Virus genome (UHGV): UHGV-0357162 | Origin: a virus | Length of the DNA stretch: 40,644 bases | Direction: 5' to 3' (one strand) | Part shown: in pieces, positions 1 to 40,644 of the stretch | Layout of the letters: each line of letters opens with the position of its first letter | Numbering within the stretch: the first letter of the stretch is position 1 | Position numbers and translations under genes: made by a program | The notes under the pieces: generated by a model | Seen by the model: the letters and a program-made list of their open reading frames with translations, nothing else | What the model was told of the DNA's origin: nothing | Databases searched by the model: none

Positions 1-575
1 ACCAACCCGGACTTGTTCCCCTTATAAAGTGGGAACGTGCCAAGGACCTTTCCGCCTAGTGTTAGTTGAAGTGTCGCCGCGTTGGTATTGTTCTGAACGG
101 GGAAAACGATAATCGGGGTTCGTAGCGTCCAGTCTGTACCTCCATTAACAAAAAACGTCGAGGGAAGTTCCAGCGTCAGTGCGTTTGCAGTGCCACCAGC
201 AACACCCGCAATATAATGACCGCTCTGAAGCTGCGCTATCTGTACGAAATAGTTTTCCGAACCACGCGTGGCAAAGTTAGCCACAACGTCATTAAGGGAC
301 CAACCTTTCGCGGTCGTTCCTTCCTGCCCACGAATGACTTTCAACACATCACCGCTTACCGATACCAGGTGACAAATCTCAAATGCAGACTCTTTATTAT
401 CGGTAAGCGTAATTTTTGCATAGACGCGTTGCCCGTTCGATTTATTTTCAAAATCGGCAGAAAGCAATTTTGCAAATTTAGCTCCCGTGCCCGGCATCAC
501 CGGAATATCAGTCTGAATCGTCGTGATATCGCCAGCCAGTGCTGAAACAACGTTATTGCCAAATCCAAGAATCAT
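1..575 (-). CDS. putative tail fibre / host-specificity protein, N-terminal part (partial; continues past window start)
   Basis: Minus-strand frame open from ATG at 573-575 to the window edge; N-terminus MILGFGNNVVSALAGDITTIQ; ATGA stop/start overlap with the upstream gene; sits after the J-like and I-position genes. Confidence 0.4.
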   Translation of the reverse strand, partial: MILGFGNNVVSALAGDITTIQTDIPVMPGTGAKFAKLLSADFENKSNGQRVYAKITLTDNKESAFEICHLVSVSGDVLKVIRGQEGTTAKGWSLNDVVANFATRGSENYFVQIAQLQSGHYIAGVAGGTANALTLELPSTFFVNGGTDWTLRTPIIVFPVQNNTNAATLQLTLGGKVLGTFPLYKGNKSGL

Positions 576-1198
576 TTTTGAATCACCGTTGTTGCATAGG
601 AATAAATAAAAGGGAGTTTTACATATTTCTGGTCAATGGCATCTTTAAGAAAATAGCCTATGCCATCGCCATACTCTGGTATCTGAATAGAAAAAACACT
701 GTCCGATACAGTCACACTCACATCAAAAGTATGCTGCAATGGCGGGTCTATTCCGTTTTTCCCATGAATGAACCGTGCCACACGGCGCTTTAACCAGTCA
801 ATGCAGAAATGCGAACCGTCAGCCTTATAAAAATTCCAAGTTAATATTCGCTTGAAATAATCATCCGGAACATACGATGCCTGCCCCGGAACATAATTCC
901 GCATTGCCGCATAAGGGATTGTATTGTATTCAATGGTATCGTATGCGCCGCGTGCAATAGCCTCCTCGGAAACCTGTAGTAAAGGCCTTTCAACGCCATA
1001 AATCCCGAGTGCAATCCAGTCCAGCAACTGCCCGGTTATTGATTCCGATGTCCAGCATGGCAATGCCAGATTGTTGAGTGAGTCGAGGTATTCCTGAGCA
1101 ATTTCATTGTATGCATCAAAGAACGCAACAACATTCGGATCATCTCTGTACTGCACAAATGGATAAGCAGGGAGAATTTTCTCAGTCAGATATTGCAT
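572..1198 (-). CDS. tail/baseplate protein in gpI position (hypothetical)
   Basis: Track ORF 572..1306; likely start at MQYLTEKIL (1198), overlapping the stop of the J-like gene; position between J-like gene and fibre. Confidence 0.4.
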   Translation of the reverse strand: MQYLTEKILPAYPFVQYRDDPNVVAFFDAYNEIAQEYLDSLNNLALPCWTSESITGQLLDWIALGIYGVERPLLQVSEEAIARGAYDTIEYNTIPYAAMRNYVPGQASYVPDDYFKRILTWNFYKADGSHFCIDWLKRRVARFIHGKNGIDPPLQHTFDVSVTVSDSVFSIQIPEYGDGIGYFLKDAIDQKYVKLPFIYSYATTVIQK

Positions 1199-2408
1199 GC
1201 TTGTTGACCTGAACCTGTGATGCCACCGTTGAAAAATAGGAATAGGTATCGCCATAAACCAGGCTTGTGTCTTTCGCCGGAAGAACAATATGGCCGTTAA
1301 TACCAATGCTCACACTGATTGTTGAGATCAACGTCGCATCAACCAGCAACCTGACGGAACTGGTAAAAATATCCTGGATACGCAGAAGATTTATCGGGTG
1401 TCCGACTTCAATTGAATTGATGTAATCAGCAACGTTTTGCTGCACAGCCATAGCAATACCCGCCGGATCAACATAATCATCAGACACCGTGTTCCAGGTG
1501 ATTAGCACCATGACGTTTTGTGATGACGGGATAACGAACGGCACCTGATAAACGTCCGGCGAAACGGTTATTGAAACCGTGCGTTTTTCCACTGCCGCAC
1601 CGGATGGATTGCTTACATCGTTGGTCAGTTTCGAAATATCCGGTACAGATTTGTAAATCGCATAAGCCACATCATACGGATCACCGCCACCAACAACCGC
1701 AACCCATTTCCCCAGCGACGACTGCCGAAAAGAAATCAGGTTTTCTCGCACACCGTTTACTGATTTGAGCATCGCTTTAAAGCAATCCGGTGTTCCCTGC
1801 ACACCAAACATGCCGGACTCCATGACTTCGGCGCGGTAAGATGCCCACGTTTGCGCCTCCTGACCTGGCATCCCTGCGGTAAGGTTCGTGCATTTTACAG
1901 GCTGGTCTTTTGGTACTGATGTAATGACCTGCGTCACGGTCCCTTCCGGTACAGCCCATGAGCCTGACGTTGTGGCCACACAGTAAACTGGCTCAGTCTG
2001 CCCGCTTTCCGGTATCACAGTATCGCGGGAAACCGCATACTGGTAGTTACCGTCACCAACCACAAATCCTTTAGGGATACCAAACCCCGGCAACGCCTCA
2101 AACACCACGTATACCGCCGTATTTGTACTTAATCCCTTCTGTGCTCCATATATGTTTCCGAGTTGCATCAGTAACGGAATATTCGCGCCGTATGGGCTTA
2201 CAGAGTTAATAAGGTCCACCCGCGCCTGGTCTATTAATGCCAGCGCCCCTACTGCCGTGCTGGCAAGGTCTGTAATAAGTCCTGCCGGAAGGTTGGCTGT
2301 ATATCCAGGTACTTTTTCAGCAACTCTGGTGATAAGATTCGCGAGCAAATCATTGGGTGGCGTAGGCTGCGCACCCGCACTGGTCATAGTAATTGGTATT
2401 TCTGACAT
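1182..2408 (-). CDS. baseplate J-like protein
   Basis: 408 aa; position and composition resemble the baseplate J family; compare in-window Mu gp47-like protein at 37690..38769. Confidence 0.55.
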   Translation of the reverse strand: MSEIPITMTSAGAQPTPPNDLLANLITRVAEKVPGYTANLPAGLITDLASTAVGALALIDQARVDLINSVSPYGANIPLLMQLGNIYGAQKGLSTNTAVYVVFEALPGFGIPKGFVVGDGNYQYAVSRDTVIPESGQTEPVYCVATTSGSWAVPEGTVTQVITSVPKDQPVKCTNLTAGMPGQEAQTWASYRAEVMESGMFGVQGTPDCFKAMLKSVNGVRENLISFRQSSLGKWVAVVGGGDPYDVAYAIYKSVPDISKLTNDVSNPSGAAVEKRTVSITVSPDVYQVPFVIPSSQNVMVLITWNTVSDDYVDPAGIAMAVQQNVADYINSIEVGHPINLLRIQDIFTSSVRLLVDATLISTISVSIGINGHIVLPAKDTSLVYGDTYSYFSTVASQVQVNKHAISD

Positions 2409-2422
2409 ATATCCCCTATATA

Positions 2423-2442
2423 AAAACCGCCGAAGCGGTTTT
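2423..2442 (-). terminator. rho-independent terminator downstream of the DUF1311-like moron
   Basis: Hairpin AAAACCGC-cgaa-GCGGTTTT; on the minus strand the stem is followed by TTTTTATAT; lies between the moron stop (2451) and the J-like start (2408). Confidence 0.5.
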
Positions 2443-2450
2443 AAGTTAAC

Positions 2451-3197
2451 TTATTTTGCCTGTTTCATTTTTTCCACCCTCTCAAGCATTCTTTTTACAT
2501 TTGATGGAGGATAGTTAAATTCATCGCCGTCTCCAAAAGAAATTTTTATAGGCTTCATTTTCATAACCAACTCTTTCAGAACTGCTTTACCAATTTCAGT
2601 TTTTGGCACTATAAAACCATTTCCATACAAGCATGATTTATAAGTTTTATAATATTCACCATTAATCAAAATTGGTGGATATTCTAATGGGCCATCAATT
2701 TGCACTGAATTATCGCAAAATCCATTACCTTTAGATTTTGAAGCAATAAAAATAGCTATTGTTCCATCATCGCCATACATCAGGAATCTATTTTTACTAA
2801 CACCTTCCAATGGAGGTAATATTATCAGTGCACCATCAATATACCATTCAGCGTAATTCTCTGATTCATTGATTATGTTCTCATTAATTTCATTTAAAGA
2901 TGAATATTCCCTGAATGCATTAGAATACCATTGTCGAACACATGATTCTGTTTTGCACTTCTCTCTTTCATTCCACAAGTCTGAAACAATTTTTCTAAAA
3001 GCTTTCTTATCAGTGCTCTCTAACTTTACTTTTTGATATAAAGAATTTAATTTATCATCAAGTTCAGATAATTCACTGTTGTTGCAAATTAACTTTTCAG
3101 AATATGATTTAGCTTTCGAGCAATCAAAAGATACTGCATTCGCAGTTCCTATTTGTAATAAAAAGGTAAACACTACAAATAATTTTAACTTAGACAT
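2451..3197 (-). CDS. secreted DUF1311/LprI-like protein (moron)
   Basis: Signal peptide MSKLKLFVVFTFLLQIGTANA; Cys-spaced motif FDCSKAKSYSEKLICNNSELSELDDKLNSLYQKV ... WYSNAFREY typical of the DUF1311 (lysozyme inhibitor LprI N-terminal) fold; GGAG RBS; markedly AT-rich relative to neighbours. Confidence 0.55.
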   Translation of the reverse strand: MSKLKLFVVFTFLLQIGTANAVSFDCSKAKSYSEKLICNNSELSELDDKLNSLYQKVKLESTDKKAFRKIVSDLWNEREKCKTESCVRQWYSNAFREYSSLNEINENIINESENYAEWYIDGALIILPPLEGVSKNRFLMYGDDGTIAIFIASKSKGNGFCDNSVQIDGPLEYPPILINGEYYKTYKSCLYGNGFIVPKTEIGKAVLKELVMKMKPIKISFGDGDEFNYPPSNVKRMLERVEKMKQAK

Positions 3198-3534
3198 CCT
3201 TAATCTCCTTATAAAACAGGAGAACAAATTTTACCCATTCTTAATGTCTGTTCAAGTTCATACTTTACAACCGCGCCCAGTTGAGTATGATTGGACGCAT
3301 GAGGCGTCGAAACCTCCCCCAAAAGCTGATTACCCAGCACCCTACAATGTGTTGGTTTTTTTATGCCTTTTTTTTGTGATGGCAATATGTGCGATCACAA
3401 CCCCGATCAATGTCGGGAGGGCGACGAATACAACACCCGAAAGGGGAATAAGTCCGCGGTATCTTTTGGGCCGTTTCGAACCTCCCGGCGCCACTACGTT
3501 AGTGGCAATTCGAAAAAAGCCAAAAGAGGTTACT

Positions 3535-4095
3535 ATGACCACCCAACTCATCACCGTGTTCAACGGAACCATTTCGAACGAAACCATCCTTCTATGCAAC
3601 GCTCGCGATCTGCATGCCTTTCTCGAAGTAGGTAAACGCTTTGCCACTTGGATTACCGAACGAATCAGCGAGTATGAATTCGTAGAAAATCAGGACTTTT
3701 TGATTATTTCCCAAAATCGGGAAAAAATCGGTAGAGGCAGACCAGCCAAAGACTACCATCTCACCCTGGACACCGCCAAAGAGCTGGCTATGGTCGAACG
3801 CAACGAAAAAGGACGCCAGATCCGCCGATACTTCATCGAGTGCGAGAAGAAGCTGCGCGAAGATACCACCAGCACACAATCCCCTCTGAATGTTGACATC
3901 ATCATGCGCGTCAGAAACGGCTCGGTTACCCACATTGAGCACCACAAATCAGGCTCAGTTATAACCACAGAATGGGCAATTCACTTACTACGCAAAAGTG
4001 GATGGATTGTCATGCCACGCGATGAACTTCTTAACACGCCACTGGCCCAATTGATACCCGAAAACTTGCCTCAAACCGGAACCTGCGTCCGGTAA
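3535..4095 (+). CDS. phage anti-repressor, AntA N-terminal domain plus KilA-C-like C-terminal domain
   Basis: Start MTTQLITVFNG with RBS AAAGAGG; motifs ATWITERISEYEFVENQDF (AntA-like) and DYHLTLDTAKELAMVERNEKGRQIRRYFIECEKK (KilAC-like). Opposite strand to the surrounding tail genes; the long track ORF 3079..4095 is an upstream extension. Confidence 0.7.
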   Translation: MTTQLITVFNGTISNETILLCNARDLHAFLEVGKRFATWITERISEYEFVENQDFLIISQNREKIGRGRPAKDYHLTLDTAKELAMVERNEKGRQIRRYFIECEKKLREDTTSTQSPLNVDIIMRVRNGSVTHIEHHKSGSVITTEWAIHLLRKSGWIVMPRDELLNTPLAQLIPENLPQTGTCVR

Positions 4096-4418
4096 CTGGT
4101 TCCGTTAAAAAACACAACATCGATGTTATAGGTGGGGTTCTCTGCCCCATCTACTTTTGAAATTGCCAGCGATGCAAAATACCCGGCATACTGTTGCTGA
4201 ACCATGTTCACATAGTAGTCCGGGTAAATCTGCTGCACGATGCACTGCTGCGCTGGAATGCCGTAATTCGCGTAAAACGGCGACTCCCCCAACCCCAGCT
4301 TTAACGTCTGAATGAGCGTCGTCAGCCAGCCGTAGGAGAAATCACCGTTGGCGTCTGACTCTACCGCCACCCATTTTTTGTTGCCGTTCGCGTCGGTGAC
4401 GCGGCCCCATGTTCTCAT
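4071..4418 (-). CDS. hypothetical tail-module protein (gpW position)
   Basis: Track ORF 4071..4451; likely start MRTWGRV at 4418 with GAGGG RBS; no recognisable gp25/W motif, so function unassigned. Confidence 0.4.
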   Translation of the reverse strand: MRTWGRVTDANGNKKWVAVESDANGDFSYGWLTTLIQTLKLGLGESPFYANYGIPAQQCIVQQIYPDYYVNMVQQQYAGYFASLAISKVDGAENPTYNIDVVFFNGTSYRTQVPV

Positions 4419-4425
4419 CGTGCCC

Positions 4426-4572
4426 TCACCACCATCGGATCTGGCCAACAAAATACCCAGACGCCAGAATCAGAAAGACCAACCAGATAAGTAAAAACTT
4501 CCAATTGGGAAATTTCTCGCCCATAACTCGAATCTCAACTAGTAATTTATAAACAATGAAAAGAAACTTCAT
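4426..4572 (-). CDS. small hydrophobic peptide, paralog A (48 aa from ATG 4572, or 32 aa from ATG 4524)
   Basis: MKFLFIVYKLLVEIRVMGEKFPNWKFLLIWLVFLILASGYFVGQIRWW; AAGGGA RBS before 4572; paralogous to 4691..4789. Confidence 0.4.
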   Translation of the reverse strand: MKFLFIVYKLLVEIRVMGEKFPNWKFLLIWLVFLILASGYFVGQIRWW

Positions 4573-4690
4573 ACAAATCCCTTTGTAACAATTACTTATA
4601 CCAAGTCATTCTATGCTTGAGTTCACGTAGCAAATCATCCATGAAGTAATTTGTTGTTTTTTCATTGCTATATGTAAAGTTATGTAAAAA

Positions 4691-4789
4691 TTACCGCCAC
4701 CGGATCGCCTGAATCAAAGCGGATAGTCCAAATAAGAAAAACACACGCCATATCAACAGGAATTTCCAGTTGGGTAATCTTTCGCCCAT
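4691..4789 (-). CDS. small hydrophobic peptide, paralog B (32 aa)
   Basis: MGERLPNWKFLLIWRVFFLFGLSALIQAIRWR; AAGGAG RBS 9 nt upstream; shares MGE(K/R)xPNWKFLLIW with paralog A. Confidence 0.4.
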   Translation of the reverse strand: MGERLPNWKFLLIWRVFFLFGLSALIQAIRWR

Positions 4790-4806
4790 TTCTCGTAACT
4801 CCTTTA

Positions 4807-4971
4807 TCAGTTTTTCAGGTAAATCAATGTACCCGCCACTAATGCAGTACAAATGATCCAGGCAACAGGCGTAAGTACGTGACGAATCCCTCGGCATACC
4901 GCGATTATCCTCGCAGCCTTATCTGCTCCTTGCGGAGTTGTCTCAGCCTTAAGAATCAGTTCGCTATCCAT
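4807..4971 (-). CDS. small membrane protein (54 aa)
   Basis: MDSELILKAETTPQGADKAARIIAVCRGIRHVLTPVAWIICTALVAGTLIYLKN; polar N-terminus and one predicted TM segment; below the ORF-track length cutoff; start overlaps the end of the upstream mini-ORF. Confidence 0.35.
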   Translation of the reverse strand: MDSELILKAETTPQGADKAARIIAVCRGIRHVLTPVAWIICTALVAGTLIYLKN

Positions 4972-5056
4972 TTAGAACCTTTATGATCTCTGCGATTCCC
5001 GGAAGAGATTTAGCAACAGCAAACCCTCCGATAACTATAAGAACTGCATAAAACAT
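4964..5056 (-). CDS. small hydrophobic peptide (30 aa)
   Basis: MFYAVLIVIGGFAVAKSLPGIAEIIKVLNG; first gene after the terminator at 5191..5224. Confidence 0.25.
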   Translation of the reverse strand: MFYAVLIVIGGFAVAKSLPGIAEIIKVLNG

Positions 5057-5190
5057 TCTTCTCAGAACCGGACTTCTTTCGAGCAATTTTAGAGCTTCCA
5101 CAATCCAGTCTCCTCCGCTAAAATTAATCACGGAAGACCTCCAAACATACGTAATTATCCCTTGCCTTATTCAAGGTCAGAAACAGAAAA

Positions 5191-5224
5191 CCCCGACTGG
5201 GCCAACAGTCGGGGTTTTCGTTTT
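5191..5224 (-). terminator. rho-independent terminator downstream of the spike-like gene
   Basis: Stem CCCCGACTG / CAGTCGGGG with 6-nt loop, A-run on one side and TTTTCGTTTT on the other (bidirectional architecture). Confidence 0.55.
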
Positions 5225-5256
5225 ATGGGTAGTATTTAAAGTGAAATGAACCGGTA

Positions 5257-5970
5257 TTAACCCGGATTTGGTTTCTTCGACGTGATCGTACTGCCACCGC
5301 TTTGAACACCAGTCACATCGTGACTGTGGCTGCTGGCGCTCACGCCGTTGATAACTGCATCTTTCTCGACCTTAAGAGGACCAATCAGCGAAGCGGTTGT
5401 ATCCTTCATCTGGGCTTTGTCCTGGACGATCGGTCCGTTGAGGTGAATTTGACCGTTCATGAAGATATCTTCGGCCTCGAGGTAAACAGCTTTCGACTTT
5501 AGCCTGATTTCTTCCGGTGCCACCGTTACCGAGCTACTGCCGTCCTCTGTTTTGATGATCGCGCCATCCGGACCGTACAAAACGATTTTTTGCGGATCTT
5601 CGTCGGACCAGTCCTTGTTTGCCAGTGGCACGAAAAACAGGGGAGTGAGCGACATCGAGTAAGAGAGCGTCGCCATACCGGTTCCCAATCCGGACACACC
5701 GCGCAGGGATACATCAGCGGCAATTGTTACTCCTCGATCACCCGGCTGTATCGGGTAACGGATATACGGGAATGTGGCGACAGGGATTGTTATCTGCGGA
5801 AAGTTGATCCCCTCTGGCAACATATCAAACTGAACGGTCACTATCTGCCCACTGACATCGACAACATGGCAGGGCAATTCACGGCCTTTAAGCTCGGCTT
5901 GCTGGTTGCCAGAACTGGTCATCATCTCCGACAGCGTTCGGAGAAACGGTAATTTTTGAGCGTTTGACAT
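5257..5970 (-). CDS. baseplate central spike protein (gpV-like)
   Basis: 237 aa; C-terminus INGVSASSHSHDVTGVQSGGSTITSKKP resembles the His-rich apex of gpV/gp5-type spikes; ATGA overlap with the upstream gene. Confidence 0.55.
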   Translation of the reverse strand: MSNAQKLPFLRTLSEMMTSSGNQQAELKGRELPCHVVDVSGQIVTVQFDMLPEGINFPQITIPVATFPYIRYPIQPGDRGVTIAADVSLRGVSGLGTGMATLSYSMSLTPLFFVPLANKDWSDEDPQKIVLYGPDGAIIKTEDGSSSVTVAPEEIRLKSKAVYLEAEDIFMNGQIHLNGPIVQDKAQMKDTTASLIGPLKVEKDAVINGVSASSHSHDVTGVQSGGSTITSKKPNPG

Positions 5971-6965
5971 TACACCCTCGCCCAGTTCTCAGCATATGCC
6001 TCAAATACCGTCACCCAGGCATCGCCATCAGCTGTCAGATACGAACCAATGTGTCTGACCGATTTCACAAGAAATTTCCCGGTGAACGTGGTCGAATTTT
6101 TTGCGATAACGCTGGGTGCCGTTGTATTAGCCATCACAATCGACGCAGCGCCAGAATATAGCCCCTCCGGCAGTTTAACCACATCACCACATCTGATATC
6201 GCCTCTCATAGGACATTTGAAACTGACGGTAAACGGCGCTATCCATGTCGGCTGCCCGACCAGTTCATGGGCATGAATTGTTTTTGGCTCCCCCCACTTT
6301 GCTGACGCGTTATCGTAAATTCGTATTCTGTCGGAAAGAATACTGATGGCAATCCCGCTGTATTTCTCATCGCGCATCATTGCAATTGAAGCACTACGGA
6401 GGACCATAGCCAGCGAACCAATATCTTCGTAGGTTCCATTCCACGGTTCCGGCAAAACGAGGCTGTCGCTGACAGTACAATCGATCAACTTATTCGGAAA
6501 TGCCTTTTGCAACGCACGGAAGATTACATCACCAACCTTTTCCCCTTTAAGCCCCTCCCCCTCGATAGAGAACGGTTTACCATCATCTGTTTTGCGTACG
6601 GTTGGATTTATTACCAGGTTTAAGGTCTGGTTCGTGCCGATCCAGTTGGCATAGGCCAGATAAATTTCGCCATAAATAACCTCACCCTGTTGCTGTGGAT
6701 TTGCCAAAGGCAATCCCTCAACAAAGCCCGCTTTCATACGGACCAGACACCCCTGCAAACTCACGCTTTGCTTCAGCATGTCGATAGGCAAACCGTATAT
6801 TGTGAGCATCGTTCCTGAATTCACTACATCAAGACCCGCTACCTCTGTGGGGTAGTGATCAATTCTGGGCGGAGTTCGTGCAGCCTGGTAGAACCTGCAA
6901 GCCTTGTGTGGCGCGGGGTATGGTGATTTAGTGTGATTCTGGGCGGATTTGTGAGAAATGACCAA
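5970..6965 (-). CDS. baseplate hub-like protein, possibly 5'-truncated at the Mu-like prophage junction
   Basis: Track ORF starts at a TTG; the first ~28 codons (MVISHKSAQNHTKSPYPAPHKACRFY) look like translated non-coding DNA and overlap repeats 6863..6946; confident coding from about residue 30 (PRIDHYPTEVAGLDVV) or from M at 6809. Confidence 0.4.
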   Translation of the reverse strand: MVISHKSAQNHTKSPYPAPHKACRFYQAARTPPRIDHYPTEVAGLDVVNSGTMLTIYGLPIDMLKQSVSLQGCLVRMKAGFVEGLPLANPQQQGEVIYGEIYLAYANWIGTNQTLNLVINPTVRKTDDGKPFSIEGEGLKGEKVGDVIFRALQKAFPNKLIDCTVSDSLVLPEPWNGTYEDIGSLAMVLRSASIAMMRDEKYSGIAISILSDRIRIYDNASAKWGEPKTIHAHELVGQPTWIAPFTVSFKCPMRGDIRCGDVVKLPEGLYSGAASIVMANTTAPSVIAKNSTTFTGKFLVKSVRHIGSYLTADGDAWVTVFEAYAENWARV

Positions 6966-6996
6966 AAACGCTTTTTTTTGCGCTTTTTTCTGGGCG
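6863..6996 (+). repeat. three direct copies of a TTCTGGGCG(G) core with similar flanks; candidate transposase-binding end sites (attL-like) of the Mu-like prophage
   Basis: Copies at about 6863..6872, 6937..6946 and 6988..6996, the first two with GTGAT...TTCTGGGCGGAxTTxGTG context; located just outside the repressor gene where Mu L1-L3 sites would be. Confidence 0.3.
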
Positions 6997-7158
6997 CTTT
7001 TGATCTGGTTCTGCTACAAACTTAACGGGTTTTAAATGCTTTTAAAAAAGTGTTTTATCCTTACCCGTTTTCCTCAATTTGTTCTCATCTGTTGTGTTCG
7101 GTTTTGTTGTGGTTATTGCTGATTAGCTAACAGCACACGCCCCGCCAAAACGAGGCGC

Positions 7159-7806
7159 TTATGCTGATTTCTTGTTTACAGGCTTAGTTTCTTGCTCCGG
7201 TGTGACGGGAACGCGATCACCTGGTGTTCCAGCACAGAAAATGGCTTTGGCGCGGCGCAAAATCTCTTTGTCATTTTCCTCATCGCCAGCTAATGCCATG
7301 CAAACAGCGTCTTTAAGCGATTGCCTGATGTTCAGGCTTTGAATGGCCTTCCTTTGCTCCTCAAGTTCGCTATCGGCTTGCTTAGTTTGCCTGGTGGGTT
7401 GCTGTAGGCGTTCCAAGATTCCTTTAATGCCCATATCGCATATTGCACTTATCAGTTGTTCCTTATCTTCTGTGGACGCTCTTTTCAATAACTCGTTAAC
7501 TAGCTCGTTTGTAATATCGGGAGAAGGCTGCGCTGTTTGATTTGATAGAGAACCTTCTTTGGCGGTGGGTTCCTCACCATAAGCGAGCCAATTTAAGCTC
7601 ACTTGTTCTTTATCTGAGATAAGACAAGCTATTTTAAAAGAAGGCTCTGTTCCTTTATGAATGTAGTTGTTTAAGGTTGAAGGGGGGATTCCCCAATCAC
7701 TCGCAGCAGTTCTGACACTACGGTTACCTATCAGCTTTACTAAACGCTCTCTGAAACTTTCTTTTCCCTGGTCGACAAAAGAAAAAGCATCATCATTTCT
7801 AGTCAT
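7159..7806 (-). CDS. prophage repressor (Mu c position), HTH DNA-binding protein
   Basis: 215 aa, transcribed divergently from the ner-like gene; N-terminal helix-turn-helix-like region SVRTAASDWGIPPSTLNNYIHKG. Confidence 0.55.
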   Translation of the reverse strand: MTRNDDAFSFVDQGKESFRERLVKLIGNRSVRTAASDWGIPPSTLNNYIHKGTEPSFKIACLISDKEQVSLNWLAYGEEPTAKEGSLSNQTAQPSPDITNELVNELLKRASTEDKEQLISAICDMGIKGILERLQQPTRQTKQADSELEEQRKAIQSLNIRQSLKDAVCMALAGDEENDKEILRRAKAIFCAGTPGDRVPVTPEQETKPVNKKSA

Positions 7807-7939
7807 TTTTTCTTTCCTCTATAACTGATTGATTTTAATTGTAAAAACCATATAAAGACCAAAATCAAAAAGAAAATACAAAGAAAGAGCTATTTTTGCT
7901 TTACATGGGCTACATATGGATCAATACTTGTATCCGAAG

Positions 7940-7961
7940 GGATAACACGGCGGTGTTATCC
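7940..7961. promoter_or_regulatory. operator palindrome GGATAACAC-ggcg-GTGTTATCC, with additional GGATAAC half-sites at 7931..7935 and 7966..7972
   Basis: Perfect 9-4-9 inverted repeat in the repressor / ner-like intergenic region, immediately upstream of the ner-like start. Confidence 0.5.
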
Positions 7962-7988
7962 GCACGGATAACTTTTAAGGGTAACCTA

Positions 7989-8225
7989 ATGATGGTTAGA
8001 AATGAAGTAATGAACAAAGACTGGCACCGCGAGTACATCGTTGCCGCTGTGCACACCAAAGGTTTTACATTGCGTGAACTTTCTGAACGCGCTGGTCTAA
8101 AAAAAGACTCTTTAAAAAATGCACTGTATCGCTCATGCCCTAAATATGAACGCATCATAGCCGATGCTATTGGTGTGGAACCTGCGGAGATCTGGCCAAG
8201 CCGGTATGCCAGTAAGGCGGCGTAA
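7989..8225 (+). CDS. ner: Ner-like DNA-binding protein
   Basis: About 78 aa starting MMVRNEVMNKDWHREYIVAAVHTKGFTLRELSERAGL; position directly upstream of the transposase with TAATG overlap; the track N-terminal extension covers the operator. Confidence 0.7.
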   Translation: MMVRNEVMNKDWHREYIVAAVHTKGFTLRELSERAGLKKDSLKNALYRSCPKYERIIADAIGVEPAEIWPSRYASKAA

Positions 8226-10267
8226 TGTTTTATTCAGCCAATGAGCTGGCCGGTCTTCCTGGTTTGCCCGGTACAGTTCAGGGGGTGCGCTGGACGCTCA
8301 ATCGGATCACAGAGACGCACCCAGAATGGAAGCGCAAGCGCGAAGGCACCAAAGCATTCGAGTATCACATCGACTGCCTGCCCGCTGAAGCGCAGAAAGT
8401 TTTACGTAAGCGCCTGACTCATCAGGTCCTGGAAGATGCACAACTGCCCGCCGTAGTTGAGCAGAAAGCAGTTAAAAACGTCGCCGTTCGCGATGAACTG
8501 GAGGTGATGGTCAAATGCCCGGAGCTGGCATTACGCGAAGTCCAGTCACTGACCGACAAGCAAAAGGCCATCGCTGATGCGCGGATATTGCTGGCTACTG
8601 AAGTGCATAAGCTGCGCGAGTATGCCGGAATGACCAGGAAGGCCGCTTTAAAGCACATCGTTGATGGTGTGCGCATGGGGGCGTTACCTGACCGCATTAT
8701 CGAAGCAGCGAATACTGCAAATGCACGTCAGGGAAAGCGAACCGGTGTCAGCACCGGCAGCCTGGATAGCTGGTACTCCAGCTGGGTGATGGCGCGCGGT
8801 GATGCCAATCAGTTACTGGCGTTACTGGCTCCCGGTCATCATAAGGGAACACCGTGGGAGCAGGTCTGGTGGTTGAGCGATTTCTTTATGTTCTATCGCT
8901 CATGGAAGCGCCCGACTGTTGAATATGCGTATCGTGAGTTTTCAGCCTGGTGGCATGAAAAACACGCGAATGATGCGGGAATGCTGGCGGCACTGCCTTC
9001 AGTTCACGCAGTAAGACGGGTGTTAAGCAGCGTCCCGGTGATTGTTAAAGAGCGTTTCCGCTCCACCGGTTCAGCCTGGCGTTCGCTCAATCCCTTTGTG
9101 CGGCGCGACTGGACATCATTACCGGTTAATGCGGTATGGGTCGGGGATGGTCACTGTATGAAAATGACCGCGTTTAACCCCCTGACCGGCAATATTTTCC
9201 GGCCAGAAGTGACGCTGGTTATGGATGCGGGGCAACGCTTTGTTGTGGGCTGGTCACTGTCCCTGTCGGAGAACGTGATAGCCGTTGCTGATGCGTTACG
9301 TTACGGCATGGCGCAGCACGGGATACCGCTGATTTATTACTCCGATAACGGGGGCGGTGAAAAAAACCGGGTGCTTGATGCCGATATTACCGGGATTCTG
9401 CCCCGGCTGGGTGTGGAACATCACACGGGGATACCAGGTAACCCGCAGGGGCGCGGGGTGATTGAACGGGCAAACAAAGGAATACCCAAAGACGTGGCTC
9501 TGAGTTTCCAGACGTACTGCGCAAGGGATGCAGACAAGGAAACCGTAATGATGCAGCAACGGATTATGCAGTCAGCCATTAAGGCCACCCACAAAGGGAA
9601 AGAACTGACAAAACGGCAGGTTAAGGCGAGGGATGAAATCCCCACCTTTGAGCAACTGCTGGCAGCCATAGAGCTGGAGGTCAGACGCTATAACAACCGG
9701 CCACACAGCAGCCTACCCCGCAAAGAGGATGGCGAATATTACAGCCCGGCAGCGTATCGCCGGAAACTGATAAAAGAGCAGAATGTTGAAATTGATTTCC
9801 TGTCGCCGGAAGAACTGCATGAAATGTTCAGACCGGAAGTGACGCGCAAAACATTTCGCGGGGAAATTCAGTTATTCAACAATATTTATTACTCATATGA
9901 TCTGGCCGCAGAGCACGGGAATGAAGTCAGGGTCAGTTACGATATTCATGATGCAAACAGCGTCATTGTCCGGCGGGCTGATGGCTCTTATATCTGCGAT
10001 GCCATCTGGAACGGTAACAAGGTTGATGCCTTCGCTAAACCAGTTATCGAACAAAAACTGGAGAAACGCGTCAGGGGCCGCATTGCACGGGCTACGCAGA
10101 AAATCGAAGAGGCTAAACGCGAGCTTACCCCGGCTATTACGCAGAAGCCTGACTTTAATCTGGGATATGGACTGGAGCGCCCGGAGAAAAAGGAAAAAGA
10201 AGAACTTTATTTATTCGCATCTGAACGCGAGCGCAATTTAAAGAAAAACGGCACAAACAACCGTTAA
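8225..10267 (+). CDS. A: Mu A-type DDE transposase
   Basis: 680 aa; N-terminus ANELAGLPGLPGTVQGV resembles the MuA DNA-binding N-terminus; DDE-core-like VWVGDGHCMKM; followed by the MuB-like ATPase. Confidence 0.9.
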   Translation: MFYSANELAGLPGLPGTVQGVRWTLNRITETHPEWKRKREGTKAFEYHIDCLPAEAQKVLRKRLTHQVLEDAQLPAVVEQKAVKNVAVRDELEVMVKCPELALREVQSLTDKQKAIADARILLATEVHKLREYAGMTRKAALKHIVDGVRMGALPDRIIEAANTANARQGKRTGVSTGSLDSWYSSWVMARGDANQLLALLAPGHHKGTPWEQVWWLSDFFMFYRSWKRPTVEYAYREFSAWWHEKHANDAGMLAALPSVHAVRRVLSSVPVIVKERFRSTGSAWRSLNPFVRRDWTSLPVNAVWVGDGHCMKMTAFNPLTGNIFRPEVTLVMDAGQRFVVGWSLSLSENVIAVADALRYGMAQHGIPLIYYSDNGGGEKNRVLDADITGILPRLGVEHHTGIPGNPQGRGVIERANKGIPKDVALSFQTYCARDADKETVMMQQRIMQSAIKATHKGKELTKRQVKARDEIPTFEQLLAAIELEVRRYNNRPHSSLPRKEDGEYYSPAAYRRKLIKEQNVEIDFLSPEELHEMFRPEVTRKTFRGEIQLFNNIYYSYDLAAEHGNEVRVSYDIHDANSVIVRRADGSYICDAIWNGNKVDAFAKPVIEQKLEKRVRGRIARATQKIEEAKRELTPAITQKPDFNLGYGLERPEKKEKEELYLFASERERNLKKNGTNNR

Positions 10268-10285
10268 TTTAAAAGGTATTTAATT

Positions 10286-11179
10286 ATGAGTTTAATTACG
10301 CAATTAAATGACGTAATGGCCCGTCGCGGCTATACGCAGACCCACGTCGCCCGTGCTATTGGTCGTAGCAGCGCCGTTATCAACCAGTATTTACAGGGTA
10401 AATATCAGGGCGATATGGCTGATATTGAAGAACGCATTTCTGCCTTTGTGACCCGTGAGCGGGAAAAGGAAAACAGCCGCCGTATTAAAGCGAAATTTGT
10501 TGCCACCGGTATGGCTGCCAAAGGACTGGAAGTGCTGGCCTATGCTCACCTGGAATGTGAAATCTGCGTACTGTATGGCGCGGCAGGTCTTGGCAAAACA
10601 ATGATTCTGCGTGAATACGCCGCCAGAAACCGGGATGCGGTCCTGATTGAAGCTGACCCGGGCTATACAGCCAGAACACTGCTTGAGGAGCTGTGCCGCC
10701 AGCTGGGGGTAAAAGTTCGCGGCAATATCCACGAACTGATTGATGCATGTGTGCGAGAACTGCGTGATTCCGGTCGCCTGCTGATGGTGGACGAGGCTGA
10801 ACTGCTCCCCTATCGCGCACTGGAGGTTCTGCGCCGTCTGCATGACAAAGCGGGTATCGGGATTGTCCTGGCGGGTATGCCACGCCTTCTGATTAACCTC
10901 AAGGGACGTCGCGGTGAGTTCGCCCAGTTATACAGCCGTGTGGCGCTGGCGCTTAACCTGGGCGATACGCTGGCGCAGGAAGATTTTAACCAGATAGCCA
11001 CCGGGCTGATGCCGGAAGCAGCAGAACCGGAAATCAGCGAGGCGCTTTATACACGTTCGCTGGGTAATGCCCGCCGCCTGTTCAAACTGGCGCGTGGTGT
11101 GTACCGGATTTGTGATATCAGCGATGCACCGGTCAGTGTGCAGGCCATTGATAAATTCGCAGAAATGTTAATTCACTGA
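10286..11179 (+). CDS. B: Mu B-type AAA+ ATPase target DNA activator
   Basis: 297 aa; Walker A LYGAAGLGKT and Walker B LLMVDEAE; N-terminal HTH; immediately follows the transposase. Confidence 0.85.
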   Translation: MSLITQLNDVMARRGYTQTHVARAIGRSSAVINQYLQGKYQGDMADIEERISAFVTREREKENSRRIKAKFVATGMAAKGLEVLAYAHLECEICVLYGAAGLGKTMILREYAARNRDAVLIEADPGYTARTLLEELCRQLGVKVRGNIHELIDACVRELRDSGRLLMVDEAELLPYRALEVLRRLHDKAGIGIVLAGMPRLLINLKGRRGEFAQLYSRVALALNLGDTLAQEDFNQIATGLMPEAAEPEISEALYTRSLGNARRLFKLARGVYRICDISDAPVSVQAIDKFAEMLIH

Positions 11180-11418
11180 TGGAGAACAAGACGATGGACA
11201 AGCAGACCATTAACGCCGTCCGTTCCCGTGCCCGTGTGGCCATCCACACCACTGGTGGTCGTGTAACGGGACAACATCACCGTTTACCTGTGGTTTATGC
11301 CTGCCCGCCCGTGGGTGGTCCTGTATGGCCGGTAACGGAAATCATCCAGAGATTCAGCGGCCTGCGCCGCGTGGTGAAAACATCCTGTATCGACGGCTGC
11401 ACCGTCGTATGGCAATGA
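11179..11418 (+). CDS. hypothetical semi-early protein
   Basis: 79 aa ORF; ATG overlaps the MuB stop (TGATGG). Confidence 0.4.
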   Translation: MENKTMDKQTINAVRSRARVAIHTTGGRVTGQHHRLPVVYACPPVGGPVWPVTEIIQRFSGLRRVVKTSCIDGCTVVWQ

Positions 11419-11430
11419 GAGGAAATCAGA

Positions 11431-11646
11431 ATGGCGGTCAAGTTAGAAGTAATTATCTACACCGATGAAAACGGTACGCTTCGTGTCAGGAGCATGGGGG
11501 CTGTTGATAAAAAAGGATTTACGGATGAAGAGGTCGGGGTAAGACAACGGTTATGGGAGGTAATGAATCAAACGCTTAATAAAGAATTTAACGGCGTTGA
11601 TTTATTTTCTGTTGGCGTGGAACCCTGCGCACATAACACACATTAA
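11431..11646 (+). CDS. hypothetical semi-early protein
   Basis: 71 aa ORF with GAGG-type RBS. Confidence 0.4.
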   Translation: MAVKLEVIIYTDENGTLRVRSMGAVDKKGFTDEEVGVRQRLWEVMNQTLNKEFNGVDLFSVGVEPCAHNTH

Positions 11647-11675
11647 TCTGTAAATATCACTGAGGTAATTTAATT

Positions 11676-12320
11676 ATGACGACTGAAAATAAAGTTAAGC
11701 AATACACGAAAACTCAAGCGCCTGAAGGTTACTGGGTGGATGCCCGTGGCGTAATGACACCTGAAAGCCTTATCAAAGATATTGACCGCGACCGCGAGCA
11801 GCTGGTCGGTGAGATTGTGGAACTGGTGATTGCTGCCTCCGCCTCACTGCGTGAACTGAAACTACGTGCCTTTGGTGATATCCAGGCATTTATTGACCTG
11901 TCGGCGGAGAAATACGGCGCAGTGAAAGGTGGCAAAAAAGGCAATATCACGCTTTACAGCTTTGACGGGCGTTACAAGATTCAGCGCGCCATGCAGGACC
12001 GTATCGCGTTTGATGAACGCATTCAGACCGCGAAGTCGCTGATTGATGACTGTCTGGCTGACTGGACGGAAGGTGCGCGCCCTGAAATTAAAGCCATCAT
12101 TAGCGAGGCATTCAGCACGGACAAGGAAGGCAACATTAACACCGGGCGCGTTCTGGCCCTGCGTCGTCTGGAAATTGAGGACGAACGCTGGAATAACGCT
12201 ATGACGCTGATTGGTGAAGCCGTCCAGGTGATTGGCAGCAAGAGCTATATTCGTGTGTATGAGCGCGTCGGTGATTCTGATGAATACCGCGCAATCCCGC
12301 TTGATATTGCAGGGGTTTAA
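11676..12320 (+). CDS. Mu-like semi-early protein (DUF3164-like)
   Basis: 214 aa; size and position typical of DUF3164 proteins of Mu-like prophages; family assignment by recollection only. Confidence 0.45.
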   Translation: MTTENKVKQYTKTQAPEGYWVDARGVMTPESLIKDIDRDREQLVGEIVELVIAASASLRELKLRAFGDIQAFIDLSAEKYGAVKGGKKGNITLYSFDGRYKIQRAMQDRIAFDERIQTAKSLIDDCLADWTEGARPEIKAIISEAFSTDKEGNINTGRVLALRRLEIEDERWNNAMTLIGEAVQVIGSKSYIRVYERVGDSDEYRAIPLDIAGV

Positions 12321-12321
12321 C

Positions 12322-12555
12322 ATGCATCAGGATATCAAAGAGTACAGGGCCGGAAATAGTTGCGCGGCGTATTCGCTGGGCGCGTCCAGAGCAGAACAAC
12401 GCGGCGATTATGACGAGGCAGAAAAACTGTGGCGCAAGGCAGCGCAAAGCCCGTGTAGCACCCTGCGCCGCATCTGGGCTGAACATCGTGCGGAGTTCTG
12501 CGCTAACGCTCACCTGAAGGGCTGGAGGCCACGCCATGAATGCGAAGAACTTTAA
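12322..12555 (+). CDS. hypothetical small helical protein
   Basis: 77 aa from ATG 12322 (MHQDIKEYRAGNS...GDYDEAEKLWRKAAQS); the longer track ORF 12232..12555 overlaps the previous gene. Confidence 0.4.
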   Translation: MHQDIKEYRAGNSCAAYSLGASRAEQRGDYDEAEKLWRKAAQSPCSTLRRIWAEHRAEFCANAHLKGWRPRHECEEL

Positions 12556-12727
12556 TAAGCAGTATCCGGTAGGGACTCGCTTCATGCACACTGCACATCC
12601 GGCGTTGCGTGGTGGTCGTGTGGTGAAAACCGTTTCACCTGCCAGAGATTTTAAATGTGGTTGTGTGGTTGAAATTAATGTCGAGCCTTATTTCGTTAAA
12701 GTCGAAACACTGAAAGCAGCGCATTAA
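12536..12727 (+). CDS. hypothetical protein
   Basis: 63 aa ORF overlapping the upstream stop. Confidence 0.35.
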   Translation: MNAKNFNKQYPVGTRFMHTAHPALRGGRVVKTVSPARDFKCGCVVEINVEPYFVKVETLKAAH

Positions 12728-12756
12728 TTTAATTCAATTTTAATTGTTATTTAAAA

Positions 12757-12790
12757 CAGGCGTAAACCCGCCAGGGCTGGCTTACGCCTG
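12757..12790 (-). terminator. stem-loop terminator for the antisense gene 12831..13091
   Basis: CAGGCGTAA ... TTACGCCTG outer stem with inner GCCAG/CTGGC stem; T-rich run follows on the minus strand. Confidence 0.45.
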
Positions 12791-12830
12791 AATCAAGAGG
12801 ATTTATATATGAGAGATAAAATCTGGGGCT

Positions 12831-13091
12831 TTATTTATCCTCCGAAGGGGTTTGCAACGGTGTCTGCATCATTATCTCAATCTGTTTTAAATGAGAGAGA
12901 ACGTGTGAAGAGGCCACTGTCTCACCAATATCAGAAAGTCGTTTTACAGCCTGCTGTAACTGGTAAGAAAGAATAGATAAATCGAGAGAGCCCTGGATTT
13001 GCAGGGCTCTGACGGTAGCCAGCCACACGTAATGTGATGCCAGAACTTTTTCATCGGTTGGTGTGAAATCAGGAGTTTCGTTTTTATTCAT
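12831..13091 (-). CDS. hypothetical small protein encoded antisense to the early operon (moron)
   Basis: 86 aa from MNKNETPDF with AAGAGG RBS; AT-rich flanks; divergent from 13177..13893. Confidence 0.45.
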   Translation of the reverse strand: MNKNETPDFTPTDEKVLASHYVWLATVRALQIQGSLDLSILSYQLQQAVKRLSDIGETVASSHVLSHLKQIEIMMQTPLQTPSEDK

Positions 13092-13176
13092 AAAACCTCT
13101 TATTACTTCAACTGAAAAAGAAAACATCACATTACTTAATTTTCTTGCATGAAAAAATGATCGAAAACAACAGGTT

Positions 13177-13893
13177 ATGAACATGAAAGATAAATACATT
13201 GCCAAAATTAAAAAGCTGTTACGCCTTGCAAGAGGAACATCAAGCCCGGAAGAAGCCGCTAACGCTATTGCAAAAGTCCAGGCTTATATGCGCCAGCATG
13301 GCATCAGCGAAAACGACGCGGAATTGTTCGACATTCAGGAAGCTGCCAGCGCAGGTGCGCCGAGTGATGCCAGTACACCGCCGCGTTATATGCACATCCT
13401 GTGTGACCTGGTCTGTAAAGCCTTCGGTGTCGAGTGTTACATCTCCGGCGAATACCGGGCTTCTGGTTCACTCAAACGTTACGTGCGTTTTTATGGTCCT
13501 GACAGTCGCCCGGAAATTGCGGCATACGCGTTTGATGTGCTTTCCCGTCAGATGATGGCTGAACGCAAGAAATATCAGGATAAACACTGCAAACGTTGCG
13601 GCCCGTCCACGCGGGTGGCCCGTGGCGACCAGTTCTGCGAAGGCTGGGTCTTTGGTGCCCGTGATGTCATTGCGGTGTATGACGTCTCCCCGGAAGAAAA
13701 AAGCCGCCTTGAGCTTTACAGAAAGAACCTGCACAGCACTAAGGGACTGCGCGACGGGGATATGCGCACAGCTAAAGCGTGTCGGGGTGCAGAGTTTGCC
13801 GCTACTGCCGGTTTTATCGCCGGGAAAAACGCCAGGCTGCATCAGGGGGTTAATGGTCAGAGCAACAGACCGCTGGCACTGGGGAGGGGGTAA
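13177..13893 (+). CDS. DUF2786-like protein with Cys-rich zinc-finger-like region
   Basis: N-terminus IAKIKKLLRLARGTSSPEEAANAIAKVQAYM matches the DUF2786 pattern; CKRCGP ... C motif; 238 aa. Confidence 0.5.
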   Translation: MNMKDKYIAKIKKLLRLARGTSSPEEAANAIAKVQAYMRQHGISENDAELFDIQEAASAGAPSDASTPPRYMHILCDLVCKAFGVECYISGEYRASGSLKRYVRFYGPDSRPEIAAYAFDVLSRQMMAERKKYQDKHCKRCGPSTRVARGDQFCEGWVFGARDVIAVYDVSPEEKSRLELYRKNLHSTKGLRDGDMRTAKACRGAEFAATAGFIAGKNARLHQGVNGQSNRPLALGRG

Positions 13894-13895
13894 CG

Positions 13896-14123
13896 ATGGC
13901 TTTTAAACTTCTCAGTGTTACCGAAGCAATATACCAGCCTCCCGGAGAACGCCACGAATACAGGATGAATGACGGTAGCGCGGCGGTTGAGTTCCCTAAA
14001 TATCCGGGGGATTCCCGGTGGCGGTTCTATGACAGTGCGGGACGCCGGATTATTAAAAGAACCGTGCACAACGCCATGAAAGCCGCTGTAGAACGTCACA
14101 AAAGGAGGTTTAACTGCAAATGA
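13896..14123 (+). CDS. hypothetical protein
   Basis: 75 aa ORF in operon context. Confidence 0.35.
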   Translation: MAFKLLSVTEAIYQPPGERHEYRMNDGSAAVEFPKYPGDSRWRFYDSAGRRIIKRTVHNAMKAAVERHKRRFNCK

Positions 14124-14344
14124 ATATTGAATTTTATGACTACGGAGTCACCGCAAAAATTATTGTTACCTGCTGGTTCTGGGAGTTCCGCCGCTATTGC
14201 CGGGTTGTGGATGCGGCGCTGTTTGTGGCACCTGAAGTGCGCCATCAGAGTGGCGGTGGCCTTTTAATGAAAACCGTCATCACCGGTAAAACGGTTCCGA
14301 TGTTACGGGCGTTTAAAGTGGCAAAACAGGAGGCGGCGCAGTGA
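14120..14344 (+). CDS. hypothetical protein
   Basis: 74 aa ORF overlapping the upstream stop. Confidence 0.35.
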   Translation: MNIEFYDYGVTAKIIVTCWFWEFRRYCRVVDAALFVAPEVRHQSGGGLLMKTVITGKTVPMLRAFKVAKQEAAQ

Positions 14345-14529
14345 ACCAGCAAACCAGAATAAGCGAGAAGAGCCTGACCAGACTGATTGCCGATGCGGAC
14401 AAGGTGCTGGAGCGGAACACCCCCGTTGCCGATGAGGAATGGTGGCAGGATTTCCGGGCCGCAATGCTGGAACTTCAGGAACGCCGCAGGGCTGGTAGCG
14501 CAGAGCCGATAGTAAATACAGGGGAATGA
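14341..14529 (+). CDS. hypothetical protein
   Basis: 62 aa ORF overlapping the upstream stop. Confidence 0.35.
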   Translation: MNQQTRISEKSLTRLIADADKVLERNTPVADEEWWQDFRAAMLELQERRRAGSAEPIVNTGE

Positions 14530-14533
14530 AACG

Positions 14534-14710
14534 ATGAAAAACCGTAAAGCAAAACGACTTCTTTTACAGCGACCTGTGCGTGTAGTGGAGCTGGTTATCA
14601 GCAACCATAAGATAGCGGTACTCCATCCATTTGGTCAGGTGGCTTTTGCCGCAAAGCGTAAGCCTACTGCGTCACAGAACAGGCGGAATAAAGGGTACGC
14701 AGTACGATGA
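14534..14710 (+). CDS. small basic protein, tandem copy 1 (58 aa)
   Basis: MKNRKAKRLLLQRPVRVVELVISNHKIAVLHPFGQVAFAAKRKPTASQNRRNKGYAVR; AGGGGAA RBS; first 22 nt near-identical to copy 2. Confidence 0.3.
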   Translation: MKNRKAKRLLLQRPVRVVELVISNHKIAVLHPFGQVAFAAKRKPTASQNRRNKGYAVR

Positions 14711-14883
14711 AAAACCGTAAGGCAAAAATTCTGTTAGCTCGCAGAAACGGCTTTGATGTCTGGCGATGGTTGAGGATTAGTAACAGACGAGTGAGATTGA
14801 CGGGGTGTTGCGGGGTGATGGGGCACAGTTGTTGCAAAAAGCCCAGCGCGGCGCAAAACCGCAGGAAAAATCACGGTATGTAA
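14707..14883 (+). CDS. small basic Cys-rich protein, tandem copy 2 (58 aa)
   Basis: MKNRKAKILLARRNGFDVWRWLRISNRRVRLTGCCGVMGHSCCKKPSAAQNRRKNHGM; ATGA overlap with copy 1. Confidence 0.3.
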   Translation: MKNRKAKILLARRNGFDVWRWLRISNRRVRLTGCCGVMGHSCCKKPSAAQNRRKNHGM

Positions 14884-14895
14884 AGGAGGTACCAG

Positions 14896-15306
14896 GTGAA
14901 GAAAATGATTTTTGTGGCGGCATTGCTAACCATTACCCAACATACGCAGGCTTCAGCAGTTATTGTGGCATCTGCCGCTGCGACCACGGCTGCTGTAGCT
15001 GCTGCAAACTCTGCGAATATCGCAAGCCAACAGGAGCGGGATGCTGCTAACGCATCAGCCAGTGCTCTCCCGATTTCTGTTAAGGGCAGTAAGCAACATC
15101 TGGGGTTCATAACGTGCGGTAAGCGTTCTTATGAAGCTGTAGGCTCACTGGGATGTACGGTATATGGCGACAGTGAGAGCAGAGAAATTCCATGGAAAAC
15201 GTGGCCCGGATACGTTCTTGGCTCGAAGCTCCCGGCCAGTTATGAGGTAAACGCCGTGTCGTTTGATCACTATAACGGCGTGGCAACTGTCTATTTCACA
15301 TACTGA
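14896..15306 (+). CDS. secreted protein with signal peptide (moron-like)
   Basis: GTG start after AAGGAGG RBS; MKKMIFVAALLTITQHTQASA signal peptide; Ala/Thr-rich linker; two Cys pairs. Confidence 0.5.
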   Translation: MKKMIFVAALLTITQHTQASAVIVASAAATTAAVAAANSANIASQQERDAANASASALPISVKGSKQHLGFITCGKRSYEAVGSLGCTVYGDSESREIPWKTWPGYVLGSKLPASYEVNAVSFDHYNGVATVYFTY

Positions 15307-15411
15307 GGCCCGGCATGAAATTTTCTGAATCACGGAGCAACAACACGATGAAAGCCATCACCGTAACTCGACGTTCCTGATTTCGCGGGTTGTTTAAACA
15401 GTAATCAAATG

Positions 15412-15457
15412 CAGACCAAAACATGTGTTTTGGTCTGCCAAAAGTGATGTTTTGGTC
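15412..15457. promoter_or_regulatory. operator-like array: perfect 26-bp palindrome CAGACCAAAACATGTGTTTTGGTCTG plus a third TGTTTTGGTC half-site 11 bp downstream
   Basis: Perfect dyad 15412..15437 and direct repeat 15448..15457, spaced about two helical turns; overlaps the start of the next ORF. Confidence 0.4.
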
Positions 15458-15739
15458 ATTATGAAGATTGAACAAATCGGAATGGCAGCTTTCAGGCAAC
15501 AGGCTGAAAGCGGTGGCGTGGATGAGTTCGTCGTGCAGCGGTTCGGTGGTGTGTATCACCTCTTCGCTGTGAATCGCCACGCCGGGGTGTCCTATTTTCT
15601 ACAGGAACGCCGTGGCGATTACAAGACGTGGCTGTCTCTTGATCGTGCCGCCACGTTCCTGTCAGGAATTGGCGTTTCACGTTTTACCGTGCGTTTTGAG
15701 GATAACAAACATGCTGAAAAAGATGATCGGAGCCATTAA
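15425..15739 (+). CDS. hypothetical protein (start uncertain: GTG 15425 or ATG 15461)
   Basis: Track ORF; the 5' end overlaps the palindrome, so ATG 15461 (MKIEQIG) may be the real start. Confidence 0.35.
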   Translation: MFWSAKSDVLVIMKIEQIGMAAFRQQAESGGVDEFVVQRFGGVYHLFAVNRHAGVSYFLQERRGDYKTWLSLDRAATFLSGIGVSRFTVRFEDNKHAEKDDRSH

Positions 15740-16106
15740 AGCCGGTCAGGCGTATCTGGGGTGGGATGATGTCCTTTATCGCCAGACGCTGGCCCGCCTG
15801 ACCGGTAAAACCAGCACCACACGCTGCAACCTCGATGAACTGCGCATCATCCGGGAATACATGCACGAACAGGGATTTCCGCGCAAGGCCCCCGCCGGTA
15901 AAGGTCGCCGCCCTCGTGTTGCAATGAGCAGAAAATCGGTATTATCCAAAATTGAAGCGTTGCTGGCTGATGCCGGTCGTTCCTGGGCGTATGCAGAAGG
16001 ACTGGCATCTCACATGTATAAGCAACATGTGATCGAATGGCTGACGGATGAACAGCTTTTTGGGGTGATGGTGGCGCTGGTTAAAGATTCAAGGAGACGT
16101 AAATGA
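15711..16106 (+). CDS. gemA: GemA-like (Mu gp16 family, DUF1018) protein
   Basis: Start MLKKMIGAIKAGQAYLGWDDVLYRQTLARLTGKTS matches the conserved N-terminal pattern of GemA/gp16-family proteins; the longer track ORF starts at 15612. Confidence 0.55.
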   Translation: MLKKMIGAIKAGQAYLGWDDVLYRQTLARLTGKTSTTRCNLDELRIIREYMHEQGFPRKAPAGKGRRPRVAMSRKSVLSKIEALLADAGRSWAYAEGLASHMYKQHVIEWLTDEQLFGVMVALVKDSRRRK

Positions 16107-16441
16107 AAAAACTGTTATTACTTATTCTGGCTTTATGTTTTACAGGAATATCCCATGCTTCTGATTCTGAGGAAGATTTGATCAAAAAAACATTACAGGG
16201 CGATTATCAGGCACAACGTAATCTGGCTTATTCATACATGAATGGCTGGGATGATATTTCAAAGGATACCATCAGAGGATGCGCTCTCAGGAAGGTTATT
16301 CTCTTAACACAAGCCCAAGCTGACATTGGCGATTATGGAAATGAAGCCATAGATTGCCGAAAAGTGCATCCAACAGATAACCAGAAAGTATGGGAGTATG
16401 TCAGAGGATACCTGGTGTTGATAAACGAGAATAAAAAATAA
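16103..16441 (+). CDS. secreted small protein with signal peptide (moron)
   Basis: MKKLLLLILALCFTGISHA signal peptide; AT-rich; followed by its own terminator. Confidence 0.5.
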   Translation: MKKLLLLILALCFTGISHASDSEEDLIKKTLQGDYQAQRNLAYSYMNGWDDISKDTIRGCALRKVILLTQAQADIGDYGNEAIDCRKVHPTDNQKVWEYVRGYLVLINENKK

Positions 16442-16453
16442 TATGAACAAAAA

Positions 16454-16477
16454 CCTTCGCAAACGCGGAGGTTTTTT
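16454..16477 (+). terminator. rho-independent terminator after the secreted-protein moron
   Basis: CCTTCGC-aaac-GCGGAGG stem (one G-U pair) followed by TTTTTT. Confidence 0.5.
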
Positions 16478-16483
16478 ATGGTC

Positions 16484-16511
16484 TGTACAGGCGATCATGT
16501 ATGGCTATAAT
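16484..16511 (+). promoter_or_regulatory. candidate sigma70 promoter for the mor-like gene
   Basis: TGTACA, 16-nt spacer, TATAAT, about 30 nt upstream of the ATG at 16541. Confidence 0.3.
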
Positions 16512-16540
16512 AACAGTAAGTTATTACCGGAGACGCCATC

Positions 16541-17008
16541 ATGCAGACCTTCAGTGAAACAGATCTTCGCGATGCGCAGGCACTGCTGCCCGATTCCGTG
16601 CAGCAACTGATTAGCGTGATTGGCTTCCCCGCCCTGACCCGGTTAATCCGTTCTTTTGGTGGCGTGACGTTAAGCGGTAAAACCGGCGCACACGCCGAAC
16701 GCACCGGCGGCGTCCATGCCCTGTTACATGATGTTCTGACCGAAGACGAAATCAACAAACTGATCCGCTTTCTTGGCGGTGCTCCGTTTTACATTCCCCG
16801 TTGCGATCATGCGTTACGTGCCCTGCGTAACACCCGTTTTATGGCTGATTTACAGCAGCATGTAAAAGACGGATGCTCACACCGGCAGGCGCTGGCACTG
16901 CTCTGTCCCCGTTACGGCATTTCAGACCGGTACGCATGGCAGCTGATACACCGACGACAAAAACAGACTTCGCTGAAAAGCCCCACCCAGGTGGGGCTTT
17001 TTGATTAA
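16541..17008 (+). CDS. mor: Mor/C-family transcriptional activator
   Basis: 155 aa; position after the GemA-like gene; C-terminal HTH-like region (RQALALLCPRYGISDRYAWQLIHRRQ) as in the Mu Mor/C family. Confidence 0.6.
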   Translation: MQTFSETDLRDAQALLPDSVQQLISVIGFPALTRLIRSFGGVTLSGKTGAHAERTGGVHALLHDVLTEDEINKLIRFLGGAPFYIPRCDHALRALRNTRFMADLQQHVKDGCSHRQALALLCPRYGISDRYAWQLIHRRQKQTSLKSPTQVGLFD

Positions 17009-17034
17009 TGGGCCTCAGAAAAAAGGAGACACTT

Positions 17035-17313
17035 ATGACCAACTATATGGCACTTGGCGAGTATACGGCCTACTCAGAGCAGGCCCGGGATGCTGCCGGA
17101 CGTCGCTTTGCTTATATGAAAAATTTGGCCAGTCAGTTAAACCGAATGGCCGAACAACCGGATATGGTTGTTCAGGAAGAAGCGTTGCAGTGTGCCATTG
17201 CTGACATCATCGCCAGCGAAAACGAGATGCGCGCAGCGATGGAAAAGGCGAACGCCTCTGCTCCGCTTTGTAATAAACCTCTTATTACGCCGGATTCTCT
17301 TTCCCGCTTCTGA
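17035..17313 (+). CDS. hypothetical protein
   Basis: ATG at 17035 (MTNYMALGEY) preceded by AAGGAG; the track ORF starts at 17008. Confidence 0.4.
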   Translation: MTNYMALGEYTAYSEQARDAAGRRFAYMKNLASQLNRMAEQPDMVVQEEALQCAIADIIASENEMRAAMEKANASAPLCNKPLITPDSLSRF

Positions 17314-17335
17314 TTTATCACCCCGCCGCCGCGGG

Positions 17336-17360
17336 GTGCTGAACTCCCCCAGCAGTACCC
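17336..17360 (+). promoter_or_regulatory. conserved late-promoter box, copy 1 (GTGCTGAACTCCCCCAGCAGTACCC), upstream of the lysis cassette
   Basis: One of three copies of GTGCTGAAC(A/T)CCC(T/C)CA found upstream of late operons. Confidence 0.45.
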
Positions 17361-17495
17361 ACCACACCAGACCGTTTACCCTGTCCACTCAGACCACAAG
17401 GTACCTTAAGGGATAGCGCCCTGCAAAAGGCTTTTGTGCCTTTGACAGGGTGTTATTTACGGGCCGTCAGTGGCTCAGATTTACAGGAGAAACTC

Positions 17496-17888
17496 ATGTC
17501 TGAACCCTTATCAGGCGGCGGAGCTGTGGCAGTCACCATCGGTGGTGCCAGTGTGTTTGGCCTTCTCACCAATACCGATTTCGGGGTCGTGGTGGGCGCG
17601 TTTGCCGGGGCGCTTTTTGTTGTCACGCAGCAGAAAGAAATCCCGGTATGGCGAATGGCCATCCACCTGCTCGTCGCGTTTGTGGTTGGCGTTCTGGGGG
17701 CTGGTGTGGCTGCGTCACTGATGCAGTGGCTGACCCACTACAACGACAAACCGCTCGATGCATTGTGTGCGGTCGGTGTCTCTGCTTTATCCATCAAGAT
17801 ACTGACTTTTCTTTATCAACAGGAAATTTCATCGCTGTTCGGCCTGTTTTCCAGACTGCGCGGCGGAGGGGGTGGAAATGGAAAGTAG
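17496..17888 (+). CDS. membrane protein, holin-like (lysis cassette)
   Basis: ATG after AGGAGA RBS; about 130 aa with three hydrophobic segments and a Gly-rich charged C-terminus; directly upstream of the endolysin. Confidence 0.45.
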   Translation: MSEPLSGGGAVAVTIGGASVFGLLTNTDFGVVVGAFAGALFVVTQQKEIPVWRMAIHLLVAFVVGVLGAGVAASLMQWLTHYNDKPLDALCAVGVSALSIKILTFLYQQEISSLFGLFSRLRGGGGGNGK

Positions 17889-18156
17889 CCTTGCCGGTAT
17901 CGTGAACGTCTGGCTGTGTCTCGCCATTGTGCTGGGGTTGTTTGTGTATCGCCGCCACGGTGCGGCGCATAAACCGATGATTACCTGGTTGGCGTACTGG
18001 CTGATGCTCGGCTACATCATCATCCCGTTCCGCTGGCTGTCCGGTACATACACGCACTCCAGCTGGCTGGTTGTGGCGCTGAATCTGGTTTTCTGTGCGC
18101 TTATCGTGTGGGCGCACGGGAATTTGTCAAAAATCCTTTCGTTATTGCGGAGGTGA
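17878..18156 (+). CDS. membrane protein (holin/antiholin-like)
   Basis: 92 aa, strongly hydrophobic with several Trp; GGAGG RBS; overlaps the end of the previous gene. Confidence 0.4.
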   Translation: MESSLAGIVNVWLCLAIVLGLFVYRRHGAAHKPMITWLAYWLMLGYIIIPFRWLSGTYTHSSWLVVALNLVFCALIVWAHGNLSKILSLLRR

Positions 18157-18158
18157 AT

Positions 18159-18536
18159 ATGTCGGGAAAATTCCGTTTCAGTCAACGTAGCGAAAAAAAT
18201 CTGGCTGGCGTAAAGCCACAACTGGTGGCGGTTGTACGCCGTGCACTGGCGTTGTCGGACGTCGATTTTGGTATTACCGAAGGTTTACGCACGAAAGAAC
18301 GTCAGAAACAACTTGTCGCTGAAGGCAAGAGCCAGACCATGAACAGCCGTCACCTTACTGGCGATGCCGTTGATGTCGTGGCTTACGTTGGTAGCACCAT
18401 TTCATGGGACTGGCCGTTATACGAAAAAATCGCCCGTGCCTTTAAACAGGCTGCCGCAGAACTGGGTGTCGCCATCGAATGGGGCGGAGACTGGAAAACG
18501 CTGAAAGACGGGCCTCATTTCCAGTTAAAACGCTGA
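18159..18536 (+). CDS. endolysin, peptidase M15 family
   Basis: Start MSGKFRF after GGAGGTG RBS; zinc-ligand motifs SRHLTGDAVD and DGPHFQ typical of M15 peptidases. Confidence 0.75.
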   Translation: MSGKFRFSQRSEKNLAGVKPQLVAVVRRALALSDVDFGITEGLRTKERQKQLVAEGKSQTMNSRHLTGDAVDVVAYVGSTISWDWPLYEKIARAFKQAAAELGVAIEWGGDWKTLKDGPHFQLKR

Positions 18537-18549
18537 TTCGGGACGGGTT

Positions 18550-18732
18550 ATGAACAGAAGTCACTGGACCCACAGAACGCCACGTAAAGCCGCGCGCTGT
18601 GTTCTGGCCCTGTTTCTGATGATGTTGCTTCCGGTGGGATGCACAGACATTAACAGAGCGGGCCAGCTGTTTGACGCGGCGGCGCAGGTCTGCCGGATTA
18701 TTGACGGTATCCGGCAGTGTTCGCAGAACTGA
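18550..18732 (+). CDS. putative lipoprotein (o-spanin-like)
   Basis: 60 aa; hydrophobic leader ending in lipobox-like PVGC; immediately after the endolysin. Confidence 0.35.
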   Translation: MNRSHWTHRTPRKAARCVLALFLMMLLPVGCTDINRAGQLFDAAAQVCRIIDGIRQCSQN

Positions 18733-18752
18733 TTTTTTGAAGGTCTGACACG

Positions 18753-18959
18753 GTGAGCATTATCAGATTTACAGAATACACAGGTTCAGGAGGTGCTGGC
18801 GCTGTCATGGTGCTCGCTGAACGCATCACCCATTTTTACCGTCAGTACGGTACACATGATGGCACAGTCATTGAACTGGATACCGGGAAAAACGTGTTCG
18901 TTCTTGAAAATCCCGACGAAGTTCAGCGCAGGATTGAACAGGCTCAGAAGGACACTTAA
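18753..18959 (+). CDS. hypothetical protein
   Basis: 68 aa ORF between the lysis genes and the gp27-like gene. Confidence 0.35.
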   Translation: MSIIRFTEYTGSGGAGAVMVLAERITHFYRQYGTHDGTVIELDTGKNVFVLENPDEVQRRIEQAQKDT

Positions 18960-19459
18960 TGGCGTGGTCACAGGATATCAGGGACAAAGTCCGTAACGGG
19001 TACATCTTTGACCAGCTTCCGCTGGATATCGTCGCCATGAAGTACGCCGTGCCGCACGATACCGCGCGGCGCTGGAAAACGCAGGCGATGAAGAACGGCG
19101 ACGACTGGGACAAGCTGCGGGCCGCGCACGCGCTCGCCGGTGACGGGCTGGAAAGTGTCGCCCGCACCGTGCTTATCAGTCTGGTGGTGAAGTGTCAGAC
19201 GACGCTTGAACGGCTGAACCAGAACCCGGACATCCCGCCGCAGGAGTCCGTCGAACTGCTGGCGAGTCTGTCCGACAGTCTCAGTAAGGCGGTGGCCAGT
19301 AGCAAAAAAATCCTGCCGGAAACCGACCGGCTCGCCACGGCACTGGAAGTGGTGCAGCGGCTCGGCGCGTTCATCAAGGAGCGTCACCCGGCACAGTATG
19401 CCGCGTTCCTTGAGGTGCTCGAAGGCTTCGCTAAAGAGCTTGAGGATAATTTCAGTTAA
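18959..19459 (+). CDS. Mu gp27-like protein (DUF1804), putative terminase small subunit
   Basis: 166 aa; conserved position upstream of the large terminase in Mu-like phages. Confidence 0.5.
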   Translation: MAWSQDIRDKVRNGYIFDQLPLDIVAMKYAVPHDTARRWKTQAMKNGDDWDKLRAAHALAGDGLESVARTVLISLVVKCQTTLERLNQNPDIPPQESVELLASLSDSLSKAVASSKKILPETDRLATALEVVQRLGAFIKERHPAQYAAFLEVLEGFAKELEDNFS

Positions 19460-19505
19460 CCACAGCGGCCCGGTTTTCCGGGCCGTCTGATATTCGGGAT
19501 TTGTA

Positions 19506-20246
19506 ATGCAAAAACAGATTATTGGTAACGCAACGTTGTATTGCGGTGATGTTCTTGATGTGCTGCCGGCGTTATCCGAACGTTTTGATGCCGTCATTAC
19601 CGACCCGCCTTACAGCAGTGGTGGCACACACAAATCAGACCGCAGCATGGCCCCTTCGGACAAGTATGTCGGTCACACCCAGTATGCCGAGTTCACCGGC
19701 GATAACCGCGACCAGCGCAGCTGGGCGTTCTGGTGTTCCATGTGGATATCTCATGCATTGCACAGACTGAATCCCGGCGGTTATTTCATGGTGTTCAGTG
19801 ACTGGCGACAACTACCGGCGCTTACCGATGCATTTCAGGCCGGTGGTGTGCTGTGGCGCGGTCTGGTTGTCTGGGATAAAACGCTTGCTTCCCGTGCGCC
19901 ACACACCGGCTATTTCCGGCATCAGGCCGAGTATGTGGTCTGGGGCAGCAACGGAAAACTCGACAAATGTCCGCACGGTGGCCCGTTCCCGGGCGTGATT
20001 ACGCAGCGTGTTGTCCCGTCCGAAAAACTGCACATGACCGCAAAGCCGGTTCAGCTGATGGCCGAGCTGGTTAAACCGCTGGCACCGGATGCGCACGTCC
20101 TCGATCCGTTTATGGGAAGCGGCACCACCGCCATCCCTGTACTTGCCCGTGGCGGACGGTTTACCGGCATTGAAATGACTAACCAGTATTTTGATATCGC
20201 CTGCGCACGTCTCGAAAAAGCGCAGGCAGAAGCAGCGCAGGTGTGA
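19506..20246 (+). CDS. DNA methyltransferase, beta-class (N6-adenine or N4-cytosine)
   Basis: DPPY catalytic motif near residue 33 and AdoMet motif DPFMGSGTT near residue 203, i.e. motif IV before motif I. Confidence 0.75.
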   Translation: MQKQIIGNATLYCGDVLDVLPALSERFDAVITDPPYSSGGTHKSDRSMAPSDKYVGHTQYAEFTGDNRDQRSWAFWCSMWISHALHRLNPGGYFMVFSDWRQLPALTDAFQAGGVLWRGLVVWDKTLASRAPHTGYFRHQAEYVVWGSNGKLDKCPHGGPFPGVITQRVVPSEKLHMTAKPVQLMAELVKPLAPDAHVLDPFMGSGTTAIPVLARGGRFTGIEMTNQYFDIACARLEKAQAEAAQV

Positions 20247-20247
20247 C

Positions 20248-21888
20248 GTGGCAAAACGTAAACTTTCCATTAAAGAGTTTCAGAGAAGCCTGCAGGAGTA
20301 CATCGCCAACCTCCGCCAGACCATTGAGGCTGAATGTCTGGGGTTCGATGTTAACCCACAGGCCACACAGGCCCGCCGGGCGGCAGTCTGCGATCCGGTG
20401 ACGGGCTATGATTATTTTGTCGAAAATTATTTCCCGCACTACGTCCGCAACCCGGCAAAAAGCGAGCTGCATAAATACCTGTTCAGCCGTCTGCCACAGG
20501 TTGTGGCAAGCCCGGACCCGGAGAACGACGCCATCGCCGCGCCCCGTGGTGAAGCAAAATCCACGCTGGTGACGCAGCTGTTTACCCTGTGGACCATTAT
20601 CCAGGCCATTAAGCATTACCCGGTCATCATTATGGACAGTATCGACCAGGCTTATCCGATGCTGGAAGCCATCAAGGCTGAACTGGAATTTAACCCCCGT
20701 TTAAAAAACGATTTCCCGGAAGTGTGCGGGCAGGGGCGCGTCTGGCGTATGGGGACCATCGTCACGGCCAACAATATCAAGGTGACCGTTGCCGGTAGTG
20801 GTAAAAAGCTGCGTGGTCTGCGCCACGGTCCGTACCGTCCTGACCTGGTTATCCTCGACGACATCGAGAACGACGAGATGGTGCGTAACCCGGAGCAGCG
20901 CGACAAGCTACATGACTGGCTCACCAAAACCGTGATGCCGCTGGGCGAGGCTGGCGGTAAAACAGATATTATTTATATCGGGACCATCCTGCATTACGAC
21001 TCCGTACTGTCGCGCACACTCAATAACCCGATGTGGAAAACGGCCCGTTTTAAGGCCGTCATTCAGTGGCCTGCCAATATGAAACTGTGGGACGAGTGGG
21101 AAGAACTCATCCGCAACAAACAGCCGGAAGCGGCGGAGGCACTTTACCGGCAGAACGAAGCCGAGATGCTCGCCGGGTCGGTGGTGTCATGGGCGGCGCG
21201 TCCCCTGCTGGCGCTGATGAAAATCCGTGTCCGTGATGGTCACGACACCTTTGATTCTGAATACCAGAACGACCCGGTCAGCGGTGAAGATGCGCTGTTT
21301 GCGGGCTGCATTAAGTTCTGGGTTAACCGTCTTGATGAATGGGTGTTTTATGGTGCTGTTGACCCCAGTCTCGGGAAGAAAAACAAAAACCGCGACCCGT
21401 CGGCCATTCTCGTGGGGGGCTTTAACCGCTTTACCGGCATTCTGGATGTGGTTGAAGCCGATATCCGCCGACGTCTGCCGAATAAACTTATCGAAGACGT
21501 GATTAAGTATCAGCGGGAATATCACTGCCTGTGCTGGTCGTTTGAGTCCGTCCAGTTTCAGGAGTTTCTGCGTACCGTGCTGGTTGAGCGTTCGGCGGCG
21601 CTGGGCGTACCGGTTCCGGCGCTGCCGGTCATCCCGCTGGAGGATAAGGCGCTGCGTATTGAATCCCTTCAGCCGCATATGGCCAACGGCCTGATTCGTA
21701 TCAGCCACACACATCAGACACTGATTGACCAGCTGCGCCACTACCCCAAAGCCGACCACGATGATGGCCCGGACTGTCTGCACATGCTGTGGACGCTGGC
21801 GGTATCGCGCAGCGCAAAATTTCAGATTCACACCCCACGCAGCAGCGGGCGTGACCGTGGCGGGCGTTTTGGTTCAGGAGGATGGTAA
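20248..21888 (+). CDS. terminase large subunit (Mu gp28-like)
   Basis: About 547 aa from GTG 20248; the track ORF begins at a TTG at 20191 inside the methyltransferase gene; followed by portal with overlapping start. Confidence 0.7.
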   Translation: MAKRKLSIKEFQRSLQEYIANLRQTIEAECLGFDVNPQATQARRAAVCDPVTGYDYFVENYFPHYVRNPAKSELHKYLFSRLPQVVASPDPENDAIAAPRGEAKSTLVTQLFTLWTIIQAIKHYPVIIMDSIDQAYPMLEAIKAELEFNPRLKNDFPEVCGQGRVWRMGTIVTANNIKVTVAGSGKKLRGLRHGPYRPDLVILDDIENDEMVRNPEQRDKLHDWLTKTVMPLGEAGGKTDIIYIGTILHYDSVLSRTLNNPMWKTARFKAVIQWPANMKLWDEWEELIRNKQPEAAEALYRQNEAEMLAGSVVSWAARPLLALMKIRVRDGHDTFDSEYQNDPVSGEDALFAGCIKFWVNRLDEWVFYGAVDPSLGKKNKNRDPSAILVGGFNRFTGILDVVEADIRRRLPNKLIEDVIKYQREYHCLCWSFESVQFQEFLRTVLVERSAALGVPVPALPVIPLEDKALRIESLQPHMANGLIRISHTHQTLIDQLRHYPKADHDDGPDCLHMLWTLAVSRSAKFQIHTPRSSGRDRGGRFGSGGW

Positions 21889-23483
21889 TGGCACAGCTTG
21901 TTGATATTTACGGACGCCCGCTGAAACGTGAGGCTCTCAAAACCACGCAGTCGGTCAGAGTGGCGGAACGGCTGCGCATTTATCCCGACCACCCGTCGCG
22001 TGGTCTGAACATCAGAAAACTGCCGCGCATTCTGGAAGCTGCCGAACGCGGTTATCTTCCGGCGCAGGCGATGCTGTTTGCGGATATGGAAGAGCGTGAT
22101 GGCCATCTGTTCGCCGAGATGGAAAAGCGCAAAAAAGCGTTGCTGACGCTGGACTGGTCGGTGGAGCCGCCACGCAATGCCTCGAAGGCAGAAAAGGAGC
22201 TGGCCGCCGCCGTGGATGAATGGCTGCACGGCATCCCGGACATGGAGGACATCATCCTCAACGGGATGAGCAGTGTCGGTTACGGCTTCAGCTGTCAGGA
22301 AATCAGCTGGGCGTTCGTGGATAAAACGTGGTTACCGGATGCGGTGACGCTGCGCCCGCATAACTGGTTCATTACCCTGCCGGAACACAATGACGAACTC
22401 CGGCTGGATGACGGTGGTCGCGGGGAAGACGGTAAGGACGGTTCCGCACTGTGGCCGTTCGGCTGGCTGGTTCATCGTTATAACGCCCGGTCGGGATTTC
22501 TGGGTTCATCCGGTCTGTTCCGCGTACTGGTCTGGCCGTATCTGTTCAAAAACTTTGCGCTGCGTGATATGGCGGAGTTTCTGGAGATTTACGGTCTTCC
22601 GGCGCGCATTGCCTACTATGCACAGGGCACCAGTGACGCGGACCGTGACAGGATCCTTGACGCCCTGGTCAATCTGGGCCATGAAGCGGTGGCCGCACTG
22701 CCGCAGGGTAATGAGATTGAATTCAAGGAGGCCGCCTCCGGCGGGCCGGAGGCGTTCATGTCGATGGTGGAATGGGCGGAGCGCACCACCTCAAAAGTGA
22801 TTCTGGGCAGTACGCTGACCAGCCAGGCTGACGGTAAAACCTCCACCAACGCGCTGGGTAATGTCCATAACGAGGTCCGGCACGACATTCTGGCCGCCGA
22901 TGCGCGCCAGCTGTCCGGCATGTTCAGCAGCCTGATACAGATGATGGCCAGCCTCAACGGCTGGCAGGATATCCCGCCACGCCGTCTGCCGCGTCTGGTG
23001 TTTGATGTGCAGCAGGAAGCCGACATCAAGGGCGTGGCGGAAGCTGTCAGCGTGCTGGTCAACAATGTGGGGATGAAAGATATCCCGGTGTCGTGGGTAC
23101 GCAAAAAAACCGGTATTCCCACTCCGAAAGACGGCGAAGAGGTACTGGTGCCGGTGGCACAGCGTCTCCCTGTGCAGGCCAGCCTCAGCCAGCTGCGTGA
23201 GCGGCTGAATGTTGCCGCGCTCAGTCAGCAGGACAACGGGGAGGACGACCCGGCACAGCGCGCCATCGACCGGGCAGAACTTCCGGCAGAGGCCATCGCG
23301 CAGGGGATGAACGAACTGGTGGTCCCACTGGTGCAGGCCATACAGGAAGGCCGGGATGCGGACGAGGCCATGAACGTACTGGCGGAAGCGTGGCCGGAAC
23401 TGCCGGATGACACGCTGCGGCAGTTGCTGACACAGGCATTTTTTGTGGCGGATATCTGGGGGCGACTGAATGCCGACAGCTGA
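21882..23483 (+). CDS. portal protein (Mu gp29-like, DUF935)
   Basis: 533 aa; position between terminase and F; overlapping starts. Confidence 0.8.
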   Translation: MVMAQLVDIYGRPLKREALKTTQSVRVAERLRIYPDHPSRGLNIRKLPRILEAAERGYLPAQAMLFADMEERDGHLFAEMEKRKKALLTLDWSVEPPRNASKAEKELAAAVDEWLHGIPDMEDIILNGMSSVGYGFSCQEISWAFVDKTWLPDAVTLRPHNWFITLPEHNDELRLDDGGRGEDGKDGSALWPFGWLVHRYNARSGFLGSSGLFRVLVWPYLFKNFALRDMAEFLEIYGLPARIAYYAQGTSDADRDRILDALVNLGHEAVAALPQGNEIEFKEAASGGPEAFMSMVEWAERTTSKVILGSTLTSQADGKTSTNALGNVHNEVRHDILAADARQLSGMFSSLIQMMASLNGWQDIPPRRLPRLVFDVQQEADIKGVAEAVSVLVNNVGMKDIPVSWVRKKTGIPTPKDGEEVLVPVAQRLPVQASLSQLRERLNVAALSQQDNGEDDPAQRAIDRAELPAEAIAQGMNELVVPLVQAIQEGRDADEAMNVLAEAWPELPDDTLRQLLTQAFFVADIWGRLNADS

Positions 23484-24636
23484 CGATGTTGACCTGGGTT
23501 ATGCGTACACCCTGAAACCGGAAGAAGCGATTAAGTATTTCGAAAACAAGGGATACGTTATCGGCTTCCGCTGGCACGATGTGAAGGACATCGCCAACGC
23601 CCGGGCGTTCACGGTGGCGGGTGTGCTGAAACTGGATGTGCTGAAGGATATCCGTGATGGCCTGACGGCGGCACTGGCTGACGGCGGGACGTTCCGGGAG
23701 TTTGCTGCACAACTGGAACCACTGCTGGAATCAAAAGGCTGGCTGGGTAAAAAACTGATTGTGGACGAGGACACCGGCGAACTGCACGGCAGACAGCTGA
23801 CGCCGCGCCGGTTGCGCACGATATTTGATACCAACATTCAGTCGTCCTACAACGCCGGACGTTATCAGCAGCAGATGGCGAACGTGGCCGACCGGCCTTA
23901 TTTTGAGCGCGTGGCGGTGATGGACCTTCACACCCGCCCGAAACACGCCGCCCTGAACGGCTTTACCGCCCGGGCGGATGACCCGGTCTGGGAGTATTTC
24001 TACGCGCCTGACGGGTACGGATGTCGCTGCCGTATCCGGGCGCGTTCGGCGTCTGATGTGGAGAAATACGGCCTGACGGTGCAGAGCAGCGAGGGGCGAC
24101 TGGTTGAGGTTGAGCAGGAATATGGACAGCCGGGCCAGACCATCAGAACAATGGGGCTGAAGATGCCGGACGGCTCCGTGTATACCGCCGACCCGGGCTT
24201 CGGTTTTAACCCCGGCAAAGTGGCATGGCAGCCGGAACTGGAAAAATATGATTACCGCAGCGCCCGCCAGTACGTCACCGGCACCCTGACCGGGCCGGAC
24301 TTTGCCCGGGGGCTGGCGAACGTCAGCGAACTGGATGCGCGCCAGCGGTATCCACTGGCCATCCGTTCGCCGGAACAGGTCGCCGCCACGGGCGCTGCAC
24401 GGCAGACGGTAAACCTTACGGCTGACGTTATGAAGCGCCTCAGTGCAACAGACACGCCCCCGACCGCCGCCGACTATGCGCTGATGCAGCAGACCATCGA
24501 ACGGGCGGAGCATGTCACGCAGGACGGTAACGCGTGGCGGTATGCGTTACAGTCGGGAGACCGCTGGTCAGTGGCGACGGTGGAGGATGACGTGCTGACA
24601 GACTGGGTTATGCAGGACACACCGGAGGCATCATGA
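23470..24636 (+). CDS. Mu F-like head morphogenesis protein (gp30)
   Basis: 388 aa; position after portal. Confidence 0.7.
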   Translation: MPTADDVDLGYAYTLKPEEAIKYFENKGYVIGFRWHDVKDIANARAFTVAGVLKLDVLKDIRDGLTAALADGGTFREFAAQLEPLLESKGWLGKKLIVDEDTGELHGRQLTPRRLRTIFDTNIQSSYNAGRYQQQMANVADRPYFERVAVMDLHTRPKHAALNGFTARADDPVWEYFYAPDGYGCRCRIRARSASDVEKYGLTVQSSEGRLVEVEQEYGQPGQTIRTMGLKMPDGSVYTADPGFGFNPGKVAWQPELEKYDYRSARQYVTGTLTGPDFARGLANVSELDARQRYPLAIRSPEQVAATGAARQTVNLTADVMKRLSATDTPPTAADYALMQQTIERAEHVTQDGNAWRYALQSGDRWSVATVEDDVLTDWVMQDTPEAS

Positions 24637-25184
24637 GCAGCGGTAAACTGGATATTAAGATTGATTTAAGCGCGTATAACACCACGCTGGGTAAACTGAT
24701 TCGTTCCGTGAAGGACCGGCGCGACCTGATGACGGCACTTGCAGGCTCCATGCTGGATGCGGTTGAGACTAACTTTGAACAGCAGGGTCGCCCGAAATGG
24801 ATGGGCTGGAGTCCGGCTTATGCGAAGCGACGCGGCCCCGGGCAAATCCTTCAGAAGTCCGGGCGACTGGCTGCCAGTATCCGCTCTGCGGTTAACAATA
24901 ACGAGGCCACGGTCGGGACAAACGTCCGTTATGCCCGTATCCACAACGAAGGCGGTGAAATCCGCCATCAGGCACGGACGCAGAACCTGTATTTTAAACA
25001 GTACAAAAACGGCAGCGTCAGCCCCCGTTTTGTGAAAAAGCGCAACAGTAATTTTGTGCAGAATGCAACAGTGGGAGCGTATACGGTCAACATGCCCGCG
25101 CGCCCCTTCCTTCAGCTTGTGCAGGACGACATCGACGAGCTGGAGAACACCGCAAACCGCTATTTTGCGCGTGTGATTGACTGA
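24633..25184 (+). CDS. Mu G-like virion morphogenesis protein
   Basis: 183 aa; position after F. Confidence 0.55.
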   Translation: MSSGKLDIKIDLSAYNTTLGKLIRSVKDRRDLMTALAGSMLDAVETNFEQQGRPKWMGWSPAYAKRRGPGQILQKSGRLAASIRSAVNNNEATVGTNVRYARIHNEGGEIRHQARTQNLYFKQYKNGSVSPRFVKKRNSNFVQNATVGAYTVNMPARPFLQLVQDDIDELENTANRYFARVID

Positions 25185-25339
25185 ATGACCAGAAACGCGC
25201 TGTAATCGTCTGTGACAACATAAACGCCTCACGGATGAGGCATTACAGCACTGCACCCCGTAAATGCCGTCAGAATCATTTTTAAAAGGGTTTTAAAAAC
25301 GGTTTTATTTCCACTTTTATCCTTTCCCGTTATGGCAGG

Positions 25340-25368
25340 GTGCTGAACACCCTCAACAGTACCCCGTG
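25340..25368 (+). promoter_or_regulatory. conserved late-promoter box, copy 2 (GTGCTGAACACCCTCAACAGTACCCC), upstream of gene I
   Basis: Shares GTGCTGAAC(A/T)CCC(T/C)CA with copies at 17336 and 37287; the GTG of the box is the artefactual track start. Confidence 0.45.
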
Positions 25369-25384
25369 TTCCCCTTTCGTCATC

Positions 25385-26509
25385 ATGCCGCGTATGAAGA
25401 TGAACATTGCGGCATTAAGCCTCGAAATTACTAAAGCAACCCACAGCGAAATCCAGCTGTTTCCGGCGGGCGAGTTCAGTGCGGTGGATGGTCGCCCACA
25501 TACCGATGAAGTCGAAAGTGGTAAATGGGTGCTGACTGCCGGACTGGCCGCGCAGCTTGTCGCACAGGTGGCAGCCCGTACCACGCCTTTTGTCATTGAT
25601 TACGAACATCAGACGCTGCGCGCCGTAAACAACGGCAAGCCCGCCCCGGCGGCGGGCTGGTTCAGCCAGGTGGAATGGCGAGAAGGTGCGGGCCTGTATG
25701 CCACCGGTGTGGAGTGGACGGATAACGCGGCGGCCATGATTGCCGCCGGTGAGTACAAGTTTATTTCCCCTGTTTTTGCCTACAACAAGCGCGGCGAAGT
25801 GCTGGAGCTGTTACATGCTGCGCTGACCAATACCCCGGCGCTGGACGGTATGGACGCGGTCATGCTGGCTGCGGCCAGTCGTCTGGCGAGTCTGTCAACT
25901 GAAACGGAGACCACAACGGTGGATGAAGAACTGTTAAACAATTTGCTTTCCGACCTGCGCTGGATGCTTAACCTCCCGGTTACCTCAACGGCGGAAGATA
26001 TCAAAAACGAGCTGCAAAAGGTCGTTGACATGATTTCGAACGGTCAGGGAACGGCGGCGGCATCCGTCAGCCTGCTGGCCCTGCTGAATCAGAAAGACGA
26101 GCAAATCGCCAGTCTGTCAGCAAATGCCTATGACCCGACGAAGCATATCCCTCTGACGGCATATGAAGAACTTCAGGGACGTTATGCCGTACTGGCGCAA
26201 CAGTCCGGTGAGGCCGAAGCCGGGGCACTGATTCAGGCGGCGCTGTCTGACGGGCGACTGCTTCCGGCCCAGGAAGACTGGGCAAAAGATTACGCCAGCC
26301 GCGATATCAACGGCTTTAAGTCCTGGCTGGATAACGCACCGAAACTTGTTGCGCTCAGTCAGACCCAGACCGGCGGCAAACCACCCAAAACGCCGTCACC
26401 GGCCCCGGCGCAGATTAAAACCGGCGATGACGTTGATGTCGATATCGCCATTTGTTCAATGATGGGCGTTGATCCAGAGGATATCGCCCGTTACGCAGGA
26501 GACAAGTAA
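25385..26509 (+). CDS. Mu I-like head protease / scaffold protein
   Basis: Start taken at the first ATG after the late box (MPRMKMNIAALS; alternatives 25394 and 25400); position before the major head protein. Confidence 0.65.
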   Translation: MPRMKMNIAALSLEITKATHSEIQLFPAGEFSAVDGRPHTDEVESGKWVLTAGLAAQLVAQVAARTTPFVIDYEHQTLRAVNNGKPAPAAGWFSQVEWREGAGLYATGVEWTDNAAAMIAAGEYKFISPVFAYNKRGEVLELLHAALTNTPALDGMDAVMLAAASRLASLSTETETTTVDEELLNNLLSDLRWMLNLPVTSTAEDIKNELQKVVDMISNGQGTAAASVSLLALLNQKDEQIASLSANAYDPTKHIPLTAYEELQGRYAVLAQQSGEAEAGALIQAALSDGRLLPAQEDWAKDYASRDINGFKSWLDNAPKLVALSQTQTGGKPPKTPSPAPAQIKTGDDVDVDIAICSMMGVDPEDIARYAGDK

Positions 26510-26905
26510 ATGGATCGCAATACCCCCTACCGTGACGGCGAACTGAACCCGGTGCCGGTTGCCGCTGCGACCGAAATTTTTGGCGGTCATATGGTGGCCG
26601 TTAACGCCTCCGGTTATGCCGTTCCGGCCAGTGCCACGGCCTCACAGATTACGCTGGGCGTGTCTGATGGCTGGGTGGATAACAGCAAGGGCAGCGATGG
26701 CGACGCCACCGTTCTGGTGCGTTGCGGCAAAGCCTTTCTGATGGCGAACAGCACCTCAGACCCGGTCACACAATCGCAGGTCGGCAAGCTGTGCTACGTG
26801 GAAGACAGCGTAACCGTGGCAAAAACCGACAACAGCAGCGCCCGTCCTGTCGCCGGGAAAGTGATCGGCATCTGTGGCGATGGCGTCTGGGTTCATTTCA
26901 GTTAA
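26510..26905 (+). CDS. hypothetical head protein (possible decoration/cement protein, DUF2190-like)
   Basis: 131 aa between the protease/scaffold and the major head gene; family assignment tentative. Confidence 0.35.
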   Translation: MDRNTPYRDGELNPVPVAAATEIFGGHMVAVNASGYAVPASATASQITLGVSDGWVDNSKGSDGDATVLVRCGKAFLMANSTSDPVTQSQVGKLCYVEDSVTVAKTDNSSARPVAGKVIGICGDGVWVHFS

Positions 26906-26915
26906 GGAGCGAAAC

Positions 26916-27824
26916 GTGATAGTCAACGCTAAAAACCTCAACCAGATTTTTATTAATCTGAAGACCACCTATCAGAAAGCCTTCGACCAGACTCCCACTG
27001 ACTGGCAAAAAGTGGCAATGGAAGTGCCATCAGGCAGCAAGGAGAACGACTACAGCTGGTTGAGTCGTTTCCCGAAAATGCGCGAGTGGGTCGGTGATAA
27101 AAACGTTAAATCTCTGGAAGCCTTCAACTACACCATCCGCAACAAGGACTGGGAAGCCACGGTTGAAGTCGATCGCAATGACATCGAGGACGACCAGATT
27201 ATGGGTTATGCCCTTCAGGCCAGAGACGCGGGCCAGTCAGCGGCAGAACTCCCGGCAGATATTGTGGCATCCCTTATCAATAACGGTTTTACCAGTCCCT
27301 GTTACGACGGCCAGATGTTCTTTGATACCGACCACCTGGTCGCCGGTAAATCGGTGTCCAACAAAGGCACCAAAAAACTCAAAGTGGGGTCGCTTGCTGA
27401 AGCGAAAGCCTCCTACGGTGCCGCCCGTACGGCCATGCGCAGCCTGAAAGATGACGAAGGCGCGTCTCTCAGAATCCGCCCGAATCTGCTGGTTGTGCCA
27501 CCGGCGCTGGAGGATGACGCGAACTACCTGATGACCGCCGAGAAGTTCCCGGACGGCACACCGAACCCGTACCGCAATACCGCCGAAGTACTGGTGATGC
27601 CGGAGCTGACATCGGATTCTGCGTGGTTCCTGTTCGACACCTCCCGCTCGGTCAAGCCGCTGATCTTCCAGCAGCGTAAGAAACCGGTTTTTGTGGAGCA
27701 GACGGACTACAACAGCGACAACGTATTCATGCGTAAGAAGTTTCGGTTTGGTGCCGAAGCGCGCTGTAACGGCGGTTATGGCTTCTGGCAGATGGCATTT
27801 GGTTCAGATGGTACGACGGAGTAA
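26916..27824 (+). CDS. major head subunit (Mu T-like)
   Basis: GTG start after TAAGGAG RBS (VIVNAKNLNQIF...); about 302 aa; conserved position. Confidence 0.8.
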   Translation: MIVNAKNLNQIFINLKTTYQKAFDQTPTDWQKVAMEVPSGSKENDYSWLSRFPKMREWVGDKNVKSLEAFNYTIRNKDWEATVEVDRNDIEDDQIMGYALQARDAGQSAAELPADIVASLINNGFTSPCYDGQMFFDTDHLVAGKSVSNKGTKKLKVGSLAEAKASYGAARTAMRSLKDDEGASLRIRPNLLVVPPALEDDANYLMTAEKFPDGTPNPYRNTAEVLVMPELTSDSAWFLFDTSRSVKPLIFQQRKKPVFVEQTDYNSDNVFMRKKFRFGAEARCNGGYGFWQMAFGSDGTTE

Positions 27825-27827
27825 TGC

Positions 27828-28169
27828 ATGGAAAAGGTGATTGAAATTACCGCCCGCCGTGAGGGTTTTCGCCGCTGCGGTGTGGCACACAGCGCAACCA
27901 CGAAGGAATGGCCTGTGGATGCGTTCACCCCGGAACAGCTGGCGGTGCTGAAGGCGGACCCCATGCTGATTGTGGTGGAGCGTGATAAAGCGTCCGGTCA
28001 GAACGACGCGGCCCGGGGTGATGAGCTGGCCGCACAGCTGGATGCCGAACGCCAGAAAGTCAGCGAACTGACGGCGCAACTGGAAGAAGAACGCCAGAAA
28101 GTCAGTGAACTGACCGCACAGCTGAACGCCGCACAGAAAACACAAAAAGCGGACAAAAAGGAGAAGTAA
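27828..28169 (+). CDS. coiled-coil protein with internal tandem repeat
   Basis: 113 aa; ERQKVSELTAQL repeated twice; resembles the N-terminal domain family of FluMu-type prophage proteins. Confidence 0.45.
   Translation: MEKVIEITARREGFRRCGVAHSATTKEWPVDAFTPEQLAVLKADPMLIVVERDKASGQNDAARGDELAAQLDAERQKVSELTAQLEEERQKVSELTAQLNAAQKTQKADKKEK
28047..28130 (+). repeat. intragenic tandem repeat, 2 x 42 nt
   Basis: gaacgccagaaagtcag(c/t)gaactgac(g/c)gc(g/a)ca(a/g)ctg units encoding ERQKVSELTAQL. Confidence 0.6.
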
Positions 28170-28172
28170 CCC

Positions 28173-28604
28173 ATGTCTTACGCCACCCCGGAACAGTTCA
28201 TCAGGGCGTTCAGTGAACGCGAGGCACGCACACTGACGGATGAAGACATGACAGGATTCATCGACGAAGAAAAGCTGGCCTCCGCGCTTGCGCGCGCCAG
28301 TGCCCAGATTGATGGCTATCTGGTGGGGCGTTACCGGACCCCGTGGCCTGACAGCCCGGGGATTCTGGTGGGTTACTGCTGCGATATCGCCCGTTATCAC
28401 CTGGCGACCGATTACCGTATCTGCTCAGAAGAAATTCAGATGCGCTACCGGGATGCCATCCGCTTTCTGGAGAAAGTCGCGGCAGGACAAATCAACCTCG
28501 GACGGGATACGTCCGGCAGCGTGATCCAGTCATCGTCACAGGTGCGTATCCGCTCCGGCTCCCGTCAGTTCGGGCGTGAGTCCACGCGGGGAGGTGCATT
28601 CTGA
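28173..28604 (+). CDS. Mu gp36-like protein (DUF1320)
   Basis: 143 aa; position after the head gene block. Confidence 0.55.
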   Translation: MSYATPEQFIRAFSEREARTLTDEDMTGFIDEEKLASALARASAQIDGYLVGRYRTPWPDSPGILVGYCCDIARYHLATDYRICSEEIQMRYRDAIRFLEKVAAGQINLGRDTSGSVIQSSSQVRIRSGSRQFGRESTRGGAF

Positions 28605-28657
28605 TTACTGACATTGAACGGGCGCTGGTTGAGCGTCTGCGCTGTGGTCTGGGGCAT

Positions 28658-29254
28658 ATGGTGCAGGATGTCCGCACCTATGCCGGTGAACTGGATGAAG
28701 ACCCGGGCCGGATTGTTCGCAGCCTTCCGGCAGCCTGGGTGACGTTCGGCGGCATCGTGAAAACCGAGCGCTATTCCACGTCACGCCGGAAATACATTGC
28801 CACAGGACGCTTTGTGGTTGTGGTGGGTGATTACAACGCCCGCAGCGAACAGAGCGCCAGACAGGGAGGCACCGTCCGGGATGAAGTCGGGACAAACCTG
28901 CTGGTTGAATCCGTCCGTCGCCTGCTGACCGGTCAGGATTTGGGGCTGGAGATTGATTATTTCGAGCCCGGGCGGGTCAGGACGCTGTTTAACACCGGCG
29001 TGGCAGAGCGGGCAATGTCCGTGTTTGCCTGTGAGTTCGATACCCGCTGGGTGGAGCACGCGCTGGAGAACGGCAAATGGCCGGAGCGTGGCGCAGAAGC
29101 GGACCGCCTCTTCAACCGTTACCACGGCAGGCTGTCAGACCCTGACCCGGAACTGCTGAACCTTGGCATCCGGTACCAGATGCAGGACAGCGACGCTGAA
29201 ATATCAGGGCTGACTGAATTAAGAGAGCAACAGCATGAACAAAATGAAGGTTAA
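28658..29254 (+). CDS. Mu gp37-like protein (DUF1834); start uncertain
   Basis: First ATG at 28658 has a weak RBS; a strong GGAGGT RBS lies at about 28590 before an in-frame CTG/ATT (28601/28604), so a non-AUG start is possible. Confidence 0.5.
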   Translation: MVQDVRTYAGELDEDPGRIVRSLPAAWVTFGGIVKTERYSTSRRKYIATGRFVVVVGDYNARSEQSARQGGTVRDEVGTNLLVESVRRLLTGQDLGLEIDYFEPGRVRTLFNTGVAERAMSVFACEFDTRWVEHALENGKWPERGAEADRLFNRYHGRLSDPDPELLNLGIRYQMQDSDAEISGLTELREQQHEQNEG

Positions 29255-29477
29255 GGCGGCTCCCGGGATGAAGTTCCCGATGGAGGATAACGCCCGGAAA
29301 TACATCACCACGGAAGCGGTGACCGTTGAGAACACCGCTTATTACCGGCGCGCCGTTCAGGACGGTGACCTGATTCTGGTGAAAGATGAGCCTGAAATCA
29401 CCGTGACGGCTGAACAGGACGCCGTGCAGGTAAAAGCGAAGGTGAAGAGAGAGAAACAGGTGGATTCCGATGAGTGA
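29235..29477 (+). CDS. Mu gp38-like protein (DUF2635)
   Basis: 80 aa; directly upstream of the sheath gene. Confidence 0.5.
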   Translation: MNKMKVKAAPGMKFPMEDNARKYITTEAVTVENTAYYRRAVQDGDLILVKDEPEITVTAEQDAVQVKAKVKREKQVDSDE

Positions 29478-30891
29478 AATTCAGTTTGACACCATTTCGG
29501 GCGGTATCCGTAAGCCCGGTGTGCATTTTGAGTTTAATACCCGGCTGGCCGTTAACACGCTGCCGGGTAACGAACAGCGTGTTCTGGTGATTGGCCCGAT
29601 GCTGTCAGGCGGCACCGCCACGCCCCTGAATGCCGTTTCCGTGTATTCCGAAGACGAAGCGGATTTGTATTTCGGGGCCGGTTCGCTGGCCGCTGCAATG
29701 GCGCGCGCGGCCATTAATGCCAACAGCTATCTGCAACTGGATGTTATCGGTATTGCAGACAGTGGCGCAGGAAAGGCAGCAACCGGCGCAGTTACCGTCA
29801 ACGGTACGGCAATCAGCAGCGGAACACTGTCGGTATGGGTTGCCGGTGAGCAGGTTTCCGTGGATGTGGAAACCGGTGATGGACCGTCGAAAATCATTCC
29901 TGCACTGGTGGAAGCAATGACGCAGACGCCCTCACTTCTGGTCACGGGGGAATACAAATCAGAAACCTCTCAGCTGACGGTGACCACCCGGACCAAAGGT
30001 GCCTGGGGGAATGACATCACCCTGTCAGCGTCCACCACGGCAGGTGGTCTGACCGTGAGCGCCACGCCGATGGCGAACGGTGAAATGGACCCGGATATTC
30101 AGCCCGCACTGGATGCGGTCTTTGCCGCCGGTCACAACATTCTGATTTGTCCGTTCAGTACCACGCCAGCCCTTGCCGCCCTGAAGCAGCACCTGGAGAA
30201 AACCGGGAACGCGATGGAACAGCGCGGCGCGATTGGCTGTGCAGGCTGGACGGGCAGTCTCGGAAACGGGATCACCCTGGCAGCCGGTGTGAACAGCGGG
30301 CGCGTGTCCGTCCCCTGGTATCGCGGTTCCGTGAAGCTGCCAGCGGTACTGGCTGCCATCTACGGCGCTGTGATGGCGGGCGAGGAAGACCCGGCGCGTC
30401 CGCTGAACTCGCTGGCGCTGTCCGGGCTGGATGTGGTCGCCATGTCACAGCGTGAAAGCCGTAACGAGCAGGAAAACGCCCTGCATAACGGCCTGACGCC
30501 GGTTGAGGTTGGCCCGGGTAACACGGTGCAGATTGTGCGTGCGGTCAGTACGTACACGGTTAACGCACAGGGTGTGACTGACGTCTCGTTACTGGATATC
30601 ACGTCCATCAGAACGCTGGACTACACCCGCAAGGCGTGCCGCGAACGCATCAGCCTTCGCTTCCCGCGCGAAAAACTCAGCACCCGCACTATCGCAAAAG
30701 TGGAAAGCGAACTGTATGACGTGCTGATCAAGCTGGAGGAAGCGGAAATTCTGGAGAACGTGGAAGCGAACAAGGCAAAGCTGCGCGTTCAGCGAAACGG
30801 GAAAGATGCAAACCGTCTCGACTGCGTGGTTCCGGCGGATGTGGTTAACGGCCTGCATGTGTTTGCCGGTCGCATCGACATGATTTTGTAA
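29470..30891 (+). CDS. tail sheath protein (Mu L-like)
   Basis: 473 aa; size and position typical of contractile tail sheath; followed by the tube gene. Confidence 0.85.
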   Translation: MSEIQFDTISGGIRKPGVHFEFNTRLAVNTLPGNEQRVLVIGPMLSGGTATPLNAVSVYSEDEADLYFGAGSLAAAMARAAINANSYLQLDVIGIADSGAGKAATGAVTVNGTAISSGTLSVWVAGEQVSVDVETGDGPSKIIPALVEAMTQTPSLLVTGEYKSETSQLTVTTRTKGAWGNDITLSASTTAGGLTVSATPMANGEMDPDIQPALDAVFAAGHNILICPFSTTPALAALKQHLEKTGNAMEQRGAIGCAGWTGSLGNGITLAAGVNSGRVSVPWYRGSVKLPAVLAAIYGAVMAGEEDPARPLNSLALSGLDVVAMSQRESRNEQENALHNGLTPVEVGPGNTVQIVRAVSTYTVNAQGVTDVSLLDITSIRTLDYTRKACRERISLRFPREKLSTRTIAKVESELYDVLIKLEEAEILENVEANKAKLRVQRNGKDANRLDCVVPADVVNGLHVFAGRIDMIL

Positions 30892-30903
30892 GGAGCGCGG
30901 TAA

Positions 30904-31278
30904 ATGTCCATTAAAGAATATGTCGGCTCGATTGTGCTGGAGGTGGACAGCCAGGAAATCGAGATCACCGACTTCGATGTTCAGATCAACACCGGGCGAA
31001 AGCTGGTCAAGACCATGAACAAAACCGGCAGGGCTAAAGGCTTTGCCCGTGGCATTGCCACTTACGATATTTCAGTTTCGGCGGTGATCCCTGATACCAA
31101 CGAGCCGGACTGGGAAAATCTGGAAGGTGTGAAAATCTCAATTTATCCGCTCAGTAACAGCGGCAAGCGCACCTCCTATCTGGACTGCTTCACAACCGAA
31201 GTGGGTGAGAAATACACCGTCGATAATGAAGCGAAAATTGATATCAAAATGGCTGCACTCAGGAAGGTGACAGGATGA
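30904..31278 (+). CDS. tail tube protein (Mu M-like)
   Basis: 124 aa; immediately after the sheath gene with GGAG RBS. Confidence 0.75.
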   Translation: MSIKEYVGSIVLEVDSQEIEITDFDVQINTGRKLVKTMNKTGRAKGFARGIATYDISVSAVIPDTNEPDWENLEGVKISIYPLSNSGKRTSYLDCFTTEVGEKYTVDNEAKIDIKMAALRKVTG

Positions 31279-31658
31279 CTTTGATTAATACACAGACTGG
31301 CGAACTGTCTGATGGCGTGGTGTTTAACGGCACCGTTCATAAAAACTTTGAGCTGCGTCTGCCGGTCATGCGTGATAACGGGCAGGCACTGGAAGAAACC
31401 GAAGAACGCTTTCAGACGGTGGATGGCTTCGCGGCGGATTATTACTACCGCTGTGCGGTGATGGCGGCAACGCTGGTCCGTCTGGGGGATATTCCGCAGG
31501 AAGAACTGACGGCGGAGCTGTTGCACGACAATATGACGCCGGAAGATTTTAATATTCTGCTGGCATCACGCAACGTCCTGAAGGTAAAGCGGAACGGCGG
31601 GAATCCCGGCTCGCCGGACTCCGGCTCGCAGTCCTCATCCTCGGGCGCTACGGAATAA
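31275..31658 (+). CDS. tail assembly chaperone (Mu gp41-like)
   Basis: 127 aa, acidic; position between tube and tape measure. Confidence 0.55.
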   Translation: MTLINTQTGELSDGVVFNGTVHKNFELRLPVMRDNGQALEETEERFQTVDGFAADYYYRCAVMAATLVRLGDIPQEELTAELLHDNMTPEDFNILLASRNVLKVKRNGGNPGSPDSGSQSSSSGATE

Positions 31659-31672
31659 CCGAAGAGCAAATC

Positions 31673-31828
31673 ATGACCATGAGCCGTCCCGAGCTGGACG
31701 GCTGGCTTGCCGCCGTTGACAGGCTGAACGGCGGCTCAGGAAGGAAGGACACCTCACAGACCACCCGCCAGTCATTTAAATCCCTCAGAAAGAAACGCAG
31801 AAAAGGTAAGCAGAAAAATGGCCGGTAA
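31673..31828 (+). CDS. small basic ORF in the -1 frame of the chaperone gene; possible frameshift extension
   Basis: MTMSRPELDGWLAAVDRLNGGSGRKDTSQTTRQSFKSLRKKRRKGKQKNGR; its frame is open upstream into the 3' end of gp41 and it overlaps the tape measure start. Confidence 0.3.
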   Translation: MTMSRPELDGWLAAVDRLNGGSGRKDTSQTTRQSFKSLRKKRRKGKQKNGR

Positions 31829-34091
31829 TTTCAAAGTTGGCATGACCCTGACTGCGAAGGACGAAGCCTCGCAGGTTCTGGAAAAGGGACAAAAACAGGT
31901 TATCAAAGCCACCGAAGGTGTAACAAAGGCGACACGGAAGGCAGGCGCAGAGCAGAAGCGTACCGAGCAGGAAAGCATTAACAGCACGAAAAAGGCCGCA
32001 AAAGAGATACAGCGTGCCGCCCGTGCCCGGGAAACGCTCGGTATTCGTGCAGAGCGTGAGATCCGGCGTGAAATTTATCTGACGGTTGCCAGTTATAACC
32101 GTCTGGCCCGCGCCGGTTTTGAATCTGCGCAGGAGCAGGAGCGCGCCATGCAGGCCACCCGGGAAAAAGCCCGAGCACTCAAGCGCGAACTGGATGGCGT
32201 TACTCAGGCGCAGATGAAGATGGCGAAAACGCCTGTTATCCCTGAACCGGGGCGTTTTGCGCGTGCGGCTGCGTTTGGCGGGAATGCCGTGACAATAGGC
32301 GGTGGTATCGCGGCAGGTGCGGCCATTATGGCGCAGCCAGTCAAAAAGCAGATGAGCTACGAACGCCAGCTGGCAATGATGGCCAATACCGCCTTCAGTG
32401 ATGGCGGGCTGGAGGGGCGCAGGGCTGGTCTTGAGCAGATGAAAAGCAGCATCCGTAACGCGGTGACCTATGGCGGCGGTACGAAAGAAGACGCAGCCGA
32501 AACACTGGATGCCCTGCTGAAAGATGGCGGTATTTCATTTGAAACAGCCAGCAAGTGGCTTCCTGAACTGATGAAATACGCCACAGCTTCCGGTGCATCA
32601 GCGACAGACCTGGCTAATGTGATGCTTAAGGGTAAAAAGACCTTTGGATTCAGGGATGAAGATATTTCCACCGTTCTGAATATGGCGATTGCGGCAGGAA
32701 AAGAAGGCAGCTTTGAACTGAACGATATGGCCCGCTGGTTATCCCAACAAATGGGATCTGCGTCAGCTGCGGGAATGAAAGGCAAGGATGATTTCGTCAA
32801 GATTCTTGCGCTGAATGAAGCCGCCGCGATCACAGCTGGTAGCAGTGATGAAGCAGGGAATAACGTGGTTAACCTGCTGGCCAAACTGACCAGCCATGAT
32901 ATTGAAACTGCGGCAAAGAGCATTGATTACAACGGTAAAGGGATTGATTTTTCAGGTACGCTGACTGAAGCGCGCAAGCATGGACTGGATCCGATAGACG
33001 CGCTTTCCAGCCTGATAGACAAAATCGTTGCCAACGATAAACGCTATCAGGATTTGCAAAAGAAACTGTCATCTGCCCGGGATAAAGGTGAACAGACGGC
33101 TGTTTACGATTCGATGGCAAAACTCCTTGAAGGCTTTGGTGTCGGGAAACTGGTTGCAGACCGTCAGGCGTTGATGGCGTTGTTAGCCTACCGTAACAAC
33201 CCGGAATACCGTAAGAAGGTTGAAGACGCGATTAATCAGCAACGTACCCTGCCGGAAGGCCAGCGCGCGGGGGATGTTGATTTCAGATTCATATCCGGCC
33301 TCAATGACTTTAAAACCGAACAGGCTAAAAACACGCTTGAATTTTCACAAATGGACAGCGTGAAAAAGCTGGCTGATGCGTCCGGTACTGTGGCCGATGC
33401 CATAAGCTGGGCGGGTGAAAAATTTCCGGGACTGACCACGGCAGTGGTGGGTGCCACGACCGCCATTGAAGCGATGACCGCAGCGGCCCTGACATGGGCC
33501 GGGATCAAAATCCTGACCGGGGGTAAACCCGGTGGCAAGGCTGGCGAGGTCGTCGGTGATGTCATTGAAAACACGGTCAAAAAAAGCAAAGGATTTAAAT
33601 TCCCCGGCATTGCCGGTAGCCTGCTTTCTTTCGGTGGCACCGTTACGGCACTGGCCACCGCAACCAGCCCGGAAGAAGACGCCGCCGTAGAAGGAAGCGA
33701 AGAACGCTGGAAGCGCATCCGTGCCCGATACCCCCAGGAAATCATCGACGCTGCCCGTAAAAAATACCAGCCGTGGTGGCAGTTTGGGGAAGGCTACTCC
33801 ACCGAAAACGAAGAGTGGTTGAGGCGCTGGGAGGAAGACAGGAAAAAAGCCGCAGCTGATGCCCTGCCATCACCGGCACAGGTCAACAAAACCGCCGGAA
33901 ACACAACGCCTGAATCAGCATCCAGGCAAACCGGACGCATCACCCAGCCGGAATACCTCACGCACTGGGGACCACCTGCCAGCCCCATTAATTTCACCAC
34001 ACAACTGGTGCTCGATGGTCAGGTTGTGGCGGAAGCAGTGAACAAATACAACCTTCAGGACGGTAACAGAGGCACGGGAGGAACTTACTGA
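31818..34091 (+). CDS. tail tape measure protein
   Basis: 757 aa; Ala/Lys/Glu-rich helical N-terminus and Gly-rich hydrophobic segments; position after the chaperone. Confidence 0.8.
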   Translation: MAGNFKVGMTLTAKDEASQVLEKGQKQVIKATEGVTKATRKAGAEQKRTEQESINSTKKAAKEIQRAARARETLGIRAEREIRREIYLTVASYNRLARAGFESAQEQERAMQATREKARALKRELDGVTQAQMKMAKTPVIPEPGRFARAAAFGGNAVTIGGGIAAGAAIMAQPVKKQMSYERQLAMMANTAFSDGGLEGRRAGLEQMKSSIRNAVTYGGGTKEDAAETLDALLKDGGISFETASKWLPELMKYATASGASATDLANVMLKGKKTFGFRDEDISTVLNMAIAAGKEGSFELNDMARWLSQQMGSASAAGMKGKDDFVKILALNEAAAITAGSSDEAGNNVVNLLAKLTSHDIETAAKSIDYNGKGIDFSGTLTEARKHGLDPIDALSSLIDKIVANDKRYQDLQKKLSSARDKGEQTAVYDSMAKLLEGFGVGKLVADRQALMALLAYRNNPEYRKKVEDAINQQRTLPEGQRAGDVDFRFISGLNDFKTEQAKNTLEFSQMDSVKKLADASGTVADAISWAGEKFPGLTTAVVGATTAIEAMTAAALTWAGIKILTGGKPGGKAGEVVGDVIENTVKKSKGFKFPGIAGSLLSFGGTVTALATATSPEEDAAVEGSEERWKRIRARYPQEIIDAARKKYQPWWQFGEGYSTENEEWLRRWEEDRKKAAADALPSPAQVNKTAGNTTPESASRQTGRITQPEYLTHWGPPASPINFTTQLVLDGQVVAEAVNKYNLQDGNRGTGGTY

Positions 34092-35440
34092 TGGGCTGGA
34101 CTGAAAACCTGCAAAACGCTTCCTTTCGTGGCGTGCAGTTTGATGTGCTGAACACGGATGAACAAATCAGCCGCGACCATGCGGTCTATGAATACCCGTT
34201 TGTTGACGGGGCGGATTTGCACGACCTCGGACGCAAGGCGAGACCGTTCCGCATGACGGCGTTCCTGTGGGGGGAGTATTACGAATATAAACTTGAAAAG
34301 CTGACCGCCGCCCTGGATAAAGGCGGCGATGGTGAGCTGATTCACCCGGTTTACGGCTCCGTACCGTCGGTGATTGTGACCGGCTACAGCATCCGCCATG
34401 ACGCAGAAAGCCCGGACAGCTGCACCATCGACATGAGCTTTCTGGAGAACCGCACCGGCAGCGCGTTGTTCAGCACCCCGTTACCGGAGCTGTTTGCACA
34501 GCAGTTATTTGAAGAACTGGATAAGTTACTGGCACAGTTAAGCGAATTGTTTGACGCTGTTACGGCCCCTTTAAAGACCATTAACAGCGTGATAAAAAAA
34601 ATCCAGACGGTGCGTGCCACGCTGGTGAATACCCTGCTGATATTCAAAAGCGATTTTCTCTCATCCATCGACAATATGATGTCGCTGGCCAGCGAACCCG
34701 GAAAGTTTATCGGCGGACTGGCAGAGGTGCTGGAAATCCACACGTCAGATGTCGGGCACGCGGTGCCGGTGCTGGAGCGTACTGATTCCGCCACCACGAC
34801 CGGACTGACCGGAGAAGACAGCGTCGCCAGTTCTGCGACCGTGATGACCTGCTGGAATGAGGTGATGGCAGATATGGATGAGCTGGTCGCGCTGCCGGTC
34901 GCACTGGTCAGCGGTGATAAAACGCCGTCTGTGGCACTTCCGCCGGATGCGTCCGTGGAAGACGTGCAGGACGTGAAAGCGGCTTATGCGGTTCTGGCAG
35001 CCTCAGAGCTGGCCAGCGTGGCGACGGCGATACTGTCAGATGAGGCCCAGTCAGAGCAGCTTATACCGGCGGATATCGGGCGACTGGTCGGGGATGTGCG
35101 CACCCGCTTACAGGCCGCCATCACGCTGTTCCGTGAACGCTATGAAGGCGAACGCGAACGGATAACCGAAACCGCATCACCACTGGGGCTGATGTACCCG
35201 GAAATCATTCAGAGCATGAAGAACGTGGCGGCATCCGTGCAGGATGTCGGTCTGCTGGTTCTGTCACGCCGCCCACCGCTGACGCAGAAACAGGTGCAGG
35301 CGGACAGCTGTCTGCTGTTGCTGGCGTGGCAGTGGTACGGTAATTACAGCCGTGCGGCAGAACTGCAACGTCTGAACCCGCAGCTGCGTGACCCGAACAA
35401 CATAACCGCCGGGATGGTGATTAATGCCTATGCAAAATAA
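34091..35440 (+). CDS. DNA circularisation protein N-like (Mu gp43)
   Basis: 449 aa; position after the tape measure. Confidence 0.7.
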   Translation: MGWTENLQNASFRGVQFDVLNTDEQISRDHAVYEYPFVDGADLHDLGRKARPFRMTAFLWGEYYEYKLEKLTAALDKGGDGELIHPVYGSVPSVIVTGYSIRHDAESPDSCTIDMSFLENRTGSALFSTPLPELFAQQLFEELDKLLAQLSELFDAVTAPLKTINSVIKKIQTVRATLVNTLLIFKSDFLSSIDNMMSLASEPGKFIGGLAEVLEIHTSDVGHAVPVLERTDSATTTGLTGEDSVASSATVMTCWNEVMADMDELVALPVALVSGDKTPSVALPPDASVEDVQDVKAAYAVLAASELASVATAILSDEAQSEQLIPADIGRLVGDVRTRLQAAITLFRERYEGERERITETASPLGLMYPEIIQSMKNVAASVQDVGLLVLSRRPPLTQKQVQADSCLLLLAWQWYGNYSRAAELQRLNPQLRDPNNITAGMVINAYAK

Positions 35441-36635
35441 CGACGACAAAATCAGCCTGGTCATTGCCGGAAGGTCGCATTCTGACTGGAGCAGTTATCG
35501 TATTGACAGCGATTTCCTGAAAGCCGCCGACGGGTGGCAGCTTCAGCTGGGACTGCCTGAAAAGGTGTTCCCGGCGGATATCGTCCGGGGTGCGCCGGTC
35601 CGTTTGCAGGTGGGAGACGAGACGGTCCTCAGTGGTCGCGTGGACAGCGTGCGCCGCAGTGTATCCCGTCAGAGCTGCACGCTGACCCTGTCCGGGCGTG
35701 ATGATGCCGCCATTCTGGTGGACTGTGCCGCGCCGGTGTTCAGCGCCAATCAGCTGACGCTGGACGAGGTCATCGACAGGATTGTCAGACCGCTGGGGAT
35801 ACAGCGCATCCGTATTCAGGCGTCCGGTGTGTCACGTAATGACAAGGTCGTTATAGAGCCGGGGATGCGTGCGTGGGATGCACTGGCCAAAGCTGCCGCC
35901 GGTCGCGGCTTATGGCCGTGGTTTGAGCCTGACGGGACGCTGGTTGTGGGTGGCCCTGACTACACCACCACGCCGGTGGATACGCTGATTCTGAAGCTGG
36001 ACGGCACCGGGAACAACGTGATGGAGCTGGACGATACCCGGTCCATTAACGGCTGCTTCTCCGAACTTACGGTACTGGCTCAAAGCCACGCCCGCCGCGC
36101 AGACAGCAAAAAACAACTGGTCGTGGTGCCACTGGATATCTGGAACGAGGACGGCAGCGTGCGCACGTTATCCGGGCGGGACGGCGGTAATACTGACAAT
36201 GGCCAGACAGGTATTCATAACATGAAAGCCGTGGCCACCGACCCCACCGTGGATTATTACCGCCCGCAGATAATTACCCAGGGCGACACCAGTAACATGG
36301 AGCAGGTGAACTGGCGCGCCAAAAAAATGATGAGTGATGCCCGCCTGTCGGGGCTGGATATCGTCGCACTGGTTGCAGGTCATCGCACGGCAGACGGTGT
36401 TCTGTGGCAGCCCGGCCAGCGAGTACGGATTGTCAGCGAACCCCACGGCATCGATGCCATCTTTTTTCTGATGGGCCGCGAGTTCAGCGGAGGCCGGAGC
36501 GGGCAGACAACCCGGCTCCGCTTTAAGGAGGATGGTGTGTGGATACCTGATGCCTTCCCGCGCGAGAAGAAACGCCATCACCGCAGGGGCAAAAAGAAAA
36601 AAGAAGTCGCCATTGTTAAGGTCTGGGAGAAATGA
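35424..36635 (+). CDS. baseplate hub protein P-like (Mu gp44)
   Basis: 403 aa; position before the spike gene; basic C-terminal tail. Confidence 0.7.
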   Translation: MPMQNNDDKISLVIAGRSHSDWSSYRIDSDFLKAADGWQLQLGLPEKVFPADIVRGAPVRLQVGDETVLSGRVDSVRRSVSRQSCTLTLSGRDDAAILVDCAAPVFSANQLTLDEVIDRIVRPLGIQRIRIQASGVSRNDKVVIEPGMRAWDALAKAAAGRGLWPWFEPDGTLVVGGPDYTTTPVDTLILKLDGTGNNVMELDDTRSINGCFSELTVLAQSHARRADSKKQLVVVPLDIWNEDGSVRTLSGRDGGNTDNGQTGIHNMKAVATDPTVDYYRPQIITQGDTSNMEQVNWRAKKMMSDARLSGLDIVALVAGHRTADGVLWQPGQRVRIVSEPHGIDAIFFLMGREFSGGRSGQTTRLRFKEDGVWIPDAFPREKKRHHRRGKKKKEVAIVKVWEK

Positions 36636-37286
36636 TGTGGGACAAGGTTAATCAGCGCATACAGCAGGCACTGGCCGCCGTTCGCCAGGCATTCAGGGTG
36701 GTGACCGGTACGGTAGACAGTTCTACCAAAGTACAGCTACTTCAGCTGAACGGTCTGGCAGGCGAACAACTGGACGGTGCGGAGTATTTCCAGCATTACG
36801 GCCTCACCACATCCCCGCCGCCCGGCTCAATGGGTATTGCCGTTCCGCTGAACGGTAATACCTCCCATACCGTCGTCGTGGCCACAGAGCACGGCGCATA
36901 TCGCCTGACGGAACTGAAACCCGGCGAGGTGGCCCTGTATACCGACGAAGGCGCGAAAATCGTGCTGAAGCGCGGGCGGATTGTTGAAACCGAATGTGAC
37001 GTTTACCGGGTGAAATGCAAACGCTATGAGGTTGAGGCAGAGGAAAGCGCCGCATTCACGACACCGTTACTGACGGCCAGCGATAAGCTGACGGTGGAAG
37101 GTAAAATCACCGGCAACGGTGGCATGGCCATCCGTGGGGGGCAAGAAATACGCCGCCACCTTTGAAGGCAACATCAACCATGTGGGTGGTGTGATTACCT
37201 CCGTTGACGTCACCATTAATGGCGTTAAAATCGGAACGCACAAACACCCGACCCCACACGGCATGTCTGACACGCCGGTTAATTAA
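36632..37286 (+). pseudogene. baseplate spike gp45-like gene interrupted by a +1 frameshift in a G6 tract (about 37136..37141); track ORF ends at 37165, C-terminal apex is encoded in the next frame to 37286
   Basis: Removing one G gives ...AIRGGKKYAATFEGNINHVGGVITSVDVTINGVKIGTHKHPTPHGMSDTPVN, a His-rich spike-tip-like C-terminus ending just before the late box at 37287. Confidence 0.55.
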
Positions 37287-37315
37287 GTGCTGAACACCCT
37301 CACCTGATTCTGACC
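37287..37315 (+). promoter_or_regulatory. conserved late-promoter box, copy 3 (GTGCTGAACACCCTCACCTGATTCTGACC), upstream of gp46
   Basis: Identical 16-bp core to copy 2; lies 53 bp upstream of the gp46 ATG. Confidence 0.45.
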
Positions 37316-37339
37316 TGTCCATGCTGCCAGACTGGCGGC

Positions 37340-37690
37340 ATGGACCAGACGATTTCACCTGCAACCGGCGACTACGAACGCCGCCGGATTTATACACTTC
37401 ATAACGCGGTTTATCTGCGACTGGCGACGCCGCTTGGCAGTTACTGGGCGGATGCGTCGCTGGGGTCACGCCTGCACGAACTGAAGCGGGAAAAAGACGT
37501 TTCCCGTGTTCACAGGCTGGCGGCGCAGTATGCCAGCCAGGCTCTTCAGCCCCTGCTTGATGACGGGCGGGCAAAATCCATTACCGTTGACACGAAAGCG
37601 GGTCAGCGCGGCTGGCTGTTGCTGTTAATCACCGTCACGGATAACGCGGGCACACCGCAGACGTTTGAACACCCTGTGAGGATTATGTAA
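37340..37690 (+). CDS. Mu gp46-like baseplate protein
   Basis: 116 aa; position between spike and J-like genes. Confidence 0.55.
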   Translation: MDQTISPATGDYERRRIYTLHNAVYLRLATPLGSYWADASLGSRLHELKREKDVSRVHRLAAQYASQALQPLLDDGRAKSITVDTKAGQRGWLLLLITVTDNAGTPQTFEHPVRIM

Positions 37691-38769
37691 TGCCGTTTCC
37701 TGTTCCGGGCGTTGCTGAAAACACAGAACGCCAGCTACGTGATATCGCTAACGCCCTGCCGGGAGAAACCATCGACACCGGCGCAGACAGCGATTACCGC
37801 ATTCGTGCAAATGCCGTATCCGGCGTGGCGGACGGGCTTTATATGCATCAGGGGTGGATACTCCGACAGGTGTTTCCTGACACGGCAGACCCTGAATATC
37901 TGGAGCTGCACTGTCGCACGCGCAACGTTTTTCGTAAAAAAGCAACGGCCTCATCCGGTCCGGTAGTGATTACCGGCACACCCGGTAAGACGCTGCCAGC
38001 CGGTGCGGAAATTCGTGGTGAAGGTGTCAGCGTGGCCACCACAGCAGACTGCACCATCGGTGATGAAGGCAGCGCAGAGGTGACGGTAAAAAGCACTGCC
38101 ACGGGTGCACAGACGAACGCATCCACGACGCAGACGGCAACGCTGGTCAGCCCGCCGGAAGGTATCAACAGCACGGTGACGATTAAATCCCTGACCGGCG
38201 GAACGGACAGGGAAAGTGACGCCGACCTGCTGGCGCGTTATCTGGATATTCTGCGCAGGCCGCCAGCTGGCGGTAATAAATATGATTACAAACGCTGGGC
38301 GCTGGAAGTGGATGGCGTTACCTCGGCATATGTGGAGCCATTGCGTCGTGGACTGGGGACGGTTGATGTGGCCATTACGTCAGCCAATGACCTTCCCTCG
38401 CAGGAACTGATTAATGCCGTGCTGGCACATATTGAGGAAGTCCGCCCGGTCACAGCAAAGGACACGATGGTGCTGGCACCGACGAAAAAAGCCGTTGATT
38501 TCGTTGTCCGGGTAAAAACCAGCGGCCTGACCGTTGAGCAGATAAAACCGCAGATAACTGACGTTATCACGGATTTTATGAACCGGCTGGAGCCGGGGCA
38601 GGAATTAATAATTTCACAACTGGAAACCCAGATTTCATTAATTTCCGGTGTCAGTGACCGGCGAATCATTACGCCAGCAGACAACGTAAAAGCCATTATT
38701 AACGCGTCAACGTGGGAATGGTTGCGCCCGGGAAATATTGATATTCAGTCTTTTCCACGTGAGGGGTGA
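37690..38769 (+). CDS. baseplate J-like protein (Mu gp47)
   Basis: 359 aa; position and size typical of baseplate J. Confidence 0.7.
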   Translation: MPFPVPGVAENTERQLRDIANALPGETIDTGADSDYRIRANAVSGVADGLYMHQGWILRQVFPDTADPEYLELHCRTRNVFRKKATASSGPVVITGTPGKTLPAGAEIRGEGVSVATTADCTIGDEGSAEVTVKSTATGAQTNASTTQTATLVSPPEGINSTVTIKSLTGGTDRESDADLLARYLDILRRPPAGGNKYDYKRWALEVDGVTSAYVEPLRRGLGTVDVAITSANDLPSQELINAVLAHIEEVRPVTAKDTMVLAPTKKAVDFVVRVKTSGLTVEQIKPQITDVITDFMNRLEPGQELIISQLETQISLISGVSDRRIITPADNVKAIINASTWEWLRPGNIDIQSFPREG

Positions 38770-38773
38770 TTTT

Positions 38774-39346
38774 ATGAATATGGTCGATTTATTTCGCGCC
38801 ATGCTGCCACCTGTCAGTTATGACCTGAACGGGAAATATATTTCCGCAGAACTGACAGCCGAGGCTGACGTCATGGAGGCCGTGAAAGCCTCAGCGGCGC
38901 GCGTTCTGGCACAAATCACCCCGTTGCAGGCATCGATGACGCTGTCCGACTGGGAGCGCGTGTACGGTGTTGTCCCCCGTGAAGAGGCAACACAACAGGA
39001 GCGGCGGCAGAACATTCTGGTAAAAATGGCAGCCACGGGCGGACTGTCAATCCCTTACTTTAAGAGCCTTGCCGCCAGTCTGGGCTATACCATCACCATT
39101 ACGGAGCCGCGACCGTTCCGGGTGGGGATAAACCGCTGCGGCGACCGTCTGCTGATACCGGAAATCCGCTGGGCGTGGCAGGTCAACGTTATCGGGACAA
39201 AAACACCTGTCTATCGGTTCAGAACGGGCGCATCGGCAACCGGCGAACCGCTGACGGCCTTTGGTGAATCCATTTTAGAAAACACGTTTAAAGACCTTAA
39301 ACCGGCTTTTACAGACTGTTATTTCACGTATGAGGTGGAGGAATAA
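38774..39346 (+). CDS. Mu gp48-like tail protein (DUF2313)
   Basis: Start MNMVDLFRAML after GAGGGG RBS; the track ORF starts at 38738 within the previous gene's end. Confidence 0.55.
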   Translation: MNMVDLFRAMLPPVSYDLNGKYISAELTAEADVMEAVKASAARVLAQITPLQASMTLSDWERVYGVVPREEATQQERRQNILVKMAATGGLSIPYFKSLAASLGYTITITEPRPFRVGINRCGDRLLIPEIRWAWQVNVIGTKTPVYRFRTGASATGEPLTAFGESILENTFKDLKPAFTDCYFTYEVEE

Positions 39347-40149
39347 TGCAGAATTTAATGCCCCCGGTGAATACGCCGGATAAGTTATTTCATGATGGTG
39401 ACCCGACTCAGGGAATTGAGGGAACCATCGTTACTGCTGAATTTATGAATAATCATCAGGCAGCAACGCGTGATTTGCAGCAGGAGGTGATTAACGTCCT
39501 TAAAGAGGCTGGCGTCACCCCTGACCCGGAAAAACAAAACCAGCTGGTTGAGGCGCTGACCTCGTTTATTGGCCAGAAAGTCCCGGATGCATCACTGACG
39601 CAAAAAGGCGTGGTGCAGCTTAACAGTGCTGTTAACAGTGAATCAGAAACAGAAGCTGCCACACCAAAAGCGGTCAAGATTGCGATGGATAACGCAAACG
39701 CCAGACTGGCCAAAGACCGTAACGGCGCAGACATCCCGAATAAACAATTGTTTCTGGATAACATCGGCGGTGCGCCGAAAACGCGCAAAATTAACAATAT
39801 GCCCCTGACGTCGGATATCACCATCAACAACATCGGCGGCAACGCCGGAACGGCAACCCGGCTTCAGACGGCCCGCAGGATTAACAATGTGCTGTTTGAT
39901 GGCACCAGCGATATCACCATCAACACCACAGATTCCGGCGCTGTGCGTAATTTTCAGTACACCAATGAGGTGTTTCACAATCCCGGTGGCAACGAAATCA
40001 CCTGGACGTTTCGCGCGCCTTCCGGCTGTCAGTTGTCAGGAATTTATGTCCAGGATACGGGGAGAAGTTCGGCGGATAACATCGGTGGTGTGTATTACAA
40101 ATCCGCGCAGATTTATATCAATGGTTCATGGCGCACCGTATCAGGTTAA
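39346..40149 (+). CDS. tail fibre protein (Mu S-like, short)
   Basis: 267 aa; contains the TQKGVVQLNSAVNSESETEAATPKAVK fibre motif shared with P2 H/Mu S fibres. Confidence 0.7.
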   Translation: MQNLMPPVNTPDKLFHDGDPTQGIEGTIVTAEFMNNHQAATRDLQQEVINVLKEAGVTPDPEKQNQLVEALTSFIGQKVPDASLTQKGVVQLNSAVNSESETEAATPKAVKIAMDNANARLAKDRNGADIPNKQLFLDNIGGAPKTRKINNMPLTSDITINNIGGNAGTATRLQTARRINNVLFDGTSDITINTTDSGAVRNFQYTNEVFHNPGGNEITWTFRAPSGCQLSGIYVQDTGRSSADNIGGVYYKSAQIYINGSWRTVSG

Positions 40150-40163
40150 TTAAGGAGAAAATA

Positions 40164-40644
40164 ATGGAACTCAGAAACGTTTCGCGTTATTACCCGGAAA
40201 ATATGCCTTATGGTAAGGATATTCAGTATTTCCGCAGTGAAGACGGACAGGATTTTTATGAATCACTGGATAAATTTACGAAGAAATACAAATTGTGTAT
40301 TCACCCGGAAACCGGCGTGATTTATTCAATGGCGGAAGACGTGTCCCGTCTTTATCCGGCTGGCTTCACCATTGTGGAAGTGGATGAACTGCCGGAAGGT
40401 TTTGGCATTGAAGCTTGCTGGTATTACCAGGATGGCGAAGTGCTGCCGGTTCCTGTTGATTATTCGCAACTGGCAGAAACACAACGCCAGCGCCTGTTGA
40501 ATGAAGCAAAGGACATCACCTCCGACTGGAAAACCGAGCTGGAGCTGGGCACCATCAGTGACGACGACAAGGCCCGTCTTACGCAGTGGATGGCATATAT
40601 TAAAGCGGTAAAGGCGCTGGATTTAAGTCAGGTCAGTGATGAAT
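40164..40644 (+). CDS. tail fibre assembly protein (Mu U-like), partial at window end
   Basis: AAGGAGA RBS then MELRNVSRYYPEN...; C-terminal LGTISDDDKARLTQWMAYIKAV matches the Tfa/U family pattern; the frame runs off the window. Confidence 0.7.
   Translation, partial: MELRNVSRYYPENMPYGKDIQYFRSEDGQDFYESLDKFTKKYKLCIHPETGVIYSMAEDVSRLYPAGFTIVEVDELPEGFGIEACWYYQDGEVLPVPVDYSQLAETQRQRLLNEAKDITSDWKTELELGTISDDDKARLTQWMAYIKAVKALDLSQVSDE

Follow-up and report, generated by a model that had tools for sequence, protein, structure and literature searches.

Gene and genomic setting

The stretch of DNA analysed (the window; UHGV-0357162, 40,644 nucleotides) is a Mu-like transposable prophage of Escherichia coli, and a prophage 97.6% identical to it is inserted in alx in E. 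coli E423. The gene studied here lies on the plus strand at 14896-15306, an ORF of 136 aa with a GTG start (14896-14898) and a TGA stop (15304-15306), whose product is MKKMIFVAALLTITQHTQASAVIVASAAATTAAVAAANSANIASQQERDAANASASALPISVKGSKQHLGFITCGKRSYEAVGSLGCTVYGDSESREIPWKTWPGYVLGSKLPASYEVNAVSFDHYNGVATVYFTY. The Shine-Dalgarno sequence AAGGAGG (14883-14889, plus strand) is separated from the GTG by a 6-nt spacer; both the strong ribosome-binding site (RBS) and the GTG start are located where the original prediction had placed them. The GTG is conserved in all DNA homologues examined, and in E423 the orthologue (WP_160392512.1) is called as a CDS by PGAP, as a hypothetical protein.

Pfam matches upstream of the gene identify a CI-type repressor (7159-7806, minus strand), MuA (8225-10267), MuB (10286-11179), DUF3164, and DUF2786/DUF7168 (13177-13893), and matches downstream identify GemA (15612-16106) and Mor (16541-17008). 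With these genes on its two sides, the earlier assignment of the gene to the semi-early region is correct. A crude consensus scan detected no sigma-70-like promoter from 13800 to the gene, and we found no plus-strand terminator-like site downstream of it, the sole hairpin there (15411-15438) being terminator-like on the minus strand only. The gene thus does not appear to be flanked by the promoter and terminator of its own that characterise a moron, and the exchanged cassette in which it lies (see below) brings an RBS only. We therefore expect the gene to be expressed with the early operon that the repressor controls.

Family membership and distribution

The protein matches the HMM of PHROG 8805 with residues 1-136 on profile positions 1-136 (E = 1.5e-81, 272 bits). 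PHROG 8805 is the protein's own family and carries no annotation, so that membership gives no function. We found no meaningful match to the protein in Pfam, NCBIfam, PADLOC, or PDB sequences (in PADLOC-DB, zero families at E ≤ 1), and it fits no characterised family among those that could be tested. A literature query by family accessions and PHROG identifier returned no paper that mentions them. The family has an entry as an anonymous PHROG, and its kind (a small periplasmic accessory protein of phages) is familiar; the family itself and its fold are uncharacterised.

Word-indexed searches recovered approximately 110 clusters at 90% identity, from Escherichia, Salmonella, Shigella, Citrobacter, Rahnella, and phages. 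All are described as "hypothetical," with a single UniRef name, "Prophage exported protein." When 1.84 billion representatives were searched exhaustively with a profile, 15 clusters reached E ≤ 1e-3, of which about 11 are true family members. Two eukaryotic proteins (P0073 and P0075; 898 and 1662 aa) were rejected as spurious, having only a short "NIGFIKCGSKESVG" motif repeated seven to eight times; the repeats resemble the β1/Cys motif of the family and reach E values of 1e-15 to 1e-21, which we judge to be a short-motif coincidence boosted by repetition.

Among 185,579 genomes, one per species, there is one locus only, on a short metagenome-bin contig. This contig (L017; JAFAFN010000164.1, 3228 bp) belongs to a bin labelled "Actinomycetes bacterium," and since it carries an 87%-identical copy together with the usual downstream neighbour, it is probably a mis-binned fragment of an enterobacterial phage. 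The IMG/VR viral contigs contain 61 loci, and the gene is present in 64 of 5426 complete E. coli genomes, in 47 chromosomal and 19 plasmid places. Judged by these searches, the family is tiny and is restricted to phages of Enterobacterales. The original prediction had called for a homologue search and was to be abandoned if there were no conservation, or no export signal; the search returned more than 100 relatives. Together with the PHROG match, the PGAP call, and a dN/dS of 0.07-0.3 in the C-terminal domain, these homologues mark 14896-15306 as a real, conserved gene, far beyond chance.

A cassette shared by unrelated phage backgrounds

When the region 13800-16600 was compared with other genomes by blastn, the stretch from 14882/3 to 15325 was the sole one common to P1-like, lambdoid, and Av-05 backgrounds. 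These blastn boundaries delimit a horizontally exchanged cassette (14882-15325, plus strand) that consists of the RBS, the ORF, and 19 nt. Its nucleotide identity is 86.7% to a P1-like plasmid, 86.5% to a lambdoid prophage of the e14/CPS-53 type, and 78.1% to the lytic Vequintavirinae phage Av-05. A tblastn search of 50,697 phage records gave matches in Av-05, KLB16, KLB22, and KW1E_UTAR only. Distant homologues (43%-49% aa identity) occur in the ∼45-kb siphoviruses of the proposed Ca. Mavericviridae, beside a C5 methylase and near terL (PMC11845039), and a 47%-identical subfamily is found in P1-like phage-plasmids near hot/humD/phd-doc. Classified by marker proteins, most of the 61 IMG/VR loci are P1-like; fewer are lambdoid (yfdQR) or Mu-like, and Av-05 itself is among them. 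In every context the gene is co-oriented within a block of small early or accessory genes, and three loci (L008, L009, and L010) show an overlap between its start and the stop codon of the preceding gene.

The ORF that comes next, ∼12 nt downstream, encodes a protein of phrog_6026/368 (unknown function) in 40 of the 61 IMG/VR loci. This neighbour follows the gene in P1-like, lambdoid, and Av-05 backgrounds, and the Mu-like loci keep only its first five codons: in the window, DNA alignment identifies the remnant ATG AAA TTT TCT GAA at 15315-15329 (plus strand). We considered phrog_6026/368 as a conserved partner and rejected it: it is recurrent in non-Mu contexts but deleted in Mu-like phages. 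The Mu-like loci have kept the secreted-protein gene alone; the gene therefore functions without this neighbour.

The distribution bears on one of the two roles that had been suggested for an exported early protein, that of a lysogenic-conversion factor. Such a factor would be made by the resident prophage and would benefit its host, for example through an altered surface or stress resistance of the lysogen. Bor and SodC, for instance, are secreted prophage proteins and classic conversion factors, many accessory genes of P1-like plasmids are constitutively expressed, and the gene is carried by temperate elements in the 64 complete E. coli genomes counted above. Yet neither the promoter-like site 5′ of the gene nor the plus-strand terminator-like site 3′ of it that would give such expression was found; in Mu-like and lambdoid prophages it is embedded in repressor-controlled early operons; and it also occurs in phages that are virulent and so form no lysogens, namely, Av-05 (PMC4463512) and the Ca. 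Mavericviridae phages, which are described without an annotated integrase (PMC11845039), as is the case in KW1E_UTAR. We consequently disfavour conversion and consider it very unlikely. The expected dependence on the early operon and the presence in virulent phages argue instead for a role in the lytic cycle.

Export signal and localisation

The N terminus has the sequence features of a Sec/SPase I signal peptide, which we took to be a positively charged n-region, a hydrophobic h-region of 7-15 residues, a polar c-region with small residues at −3/−1, and a total of ∼18-30 aa. On the basis of this rule-based analysis, Hessa ΔG values, and alignments, we predict a signal peptide of 19 aa (14896-14952, plus strand), composed of an MKK n-region (+2), an 11-residue h-region (MIFVAALLTIT), and a QHTQA c-region. 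There are two candidate cleavage sites with small residues at −3/−1: TQA|SA and ASA|VI, the latter extending the peptide through 14958. The original prediction had chosen the second (cleavage after QASA), which is equally legal in this sequence. In the family, however, A19 is invariant in both alignments (A1 and A2), and several homologues have Val or Thr at position 21, so that cleavage two residues earlier, after A19 (xQA|S), is favoured; SPase probably cuts after residue 19.

The signal-peptide architecture is recovered by rule in 20 out of 20 diverse members, despite their sequence divergence: all have one or two Lys/Arg, a hydrophobic core (mean Kyte-Doolittle value 2.0-3.3 in the best nine-residue window), and a site of the AXA type between residues 19 and 23. 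The authors of the Klebsiella phage KLB16 genome independently annotated its homologue as one that "contains ... a signal peptide domain." Hessa-scale values for the best 19-residue windows range from +0.6 to +5.2 kcal/mol, to be compared with +2.4 and +3.4 kcal/mol for the cleaved signal peptides of OmpA and MalE, −3.2 and −0.2 kcal/mol for the anchors of LepB and TolR, and +2.2 kcal/mol for the SAR domain of T4 RI. The calculated hydrophobicity of the N terminus thus resembles that of cleaved signal peptides, unlike that of membrane anchors. The same comparison disfavours a second transmembrane helix in the Ala-rich stretch as well as a stable N-terminal anchor.

Because these values are near that of the T4 RI SAR domain, they are compatible with a SAR-like, transient tethering of the N terminus. 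This raises the question of whether the protein could be a regulator of lysis timing analogous to T4 RI: a periplasmic, possibly SAR-tethered, antiholin-like or signal-sensing protein. The protein is small, phage-made, and predicted to be periplasmic, and the stretch following the signal peptide is rich in Ala, Ser, and Thr, as in SAR domains. Linkage to a lysis cassette is nonetheless absent from every background: the holins of this prophage lie ∼2 kb downstream, past gemA and mor, and elsewhere the gene is found in ea-type accessory regions. The carriers moreover have unrelated holins, which makes a common holin partner unlikely. A function in lysis timing is accordingly, in our estimation, highly improbable.

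For the protein of the window a lipoprotein reading was rejected: it has no Cys before residue 74 and no lipobox ([LVI][ASTVI][GAS]C, which closes the signal peptide of lipoproteins). A lipobox-like LS[AS]C17 does appear in 28 of 114 members, all of which belong to a 134-aa subfamily of P1-like phage-plasmids (residues 14-17; P0069 and P0079-P0099, e.g., L004 6001-6405). Close variants of this subfamily, 141-152 aa in length, have LSAS in its place and longer Ala/Thr linkers. The details of localisation may therefore differ between branches, and part of the family may be lipid-anchored.

These features lead to a broader alternative, in which the domain acts at the membrane surface through the Ala-rich spacer, tethered by an uncleaved signal anchor or, in some branches, by a lipid. 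The lipobox-like subfamily would fit such a topology, and so would the length polymorphism of the linker described below (44-85 aa for the N-terminal part), which resembles that of a spacer in need of an anchor; the hydrophobic A-V-I-V after the AXA site also lengthens the apolar stretch, and in Ca. Mavericviridae the 19-residue ΔG falls to +0.6 kcal/mol. Against this, the protein of the window lacks an N-terminal Cys, its h-region has only 11 residues and is broken by Q15, H16, and Q18, and ΔG values of +2.4 to +6.3 kcal/mol are far from those of the true anchors (−3.2 and −0.2 kcal/mol). The AXA site is kept in all branches, and in the sister variants of the lipobox subfamily Ser replaces the Cys. 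Tethering therefore seems unlikely to us. Export to the periplasm is supported by the conserved signal-peptide features, the hydrophobicity, the annotation made elsewhere, and two invariant Cys residues, which fit a periplasmic disulfide. The export signal that the original prediction proposed is thus borne out, and we regard export of the protein to the periplasm as very probable.

Linker and C-terminal domain

Composition and dN/dS delimit a low-complexity linker rich in Ala, Ser, Thr, and Gln at residues 20-61 (14953-15078, plus strand). Ala accounts for 16 of the 39 residues from 22 to 60 (41%); the Ala-rich low complexity reported earlier is present, although the composition is better described as Ala/Ser than as Ala/Thr. 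The signal peptide and linker together measure 44-85 aa in most members, and a few outliers (34 aa and 93-124 aa) probably reflect truncation or mis-called starts. In the Ca. Mavericviridae branch the linker is short and contains Pro. Immediately behind the predicted cleavage site, the motif A-[VI]-[VI]-[VI] (residues 20-25; 14953-14970) is found in every branch of the family, in forms such as SAVIVAS, AVIVHH, VVIT, SVIAAG, NVIIS, and VVVAVA, while the rest of the linker is not conserved. This motif could be an N-terminal β-strand of the mature protein.

The remaining 75 residues (62-136; 15079-15303, plus strand) form a globular domain that is delimited by AlphaFold2 (AF2) models, dN/dS, and invariant columns, and that carries the signature GF(I/V)TCG ... 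S(L)GC ... IPW..WPGY.LG..LPASY.V.A(V/I)SFD.YN..ATVYF.Y. The Cys-containing globular part noted in the original prediction is evident here: Cys74 (TGC, 15115-15117, plus strand) and Cys87 (TGT, 15154-15156, plus strand) are both invariant in the family alignments, and we infer a disulfide between them. A full-length AF2 model built on 20 sequences was unusable (pLDDT 45), with the linker at low confidence. Modelling of the domain by itself, with an alignment of 34 sequences, supplied the structure prediction called for previously, a confident α/β model (pLDDT 91, pTM 0.78). In domain numbering it has strands at 8-13, 19-21, 25-29, and 34-38, a helix at 42-50, and strands at 56-63 and 68-74; the predicted order is thus β1, three short strands, the helix, and a C-terminal β-hairpin. 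Fold searches with this model gave no significant structural neighbour.

Selection on the two parts was compared by pairwise Nei-Gojobori dN/dS among six DNA homologues (15 pairs). In the domain, dN/dS is 0.07-0.3 relative to the window copy and reaches 0.54 over all 15 pairs; in the linker it is 0.25-1.1, with diverged copies compared. The lowest values are seen for residues 100-136, at ≤0.08 in 14 of the 15 pairs and 0.20 in the remaining one (L008 vs. L002), with dS of up to 0.5. These residues are identical in the Mu-like and lambdoid copies compared; the P1-like copy has one substitution, and the Av-05 copy differs at three positions. As estimated from these alignments, the domain shows strong purifying selection and the linker relaxed constraint. 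Variation within the domain clusters before β1, in the loop between Cys74 and Cys87 (where position 79 is hypervariable), and in the next hairpin. Positive selection in these variable loops is not demonstrable with six sequences, the ω estimates being noisy (0.09-1.5) and accompanied by signs of intragenic recombination.

Comparison with known periplasmic and exclusion proteins

Several phage proteins act from the envelope against further infection. Cor (of T1, φ80, and N15) and Llp (of T5) are envelope lipoproteins of infected cells or lysogens that are specific for FhuA and block further infection; the protein studied here, in contrast, has no lipobox and is common to phages that use different receptors. 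The superimmunity protein Sim of P1 is exported and processed and is much larger than the 14896-15306 protein, to which it is linked by the fact that relatives of the gene ride on P1-like phage-plasmids. In the passage of PMC8546580 that concerns it (with its refs 56-57), Sim is an exclusion protein thought to block the entry of superinfecting phage DNA. We have no indication of homology to it, in that the tblastn comparison with the 50,697 phage records gave no P1 record.

T4 Spackle (gp61.3) is an early, cleaved, disulfide-bonded periplasmic exclusion protein with 75 aa in its mature form (PMC7677548). Both it and the present protein come from early phage genes and have an export signal and a small mature form with one disulfide (predicted here). 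This is a functional analogy only: Spackle is an α-helical bundle that inhibits the gp5 tail lysozyme, whereas our domain is predicted to have six β-strands and one helix, and there was no sequence or fold match to Spackle in the tblastn search of the 50,697 phage records or in the fold searches. More generally, these two kinds of search and PADLOC revealed no homology to characterised exclusion proteins.

We also considered the periplasmic DUF1471 (YhcN-BhsA-McbA, PF07338) and RcsF-type domains of the host. [quoted passage not shown] Relative to it, the phage domain has an additional three-strand insertion, putatively bridged by the disulfide, and two Cys, whereas DUF1471 proteins generally have none. 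The DUF1471 HMM matched neither the protein nor any of 22 family members at E ≤ 10, and hhalign against seven E. coli DUF1471 proteins gave a probability of 3.9% over 19 columns, in the C-terminal hairpin only, so that homology is not supported. RcsF was rejected (hhalign probability 0.6%, with nothing meaningful aligned); it is a two-disulfide lipoprotein, and the present protein is not a lipoprotein. At most, the model suggests a weak fold resemblance to these domains, to which profile comparison lends no support.

An alternative to exclusion is that the phage takes over the host envelope. The domain would then mimic or engage the DUF1471/RcsF-type stress network (Rcs via IgaA, activation of DegP, envelope permeability), stabilising the envelope or reprogramming its stress responses during phage replication. 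The occurrence of the cassette in phages with unrelated tails and receptors, which fits a host target, could reflect such a nonexclusion role equally well; we assign this possibility a low probability.

Proposed role

Our preferred hypothesis is that the protein modifies the envelope of the infected cell, most plausibly so as to exclude other phages or block their entry. During lytic growth the gene would be transcribed as part of the Mu-like early (Pe-type) operon, and its product would be exported by Sec with removal of the signal peptide, most likely after Ala19. The mature periplasmic protein (∼115 aa) would comprise a flexible Ala-rich spacer followed by the 75-aa α/β domain with its Cys74-Cys87 disulfide. 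The nearly invariant face formed by the C-terminal helix and hairpin would bind a component of the envelope that is conserved in Enterobacterales, and the infected cell would become refractory to other phages, at the step of envelope penetration or of DNA entry, much as with T4 Spackle or P1 Sim but with no evolutionary relationship to either. Known exclusion proteins mostly act on the entry machinery of their own phage, which counts against this hypothesis. Here, the different receptors and tails of the carriers and the frozen residues 100-136 point to a conserved component of the host envelope and not to a phage-specific target; such a target would explain why the cassette is of use to phages that differ in receptor and tail type. 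Exclusion, or a block of entry, is a reasonable hypothesis, built on analogy, that we put forward tentatively.

A more far-reaching version would make the cassette a new fold and a broad, host-directed periplasmic effector, binding a conserved enterobacterial envelope sensor or biogenesis factor (e.g., of the RcsF/IgaA axis, or a partner of DUF1471) through the frozen C-terminal face and giving heterotypic protection, or envelope reprogramming, against many unrelated phages. This would explain why the gene is traded among Mu-like, P1-like, lambdoid, rV5-like, and T1-related phages, but we view it as decidedly doubtful.

Phage early regions are the main reservoir of genes for host takeover, exclusion, and anti-defence, and to our knowledge very few of their periplasm-acting products have been characterised (Spackle, Sim, and Cor/Llp). 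The present family is small, compact, easily cloned, and strongly constrained, and it travels as a minimal cassette of RBS and ORF across phages, both temperate and virulent, that infect E. coli, Salmonella, and Klebsiella. It is accordingly a tractable candidate for a new phage-host or phage-phage interaction at the level of the envelope. Should broad exclusion prove true, it would be relevant to the design of phage-therapy cocktails against strains with Mu-like or P1-like elements; should there be no measurable effect, the family would be one more catalogued hypothetical protein. Its distribution across lifestyles is unusual; no surprising biology is demonstrated here.

Additional features of the window

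Directly 5′ of the gene, at 14534-14883, are two tandem, paralogous, basic ORFs of 58 aa (MKNRKAK...). Both match phrog_1380 (unknown function), and a 24-nt direct repeat is common to their starts. The megablast matches found in P1/RCS47, Stx2c phages, TL-2011b/c, and phiV10 (87%-96% nucleotide identity) fall on these ORFs and not on 14896-15306.

Between the gene and the next gene downstream, at 15411-15457, there is a perfect palindrome with a 12-bp stem, GCAGACCAAAAC-ATGT-GTTTTGGTCTGC, followed by a third half-site, GTTTTGGTC. The palindrome falls on a mosaic boundary in prophage L008 (homology restarts at 15413) and may either bind a protein or mark a recombination boundary.

A second ORF with a signal-peptide-like N terminus (112 aa, MKKLLLLILALCFTGISHA...) is located at 16103-16441 between gemA and mor, its start overlapping the gemA stop. 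It belongs to phrog_5882 (unknown function) and has no match in Pfam, NCBIfam, or PADLOC. The ORF is missing from the otherwise collinear prophages L001 and L008, in which homology is broken at 16087-16472. The best sigma-70-like site of the region 13800-16600 (16484-16511; TGTACA-16-TATAAT, 10/12) follows this inserted ORF, just 5′ of mor.

The first part of the window (1-7100) contains other phage-type genes, including a Baseplate_J-like ORF (1182-2408, minus strand) and an AntA/AntB antirepressor-like ORF (3079-4095), from which it seems that the Mu-like element adjoins another prophage or a prophage remnant. Rfam gave no match at or near the 14896-15306 locus, and within the antirepressor-like ORF it identified sRNA-Xcc1 at 3412-3497, with 72.5 bits, above the gathering score.

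What the first reader, a model, noticed from the sequence alone, without database searches (positions are those of the whole stretch)
15412..15457. Perfect 26-bp palindrome plus a third half-site: operator-like array in front of the GemA-like region
CAGACCAAAACATGTGTTTTGGTCTG is a perfect dyad and is followed 11 bp later by a third TGTTTTGGTC copy, giving about 21 bp centre-to-centre spacing as in cooperative operators. It has no downstream T-run, so it is unlikely to be a terminator. It overlaps the start of ORF 15425..15739 and precedes the GemA-like and Mor/C genes, suggesting a dedicated DNA-binding regulator controls entry into the middle/late programme.
Basis: seen in the sequence. Interest (0 to 1): 0.5.

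Follow-up and report, generated by a model that had tools for sequence, protein, structure and literature searches.

The report
Conserved double dyad before Mu-like ORF
A strongly conserved pair of short inverted repeats sits directly in front of a small gene of unknown function in the early operon of an E. coli Mu-like prophage; it is a real functional element tied to that one gene, but there is no evidence that it switches on the phage's middle/late programme.

Summary
The repeat is real but slightly misdescribed. In this window it has 13-bp arms (15411-15423 / 15426-15438) around a non-palindromic TG centre. Many relatives have CATATG there, which makes a perfect palindrome. The "third half-site" (15448-15457) is the right arm of a second dyad, so the element is two units, CCAAAA-N6-TTTTGG, 22 bp apart. 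The second unit ends 5 nt before the ATG (15461) of a 92-aa ORF.

Across 26 distinct haplotypes the four core hexamers never vary. By comparison, 54% of third-codon positions and 9 of 12 centre positions vary. At least four unrelated left flanks join at its edge.

Diverged Mu-like relatives keep the same two-unit, 22-nt layout in front of the same ORF. Phages with GemA but without this ORF lack it.

The element persists in relatives with different repressor, Ner and transposase N-terminal regions. It has no copy at late operons and no sigma-70 promoter match nearby in this window. The ORF's predicted fold has no helix-turn-helix.

My best reading (0.4) is an RNA-level leader element controlling translation or processing of this ORF. 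A tandem DNA operator remains a serious rival (0.3). Interest is modest.

The parts
15411..15438 (+). Distal dyad P1: arms GCAGACCAAAACA / TGTTTTGGTCTGC around a TG centre. Core hexamers are CCAAAA (15416-15421) and TTTTGG (15428-15433). As RNA it forms a 12-bp stem with a 4-nt loop.
   Evidence: I4: 13 nt, 100% complementary. (centroid hairpin -19.2 kcal/mol; 76-nt fold z -3.9). (cores invariant; centre variable at 5 of 6 positions). (5 pairs with changes on both sides across lineages).
15438..15455 (+). Proximal dyad P2: CCAAAA-GTGATG-TTTTGG, 22 bp from P1 centre to centre. It covers positions -23 to -6 of the ORF-92 start.
   Evidence: 0 mismatches. (D4: 22-nt direct repeat spacing). (arms invariant; centre variable at 4 of 6 positions). 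A dyad only in the E. coli lineage.
15448..15457 (+). The 'third half-site' TGTTTTGGTC, an exact copy of 15426-15435. It can pair either with 15438-15443 (P2) or with 15414-15423 (long alternative hairpin).
   Evidence: (I1: 20-nt arms, 85% complementary). (alternative long hairpin -21.8 kcal/mol against an MFE of -22.6).
15393..15410 (+). A-rich leader immediately 5' of P1. It is loosely similar in all four flank types (AAAYARYAAYCAA...), and it is T-rich on the - strand.
   Evidence: aligned flanks. (the - strand terminator-like call depends on it).
15461..15739 (+). ORF-92, a 92-aa protein of unknown function (phrog_7844, no Pfam family). It is the only gene that always accompanies the element, and it has no canonical Shine-Dalgarno sequence in this lineage.
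   Evidence: PGAP start.. (variable sites by codon position 13/8/50, so it is a protein under purifying selection). (confident model, eL38-like fold, no HTH).
15447..15464 (+). Five-codon upstream ORF (ATG/GTG-TTT-TGG-TCA-TTA-TGA). Its stop codon overlaps the ORF-92 ATG (ATGA). Possible termination-reinitiation coupling; speculative.
   Evidence: Read from the sequence. Position 15447 is only A or G in relatives, so a start codon is always present.

Best explanation
The element is the cis-acting leader of the 92-aa early gene (15461-15739). I think it acts mainly at the RNA level, within the long rightward early transcript of this Mu-like prophage.

Proposed mechanism:
- The transcribed sequence forms a strong 12-bp hairpin (P1, 15411-15438). 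This abuts a second, weaker pairing (P2) that covers positions -23 to -6 of a start codon lacking a normal Shine-Dalgarno sequence.
- Because TGTTTTGGTC occurs twice, the left arm of P1 can pair with either copy. This gives two nearly isoenergetic folds. In one, P1 forms and the ribosome-binding region is only weakly paired. In the other, a long hairpin locks the ribosome-binding region.
- This would set or switch translation of ORF-92. P1 could also mark a processing or stability boundary for the distal ORF-92-GemA-Mor part of the early mRNA.
- The invariant CCAAAA/UUUUGG cores, repeated in both units and kept across lineages, suggest that a sequence-specific factor reads them. ORF-92 itself is a possible candidate.

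Shown: the anatomy, the selection on the cores, the linkage to ORF-92, the fixed position at the translation start, and the energetics.
Inferred: that the RNA is the active form, the switch, and any trans-acting factor.
For: (1) Function is real. In 26 distinct haplotypes, 0 of 24 core positions vary, against 50 of 93 third-codon positions (Fisher p 2e-7) and 9 of 12 centre positions.
(2) Linkage to ORF-92. At least four unrelated left flanks join at 15409-15412. In 5426 complete E. coli genomes the element occurs only in this context, in 58 genomes. GemA/Mor phages without ORF-92 lack it.
(3) Position locked to the translation start. In 8 lineages with 58-98% protein identity, the proximal unit ends 1-6 nt before the ATG. 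In Leminorella-type phages the whole element overlaps the 3' end of the upstream gene, which leaves only 15 nt of intergenic DNA and no room for a promoter.
(4) No sigma-70 promoter match at the element in the window.
(5) RNA energetics. The 76-nt fold is -23.9 kcal/mol, z -3.9, with 0 of 200 shuffles as stable. The alternative long hairpin is -21.8 against an MFE of -22.6 kcal/mol.
(6) Substitutions outside the cores keep pairing on the + strand. These are 15415 A>G (G.U), 15412 C>T (U.G) and 15422 C>T (U.G). In E2348/69 the pair 15422:15427 changed from C:G to A:T. Across lineages, 13 cells show changes on both sides, against 5.0 +/- 1.8 in shuffles.
Against: - In diverged relatives the predicted hairpins are weak (z -0.9 to -1.5). 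P2 is not a helix there at all.
- What is conserved across lineages is sequence (ACCAAA...TTTGGT in both units), not just complementarity. That fits recognition by a dimeric DNA-binding protein equally well.
- A>G or C>T changes that keep RNA pairing are never seen inside the core hexamers (0 of 12 left-arm core positions). Structure alone therefore does not explain the constraint.
- Symmetric changes in a palindrome are also expected if a cognate dimer co-evolves with its site.
- G.U-type changes show no clear strand bias: 3 variant types favour the + strand and 2 favour the - strand.
- No Rfam family matches.
- There are no transcript, probing or binding data.
Confidence: 0.4

Rival explanations
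1. Tandem DNA operator. Two dyads (CCAAAA-N6-TTTTGG, or more broadly ACCAAA-N8-TTTGGT) lie 22 bp apart on roughly the same helix face. A dimer-of-dimers would bind them cooperatively. The binder would most simply be ORF-92 acting as an autoregulator, or a host factor. It would act as a repressor of a weak local promoter or as a roadblock inside the early operon.
For: - Identical core hexamers in both units are invariant, while the centres vary freely.
- The same half-site sequence and 22-nt period are kept in lineages with only 58-74% ORF-92 identity, where flanking DNA cannot be aligned.
- Pairing-preserving transitions are absent from the cores.
- The phage's c-ner region uses a comparable design, two TATCC-N4-GGATA dyads.
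- Weak promoter-like matches (9/12) lie 10-30 bp upstream of P1 in two flank types.
Against: - No promoter match in the window's own flank. The 9/12 matches elsewhere are at chance frequency (about 1.1 per 800 bp in shuffles).
- In Leminorella-type phages the element lies inside the end of the upstream gene.
- ORF-92 has no recognisable DNA-binding fold.
- The proximal unit is not a dyad outside the E. coli lineage.
- There is only one site per phage genome.
- The binder is not c, Ner or the transposase N-terminal domain. It is not tied to GemA. It is not Mor, because there are no copies at late operons.
Confidence: 0.3
2. Minus-strand (antisense) intrinsic terminator. On the - strand the P1 hairpin is followed by a T-rich tract and would stop leftward transcription entering the early region.
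For: The scan calls it terminator-like on the - strand in three different flank types. The A-rich + strand leader is loosely conserved in all flank types.
Against: - The T-tract is poor and interrupted: ATTTGATT, GCTTGATT, TTGGTTAT.
- No leftward gene or conserved leftward promoter lies to the right.
- It does not explain the second dyad, the invariant cores of P2, or the fixed distance to the ORF-92 ATG.
Confidence: 0.07
3. Binding site of a Mor/C-type activator at an activator-dependent promoter. The P1 centre lies about 44.5 bp upstream of a start predicted from the -10-like hexamer CATTAT (15457-15462).
For: The geometry resembles the 16-bp imperfect dyad centred at -43.5 described for Mu C and Mor promoters (PMC2582627). 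CATTAT has A at position 2 and T at position 6 (read).
Against: - The predicted start would fall inside ORF-92, after its ATG.
- The -10-like hexamer is not conserved in diverged relatives.
- No similar dyad precedes the lysis, head or tail operons in the window, where the only Mor-family activator must act.
- mor lies downstream of the site.
Confidence: 0.04
4. A largely mutational product. An older imperfect dyad was 'corrected' into a long perfect palindrome by template switching, and its half-site was copied. It is kept as a recombination junction between modules, with no regulatory role.
For: - Perfect symmetry through the centre (CATATG) is needed by neither an RNA loop nor an operator spacer.
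- An exact 10-nt copy of the arm exists.
- Mosaic joints lie at the left edge.
- Quasipalindrome correction is an established mutational mechanism in E. coli (my own knowledge).
Against: The cores are far more conserved than synonymous sites (p 2e-7). The layout is kept in distant lineages. A mutational origin for the perfection may still hold alongside a function.
Confidence: 0.05

Closest known systems
Tandem dyad operators of temperate phages (lambda OR/OL; D108/Mu Ner sites; this phage's own c-ner dyads)
   Same: Two or more dyad-symmetric sites with conserved half-sites and free centres, spaced by about two helical turns. This suggests cooperative binding of dimers.
   Different: Those operators overlap promoters and have an adjacent HTH regulator. 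Here there is no promoter match in the window, the site abuts a start codon inside an operon, and the linked protein has no HTH. The comparison with lambda and Ner rests on my own knowledge.
Phage translational operators and leader hairpins (Mu Com-mom, T4 RegA/gp32, MS2 coat-replicase hairpin)
   Same: Structure placed at or just upstream of a ribosome-binding site. In Mu com-mom, a protein binding an upstream hairpin changes an inhibitory pairing over the start region. The two alternative folds found here would allow the same logic.
   Different: No binding protein is identified. The sequences are unrelated. Hairpins are weak in diverged relatives. The comparison is from my own knowledge; membership was not tested.
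RNase III / RNase E processing and stabiliser hairpins in phage polycistronic early mRNAs (T7 early region, lambda N leader)
   Same: A strong intercistronic hairpin preceded by an A/U-rich single-stranded tract, at the boundary of a conserved distal gene block.
   Different: A 12-bp stem is short for RNase III. There are no cleavage data. The invariant repeated hexamers are not explained by processing alone.
Mor/C activator sites of Mu middle and late promoters
   Same: Imperfect dyad roughly 44 bp upstream of a -10-like hexamer (PMC2582627).
   Different: The start would fall inside the ORF. There are no copies at late operons, and the -10-like hexamer is not conserved.
Lambdoid origin iterons (for example phi80 gp15 sites)
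   Same: A-tract-containing dyads repeated every 21-22 bp (annotated sites, sequence).
   Different: The only BLAST similarity to phi80 lies in the coding part of the O-like gene, away from the annotated iterons. This phage replicates by transposition and has no O-like initiator.

Membership tests
Tandem repressor operator | Dyad-symmetric sites with conserved half-sites | tested here: met
   CCAAAA-N6-TTTTGG twice. The cores are invariant and the centres variable.
Tandem repressor operator | Sites overlap or adjoin a promoter (-35/-10) | tested here: not met
   no sigma-70-like match near 15380-15470 in the window; only chance-level 9/12 matches in two other flank types.
Tandem repressor operator | Cognate DNA-binding protein encoded nearby | tested here: inconclusive
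c repressor / Ner / transposase-enhancer site of this phage | The site co-varies with the immunity region and resembles its operators | tested here: not met
   the element is identical in relatives with a different c N-terminal part, c-ner region, ner and A N-terminus. The c-ner dyads are TATCC-N4-GGATA.
Transposase end-type binding site | Resembles the repeats at the prophage end | tested here: not met
   the left end is at 6847 and its repeats are ATTCTGGGCGGAKTT, unlike the element.
Mor/C activator-dependent promoter | Dyad centred near -43.5 with a -10 hexamer, and the same site present at late operons | tested here: not met
   The geometry is roughly met with CATTAT. However, there is no other copy with up to 2 mismatches in 40.6 kb, and the -10-like hexamer is not conserved. 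Family definition taken from PMC2582627.
Intrinsic terminator | G+C-rich stem followed directly by a U-tract on the transcribed strand | tested here: not met
   On the + strand the stem is followed by CCAAAAGTG. On the - strand there is a weak terminator-like call.
Cis-regulatory RNA structure at a translation start | Folds more stably than shuffled sequence and overlaps the ribosome-binding region | tested here: met
   (z -3.9, 0 of 200 shuffles as stable). P2 and the third half-site cover -23 to -4. One search shows two near-isoenergetic folds.
Cis-regulatory RNA structure at a translation start | Base pairs kept through compensatory change across relatives | tested here: inconclusive
   P1 has 5 pairs with changes on both sides (13 cells against 5.0 +/- 1.8 in shuffles). 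The core pairs never vary, P2 shows no covariation, and palindromic protein sites can give the same signal.
Known RNA families (Rfam 15) | Match reaching a family's gathering score | tested here: not met
   the best overlapping hit scores 18.2 bits against a gathering score of 55.8 (E 2.8).
Dispersed palindromic repeat (REP/MITE-like) | Many copies per genome in varied contexts | tested here: not met
   one site per prophage, found in 58 of 5426 E. coli genomes, always in front of ORF-92; no other copy in the window.

The most novel reading that the evidence does not exclude
ORF-92, a small protein family with an eL38-like fold that is absent from isolated phages, is a sequence-specific nucleic-acid-binding autoregulator. 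It would read the repeated CCAAAA/UUUUGG motifs in its own leader and flip the leader between an open fold and a locked fold. That would make it a new kind of phage post-transcriptional, or unconventional DNA-binding, regulator.
Probability: 0.12. Interest if true: 0.55.

Novelty: new member of a known kind. Interest (0 to 1): 0.3.

Why it matters
If the RNA reading is right, this is a compact, testable example of leader-based control inside the poorly understood accessory early region of transposable phages. It comes with a natural series of variants to exploit. If the DNA reading is right, it defines the site of an unidentified regulator. In either case it affects one accessory gene of unknown function. 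The evidence argues against it being the switch into middle or late development, so its wider importance is limited.

Tried and rejected
1. c repressor, Ner or transposase-enhancer site. Rejected: the element is identical in heteroimmune relatives. GACCAAAA also occurs at 6960 and 7857, but only in some immunity or left-end types, and it is not part of the end repeats.
2. Transposase end-type site. Rejected.
3. GemA-linked site. Rejected: VW-6B and ST405-OXA48phi1.1 have GemA and Mor but no dyad.
4. Lambdoid ori iteron. The phi80, HK225 and mEp237 hits lie in O-gene coding sequence, not in the annotated iterons.
5. Coding N-terminal extension from 15425. Rejected because the start codon is not conserved.
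6. Proximal-unit motif CCAAAATAAYCGGAWTGG elsewhere in IMG/VR. Of 16 hits, only one is the ORF-92 family; the rest are unrelated coding matches.
7. GACCAAAA-N6-TTTTGGTC elsewhere in IMG/VR. The single hits are at about chance level. One high-GC contig has many copies of its own palindrome, apparently unrelated.
8. Searches that yielded little or nothing:
   - Rfam: nothing.
   - The genome and metagenome scans added only two useful diverged loci.
   - ORF-92 is absent from 50,697 phage records.
   - The afdb50 fold library was unavailable.
   - Literature searches found nothing on this element.
9. Strand bias of G.U-compatible changes. Too few events to decide.

Full report
**Context.** The window holds an E. 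coli Mu-like transposable prophage.
- The left end is a TG at 6847, followed by three ATTCTGGGCGGAKTT repeats.
- The gene order is a P2/186 CI-type repressor (7159-7806, minus strand), a Ner-like wHTH gene, transposase A (8225-10267) and B (10286-11179).
- A variable accessory early region follows, then GemA (15711-16106) and a Mor-family activator (16541-17008), then lysis and morphogenesis genes.
- The finding lies in the 154-nt gap between a moron (14896-15306) and a 92-aa ORF (15461-15739) that overlaps the start of gemA.

**The observation.**
- The quoted 26-mer is at 15412-15437. Its centre, CATGTG, is not self-complementary. The true description is 13-bp arms (15411-15423 / 15426-15438) around a TG centre.
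- Most relatives have CATATG, which does give a perfect 26-bp palindrome.
- The third TGTTTTGGTC is exact at 15448-15457. With CCAAAA at 15438-15443 it forms a second dyad.
- The element is therefore two units, CCAAAA-N6-TTTTGG, at 15416-15433 and 15438-15455, with centres 22 bp apart.
- The second unit ends 5 nt before ATG 15461.
- This is far beyond chance. No other exact copy of the 10-mer exists in 40.6 kb. A 13-bp perfect inverted repeat exceeds the maximum of 7-11 bp seen in 60 Markov simulations.

**Where the gene starts.**
- The mechanical ORF begins at GTG 15425, inside the palindrome.
- That codon is ATG, GTG, GTT, GTA, ACG or ATT in relatives, and the intervening codons change non-synonymously.
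- PGAP calls the 279-nt ORF from the equivalent of 15461 in most of the annotated relatives examined; one record (L123) has the longer 315-nt ORF.
- ORF-92 is a real protein gene. Among 26 distinct haplotypes, variable sites by codon position are 13, 8 and 50.
- In this lineage it lacks a canonical Shine-Dalgarno sequence; the upstream sequence is TTTTGGTCATT-ATG.

**Selection on the element.** I collected 58 close loci from E. coli genomes, IMG/VR and metagenomes, giving 26 distinct 331-nt haplotypes.
- The four core hexamers show 0 variable positions out of 24.
- By comparison, 50 of 93 third-codon positions vary (Fisher p 2e-7), as do 9 of the 12 centre positions (p 2e-6).
- Outside the cores, the few arm changes are 15411 G>A, 15412 C>T, 15415 A>G and 15422 C>T. 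The innermost pair, 15422:15427, is C:G, U:G, C:U, C:A or, in strain E2348/69, A:T.

**Linkage.**
- At least four unrelated left flanks, carrying different upstream accessory genes, meet the conserved sequence at 15409-15412. Only a loosely similar A-rich stretch precedes it.
- In 5426 complete E. coli genomes the 52-nt element is found in 58 genomes, always at this position.
- ORF-92 homologues are rare and are absent from 50,697 phage records.
- Diverged Mu-like relatives come from Leminorella, Erwinia psidii, Intestinirhabdus alba and several uncultured sources, with 58-74% protein identity. They keep two 20-nt units with the same 22-nt period, ending 1-6 nt before the ATG.
  - The distal unit is ACCAAA-N8-TTTGGT, a good dyad in four of these lineages.
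  - The proximal unit is ACCAAAATAAYCGGAWTGGY. It is not a dyad, and its GGA is a plausible Shine-Dalgarno sequence.
- In the Leminorella type, only 15 nt separate the upstream gene from ORF-92, so the element overlaps coding sequence.
- More distant family members (30-47% identity) sit in non-Mu elements and do not share the motif.
- Two Mu-like phages with GemA and Mor but no ORF-92 have no such dyad within the roughly 2.5 kb upstream of gemA that was searched.
- The element therefore belongs to ORF-92, not to GemA or Mor.

**Who could bind it.**
- The element is unchanged in relatives whose repressor N-terminal part, c-ner region, ner gene and transposase N-terminus are different. The c-ner region uses different dyads, TATCC-N4-GGATA. 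This excludes c, Ner and the enhancer-binding domain of A.
- The end repeats are unrelated.
- A Mor/C-type site should recur at late operons. None exists with up to 2 mismatches.

**Promoters and terminators.**
- No sigma-70-like promoter is found near the element in the window.
- In two other flank types, 9/12 matches lie 10-30 bp upstream of P1, at the frequency expected by chance.
- On the + strand there is no U-tract. On the - strand the hairpin is followed by a modest T-rich tract in three flank types.
- mor is preceded by its own terminator-like hairpin and a TGTACA-16-TATAAT match.

**RNA view.**
- The + strand folds to -23.9 kcal/mol (z -3.9), with a 12-bp P1 stem.
- Because the right arm is duplicated, a long alternative hairpin is possible. 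It pairs 15414-15424 with 15447-15457 and encloses 15428-15433:15438-15443. Its energy is -21.8 kcal/mol, close to the MFE of -22.6. It would bury positions -14 to -4 of the start region.
- Across 19 distinct sequences, P1 has 5 pairs with changes on both sides (13 cells against 5.0 +/- 1.8 in shuffles). The core pairs never vary, and P2 is a helix only in the E. coli lineage.
- In diverged relatives the folds are not better than shuffles.
- No Rfam family matches.

**Interpretation.**
- Firm conclusions: the element is functional, belongs to ORF-92, and sits on its translation start.
- Points favouring an RNA-level leader (translation control, possibly with a processing or stability role; confidence 0.4):
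  - the lack of any promoter;
  - the fixed distance to the ATG, even where the element overlaps an upstream gene;
  - the missing Shine-Dalgarno sequence;
  - the bistable fold.
- Points keeping a tandem DNA operator alive (confidence 0.3):
  - the same hexamers are repeated in both units and are conserved as sequence across lineages;
  - pairing-preserving transitions are never seen inside them;
  - the spacing is about two helical turns.
  Either way these features point to a sequence-specific reader.
- Minor rivals are an antisense terminator (0.07), a Mor-type site (0.04) and a mainly mutational palindrome (0.05). The remainder is unassigned.
The proposed role as gatekeeper of the middle/late programme is not supported.

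**Novelty and interest.** This is an uncharacterised instance of a familiar kind of element, a leader hairpin or operator-like dyad pair in front of a phage accessory gene. It would not greatly surprise a specialist. Its value is as a clean test case, because natural variants already separate cores from spacers. Interest is 0.3.

Noticed in passing
window 16453-16511: Downstream of the 112-aa moron (16103-16441) there is a terminator-like hairpin, CCTTCGC-AAAC-GCGGAGG, followed by T6. Next comes a sigma-70-like TGTACA-16-TATAAT (10/12), whose -35 lies in the 8-bp palindrome CTGTACAG, 30 nt before mor. mor may therefore have its own regulated promoter.
   Followed up: partly
window 16976-17008: A perfect 12-bp inverted repeat, AAAAGCCCCACC / GGTGGGGCTTTT, followed by TTGATT, lies at the 3' end of mor. 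It is a likely terminator of the early operon, comparable to Mu t9.2.
   Followed up: no
window 14534-14883: Two tandem paralogous 58-aa ORFs, both starting MKNRKAK and both matching phrog_1380. The stop codon of the first overlaps the start codon of the second.
   Followed up: no
window 6847-7002: The prophage left end (TG at 6847) was inferred from where homology to other insertions begins. Three ATTCTGGGCGGAKTT repeats at 6862, 6936 and 6988 are candidate transposase-binding sites.
   Followed up: partly
window 7931-7970: An 18-nt inverted repeat contains two TATCC-N4-GGATA dyads in the c-ner regulatory region, probably the immunity operators. The mechanical ner ORF (TTG 7896) probably starts later.
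   Followed up: no
window 6960-6967 and 7857-7864: The only GACCAAAA copies outside the element lie in the left-end region and the c-ner intergenic region. They are present only in some left-end or immunity types, so this is probably coincidence.
   Followed up: yes
L064-L095 (IMGVR_UViG_3300035661_000038, 82 kb): A high-GC viral contig carries at least 16 copies of the palindrome GACCAAAARGYRCCTTTTGGTC, often flanked by GAC/GTC. It is a dispersed repeat with the same outer octamers as the element here. It is unexplained and apparently unrelated.
   Followed up: partly
window 5186-5219: A 14-bp perfect inverted repeat, AAAACCCCGACTGG...CAGTCGGGGTTTT, followed by a T-run lies outside the prophage. 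It is probably a host bidirectional terminator.
   Followed up: no
window 14896-15306: A 136-aa signal-peptide-like moron (phrog_8805). The query stretch 14900-15325, which covers it, is 78% identical at nucleotide level to Escherichia phage Av-05, an unrelated 121-kb phage. It is absent from many relatives of this prophage.
   Followed up: no
L035-L038: Distant ORF-92 family members (30-47% identity) occur outside Mu-like phages, in Yersinia and Vibrio. Their neighbours include integrases, a replicase/PriCT gene, an Hha-like gene and a UvrD-like helicase. Several have unrelated short inverted repeats about 40 nt upstream of the start.
   Followed up: partly
L008 and L010: Two relatives have a frameshifted ORF-92, in one case fused with gemA, yet keep the element. 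L010 has a 1-nt deletion in the P1 centre.
   Followed up: no

What the first reader, a model, noticed from the sequence alone, without database searches (positions are those of the whole stretch)
17336..17360. Conserved GTGCTGAAC box repeated upstream of three late operons
The 16-bp core GTGCTGAAC(A/T)CCC(T/C)CA occurs at 17336 (before the lysis cassette), 25340 (45 bp before the gene I start) and 37287 (53 bp before gp46), each in an intergenic gap at the head of a late gene block. Copies 1 and 2 share a longer CA(G/A)CAGTACCC extension. This is the signature expected for a shared activator-dependent late promoter, analogous to C-dependent Plys, PI and PP in Mu, here presumably read by the single Mor/C-family protein at 16541..17008. 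The site positions differ from Mu, since the third sits before gp46 rather than before the hub gene.
Basis: seen in the sequence. Interest (0 to 1): 0.6.

Follow-up and report, generated by a model that had tools for sequence, protein, structure and literature searches.

The report
Late promoters of a Mu-like prophage
The repeated GTGCTGAAC box is very probably the binding site of this E. coli Mu-like prophage's single Mor/C-type activator, marking its three late promoters; this is an expected kind of element, but two of the promoters appear to start transcription exactly at the start codon of the first gene.

Summary
The 16-mer occurs three times, at 17336, 25340 and 37287, against 0.09 expected by chance. 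A weight matrix scores these sites at 21-25 bits and nothing else in the window above 12.

Relatives from about 12 enterobacterial lineages, whose activators are 44-93% identical, show the real element. It is a 16-bp imperfect dyad, GCTGA-N6(C-rich)-TCAGC. An invariant-length 23-nt spacer of variable sequence follows, then a -10-like hexamer with A2 and T6 invariant in 29 of 29 distinct sites. This is the published Mor/C promoter layout (16-bp element centred at -43.5, no -35), and I measured the same 16+23+6 spacing at Mu Pmom.

The window encodes only one Mor/C-family protein. It is closer to MuC than to Mor and has a C-terminal clamp-binding-like motif, QVGLF.

Three points are new:
- The half-sites differ from Mu's TTAT/ATAA.
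- The cascade appears to have no separate middle-operon activator.
- At the protease (I) and gp46 promoters the ATG lies 6-7 nt after the -10 in every lineage. Both genes lack a Shine-Dalgarno sequence, so leaderless mRNAs are predicted.

A conserved hairpin also buries the gp46 AUG in read-through RNA. No transcription start has been mapped.

The parts
16541..17008 (+). Gene for the only Mor/C-family activator in the window (155 aa). It is more C-like than Mor-like and ends in TQVGLFD, a clamp-binding-like motif.
   Evidence: phrog_836 late transcriptional activator, E 1e-42. Pfam PF08765 at 29.1 bits, cut-off 24.9. It is the only hit of the family HMMs in the six-frame translation. A family profile hits MuC structures 9l0x/9vw8 at E 9e-4 and Mor 1rr7 at only E 0.78, and aligns QVGLF with MuC QPDLF.
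17338..17353 (+). Activator box of the lysis/packaging-operon promoter (Plys equivalent): GCTGA-ACTCCC-CCAGC.
   Evidence: Exact motif. Weight-matrix score 21-22 bits. The same element occupies the same position in 11 distinct lineages.
17377..17382 (+). Predicted -10 hexamer TACCCT of Plys, 23 nt after the box. The predicted start is about 17387-17391, giving a leader of about 107 nt to the holin ATG at 17496.
   Evidence: The 23-nt spacing and the nAnnnT pattern are invariant in 29/29 sites. The leader folds into a long hairpin (17411-17458), dG -41.5 kcal/mol, z -3.9.
25342..25357 (+). Activator box of the head-operon promoter (PI equivalent): GCTGA-ACACCC-TCAAC.
   Evidence: 25 bits. Present upstream of the gene I homologue in all ten relatives with a close activator that were retrieved by protein homology, not by the box.
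25381..25396 (+). Predicted -10 hexamer CATCAT (25381-25386), a 7-nt GC-rich discriminator, then the ATG of protease/scaffold gene I (25394). The predicted start is at or next to the A of the ATG.
   Evidence: The hexamer-to-ATG distance is 6 or 7 nt in 12 lineages. Gene I has the weakest anti-SD pairing of 34 prophage genes, +1.2 kcal/mol.
37289..37304 (+). Activator box of the baseplate/tail-fibre promoter (P46): GCTGA-ACACCC-TCACC. It begins 2 nt after the gp45 stop codon.
   Evidence: 23.5 bits. The same 53-nt gp45-gp46 gap with the box is found in the closer relatives L038-L045; L046 has the same box-to-ATG spacing within a 90-nt annotated gap.
37328..37342 (+). Predicted -10 hexamer CAGACT (37328-37333), 6 nt (ggcggc), then the gp46 ATG (37340). 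The predicted start is the A of the ATG.
   Evidence: The same spacing occurs in 7 lineages. gp46 has the second weakest anti-SD pairing, -1.5 kcal/mol.
37319..37343 (+). Conserved hairpin CCATGCTGCC-AGACT-GGCGGCATGG in + strand RNA. Its 3' arm contains the gp46 AUG and its loop is the -10 hexamer.
   Evidence: dG about -24 to -26 kcal/mol, z -4.7. 98.6% of cells are paired in 7 lineages. Three pairs show compensatory changes, including AUG to GUG with U to C. The G-U pairs are valid only on the + strand. 2 of 500 shuffles reach the observed score.
16454..16511 (+). Terminator-like hairpin with T-run (16454-16477), then a sigma-70-like promoter TGTACA-16-TATAAT (16484-16511) with a conserved GATC, upstream of the activator gene. 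This is the likely entry point of the cascade.
   Evidence: Promoter scan, sequence, and the same layout in L018, Salmonella L049 and Edwardsiella L022. Its function is inferred only.

Best explanation
The three boxes are the activator-binding sites of the prophage's three late promoters.

Proposed mechanism:
1. A dimer of the phage's single Mor/C-family protein (16541-17008) binds the 16-bp imperfect dyad GCTGA-N6(C-rich)-TCAGC, centred at about -43.5. The dyad takes the place of a -35 element.
2. The bound dimer lets sigma-70 RNA polymerase use a weak -10 hexamer located exactly 23 nt downstream: TACCCT, CATCAT and CAGACT.
3. As in Mu, activity may be coupled to replication through the protein's C-terminal clamp-binding-like motif, QVGLF.

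The promoters head the lysis/packaging block (start near 17389), the head block (start at or next to 25394) and the baseplate/tail-fibre block (start at 37340). In the last two, the start codon follows the -10 by 6-7 nt. The mRNAs are therefore predicted to be leaderless.

Shown here: the motif, its statistics, its geometry, its conservation, and the family membership of the protein. Inferred: binding, activation, the transcription starts and leaderless translation.
For: 1. Three exact copies against 0.09 expected. There is a clear score gap, 21-25 bits against less than 12 bits for anything else.
2. 29 distinct sites from E. coli, Salmonella, Trabulsiella, Intestinirhabdus, Buttiauxella, Yersinia, Xenorhabdus, Photorhabdus, Morganella and Citrobacter-type contigs share invariant CTGAAC and CA positions. 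All have a spacer of exactly 23 nt with almost no sequence information. A2 and T6 of the hexamer are present in 29/29, although the hexamer was not used to find the sites.
3. The loci were fetched by homology to the activator, protease and gp46 proteins, not by the box.
4. The architecture equals published Mor/C sites. Mor binds two 5-bp inverted repeats in a 16-bp element with a G/C-rich hexanucleotide spacer centred at -43.5 (PMC4390567). C binds a 16-bp imperfect dyad at -43.5, with a -10 but no -35 (PMC2582627). Mu Pmom measured here is ATTATGCCCCAATAAC + 23 nt + TAAGAT.
5. Box variants are uniform within a genome and change with the activator, which points to a phage-encoded reader. Examples: Klebsiella phage ACTGAAG... 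at three sites with 41% activator identity, Serratia GACGAAC...TCATC at two sites with 37%, and Mu TTAT...ATAA.
6. There is only one Mor/C-family ORF. Its profile hits MuC structures, including the C-terminal clamp motif (PMC12867686).
7. The sigma-70 scan finds no complete -35/-10 promoter at any of the three sites.
8. Supporting leaderless mRNAs: the ATG lies 6-7 nt after the hexamer in all lineages at both PI and P46. Genes I and gp46 have the two weakest anti-SD pairings of 34 genes.
Against: - There are no experimental data. No transcription start, footprint or reporter exists for this prophage family in the papers searched.
- The -10 hexamers are weak (3-4 of 6), so the assignment rests on conserved spacing and on A2/T6.
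- The right half-site is degenerate and the left one extends to GCTGAAC, so binding may be asymmetric rather than a simple symmetric dimer contact.
- The box was partly used to select sites, so its own conservation is somewhat circular. The spacing and the -10 are not.
- Against leaderless translation: in Klebsiella phage ST405-OXA48phi1.1 the gp46 start is GTG. To my knowledge this codon is poor for leaderless initiation in E. coli.
- Also against it: the hairpin at gp46 shows that transcripts reading through from upstream exist and matter.
Confidence: 0.85

Rival explanations
1. The box is a site for a host CRP/FNR-type regulator. Its core TGA-N6-TCA has the 5+6+5 layout of the CRP consensus TGTGA-N6-TCACA, so the promoters would be class-II-like host-activated promoters.
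For: The consensus contains TGA-N6-TCA with 16-bp geometry overlapping the -35 region. The CRP consensus itself is from my own knowledge and was not tested with a matrix here.
Against: - The invariant C at box position 2 replaces a G that CRP contacts, and only about 3 of 5 bases match per half-site.
- The C-rich spacer and the AAC extension are conserved, which CRP does not require.
- The centre is at -43.5 rather than -41.5.
- Box variants differ between phages living in hosts that, to my knowledge, all have near-identical CRP, and they track the phage activator.
- The motif is absent from the host flanks at 21 bits or more.
Confidence: 0.03
2. The box acts at the RNA level, as a small hairpin serving as a processing, termination or translational signal in read-through transcripts, rather than as a DNA site.
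For: In the E. coli lineage the box is embedded in a longer complementarity, GGGGTG-CTGAA-CACCCC. The dyad itself could form a 5-bp stem.
Against: - The GGGTG/CACCC complementarity is absent in other genera.
- The left half-site is invariant while the right half varies (TCAGC, TCAAC, TCACC, CCAGC, TCATC, TCAAA) with no compensating change on the left. This is the opposite of what a stem predicts.
- RNAalifold finds no consensus structure over the PI region.
- Rfam has no match at any of the three sites.
- A fixed distance to a -10-like hexamer has no RNA-level explanation.
Confidence: 0.03
3. The boxes are late-promoter activator sites, but they are read by another phage protein and not by the Mor/C-family protein. 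Candidates are the conserved 92-aa ORF at 17035-17313, between the activator gene and Plys, or an early-region regulator.
For: ORF 17035-17313 (phrog_7152, function unknown) is conserved next to the activator gene. No binding data exist.
Against: - The 5+6+5 dyad at -43.5 with a 23-nt gap to the -10 is the specific signature of Mor and C sites (PMC4390567, PMC2582627).
- ORF 17035-17313 has no Pfam domain and no detectable DNA-binding motif.
- In Xenorhabdus, Photorhabdus and Morganella relatives a fourth box sits in front of the Mor/C-like gene itself, as expected for autoregulation.
Confidence: 0.07
4. The repeats are conserved module-boundary sequences left by recombination between mosaic phage genomes and have no regulatory role.
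For: All three lie at junctions between functional gene blocks.
Against: Only 16 bp plus two hexamer positions are conserved, while the adjacent DNA has diverged to near-random with its length held constant. The same arrangement is kept across genera whose protein identity is only 45-75%. Recombination scars would not keep a fixed distance to a -10 hexamer and to the start codon.
Confidence: 0.02

Closest known systems
Bacteriophage Mu C-dependent late promoters (Plys, PI, PP, Pmom)
   Same: - A 16-bp imperfect dyad centred at -43.5 replaces the -35, with a recognisable -10 and a C-rich stretch just downstream of the dyad.
- The activator belongs to the Mor/C family and has a C-terminal clamp-binding motif.
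- The promoters head the lysis, head and tail/baseplate blocks.
- The 16+23+6 spacing is identical to Mu Pmom as measured here (PMC2582627, PMC12867686).
   Different: - The half-sites are GCTGA/TCAGC instead of TTAT/ATAA.
- The activator shows only about 27% local identity to C or Mor.
- There are three promoters, not four, and no mom. No fourth box is found up to the prophage end in the near-identical STEC313 copy.
- The third promoter is before gp46, not before hub gene P.
- The ATGs of I and gp46 abut the promoter. In Mu, gene I keeps about 50 nt and an SD-like GCAGGA between the conserved promoter block and its ATG, and gp45/gp46 overlap with no gap.
Bacteriophage Mu middle promoter Pm (Mor-dependent)
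   Same: Two 5-bp inverted repeats are separated by a G/C-rich hexanucleotide in a 16-bp element centred at -43.5 (PMC4390567). The activator gene sits directly after gemA, the position Mor has in Mu.
   Different: No second family member and no separate activator-bearing middle operon were found. The single protein appears to act directly on late promoters. It is closer to C by profile, which suggests a two-step rather than a three-step cascade. In E. coli and Salmonella its gene has its own sigma-70-like promoter behind a terminator.
Leaderless mRNAs of E. coli phages and transposons (for example lambda cI from PRM, Tn1721 tetR). This comparison is from my own knowledge and was not tested here.
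   Same: Transcription is predicted to start at the A of the AUG. There is no Shine-Dalgarno sequence, and the start codon is AUG in the window.
   Different: Here the leaderless genes would be the first cistrons of long late structural operons driven by an activator-dependent promoter. At gp46 the same AUG is buried in a conserved hairpin in read-through RNA. No start has been mapped.
P2/186/P4 Ogr/B/Delta-dependent late promoters. This comparison is from my own knowledge.
   Same: A small phage activator recognises a dyad upstream of several late operons that lack a -35 element.
   Different: The activator family is unrelated (zinc-finger), the dyad is TGT-N12-ACA, and it is centred near -55. 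This is a functional analogue only.

Membership tests
Mor/C-dependent promoters (Mu Pm and late promoters) | A 16-bp element made of two 5-bp inverted repeats separated by a G/C-rich hexanucleotide | tested here: met
   GCTGA-(A)CCCCC-TCAGC. It is perfect in several relatives (for example L021, L027, L029) and matches 4 of 5 right-half bases in the three window copies. Definition from PMC4390567.
Mor/C-dependent promoters (Mu Pm and late promoters) | Element centred at -43.5, that is 23 nt between the element and the -10 hexamer | tested here: inconclusive
   The 23-nt gap to an nAnnnT hexamer is found in 29/29 distinct sites, the same as Mu Pmom. One Klebsiella phage Plys site has 24 nt. The -43.5 value assumes the hexamer is the -10, because no start is mapped.
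Mor/C-dependent promoters (Mu Pm and late promoters) | A recognisable -10 but no -35 hexamer | tested here: met
   The sigma-70 scan finds no two-hexamer promoter at the three sites. A2 and T6 of the hexamer are invariant.
Mor/C-dependent promoters (Mu Pm and late promoters) | A Mor/C-family activator encoded by the same phage | tested here: met
   PF08765 at 29.1 bits against a 24.9-bit cut-off, phrog_836, and a profile hit to MuC structures at E 9e-4.
Mor/C-dependent promoters (Mu Pm and late promoters) | The activator binds the element, and transcription depends on it | not testable with these tools
   This needs gel shift or footprinting and reporter or in vitro transcription assays.
MuC regulon specifically | Consensus TTAT-N5-6-ATAA (PMC12867686) | tested here: not met
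   The half-sites are GCTGA/TCAGC. The weight matrix finds nothing above 13 bits in Mu. The specificity is therefore different, and these are not MuC targets.
Leaderless mRNA | The transcript 5' end coincides with the A of the start codon | not testable with these tools
   This is predicted from the ATG lying 6-7 nt after the conserved hexamer at PI and P46 in all lineages. It needs 5' end mapping.
Leaderless mRNA | No Shine-Dalgarno sequence; AUG start | tested here: met
   Anti-SD pairing is +1.2 kcal/mol for I and -1.5 for gp46, against -2.1 to -12.5 for the other 32 genes. The start is ATG in the window. One relative has GTG at gp46.
CRP class II site | TGTGA-N6-TCACA centred at -41.5 | tested here: not met
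   Box position 2 is an invariant C where CRP needs a G. The centre is two base pairs off. The box varies with the phage and not with the host. The CRP consensus is from my own knowledge.

The most novel reading that the evidence does not exclude
In this widespread group of enterobacterial Mu-like prophages, two of the three late operons (head, starting with protease/scaffold I, and baseplate, starting with gp46) are made as leaderless mRNAs from activator-dependent promoters. At gp46, a conserved hairpin hides the same AUG in transcripts that read through from upstream. Translation of the first baseplate gene would then be gated by which promoter made the RNA. A related layout, a -10-like hexamer 7 nt before the gp46 ATG flanked by an inverted repeat, is also seen in Burkholderia prophages that have a different box.
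Probability: 0.5. Interest if true: 0.6.

Novelty: new member of a known kind. Interest (0 to 1): 0.45.

Why it matters
- It gives a precise, testable operator sequence and promoter map for a common but unstudied family of Mu-like prophages. The family is present in about 190 of 5,426 complete E. coli genomes, including STEC strains and EPEC E2348/69, and in many other Enterobacterales.
- It shows that the Mor/C promoter geometry (16-bp dyad, 23 nt, -10) is conserved far beyond Mu while the recognised bases change. This is useful for the new Mor/C-RNA polymerase structures and for annotating late promoters in prophages.
- If the predicted leaderless starts and the AUG-hiding hairpin are real, they would be an unusual way to set the expression of the first gene of late structural operons.
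- A specialist would not be surprised by the basic finding that a Mu-like phage has activator-dependent late promoters.

Tried and rejected
- A megablast of the region against the phage collection found nothing, so there is no close sequenced phage.
- The first genome-contig scan with the single activator protein found no relatives. Repeating it with an alignment of distant homologues worked.
- I first read the box as the E. coli-specific dyad GGGTG-CTGAA-CACCC. I rejected this because other genera lack it, and GCTGA-N6-TCAGC is the conserved dyad.
- I looked for sigma-54-like or ECF-like readings of the box by eye. The spacings do not fit and the relevant bases are not conserved.
- I looked for a conserved RNA structure around the PI start. 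The window folds at -16.7 kcal/mol (z -2.3), but RNAalifold finds no consensus across 11 lineages, so I dropped it.
- I looked for a fourth box (mom or tail-fibre promoter). There is none in the window and none up to the right end of the near-identical STEC313 prophage.
- I looked for a second Mor/C gene and found none.
- Margolin et al. 1989, which maps the Mu late starts, is not held in the library. Mu's own start positions could therefore not be read and were inferred from sequence.
- Literature searches for leaderless or late promoters in Mu-like prophages returned nothing relevant.

Full report
**1. The observation**

The pattern GTGCTGAACWCCCYCA occurs exactly three times, at 17336, 25340 and 37287, all on the + strand. 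Allowing two mismatches adds no further match. Dinucleotide shuffles give 0.09 matches on average, and none of 100 shuffles reached three.

All three copies are intergenic:
- 17314-17495, before two holins and an M15 endolysin.
- 25185-25393, between the G-like tail-completion gene and the protease/scaffold gene I.
- 37287-37339, between gp45 and gp46.

The window is a Mu-like prophage of E. coli. It is 98% identical to a prophage of STEC313 and about 93% identical to one in EPEC E2348/69. Related DNA is found in 191 of 5,426 complete genomes. No close phage record exists.

**2. What the element is**

I fetched relatives by protein homology, not by the box. The queries were the activator, gp46 and protease I.

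In prophages of Salmonella, Trabulsiella, Intestinirhabdus, Buttiauxella, Yersinia, Xenorhabdus, Photorhabdus, Morganella and Citrobacter-type contigs, the activator is 44-93% identical to the window's. The same three gaps in these prophages carry a 16-bp element, GCTGA-N6-TCAGC.

Across 29 distinct sites:
- Box positions 2-7 (CTGAAC) and 13-14 (CA) are invariant.
- The hexanucleotide between the half-sites is C-rich.
- The right half-site is degenerate (TCAGC, TCAAC, TCACC, CCAGC and others).
- A spacer of exactly 23 nt follows in every site, with almost no sequence information.
- A hexamer then follows in which A2 and T6 are present in 29/29. Examples are TACCCT, TATACT, TACACT, CACAAT, CATCAT, TATGCT, TACGCT and CAGACT.

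The hexamer and the spacing were not used to find the sites, so they are independent evidence.

A weight matrix built from 16 box variants, including the window's own three, gives 21-25 bits for the three window sites and less than 12 bits for everything else in the window. In about 945 kb of fetched loci, including host flanks, no hit at 21 bits or more lies outside the promoter classes. Shuffled windows reach a mean maximum of 13.5 bits and an overall maximum of 20.0.

**3. Comparison with Mu**

Published work describes these features:
- C binds a 16-bp imperfect dyad centred at -43.5.
- The four Mu late promoters have -10 hexamers but no -35 (PMC2582627).
- The MuC consensus is TTAT-N5-6-ATAA (PMC12867686).

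In the Mu genome I measured Pmom as ATTATGCCCCAATAAC, then 23 nt, then TAAGAT. This is the same 16+23+6 geometry as in the window. If the hexamer is placed at -12 to -7, the window's dyads are centred at -43.5.

The sigma-70 consensus scan finds no complete promoter at the three sites. This is expected for promoters that depend on an activator.

**4.

Six-frame HMM searches with the family profile, alone and combined with Mu Mor and C, find only one family member in the window, at 16541-17008. It passes the Pfam Mor threshold.

It is only distantly related to Mu C and Mor, with local identities around 27% or short stretches. A profile of the subfamily hits solved MuC structures (9l0x, 9vw8) at E 9e-4, but Mor (1rr7) only at E 0.78. 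That alignment places the subfamily's conserved C-terminal Q-x-G-L-F (QVGLF in the window; Q150, L153 and F154 are nearly invariant) on MuC's C-terminal clamp-binding motif QPDLF. The MuC motif is needed for clamp-stimulated late transcription (PMC12867686).

Box variants are uniform within each genome and change with the activator:
- E. coli: GTGCTGAAC(A/T)CCC.
- Salmonella: GCTGAACCC(C/G)GTCAAC.
- Morganella H1r: GCTGAACCCCGCCAAC, twice.
- Klebsiella phage ST405-OXA48phi1.1: ACTGAAGCCC-TCAA, three times (41% activator identity).
- Serratia: GACGAACCCCATCATC, twice (37% activator identity).

This pattern argues for a phage-encoded reader and against a host factor such as CRP, whose TGA-N6-TCA core the box superficially resembles. 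In Xenorhabdus, Photorhabdus and Morganella a fourth box with the same 23-nt geometry lies upstream of the activator gene itself, as expected for autoregulation.

**5. Rivals**

- An RNA hairpin reading fails. The left half-site never changes while the right one varies without compensation. The longer GGGTG/CACCC complementarity is specific to the E. coli lineage. RNAalifold finds no consensus structure and Rfam has no match.
- Recombination scars would not keep a fixed-length, variable-sequence spacer to a hexamer.
The 92-aa ORF at 17035-17313 has no recognisable domain.

**6. Differences from Mu**

a. The recognition sequence is different.

b. There is a single activator and no second family member, which suggests a two-step cascade. 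In E. coli, Salmonella and Edwardsiella the activator gene sits behind a terminator-like hairpin and a sigma-70-like promoter, TGTACA-16-TATAAT, with a conserved GATC. In other relatives it is fused to the gemA operon or is autoregulated.

c. There are three promoters, not four. No fourth box is found in the window or up to the right end of the STEC313 copy.

d. The third promoter precedes gp46, not the hub gene. The gp45-gp46 gap is 53 nt in the closer relatives, whereas in Mu gp45 and gp46 overlap.

e. At PI and P46 the ATG lies 6 or 7 nt after the hexamer in every lineage examined. This includes the Serratia and Klebsiella variants. The intervening bases vary (gccgcgt, gtggac, gcgggc, ggcctc, ggcggc, ggcagc and others). 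A sigma-70 start normally lies about 7 nt after the -10, so the predicted first transcribed base is the A of the ATG, or the base before it. Genes I and gp46 also have the weakest anti-Shine-Dalgarno pairing of 34 prophage genes, at +1.2 and -1.5 kcal/mol against -2.1 to -12.5 for the rest.

I therefore predict leaderless mRNAs for these two operons, with confidence of about 0.6. A caveat is that the Klebsiella phage gp46 starts with GTG. In a Pasteurellaceae relative (Lonepinella L032) and in Mu, gene I has room for a leader and an SD-like sequence. The arrangement therefore seems specific to this enterobacterial group.

**7. The hairpin at gp46**

The sequence CCATGCTGCC-AGACT-GGCGGCATGG (37319-37343) folds at about -24 to -26 kcal/mol, z -4.7. 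Its loop is the -10 hexamer and its 3' arm contains the gp46 AUG.

In seven lineages 98.6% of cells pair. Three pairs show compensatory double changes, including AUG to GUG matched by U to C. The G-U pairs are valid only in + strand RNA. Only 2 of 500 shuffles reach the observed covariation.

A transcript starting at the AUG lacks the 5' arm, whereas read-through RNA from gp45 would have its AUG sequestered. I infer that gp46 translation is tied to use of P46. This is an inference only.

**8. Verdict**

The element is a new member, with new specificity, of the known Mor/C-dependent promoter class. That is ordinary for a Mu-like phage, but here it is defined precisely by comparative data. The predicted leaderless starts and the AUG-hiding hairpin are the parts worth an experiment.

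Noticed in passing
window 36632-37286 (G-run about 37131-37136): The gp45 (baseplate assembly protein V) gene is split by one extra G in a G-run, compared with the intact 217-aa gene in STEC313. This is either a frameshifted pseudogene or a homopolymer sequencing error.
   Followed up: partly
window 16454-16511: A terminator-like hairpin with a T-run is followed by TGTACA-16-TATAAT, with a conserved GATC (16493-16496) in the spacer, upstream of the activator gene. The same layout occurs in Salmonella, Edwardsiella and L018. The GATC raises the possibility of control by Dam methylation or replication.
   Followed up: partly
L024 9911, L025 9901, L028 9907, L030 9907: Xenorhabdus, Photorhabdus and Morganella relatives carry a fourth box, ACTGAACCCCTTCAAC + 23 nt + AATACT, about 90 nt upstream of the activator gene. 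This suggests positive autoregulation, which is absent in the window.
   Followed up: partly
window 37319-37343: A conserved 10-bp-stem hairpin encloses the P46 -10 in its loop and the gp46 AUG in its 3' arm. It is supported by covariation in 7 lineages.
   Followed up: yes
window 17389-17495: The predicted 107-nt leader of the lysis operon folds into a long hairpin (17411-17458), dG -41.5 kcal/mol, z -3.9. It is followed by a U-rich stretch and could be an attenuator or a lysis-timing element.
   Followed up: no
window 16997-17008 (C-terminus of the activator): The activator ends in TQVGLFD. The Q-x-x-L-F is nearly invariant in the subfamily and aligns with MuC's C-terminal clamp-binding motif QPDLF (PMC12867686).
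   Followed up: partly
window 3412-3497 (+): There is an Rfam sRNA-Xcc1 match (72.5 bits, gathering score 53) in the left flank, inside or next to an AntA-domain ORF (3079-4095). ORF 1182-2408 (-) is Baseplate_J-like. A second phage-derived region therefore lies left of the Mu-like prophage.
   Followed up: no
window 25185-25340: The G-I gap contains a block, tcatttttaaaagggttttaaaaacgg, that is conserved in all relatives. It resembles sequence in Mu's G-I gap, where the strong gyrase site is annotated, so it may be the equivalent gyrase site next to PI.
   Followed up: partly
L047/L048 about 9939-10000 (Burkholderia prophages): In a distant clade with a different upstream box, gp46 is again preceded by a -10-like hexamer (GACAAT), 7 nt, then the ATG. 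The hexamer is flanked by a 7-bp inverted repeat, GCGCACG...CGTGCGC. The promoter-abutting start may therefore be older than the GCTGA box.
   Followed up: no

What the first reader, a model, noticed from the sequence alone, without database searches (positions are those of the whole stretch)
19466..20246. Orphan beta-class DNA methyltransferase inserted between the small and large terminase genes
A 246-aa methyltransferase with DPPY (motif IV) preceding the AdoMet motif DPFMGSGTT (motif I) sits between the gp27-like and terminase genes, where Mu has no gene, and is preceded by a GC-rich stem-loop (CGGCCCGG-tttt-CCGGGCCG, 19466..19485). No restriction endonuclease partner is visible, so this is probably a phage anti-restriction or epigenetic methylase expressed with the late genes.
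Basis: partly seen in the sequence, partly recalled or inferred. Interest (0 to 1): 0.45.

Follow-up and report, generated by a model that had tools for sequence, protein, structure and literature searches.

The report
Orphan phage adenine methyltransferase gene cassette
A Mu-like prophage of E. coli carries an intact stand-alone DNA methyltransferase gene as an optional cassette just upstream of its large terminase gene; it most likely methylates phage DNA before packaging to evade restriction, and is an ordinary member of a widespread, already annotated phage enzyme family.

Summary
Window 19506..20246 (+) encodes an intact 246-aa beta-class amino-methyltransferase, with DPPY ahead of DPFMGSG. 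It lies between a DUF1804 gene and the large terminase gene of a Mu-like E. coli prophage, and no restriction enzyme gene is present.

Near-identical prophages (about 98%) exist with and without the gene. It is therefore a discrete 743-bp cassette (19495..20237) that replaces 7 bp of a 52-bp spacer.

The GC-rich hairpin (19465..19486) is real and stable. It is also present in relatives that lack the methyltransferase, so it belongs to the phage backbone, not to the cassette.

The gene is under purifying selection (dN/dS 0.05-0.3). It has no promoter-like site of its own, and its stop codon lies 1 nt before the terminase start codon.

Homologues (43-62% identical) occupy other late-operon slots in Mu-like prophages. 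In P2-like phages they sit directly behind a Com translational regulator, the protein that controls Mu's mom gene. This lineage has neither com nor mom.

The best reading is a late-expressed orphan N6-adenine methyltransferase that protects packaged DNA from restriction, analogous to Mom. Its target sequence is unknown. It is a new member of a known kind, of low to moderate interest.

The parts
19506..20246 (+). Orphan beta-class DNA amino-methyltransferase CDS (246 aa, stop included)
   Evidence: ORF list; Pfam PF01555 E 7.6e-24; PHROG 67; PADLOC MTase_II 6.8e-64; AF2 model with pLDDT 84.6 matching CcrM, M.BceJIV and M1.HpyAVI; profile against PDB best hit M1.HpyAVI, 6.7e-29, full length
19602..19613 (+). 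Motif IV, DPPY (residues 33-36), catalytic / target-base pocket
   Evidence: Read from the sequence. T32-D-P-P-Y-S-S-G39 is invariant across the 48 homologues, which are 55-93% identical to the query
20103..20123 (+). Motif I, DPFMGSG (residues 200-206), AdoMet binding
   Evidence: Read from the sequence. D200, F202, M203, G204 and S205 are invariant. The motif aligns to motif I of M.BceJIV, CcrM and M1.HpyAVI
19495..20237 (+). Extent of the inserted cassette relative to methyltransferase-less sister prophages (743 bp replacing 7 bp, TGTATAC or TGCATAC)
   Evidence: Alignment of the junctions with E. coli 47-1826, UMNF18 and tcmA_3. The DUF1804-to-TerL gap is 792 nt with the gene and 56 nt without it in IMG/VR relatives
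19465..19486 (+). GC-rich hairpin (9-bp stem including a closing G.U pair, UUUU loop), 6 nt after the DUF1804 stop codon; a backbone element, not part of the cassette
   Evidence: Fold z = -3.58. Identical in methyltransferase-less relatives. The Yersinia-lineage copy, ATGGCCCGG-TTAT-CCGGGCCAT, keeps the stem through one C-G to U-A double change. Not flagged as a terminator because it lacks a T-run. No Rfam family matches
19496..19499 (+). Weak Shine-Dalgarno (GGGA), 6 nt before the methyltransferase ATG; lies inside the cassette
   Evidence: Read from the sequence
20239..20243 (+). Terminase Shine-Dalgarno (AGGTG), embedded in the last codons of the methyltransferase; backbone sequence shared with methyltransferase-less relatives
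   Evidence: The methyltransferase stop codon TGA (20244..20246) lies 1 nt before the terminase GTG at 20248
18959..19459 (+). DUF1804 gene (positional counterpart of Mu gp27, putative small terminase / DNA-binding protein)
   Evidence: Pfam DUF1804 5.7e-53; PHROG 756 'DNA binding protein'; not BLASTP-similar to Mu gp27
20248..21888 (+). Large terminase gene
   Evidence: PHROG 38 5e-144; NCBIfam TIGR01630 3.7e-25; annotated terL in RefSeq relatives

Best explanation
The gene encodes an active, stand-alone (orphan) beta-class DNA N6-adenine methyltransferase, carried as an optional accessory cassette in the late operon of a Mu-like prophage. It has no promoter of its own. It is transcribed with the lysis and head genes after the Mor/C-type late activator fires, and it is translated immediately ahead of, and probably coupled to, the large terminase. 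The enzyme therefore appears only late in lytic growth and methylates replicated phage DNA just before headful packaging. The injected genome is then pre-protected against adenine-methylation-sensitive restriction systems in the next host. This is the job done by Mom in Mu and by Dam-like enzymes in FluMu, Pnm1 and B3. Shown here: gene integrity, class, conserved motifs, predicted fold, purifying selection, orphan status, cassette boundaries, and late-operon placement. Inferred: N6-adenine rather than N4-cytosine (from DPPY), timing of expression, the anti-restriction role, and the target sequence, which is unknown. The closest solved relative has a short TRD and relaxed 4-bp specificity, which hints at a short or degenerate site.
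For: Class and integrity. The protein hits Pfam, PHROG and PADLOC methyltransferase models. Motifs IV and I are invariant in 48 homologues. The AF2 model (pLDDT 84.6) matches CcrM, M.BceJIV and M1.HpyAVI at Foldseek E of about 1e-13 to 1e-15. A family profile aligns full-length to M1.HpyAVI at 6.7e-29. Selection: dN/dS is 0.05-0.31 against five homologues. Orphan status: the neighbours are DUF1804 and the terminase, and the annotated 98%-identical prophage contains only phage genes. Cassette: sister prophages about 98% identical lack exactly this gene. In IMG/VR, 13 close relatives carry it and 7 do not. Late expression: the gene is on the same strand as its neighbours, with a 46-nt gap upstream and a 1-nt gap downstream. 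No sigma-70-like site lies between 16512 and 22000 on the + strand. Functional analogy to Mom: homologues 43-58% identical lie directly behind a Com translational regulator. These are in P2-like phages and prophages: Chuche, Smp131, a Delftia prophage, KS5 and E. coli O145 (PMC3091744). Com also precedes mom in Mu and the unrelated alpha-class methyltransferases of B3 and FluMu (PMC3299994). This prophage lineage has no com or mom at its right end. Other Mu-like prophages carry the same family elsewhere in the late operon: between holin and lysozyme in Salmonella, after the portal gene, and between holin and an M15 peptidase.
Against: No methylation data exist for this enzyme or, as far as I could find, for any close homologue, so activity, modified base and target site are untested. 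Sister prophages do well without the gene and also lack mom, so it is dispensable. Com, which marks the family as Mom-like elsewhere, is absent here. DPPY favours adenine but does not exclude N4-cytosine. A stable hairpin just upstream could lower read-through into the gene.
Confidence: 0.6

Rival explanations
1. The enzyme is a non-specific or near non-specific adenine 'hypermethylase', functionally like Hia5, Hin1523 or M.EcoGII. It would modify most adenines in phage DNA and be toxic if expressed early, which would explain why relatives are held under Com control.
For: The family is Com-linked in 23 of 80 IMG/VR loci and in several phages. The protein is small (246 aa). A low-confidence loop follows DPPY, and the region between the conserved hairpin loop and motif X is short. 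The closest solved relative, M1.HpyAVI, has a short disordered TRD and promiscuous specificity (PMC5173035). Non-specific methyltransferases replace Mom in other Mu-like prophages (PMC3299994).
Against: No biochemical data exist. The enzyme is unrelated in sequence to Hia5-type alpha-class enzymes; B3 ORF48, for example, has DPPY at residue 178 and BLASTP E 1.9. It is not a close relative of M.EcoGII: the tblastn search of phages at E <= 1e-10 named Escherichia phage Chuche, and Escherichia was not among the ten commonest organism names, although M.EcoGII-like genes occur in E. coli and enterobacterial phages (PMC5778455). In this prophage the gene sits without Com in a bulk late operon.
Confidence: 0.2
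2. The enzyme acts mainly as an epigenetic or regulatory methylase, changing host or phage gene expression or marking DNA for packaging, rather than protecting against restriction.
For: Orphan phage methyltransferases can rewire host transcription, as PamA does in S. aureus (bioRxiv 10.1101/2024.04.17.589803). The gene is adjacent to, and probably translationally coupled with, the terminase gene.
Against: It has no promoter of its own and sits in a late lytic operon, so it is unlikely to be made in lysogens. Homologues occur in many unrelated late-operon slots (holin/lysin, after the portal gene, prophage end), so proximity to the terminase is not conserved. Sister phages that lack it package with the same terminase, which is 99% identical.
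Confidence: 0.1
3. The enzyme makes N4-methylcytosine rather than N6-methyladenine.
For: Pfam PF01555 covers both activities. The rotifer N4C methyltransferase and M.PvuII are among the structural matches.
Against: Motif IV is DPPY and is invariant in the family. From established knowledge, N4C enzymes typically have SPPY/SPPF. The top sequence and fold matches are adenine enzymes.
Confidence: 0.07
4. The hairpin at 19465..19486 is a regulatory element of the methyltransferase: a Com-type RNA target, a translational operator, or the terminator of a moron cassette.
For: It lies 20 nt upstream of the ATG and is very stable. In Mu, Com acts on a hairpin upstream of mom (established knowledge).
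Against: The identical hairpin is present where the methyltransferase is absent, between DUF1804 and terL. It is absent from more distant relatives that carry the methyltransferase in the same slot (L024-L026). No Com-like ORF exists in the window. It has no T-run and no Rfam match.
Confidence: 0.03

Closest known systems
Com-linked beta-class N4/N6 methyltransferases of P2-like phages (Burkholderia phage KS5 gp20, Stenotrophomonas phage Smp131 gp04, Escherichia phage Chuche, E. coli P2-like prophages)
   Same: Same protein family: 43-54% identity over the full length, with E 5e-61 to KS5 gp20. Same size (about 250 aa), orphan, and encoded among the late genes of temperate myoviruses.
   Different: Those genes overlap an upstream Com zinc-finger translational regulator. 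The window gene has no Com and is embedded between DUF1804 and the terminase of a transposable phage. None of these enzymes has a reported recognition site.
Hia5 / Hin1523 / Nma1821 and B3 ORF48 (methyltransferases that stand in for Mom in Mu-like phages)
   Same: Orphan adenine methyltransferases of Mu-like (pro)phages that lack mom. They are presumed to be late-expressed anti-restriction enzymes (PMC3299994).
   Different: Those are alpha-class, Dam-like enzymes, with motif I before DPPY. They are Com-linked, and Hia5, Hin1523 and Nma1821 lie at the mom position. B3 ORF48 shows no similarity to the window protein. Here the class is beta, the position is upstream of the terminase, and Com is absent.
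Mom (phage Mu)
   Same: Presumed role: a late, phage-encoded adenine modification that protects packaged DNA from restriction.
   Different: Mom is an unrelated acetamido-transferase at the right end of Mu, under Com, C and Dam/OxyR control. This prophage lineage has no com or mom.
M1.HpyAVI (H. pylori; PDB 5HEK/5HFJ), with CcrM and M.BceJIV as fold relatives
   Same: Closest solved relative by profile: 6.7e-29, aligned end to end. It is a small beta-class N6-adenine methyltransferase with a DPPY motif, a flexible loop after DPPY, a conserved minor-groove hairpin loop (HRRY, against GYFRHQ here), and a short TRD.
   Different: Identity is only about 22%. M1.HpyAVI belongs to a type II R-M system and recognises GAGG/GGAG/GAAG (PMC5173035). 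The specificity of the window enzyme cannot be transferred from it.
M.EcoGII (non-specific beta-class methyltransferase of E. coli prophages)
   Same: A beta-class, prophage-borne, orphan enzyme that is silent in lysogens (PMC5778455).
   Different: It is 349 aa and is described as residing on a cryptic prophage of E. coli O104:H4, with similar genes in E. coli and enterobacterial phages (PMC5778455). The indirect evidence suggests it is not a close relative. I did not make a direct comparison because I did not have the sequence.

Membership tests
Beta-class amino (N6A/N4C) DNA methyltransferases, Pfam PF01555 | Motif IV (D/S/N)PP(Y/F) lies N-terminal to motif I (FxGxG), with the TRD between them | tested here: met
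   DPPY is at residues 33-36 and FMGSG at 202-206. Both are invariant in the family
Beta-class amino (N6A/N4C) DNA methyltransferases, Pfam PF01555 | Score above the curated Pfam gathering threshold | tested here: met
   85.3 bits against a cut-off of 26.7
Beta-class amino (N6A/N4C) DNA methyltransferases, Pfam PF01555 | Seven-stranded AdoMet-methyltransferase fold resembling solved beta-class enzymes | tested here: met
   The AF2 model has pLDDT 84.6 and pTM 0.84. Foldseek top hits are CcrM, M.BceJIV, N4CMT, M1.HpyAVI, MboIIA and RsrI, with E 1e-15 to 1e-10
Beta-class amino (N6A/N4C) DNA methyltransferases, Pfam PF01555 | AdoMet-dependent methyl transfer to DNA, with a functional homodimer | not testable with these tools
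   Needs an enzyme assay and oligomer analysis
N6-adenine-specific (as opposed to N4-cytosine) enzymes | D/N at the first position of motif IV; the product is m6A | tested here: inconclusive
   The DPPY sequence is present and the best relatives are adenine enzymes. The product itself cannot be determined computationally
Type II restriction-modification system | A cognate restriction endonuclease gene adjacent to the methyltransferase | tested here: not met
   The flanking genes are DUF1804 and the terminase. PADLOC finds nothing in the neighbours. The 98%-identical annotated prophage has no endonuclease
Com-controlled modification module (com-mom type) | A small Cys4 zinc-finger Com ORF immediately upstream of, or overlapping, the modification gene | tested here: not met
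   tblastn with three Com proteins and a CxxC...CxxC scan find no Com in the window. Com is present upstream of homologues in P2-like phages
Hia5/Hin1523-type non-specific methyltransferases of Mu-like prophages | Alpha-class (Dam-like) motif order, a position syntenic with mom, and an upstream Com gene | tested here: not met
   The motif order is beta. The gene lies in the DUF1804-terL gap, not at the right end. It shows no similarity to B3 ORF48, another Com-linked alpha-class methyltransferase of a Mu-like phage
Hia5/Hin1523-type or M.EcoGII-type non-specific methyltransferases (function) | Methylation of adenine in nearly any sequence context | not testable with these tools
   Requires SMRT, LC-MS or restriction-protection assays
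Rho-independent terminator (for the hairpin 19465..19486) | A GC-rich stem-loop followed directly by a U-tract | tested here: not met
   The stem is present, but the tail is TCTGATATTC and the site is not flagged by the terminator scan
Mu gp27 / gp28 (small / large terminase) homologues, for the flanking genes | Significant sequence similarity to Mu gp27 and gp28 | tested here: not met
   BLASTP E is 0.61 and 0.02. The family assignments rest on Pfam DUF1804 and PHROG 38. The nearest phage relatives of the DUF1804 protein are D3112/DMS3-like phages, at 51% identity

The most novel reading that the evidence does not exclude
This roughly 250-aa beta-class family may be a third, independent type of Mom substitute, after Mom itself and the alpha-class Hia5-type enzymes. 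It would be a short-site or promiscuous adenine methyltransferase, harmful enough that P2-like phages gate it with Com. In this Mu-like lineage Com control would have been replaced by placing the gene directly in front of, and translationally coupled to, the terminase, so that methylation is timed to packaging.
Probability: 0.25. Interest if true: 0.45.

Novelty: new member of a known kind. Interest (0 to 1): 0.2.

Why it matters
The practical value is modest. Natural prophage pairs that are about 98% identical, with and without the gene, offer a clean test of what a late-expressed orphan methyltransferase contributes to host range; examples are E. coli B1172 or E2348/69 against 47-1826 or UMNF18. 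The recurrent pairing of Com with three unrelated modification enzymes (Mom, alpha-class and this beta-class family) suggests a general rule: temperate phages treat DNA-modifying enzymes as dangerous late cargo. If the enzyme turned out to have very relaxed specificity, it would be a compact 246-aa candidate tool for footprinting methods of the kind that use Hia5 or M.EcoGII. Otherwise this is routine prophage annotation.

Tried and rejected
1. The hairpin as part of the cassette, or as a Com-type or terminator control element. Rejected because it is identical in methyltransferase-less relatives. It is also absent in more distant methyltransferase-carrying relatives, has no T-run and has no Rfam match.

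2. A hidden Com gene in the window. None was found by tblastn with three Com proteins or by a Cys4 motif scan.

3. Complementary distribution of the methyltransferase and mom. Rejected because both methyltransferase-plus and methyltransferase-minus prophages lack com and mom at the right end.

4. Homology to the methyltransferases known to replace Mom in Mu-like phages. Hia5 and Hin1523 are alpha-class according to PMC3299994, and B3 ORF48 is unrelated by BLASTP.

5. A compositional signal of recent foreign origin. There is none: GC is 0.564, against 0.56-0.60 in the flanks.

6. A near-identical sequence among sequenced phages. Megablast found none; only protein-level relatives of 54% identity or less exist in the phage collection.

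7. Literature on the specificity of this family. Searches for the Bordetella BPP-1 Bpm enzyme, for Mu-like prophage methylomes and for DUF1804 gave nothing usable. One search failed on syntax. PamA of S. aureus proved to be a different 141-aa NPPY enzyme.

8. Direct similarity of the flanking genes to Mu gp27 and gp28. Not significant.

It was rerun with alignment A3.

Full report
**Observation.** The window carries an ATG-initiated ORF at 19506..20246 (+) of 246 aa. DPPY is residues 33-36 (nt 19602..19613) and DPFMGSG is residues 200-206 (nt 20103..20123). Motif IV therefore precedes motif I, which is the beta-class order. The protein hits Pfam N6_N4_Mtase at 85.3 bits against a cut-off of 26.7. 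It also hits PHROG 67 'DNA methyltransferase' at 8e-54 and a PADLOC type II methyltransferase model at 6.8e-64 over its full length. NCBIfam gives only sub-threshold hits to a generic DNA methyltransferase subfamily and to CcrM. It extends by a G.U pair to 19465..19486, begins 6 nt after the stop codon of the upstream gene, and ends 20 nt before the methyltransferase ATG. A 91-nt context folds at -29.9 kcal/mol, z = -3.58, and none of 200 shuffles folds as well.

**Context.** The upstream gene (18959..19459) is DUF1804 (5.7e-53). The downstream genes are a large terminase (20248..21888; PHROG 38, 5e-144) and a Mu-type portal. The window from about 6846 onward is a Mu-like transposable prophage, about 98% identical to prophages in complete E. 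coli genomes. In E. coli B1172 the annotated element runs in this order: repressor, Mu transposase, GemA, Mor-family activator, holins, endolysin, DUF1804, 'DNA-methyltransferase', terL, portal, head genes, tail genes, tail fibres. It is inserted in ydiS and has no com or mom at its right end. No endonuclease gene is present, so the methyltransferase is orphan. In phage Mu, gp27 and gp28 are 8 nt apart, so Mu indeed has no gene at this position. However, the window's DUF1804 protein and terminase are not significantly similar to Mu gp27 and gp28 by BLASTP. The nearest phage relatives of the DUF1804 protein are D3112/DMS3-type Pseudomonas transposable phages, at 51% identity. 'gp27-like small terminase' is thus a positional and family-level label.

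**The gene is a cassette and the hairpin is not part of it.** A sensitive DNA search of complete E. coli genomes found 35 genomes with the full DUF1804-methyltransferase-terL segment. It also found records (47-1826, OkiPb01703, UMNF18 and tcmA_3 are examples) where flanks 98% identical are joined with no methyltransferase between them. The junction alignment shows shared sequence through ...CCGGGCCGTCTGATATT (window 19494) and again from CAGGTGTGACGTGG (window 20238). The methyltransferase-plus form has 743 bp (19495..20237) where the methyltransferase-minus form has 7 bp. The hairpin is base-for-base identical in the methyltransferase-minus phages, where it sits between DUF1804 and terL. The last three codons of the methyltransferase (CAG GTG TGA) are backbone sequence that doubles as the terL Shine-Dalgarno, and the terL GTG follows the stop codon by 1 nt.

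In IMG/VR, close relatives (DUF1804 at least 95% identical) split 13 with the gene and 7 without. Relatives at 76-78% split 3 with and 1 without, and some carry an extra small insert. Relatives at about 55% have other short inserts or none. The DUF1804-terL spacer is therefore a variable accessory-gene slot.

The hairpin recurs in a Yersinia-lineage prophage as ATGGCCCGG-TTAT-CCGGGCCAT, with one compensatory C-G to U-A change. It is missing from more distant relatives, including ones that carry the methyltransferase in the same slot. It lacks a T-run and is not flagged as a terminator, and it matches no Rfam family. I regard it as a lineage-specific backbone RNA or DNA structure. It may be an mRNA-stabilising or attenuating hairpin at the lysis/packaging boundary. 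Its role is undetermined, and it is not a regulator specific to the methyltransferase.

**The protein.** A word-indexed search returned more than 7000 relatives, all PF01555. They range from 93% identity in E. coli through 74-81% in other Enterobacterales to 55-60% in Betaproteobacteria. In 48 aligned homologues the blocks TDPPYSSG, DW.QL, W.K...R.PH.GY.RHQ.EY..WG, H.T.KP and D.FMGS are invariant or nearly so. dN/dS against five homologues is 0.05-0.31. Synonymous divergence of the methyltransferase exceeds that of its flanks in some pairs, with dS 1.24 against 0.41-0.45, which suggests allelic exchange within the slot. GC content matches the flanks.

An AlphaFold2 model (pLDDT 84.6, pTM 0.84) has low confidence only in the loop after DPPY (residues 39-68) and around residues 131-134. 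Foldseek places it with CcrM, M.BceJIV, the rotifer N4C methyltransferase, M1.HpyAVI, MboIIA and RsrI. A family profile aligns end to end with M1.HpyAVI at 6.7e-29. M1.HpyAVI is a small dimeric beta-class adenine methyltransferase with a short disordered TRD and relaxed GAGG/GGAG/GAAG specificity (PMC5173035). DPPY and the nearest relatives favour N6-adenine. The target sequence cannot be inferred.

**Where else the family lives.** Homologues occupy several different late-operon positions:
- A Yersinia Mu-like prophage has a 79% homologue in the same slot.
- Salmonella Mu-like prophages carry a 62% homologue between the holin and the lysozyme.
- Other Mu-type contigs have it next to the portal gene.
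- An E. coli myovirus-type prophage has it between the holin and an M15 peptidase.

In P2-like phages and prophages the homologue (43-58% identical) overlaps an upstream Com zinc-finger gene. Examples are Chuche, Smp131, a Delftia prophage, Burkholderia KS5 and E. coli O145. The KS5 pair was described in 2010 (PMC3091744). Of 80 IMG/VR loci, 23 have Com immediately upstream. Com is the translational activator of mom in Mu. It also precedes the unrelated alpha-class methyltransferases of B3, FluMu, Pnm1 and the Hia5 locus, which have been shown to be nearly non-specific adenine methyltransferases standing in for Mom (PMC3299994). The window has no Com. B3 ORF48 is unrelated to the window protein.

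**Mechanism proposed.** The gene has no promoter-like site of its own; the only + strand site between 16400 and 22000 lies upstream of the Mor-family gene. It is squeezed between late genes. It is therefore most likely transcribed with the late lysis/head operon and translated just ahead of the terminase. The enzyme would then methylate adenines in replicated phage DNA shortly before headful packaging. This would protect the genome from restriction in the next host, which is a role analogous to Mom.

This rests on context and analogy, and I give it 0.6. A relaxed-specificity 'hypermethylase' version of the same idea is plausible but untested (0.2). A regulatory or epigenetic role (0.1) and N4-cytosine specificity (0.07) are less likely. 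A methyltransferase-specific function for the hairpin is essentially excluded (0.03).

**Novelty and verdict.** The gene is already annotated as a DNA methyltransferase in RefSeq. It belongs to a very large phage-associated family, and family members have been noted in the phage literature. The idea that Mu-like phages without mom carry a methyltransferase is also established. Three things are new here. The first is the precise definition of the cassette and its presence/absence polymorphism. The second is the reassignment of the hairpin to the backbone. The third is the observation that this beta-class family is a third enzyme type that pairs with Com in other phages. This is a new member of a known kind, with interest about 0.2.

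Noticed in passing
window 1..6845 and the junction at about 6845/6846: The left 6.8 kb is not host core genome. It is another prophage's tail/baseplate region, 100% identical to E. coli STEC711. The similarity stops inside an intact 335-aa gene of that strain (FNE87_RS12880). The Mu-like element in the window has therefore transposed into a resident prophage and split one of its genes.
   Followed up: partly
window 3412..3497 (+): An Rfam hit above the gathering score to sRNA-Xcc1 (72.5 bits, E 1.9e-11), inside the flanking resident prophage.
   Followed up: no
window 18108..18536; L005, L006, L007 609..1154; L014 2503..3048: Endolysin module swapping within prophages that are otherwise about 98% identical. 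The window and B1172 carry an M15 peptidase. 47-1826, UMNF18, tcmA_3 and the Yersinia relative carry a GH108 lysozyme. The small ORFs between the endolysin and DUF1804 also vary.
   Followed up: no
window about 19725..19830 (methyltransferase residues about 74-108): The 93%-identical E. coli allele (P0001) differs from the window protein almost entirely in one block just after the post-DPPY loop (WAFWCSMWISHALHRLNPGGYF against WAYWSTPWMSGAARLVRPGGYV). In some relatives the methyltransferase has far higher synonymous divergence than its flanks, with dS 1.24 against about 0.43. Both observations point to mosaic allelic exchange inside the cassette.
   Followed up: partly
L015-L017 4001..4753; L139 3213..3965; L027 4977..5789; L032 5001..5753: The same methyltransferase family sits in quite different late-operon slots in other prophages: between holin and lysozyme (Salmonella Mu-like), between holin and an M15 peptidase (E. 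coli 2013C-3033), after gpX in a P2-like contig, and between a Gin-type invertase and the tail sheath gene, which resembles the P2 Z/fun moron site.
   Followed up: partly
L143 14864..15813 (Pseudomonas phage B3): B3's Com plus alpha-class methyltransferase pair lies in the middle of the tail gene cluster, between a tail chaperone gene and the tape-measure gene, not at the genome end. This is another example of a modification module embedded in a structural operon of a transposable phage.
   Followed up: no
L140 3400..5055 (phage Mu record NC_000929): Mu gp28 is labelled 'putative portal protein' in this RefSeq record although gp29 is the portal. It is probably a legacy mis-annotation of the large terminase.
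   Followed up: no

What the first reader, a model, noticed from the sequence alone, without database searches (positions are those of the whole stretch)
36632..37286. Baseplate spike gene (gp45-like) split by a +1 frameshift in a G6 homopolymer
The gp45-like ORF stops at 37165 (...AIRGGQEIRRHL), but reading from the G6 run (about 37136..37141) with one G removed gives a 52-residue continuation, ...GNINHVGGVITSVDVTINGVKIGTHKHPTPHGMSDTPVN, ending at 37286 right before the gp46 late-promoter box. The His-rich HxH-type tip is what gpV/gp5-type spike apex domains look like, and the left-hand spike paralog (5257..5970) ends in a similar SHSHDVTG motif. So the gene is either a sequencing/assembly indel, a real pseudogene making the prophage tail-defective, or a slippage-prone homopolymer that switches spike production on and off.
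Basis: partly seen in the sequence, partly recalled or inferred. Interest (0 to 1): 0.7.

Follow-up and report, generated by a model that had tools for sequence, protein, structure and literature searches.

The report
Frameshifted spike gene in Mu-like prophage
One extra G in a run of Gs cuts short the tail-spike gene of an otherwise intact Mu-like prophage of E. coli; this is an ordinary recent knockout mutation, or possibly a sequencing error, and not a built-in switch.

Summary
The gp45-type spike gene (36632/36635..37165) stops early, and the missing C-terminus (47 aa, to 37286) lies in the next frame after a G6 run at 37136..37141. All relatives examined carry one base fewer and encode an intact 216-218 aa protein. 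That covers 48 of 48 matching complete E. coli genomes, 3 public metagenome or virome contigs and 17 fetched loci, with GGGGG, GGAGG or GGCGG at the site. A contig from a different sample (Logan ERR11438258) matches the window at all 2,532 aligned bases except this one G. The lost segment holds the HxH motif, invariant in 43 homologues, which aligns with the THKHP apex motif of P2 gpV. In Mu gp45 the apex binds Fe and Ca. Every other prophage gene with a counterpart in the closest relative is full length. The left flank shows 0 indels in 6.8 kb against a finished genome, and two assemblies report the truncated product. The best reading is therefore a very recent, unprogrammed G5-to-G6 insertion that disables the spike. 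A read-level error cannot be excluded without reads. A programmed frameshift or an evolved on/off switch is not supported, because the tract is short, not conserved and interrupted in relatives. Interest is low.

The parts
36635..37165 (+). Truncated gp45-type spike ORF as it stands. It has 176 aa from the ATG used in relatives (177 aa from 36632). It keeps the OB-fold and most of the beta-helix, then reads 7 out-of-frame residues (QEIRRHL) and stops.
   Evidence: Phage_Mu_Gp45, E=7.6e-24; Mu gp45 9ki1_V, E=1.9e-13; the exact product is on record in only 2 contigs.
37136..37141 (+). G6 homopolymer, the site of the one-base insertion. It spans the invariant Gly-Gly codons. The ancestral reading is CGT GGG GGC AAG (R G G K).
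   Evidence: Relatives have GGGGG, GGAGG or GGCGG here, always one base shorter. L023 differs from the window only at this base.
37142..37286 (+). Orphaned C-terminal coding segment in the +1 frame: 47 aa plus the stop. It encodes the last beta-helix turns and the apex with the HxH motif (THKHPTPHG).
   Evidence: aligns to P2 gpV ...NGKVLHTHKHPGDSG; H202 and H204 invariant in 43 homologues; 100% identical to B1172 residues 168-216.
35424..36635 (+). gp44/GpP-like baseplate hub gene, immediately upstream. It is intact.
37340..37690 (+). gp46-family baseplate wedge gene, immediately downstream. It is intact.
37317..37345 (+). Conserved 11-13 bp RNA hairpin that holds the gp46 start codon (37340) in its 3' arm. 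This is context, not part of the lesion.
   Evidence: (z=-4.05).

Best explanation
The lesion is a genuine, very recent, unprogrammed loss-of-function mutation. Replication slippage added one G to a G5 tract (GGG GGC, the invariant Gly-Gly of the spike beta-helix) in the gp45 gene of a Mu-like (SuMu-like) transposable prophage of E. coli. Translation now leaves the frame after residue 169 (numbering from the ATG at 36635) and stops 7 codons later. The product lacks the last 47 residues, which form the final turns of the trimeric beta-helix and the metal-binding HxH apex. Inferred, not shown: such a spike cannot close and sharpen the baseplate tip. The prophage can still be induced, transpose and lyse, but it should make tail-defective or non-infectious particles. 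Rare G6-to-G5 revertants would be the exception. The rest of the prophage has not yet decayed.
For: 1. All relatives are one base shorter and intact. This holds for the 40 listed of 59 matching complete E. coli genomes and for 48 of 48 matches to the 101-nt core. The alignment and translations give 216-aa proteins.
2. The exact repaired protein exists in nature (P0016). Its contig (Logan ERR11438258_322, a different sample) is identical to window 34764..37296 except for the G at 37136. The lesion therefore sits on an unchanged background.
3. The truncated product was called in two assemblies, the ENA scaffold and a Logan contig. The run behind the Logan contig was not shown. An assembler-specific artefact is therefore unlikely.
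4. The window is not indel-prone. Against STEC711 it shows 1 substitution and 0 indels over 6,845 bases that contain 42 homopolymers of 5 or more. Across 25 kb against B1172 this is the only uncompensated coding indel. Every prophage gene that has a counterpart in B1172 is full length with no stops.
5. The lost part matters. HxH is invariant in 43 homologues 54-92% identical to the intact reference homologue P0017. It aligns with THKHP of P2 gpV. Mu gp45 has OB-fold, beta-helix and apex domains with Fe and Ca in the apex (PMC11915804). The best Foldseek hit is Mu gp45, E=3.3e-10.
Against: No reads were available, so a read-level homopolymer error shared by both assemblies is not excluded. It is not established whether the Logan contig with G6 comes from an independent sample. 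G6 was found in no other genome or metagenome. It is therefore a singleton, which is also what an error would look like. The functional consequence (a defective tail) is inferred from homology and was not tested.
Confidence: 0.6

Rival explanations
1. Sequencing or consensus artefact. The real sequence is G5 and the gene is intact. One extra G was introduced at the read or consensus level in this metagenome assembly.
For: The window matches a metagenome scaffold, ERZ28665698 scaffold_208 (100% over 6,531 bases). G6 is a singleton among all genomes and contigs examined. An otherwise identical G5 copy exists. The lesion lies in a homopolymer, the classic place for indel errors.
Against: Two assemblies give the same truncated product. 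There are no other indel errors: 0 indels in 6.8 kb against a finished genome, and no other broken gene in about 33 kb of prophage holding 53 homopolymers of 6 or more window-wide. A noisy long-read consensus would be expected to break several genes.
Confidence: 0.3
2. Evolved phase-variable switch. The G tract is a contingency locus that toggles spike production, and so infectious-particle production, on and off.
For: The lesion lies in a G homopolymer, and a one-step slip restores the frame. G5 and G6 versions exist on an identical background in two samples.
Against: The tract is short (G5 or G6). Known contingency tracts are usually 8 or more, which is background knowledge and was not tested here. 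The tract is not conserved: 4 of 17 relatives' loci have GGAGG or GGCGG, and more distant homologues keep only the Gly-Gly residues. No off-state allele was found among 48 genomes or about 800 cluster members. The tract simply encodes two structurally invariant glycines.
Confidence: 0.04
3. Programmed recoding. Full-length spike is made from the G6 allele by +1 ribosomal frameshifting or transcriptional slippage, so the gene is functional as written.
For: A P-site tRNA-Gly could re-pair one base forward on GGG GGG C. The resulting product would be identical to the wild type (...RGGKKY...). This follows from the sequence.
Against: All homologues encode the protein in a single frame without the extra base. 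That includes the identical-background copy, so no recoding signal has been conserved. No stimulatory element, such as a rare or stop codon in the A site, sits at the site: the next codon is CAA. Any read-through would be incidental leakiness.
Confidence: 0.03
4. The truncated 176-aa protein, alone or together with a separately translated C-terminal fragment from GTG 37119, still works as a spike.
For: The OB-fold domain that docks on the hub, and about two thirds of the beta-helix, are retained.
Against: No natural homologue ends with the frameshifted tail; the short cluster members are contig-end partials that continue in the normal frame. The HxH apex is invariant. The 55-aa ORF product is not on record anywhere.
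Confidence: 0.03

Closest known systems
Phage Mu gp45 (central spike / baseplate puncturing device; PDB 9KI1 chain V, 3VTO)
   Same: It occupies the same position in the baseplate operon, between hub gp44 and gp46. It has the same Pfam N-terminal domain (E=7.6e-24). Sequence matches are E=1.9e-13 to 9ki1_V and Foldseek E=3.3e-10. The layout is the same: OB-fold, beta-helix and apex (PMC11915804).
   Different: Identity is only about 29%. The repaired protein is 216 aa against 197 aa in Mu. In Mu, gp45 and gp46 overlap, whereas here a 53-nt spacer with a hairpin separates them. In this window the gene is frameshifted.
Phage P2 gpV membrane-piercing spike (PDB 3QR7, 3QR8, 3AQJ) and the R2 pyocin spike (4S37)
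   Same: The C-terminal motif ...NG..(I/L).THKHP..G aligns residue for residue with gpV. Fold matches are E=6.5e-5 for 3qr8 and 2.7e-5 for 4s37. The HxH motif is the iron-binding tip in this class, which is background knowledge from Browning et al. 2012 and was not re-read here.
   Different: Sequence similarity is weak overall (E=0.036 for the full length). The N-terminal domain family also differs.
Haemophilus phage SuMu gp45 and the widespread E. coli 'phage baseplate assembly protein V' of SuMu-like prophages
   Same: SuMu is the closest isolated phage with near-full-length coverage (45% aa identity over 94% of the query; a Klebsiella phage reaches 51% but over only 74%). E. coli prophage homologues are 88-99% identical, share the same gene order, and occur in 59 of 5,426 complete genomes.
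   Different: All of those are intact. Only this copy has the extra G.
Homopolymer frameshift pseudogenes in decaying prophages
   Same: It is a single-base indel in a short homopolymer that inactivates a structural gene of an integrated phage.
   Different: Here it is the only lesion in an otherwise intact prophage. An unmutated twin is on record, so the event is very young.

Membership tests
Mu gp45 / P2 gpV-type central spike of contractile tails | N-terminal OB-fold domain of the Mu gp45 type | tested here: met
   Pfam PF06890 Phage_Mu_Gp45, residues 22-88, E=7.6e-24, above the curated cut-off.
Mu gp45 / P2 gpV-type central spike of contractile tails | Position in the baseplate operon directly after the hub (gp44/GpP/gpD-like) and before gp46 and the Baseplate_J wedge genes | tested here: met
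   Pfam hits of the neighbours. The gene order is the same in the annotated relatives.
Mu gp45 / P2 gpV-type central spike of contractile tails | C-terminal beta-helix ending in an apex with a conserved HxH metal-binding motif | tested here: met
   This is met only in the repaired reading. THKHP aligns to gpV THKHP, and H202 and H204 are invariant in 43 homologues. The ORF as written lacks it. Metal binding itself cannot be tested here.
Mu gp45 / P2 gpV-type central spike of contractile tails | Overall fold similar to solved spikes | tested here: inconclusive
   The AF2 monomer model of the 95%-identical P0017 has only pLDDT 66.7 and pTM 0.41. The top Foldseek hits are all spikes (9ki1_V E=3.3e-10, 4s37, 3qr8), but TM-scores are 0.3-0.4.
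Programmed ribosomal frameshift / recoding site | The two-frame arrangement and the slippery site are conserved among homologues | tested here: not met
   All homologues are single-frame and one base shorter, and the site is GGAGG or GGCGG in several.
Phase-variable contingency locus (simple-sequence repeat switch) | A long, conserved homopolymer tract, with both on and off lengths recurring among strains | tested here: not met
   The tract is G5 or interrupted in all 17 relatives' loci. G6 occurs only in the window's own scaffold. No other off-state allele was found in 48 genomes or in the scans for G5-G8.
Phase-variable contingency locus (simple-sequence repeat switch) | Tract-length heterogeneity within one population | not testable with these tools
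   This needs the read pile-ups of SAMN14445711.
Mu-like transposable prophage | Mu-type transposase and MuB-like ATPase, Mor activator and Mu-type late genes, with insertion at varied chromosomal sites | tested here: met
   The relative is annotated with a Mu transposase C-terminal domain protein, an AAA ATPase and Mor, and the window aligns to them. The same repressor gene is flanked by a different host gene in each of 10 genomes. The left end starts with TG at 6846.

The most novel reading that the evidence does not exclude
The G tract in the invariant Gly-Gly codons acts as a reversible on/off switch for spike production in a family of E. coli Mu-like prophages. A lysogen population would then mix producers of infectious phage with producers of tail-defective particles. 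The G5 and G6 twins seen in two samples would be the two states.
Probability: 0.04. Interest if true: 0.5.

Novelty: already known. Interest (0 to 1): 0.12.

Why it matters
The main value is for annotation. The two ORFs should be labelled as one frameshifted gp45/gpV spike pseudogene, or flagged as a possible homopolymer error. They should not be called as a short spike plus an orphan peptide. The prophage should be scored as probably tail-defective even though it otherwise looks complete. If the mutation is real, it is a clean example of the first step of prophage domestication, caught with its intact twin on record. It does not bear on any open mechanistic question.

Tried and rejected
1. 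Exact look-up of the 177-aa product from the first ATG found nothing. The 176-aa form from the second ATG was found.
I reached that contig indirectly, through the identical gp44 with a narrow flank.
3. I tried to learn whether the G5 twin contig has the same insertion site, using the repressor protein. That protein is too widespread (762 blocks), so the contig was not returned. Whether the two lysogens are clonal remains unknown.
4. DNA search of the phage collection gave only one weak partial hit. A protein-level search was needed.
5. A literature search for the sample accession found nothing, so the sequencing platform is unknown.
6. The AF2 monomer model was of limited quality, as expected for an intertwined trimer. 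It was used only as supporting evidence.
7. I considered translational coupling between gp45 and gp46 through the start-codon hairpin as a route to a polar effect. I rejected it as a firm claim because the normal gp45 stop lies about 31 nt upstream of the hairpin, and the covariation evidence is not significant with 4 sequences.
8. The scan does not cover Mu C-dependent promoters.

Full report
**What is in the sequence.** The window reads ...GGC ATG GCC ATC CGT GGG GGG CAA GAA ATA CGC CGC CAC CTT TGA. The G6 run is at 37136..37141 and the stop is at 37163..37165. The ORF 36632..37165 encodes 177 aa ending AIRGGQEIRRHL. The next frame stays open to 37286 and encodes ...KKYAATFEGNINHVGGVITSVDVTINGVKIGTHKHPTPHGMSDTPVN. 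Pfam places the first ORF in Phage_Mu_Gp45 (E=7.6e-24). Its neighbours are a GpP/gp44-like hub (35424..36635), GP46 (37340..37690) and Baseplate_J (37690..38769). Two minor slips: the continuation is 47 residues rather than 52, and the 'late-promoter box' has no support.

**Comparison with relatives.**
- A megablast of 36632..37290 finds the gene in 59 of 5,426 complete E. coli genomes at 80-97% identity (most above 90%). Every listed match spans 658 bases against 659 in the query.
- A 101-nt probe centred on the run finds 48 genomes, and every match is one base shorter.
- Aligning four relatives puts the gap in the G run. Two have GGGGG, one GGCGG and one GGAGG. All encode a 216-aa 'phage baseplate assembly protein V' whose C-terminus is the window's +1 frame.
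- Across 17 relatives' loci the site is GGGGG (13 loci, two of them after CGA), GGAGG (3) or GGCGG (1). G6 occurs only in the window's own scaffold.
- A pattern scan allowing G5 to G8 in this context returned 2 IMG/VR contigs and 1 metagenome contig, all G5.
- Among 539 homologues with E<=1e-5, the best 120 are 212-222 aa and cover 94-100% of the repaired protein, apart from contig-end partials that stay in the normal frame.

**Source of the window and the twin allele.** The exact 176-aa truncated product (from the ATG used in relatives) is on record in only two contigs. One is ENA ERZ28665698 'XUQI22-1_SAMN14445711_METAG-scaffold_208' (75 kb). It is 100% identical to window 33635..40165 and is presumably the window's source. 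The other is a Logan contig of 20-50 kb. The exact repaired 216-aa protein is also on record (P0016). I reached its contig through the identical gp44 protein. Logan ERR11438258_322 (34,350 bp, a different sample) is identical to window 34764..37296 over 2,532 bases, except that it lacks the G at 37136. The next-closest relatives are about 97% identical. The G5 parent therefore exists on the same background, and the insertion is either very recent or not real.

**Is the assembly error-prone?** The left flank (1..6845) differs from the finished genome of E. coli STEC711 by one substitution and no indel, across 42 homopolymers of 5 or more and 13 of 6 or more. Against the closest prophage (strain B1172, 97.6% over 25 kb), the G at 37136 is the only uncompensated indel inside a coding region. 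The other indels are intergenic or are compensated pairs in diverged stretches. Every B1172 prophage protein that has a counterpart in the window aligns full length without stops. Only gp45 splits into two frames, residues 1-171 and 168-216. This does not look like a noisy homopolymer-prone consensus. Two assemblies agree on G6 (the run behind the Logan contig was not shown). A read-level error is still not excluded, because the reads and the platform are unknown.

**What is lost.**
- The repaired protein matches Mu gp45 (9ki1_V E=1.9e-13; 3vto E=9e-4) and, more weakly, P2 gpV (3qr7 E=0.036).
- The C-terminal segment aligns ...TFEGNINHVGG...NGVKIGTHKHPTPHG with gpV ...TMRGNIEHTGG...NGKVLHTHKHPGDSG.
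- In 43 homologues 54-92% identical to the intact reference homologue P0017, the two His of the HxH motif and G168 of the Gly-Gly pair at the tract are invariant; the second glycine, G169, is at least 90% conserved.
- The Mu cryo-EM paper describes gp45 as OB-fold, beta-helix and apex, with Fe and Ca densities in the apex. It suggests these ions stabilise the tip for envelope penetration (PMC11915804).
- An AF2 monomer model of the 95%-identical P0017 is only moderate (pLDDT 66.7). Its best Foldseek matches are nevertheless Mu gp45 (E=3.3e-10), the R2 pyocin spike and P2 gpV.

The frameshift removes the last 47 residues, which form the end of the helix and the whole apex. That this abolishes spike function is an inference from conservation and was not tested.

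**Mechanism and rivals.** The ancestral codons are CGT GGG GGC AAG. A slip adding one G gives the observed sequence.
- A genuine recent mutation is the best reading (about 0.6). It is supported by the two agreeing assemblies, the clean flanks and the twin allele.
- An artefact (about 0.3) is kept alive by the singleton status of G6 and the homopolymer context.
- An evolved phase switch (about 0.04) fails its defining features. The tract is short and interrupted in relatives, and no other off-state alleles are known.
- Programmed recoding (about 0.03) fails because no homologue shares the two-frame layout.
- A functional truncated spike (about 0.03) has no natural precedent among the homologues.

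Incidental reversion (G6 to G5), or low-level +1 slippage on GGG GGG C, could give traces of full-length protein. That would be leakiness, not design.

**Context noticed on the way.**
- The prophage is a Mu-like transposable phage: repressor at 7159..7806, transposase at 8225..10267, a MuB-like ATPase, Mor, then lysis, head and tail genes. Its closest isolated relatives are distant: 45% with Haemophilus phage SuMu over near-full length, up to 51% over 74% of the protein with a Klebsiella phage, and 29% with Mu.
- Its left end (6846) lies inside a 335-aa gene of a second, resident prophage, just upstream of that prophage's own spike-like gene (5257..5970, minus strand). STEC711 has the uninterrupted gene. 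One prophage has therefore disrupted the baseplate region of another.
- The resident spike-like protein ends ...INGVSASSHSHDVTG and aligns weakly with the repaired gp45 (E=2e-4).
- The 53-nt gp45-gp46 spacer folds into a strong hairpin with the gp46 AUG in its 3' arm (dG -26.9 kcal/mol for 77 nt, z=-4.05). The hairpin is invariant in 12 E. coli relatives. It is retained in Yersinia and Aeromonas relatives with U-A, U-G or C-G at one pair, but four sequences give no statistical support.
- Rfam finds sRNA-Xcc1 at 3412..3497.

**Verdict.** The feature itself is ordinary. It is a single-base homopolymer frameshift that knocks out the spike gene of an otherwise intact prophage, or a one-base error. 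Its practical value is correct annotation. Interest is 0.12.

Noticed in passing
window 6845/6846 (junction); 5970..6965 (-) truncated gene; compare L006 11970..12977: The Mu-like prophage is inserted inside a 335-aa gene of a second, resident prophage, directly upstream of that prophage's own spike-like baseplate gene. E. coli STEC711 carries the same region uninterrupted (6844/6845 identical, 0 indels). One prophage has knocked out a baseplate-region gene of another.
   Followed up: partly
window 37317..37345 (+): A strong RNA hairpin (11-13 bp stem, 3-nt loop; z=-4.05) places the gp46 start codon (37340) in its 3' arm. It is invariant in 12 E. coli relatives and retained in Yersinia and Aeromonas relatives, with U-A, U-G or C-G at one pair. 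The sequences are too few for significance. Phage Mu itself has overlapping gp45/gp46 genes instead. It may set gp46 translation level; its function is unknown.
   Followed up: partly
window 3412..3497 (+): Rfam match to sRNA-Xcc1 (RF02221): 72.5 bits against a gathering score of 53, E=1.9e-11. It lies in the resident prophage, between an LprI-family gene and an antirepressor gene.
   Followed up: no
window 5257..5970 (-): This is the resident prophage's 237-aa 'phage baseplate protein'. It has no Pfam hit but aligns weakly to the repaired gp45 (BLASTP E=2e-4) and ends ...INGVSASSHSHDVTG. It is a second, divergent HxH-type spike in the same window.
   Followed up: partly
window 7159..7806 (-) and loci L024-L033: The identical repressor protein occurs in 762 collection blocks. 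In each of 10 genomes shown, a different host gene flanks the prophage. This shows that the prophage family inserts quasi-randomly, like Mu.
   Followed up: partly
window 21882..21888: At the terL/portal junction the window lacks 4 bases (TAAT) that B1172 has. terL and the portal gene therefore overlap here instead of being separated, and both ORFs stay intact.
   Followed up: no
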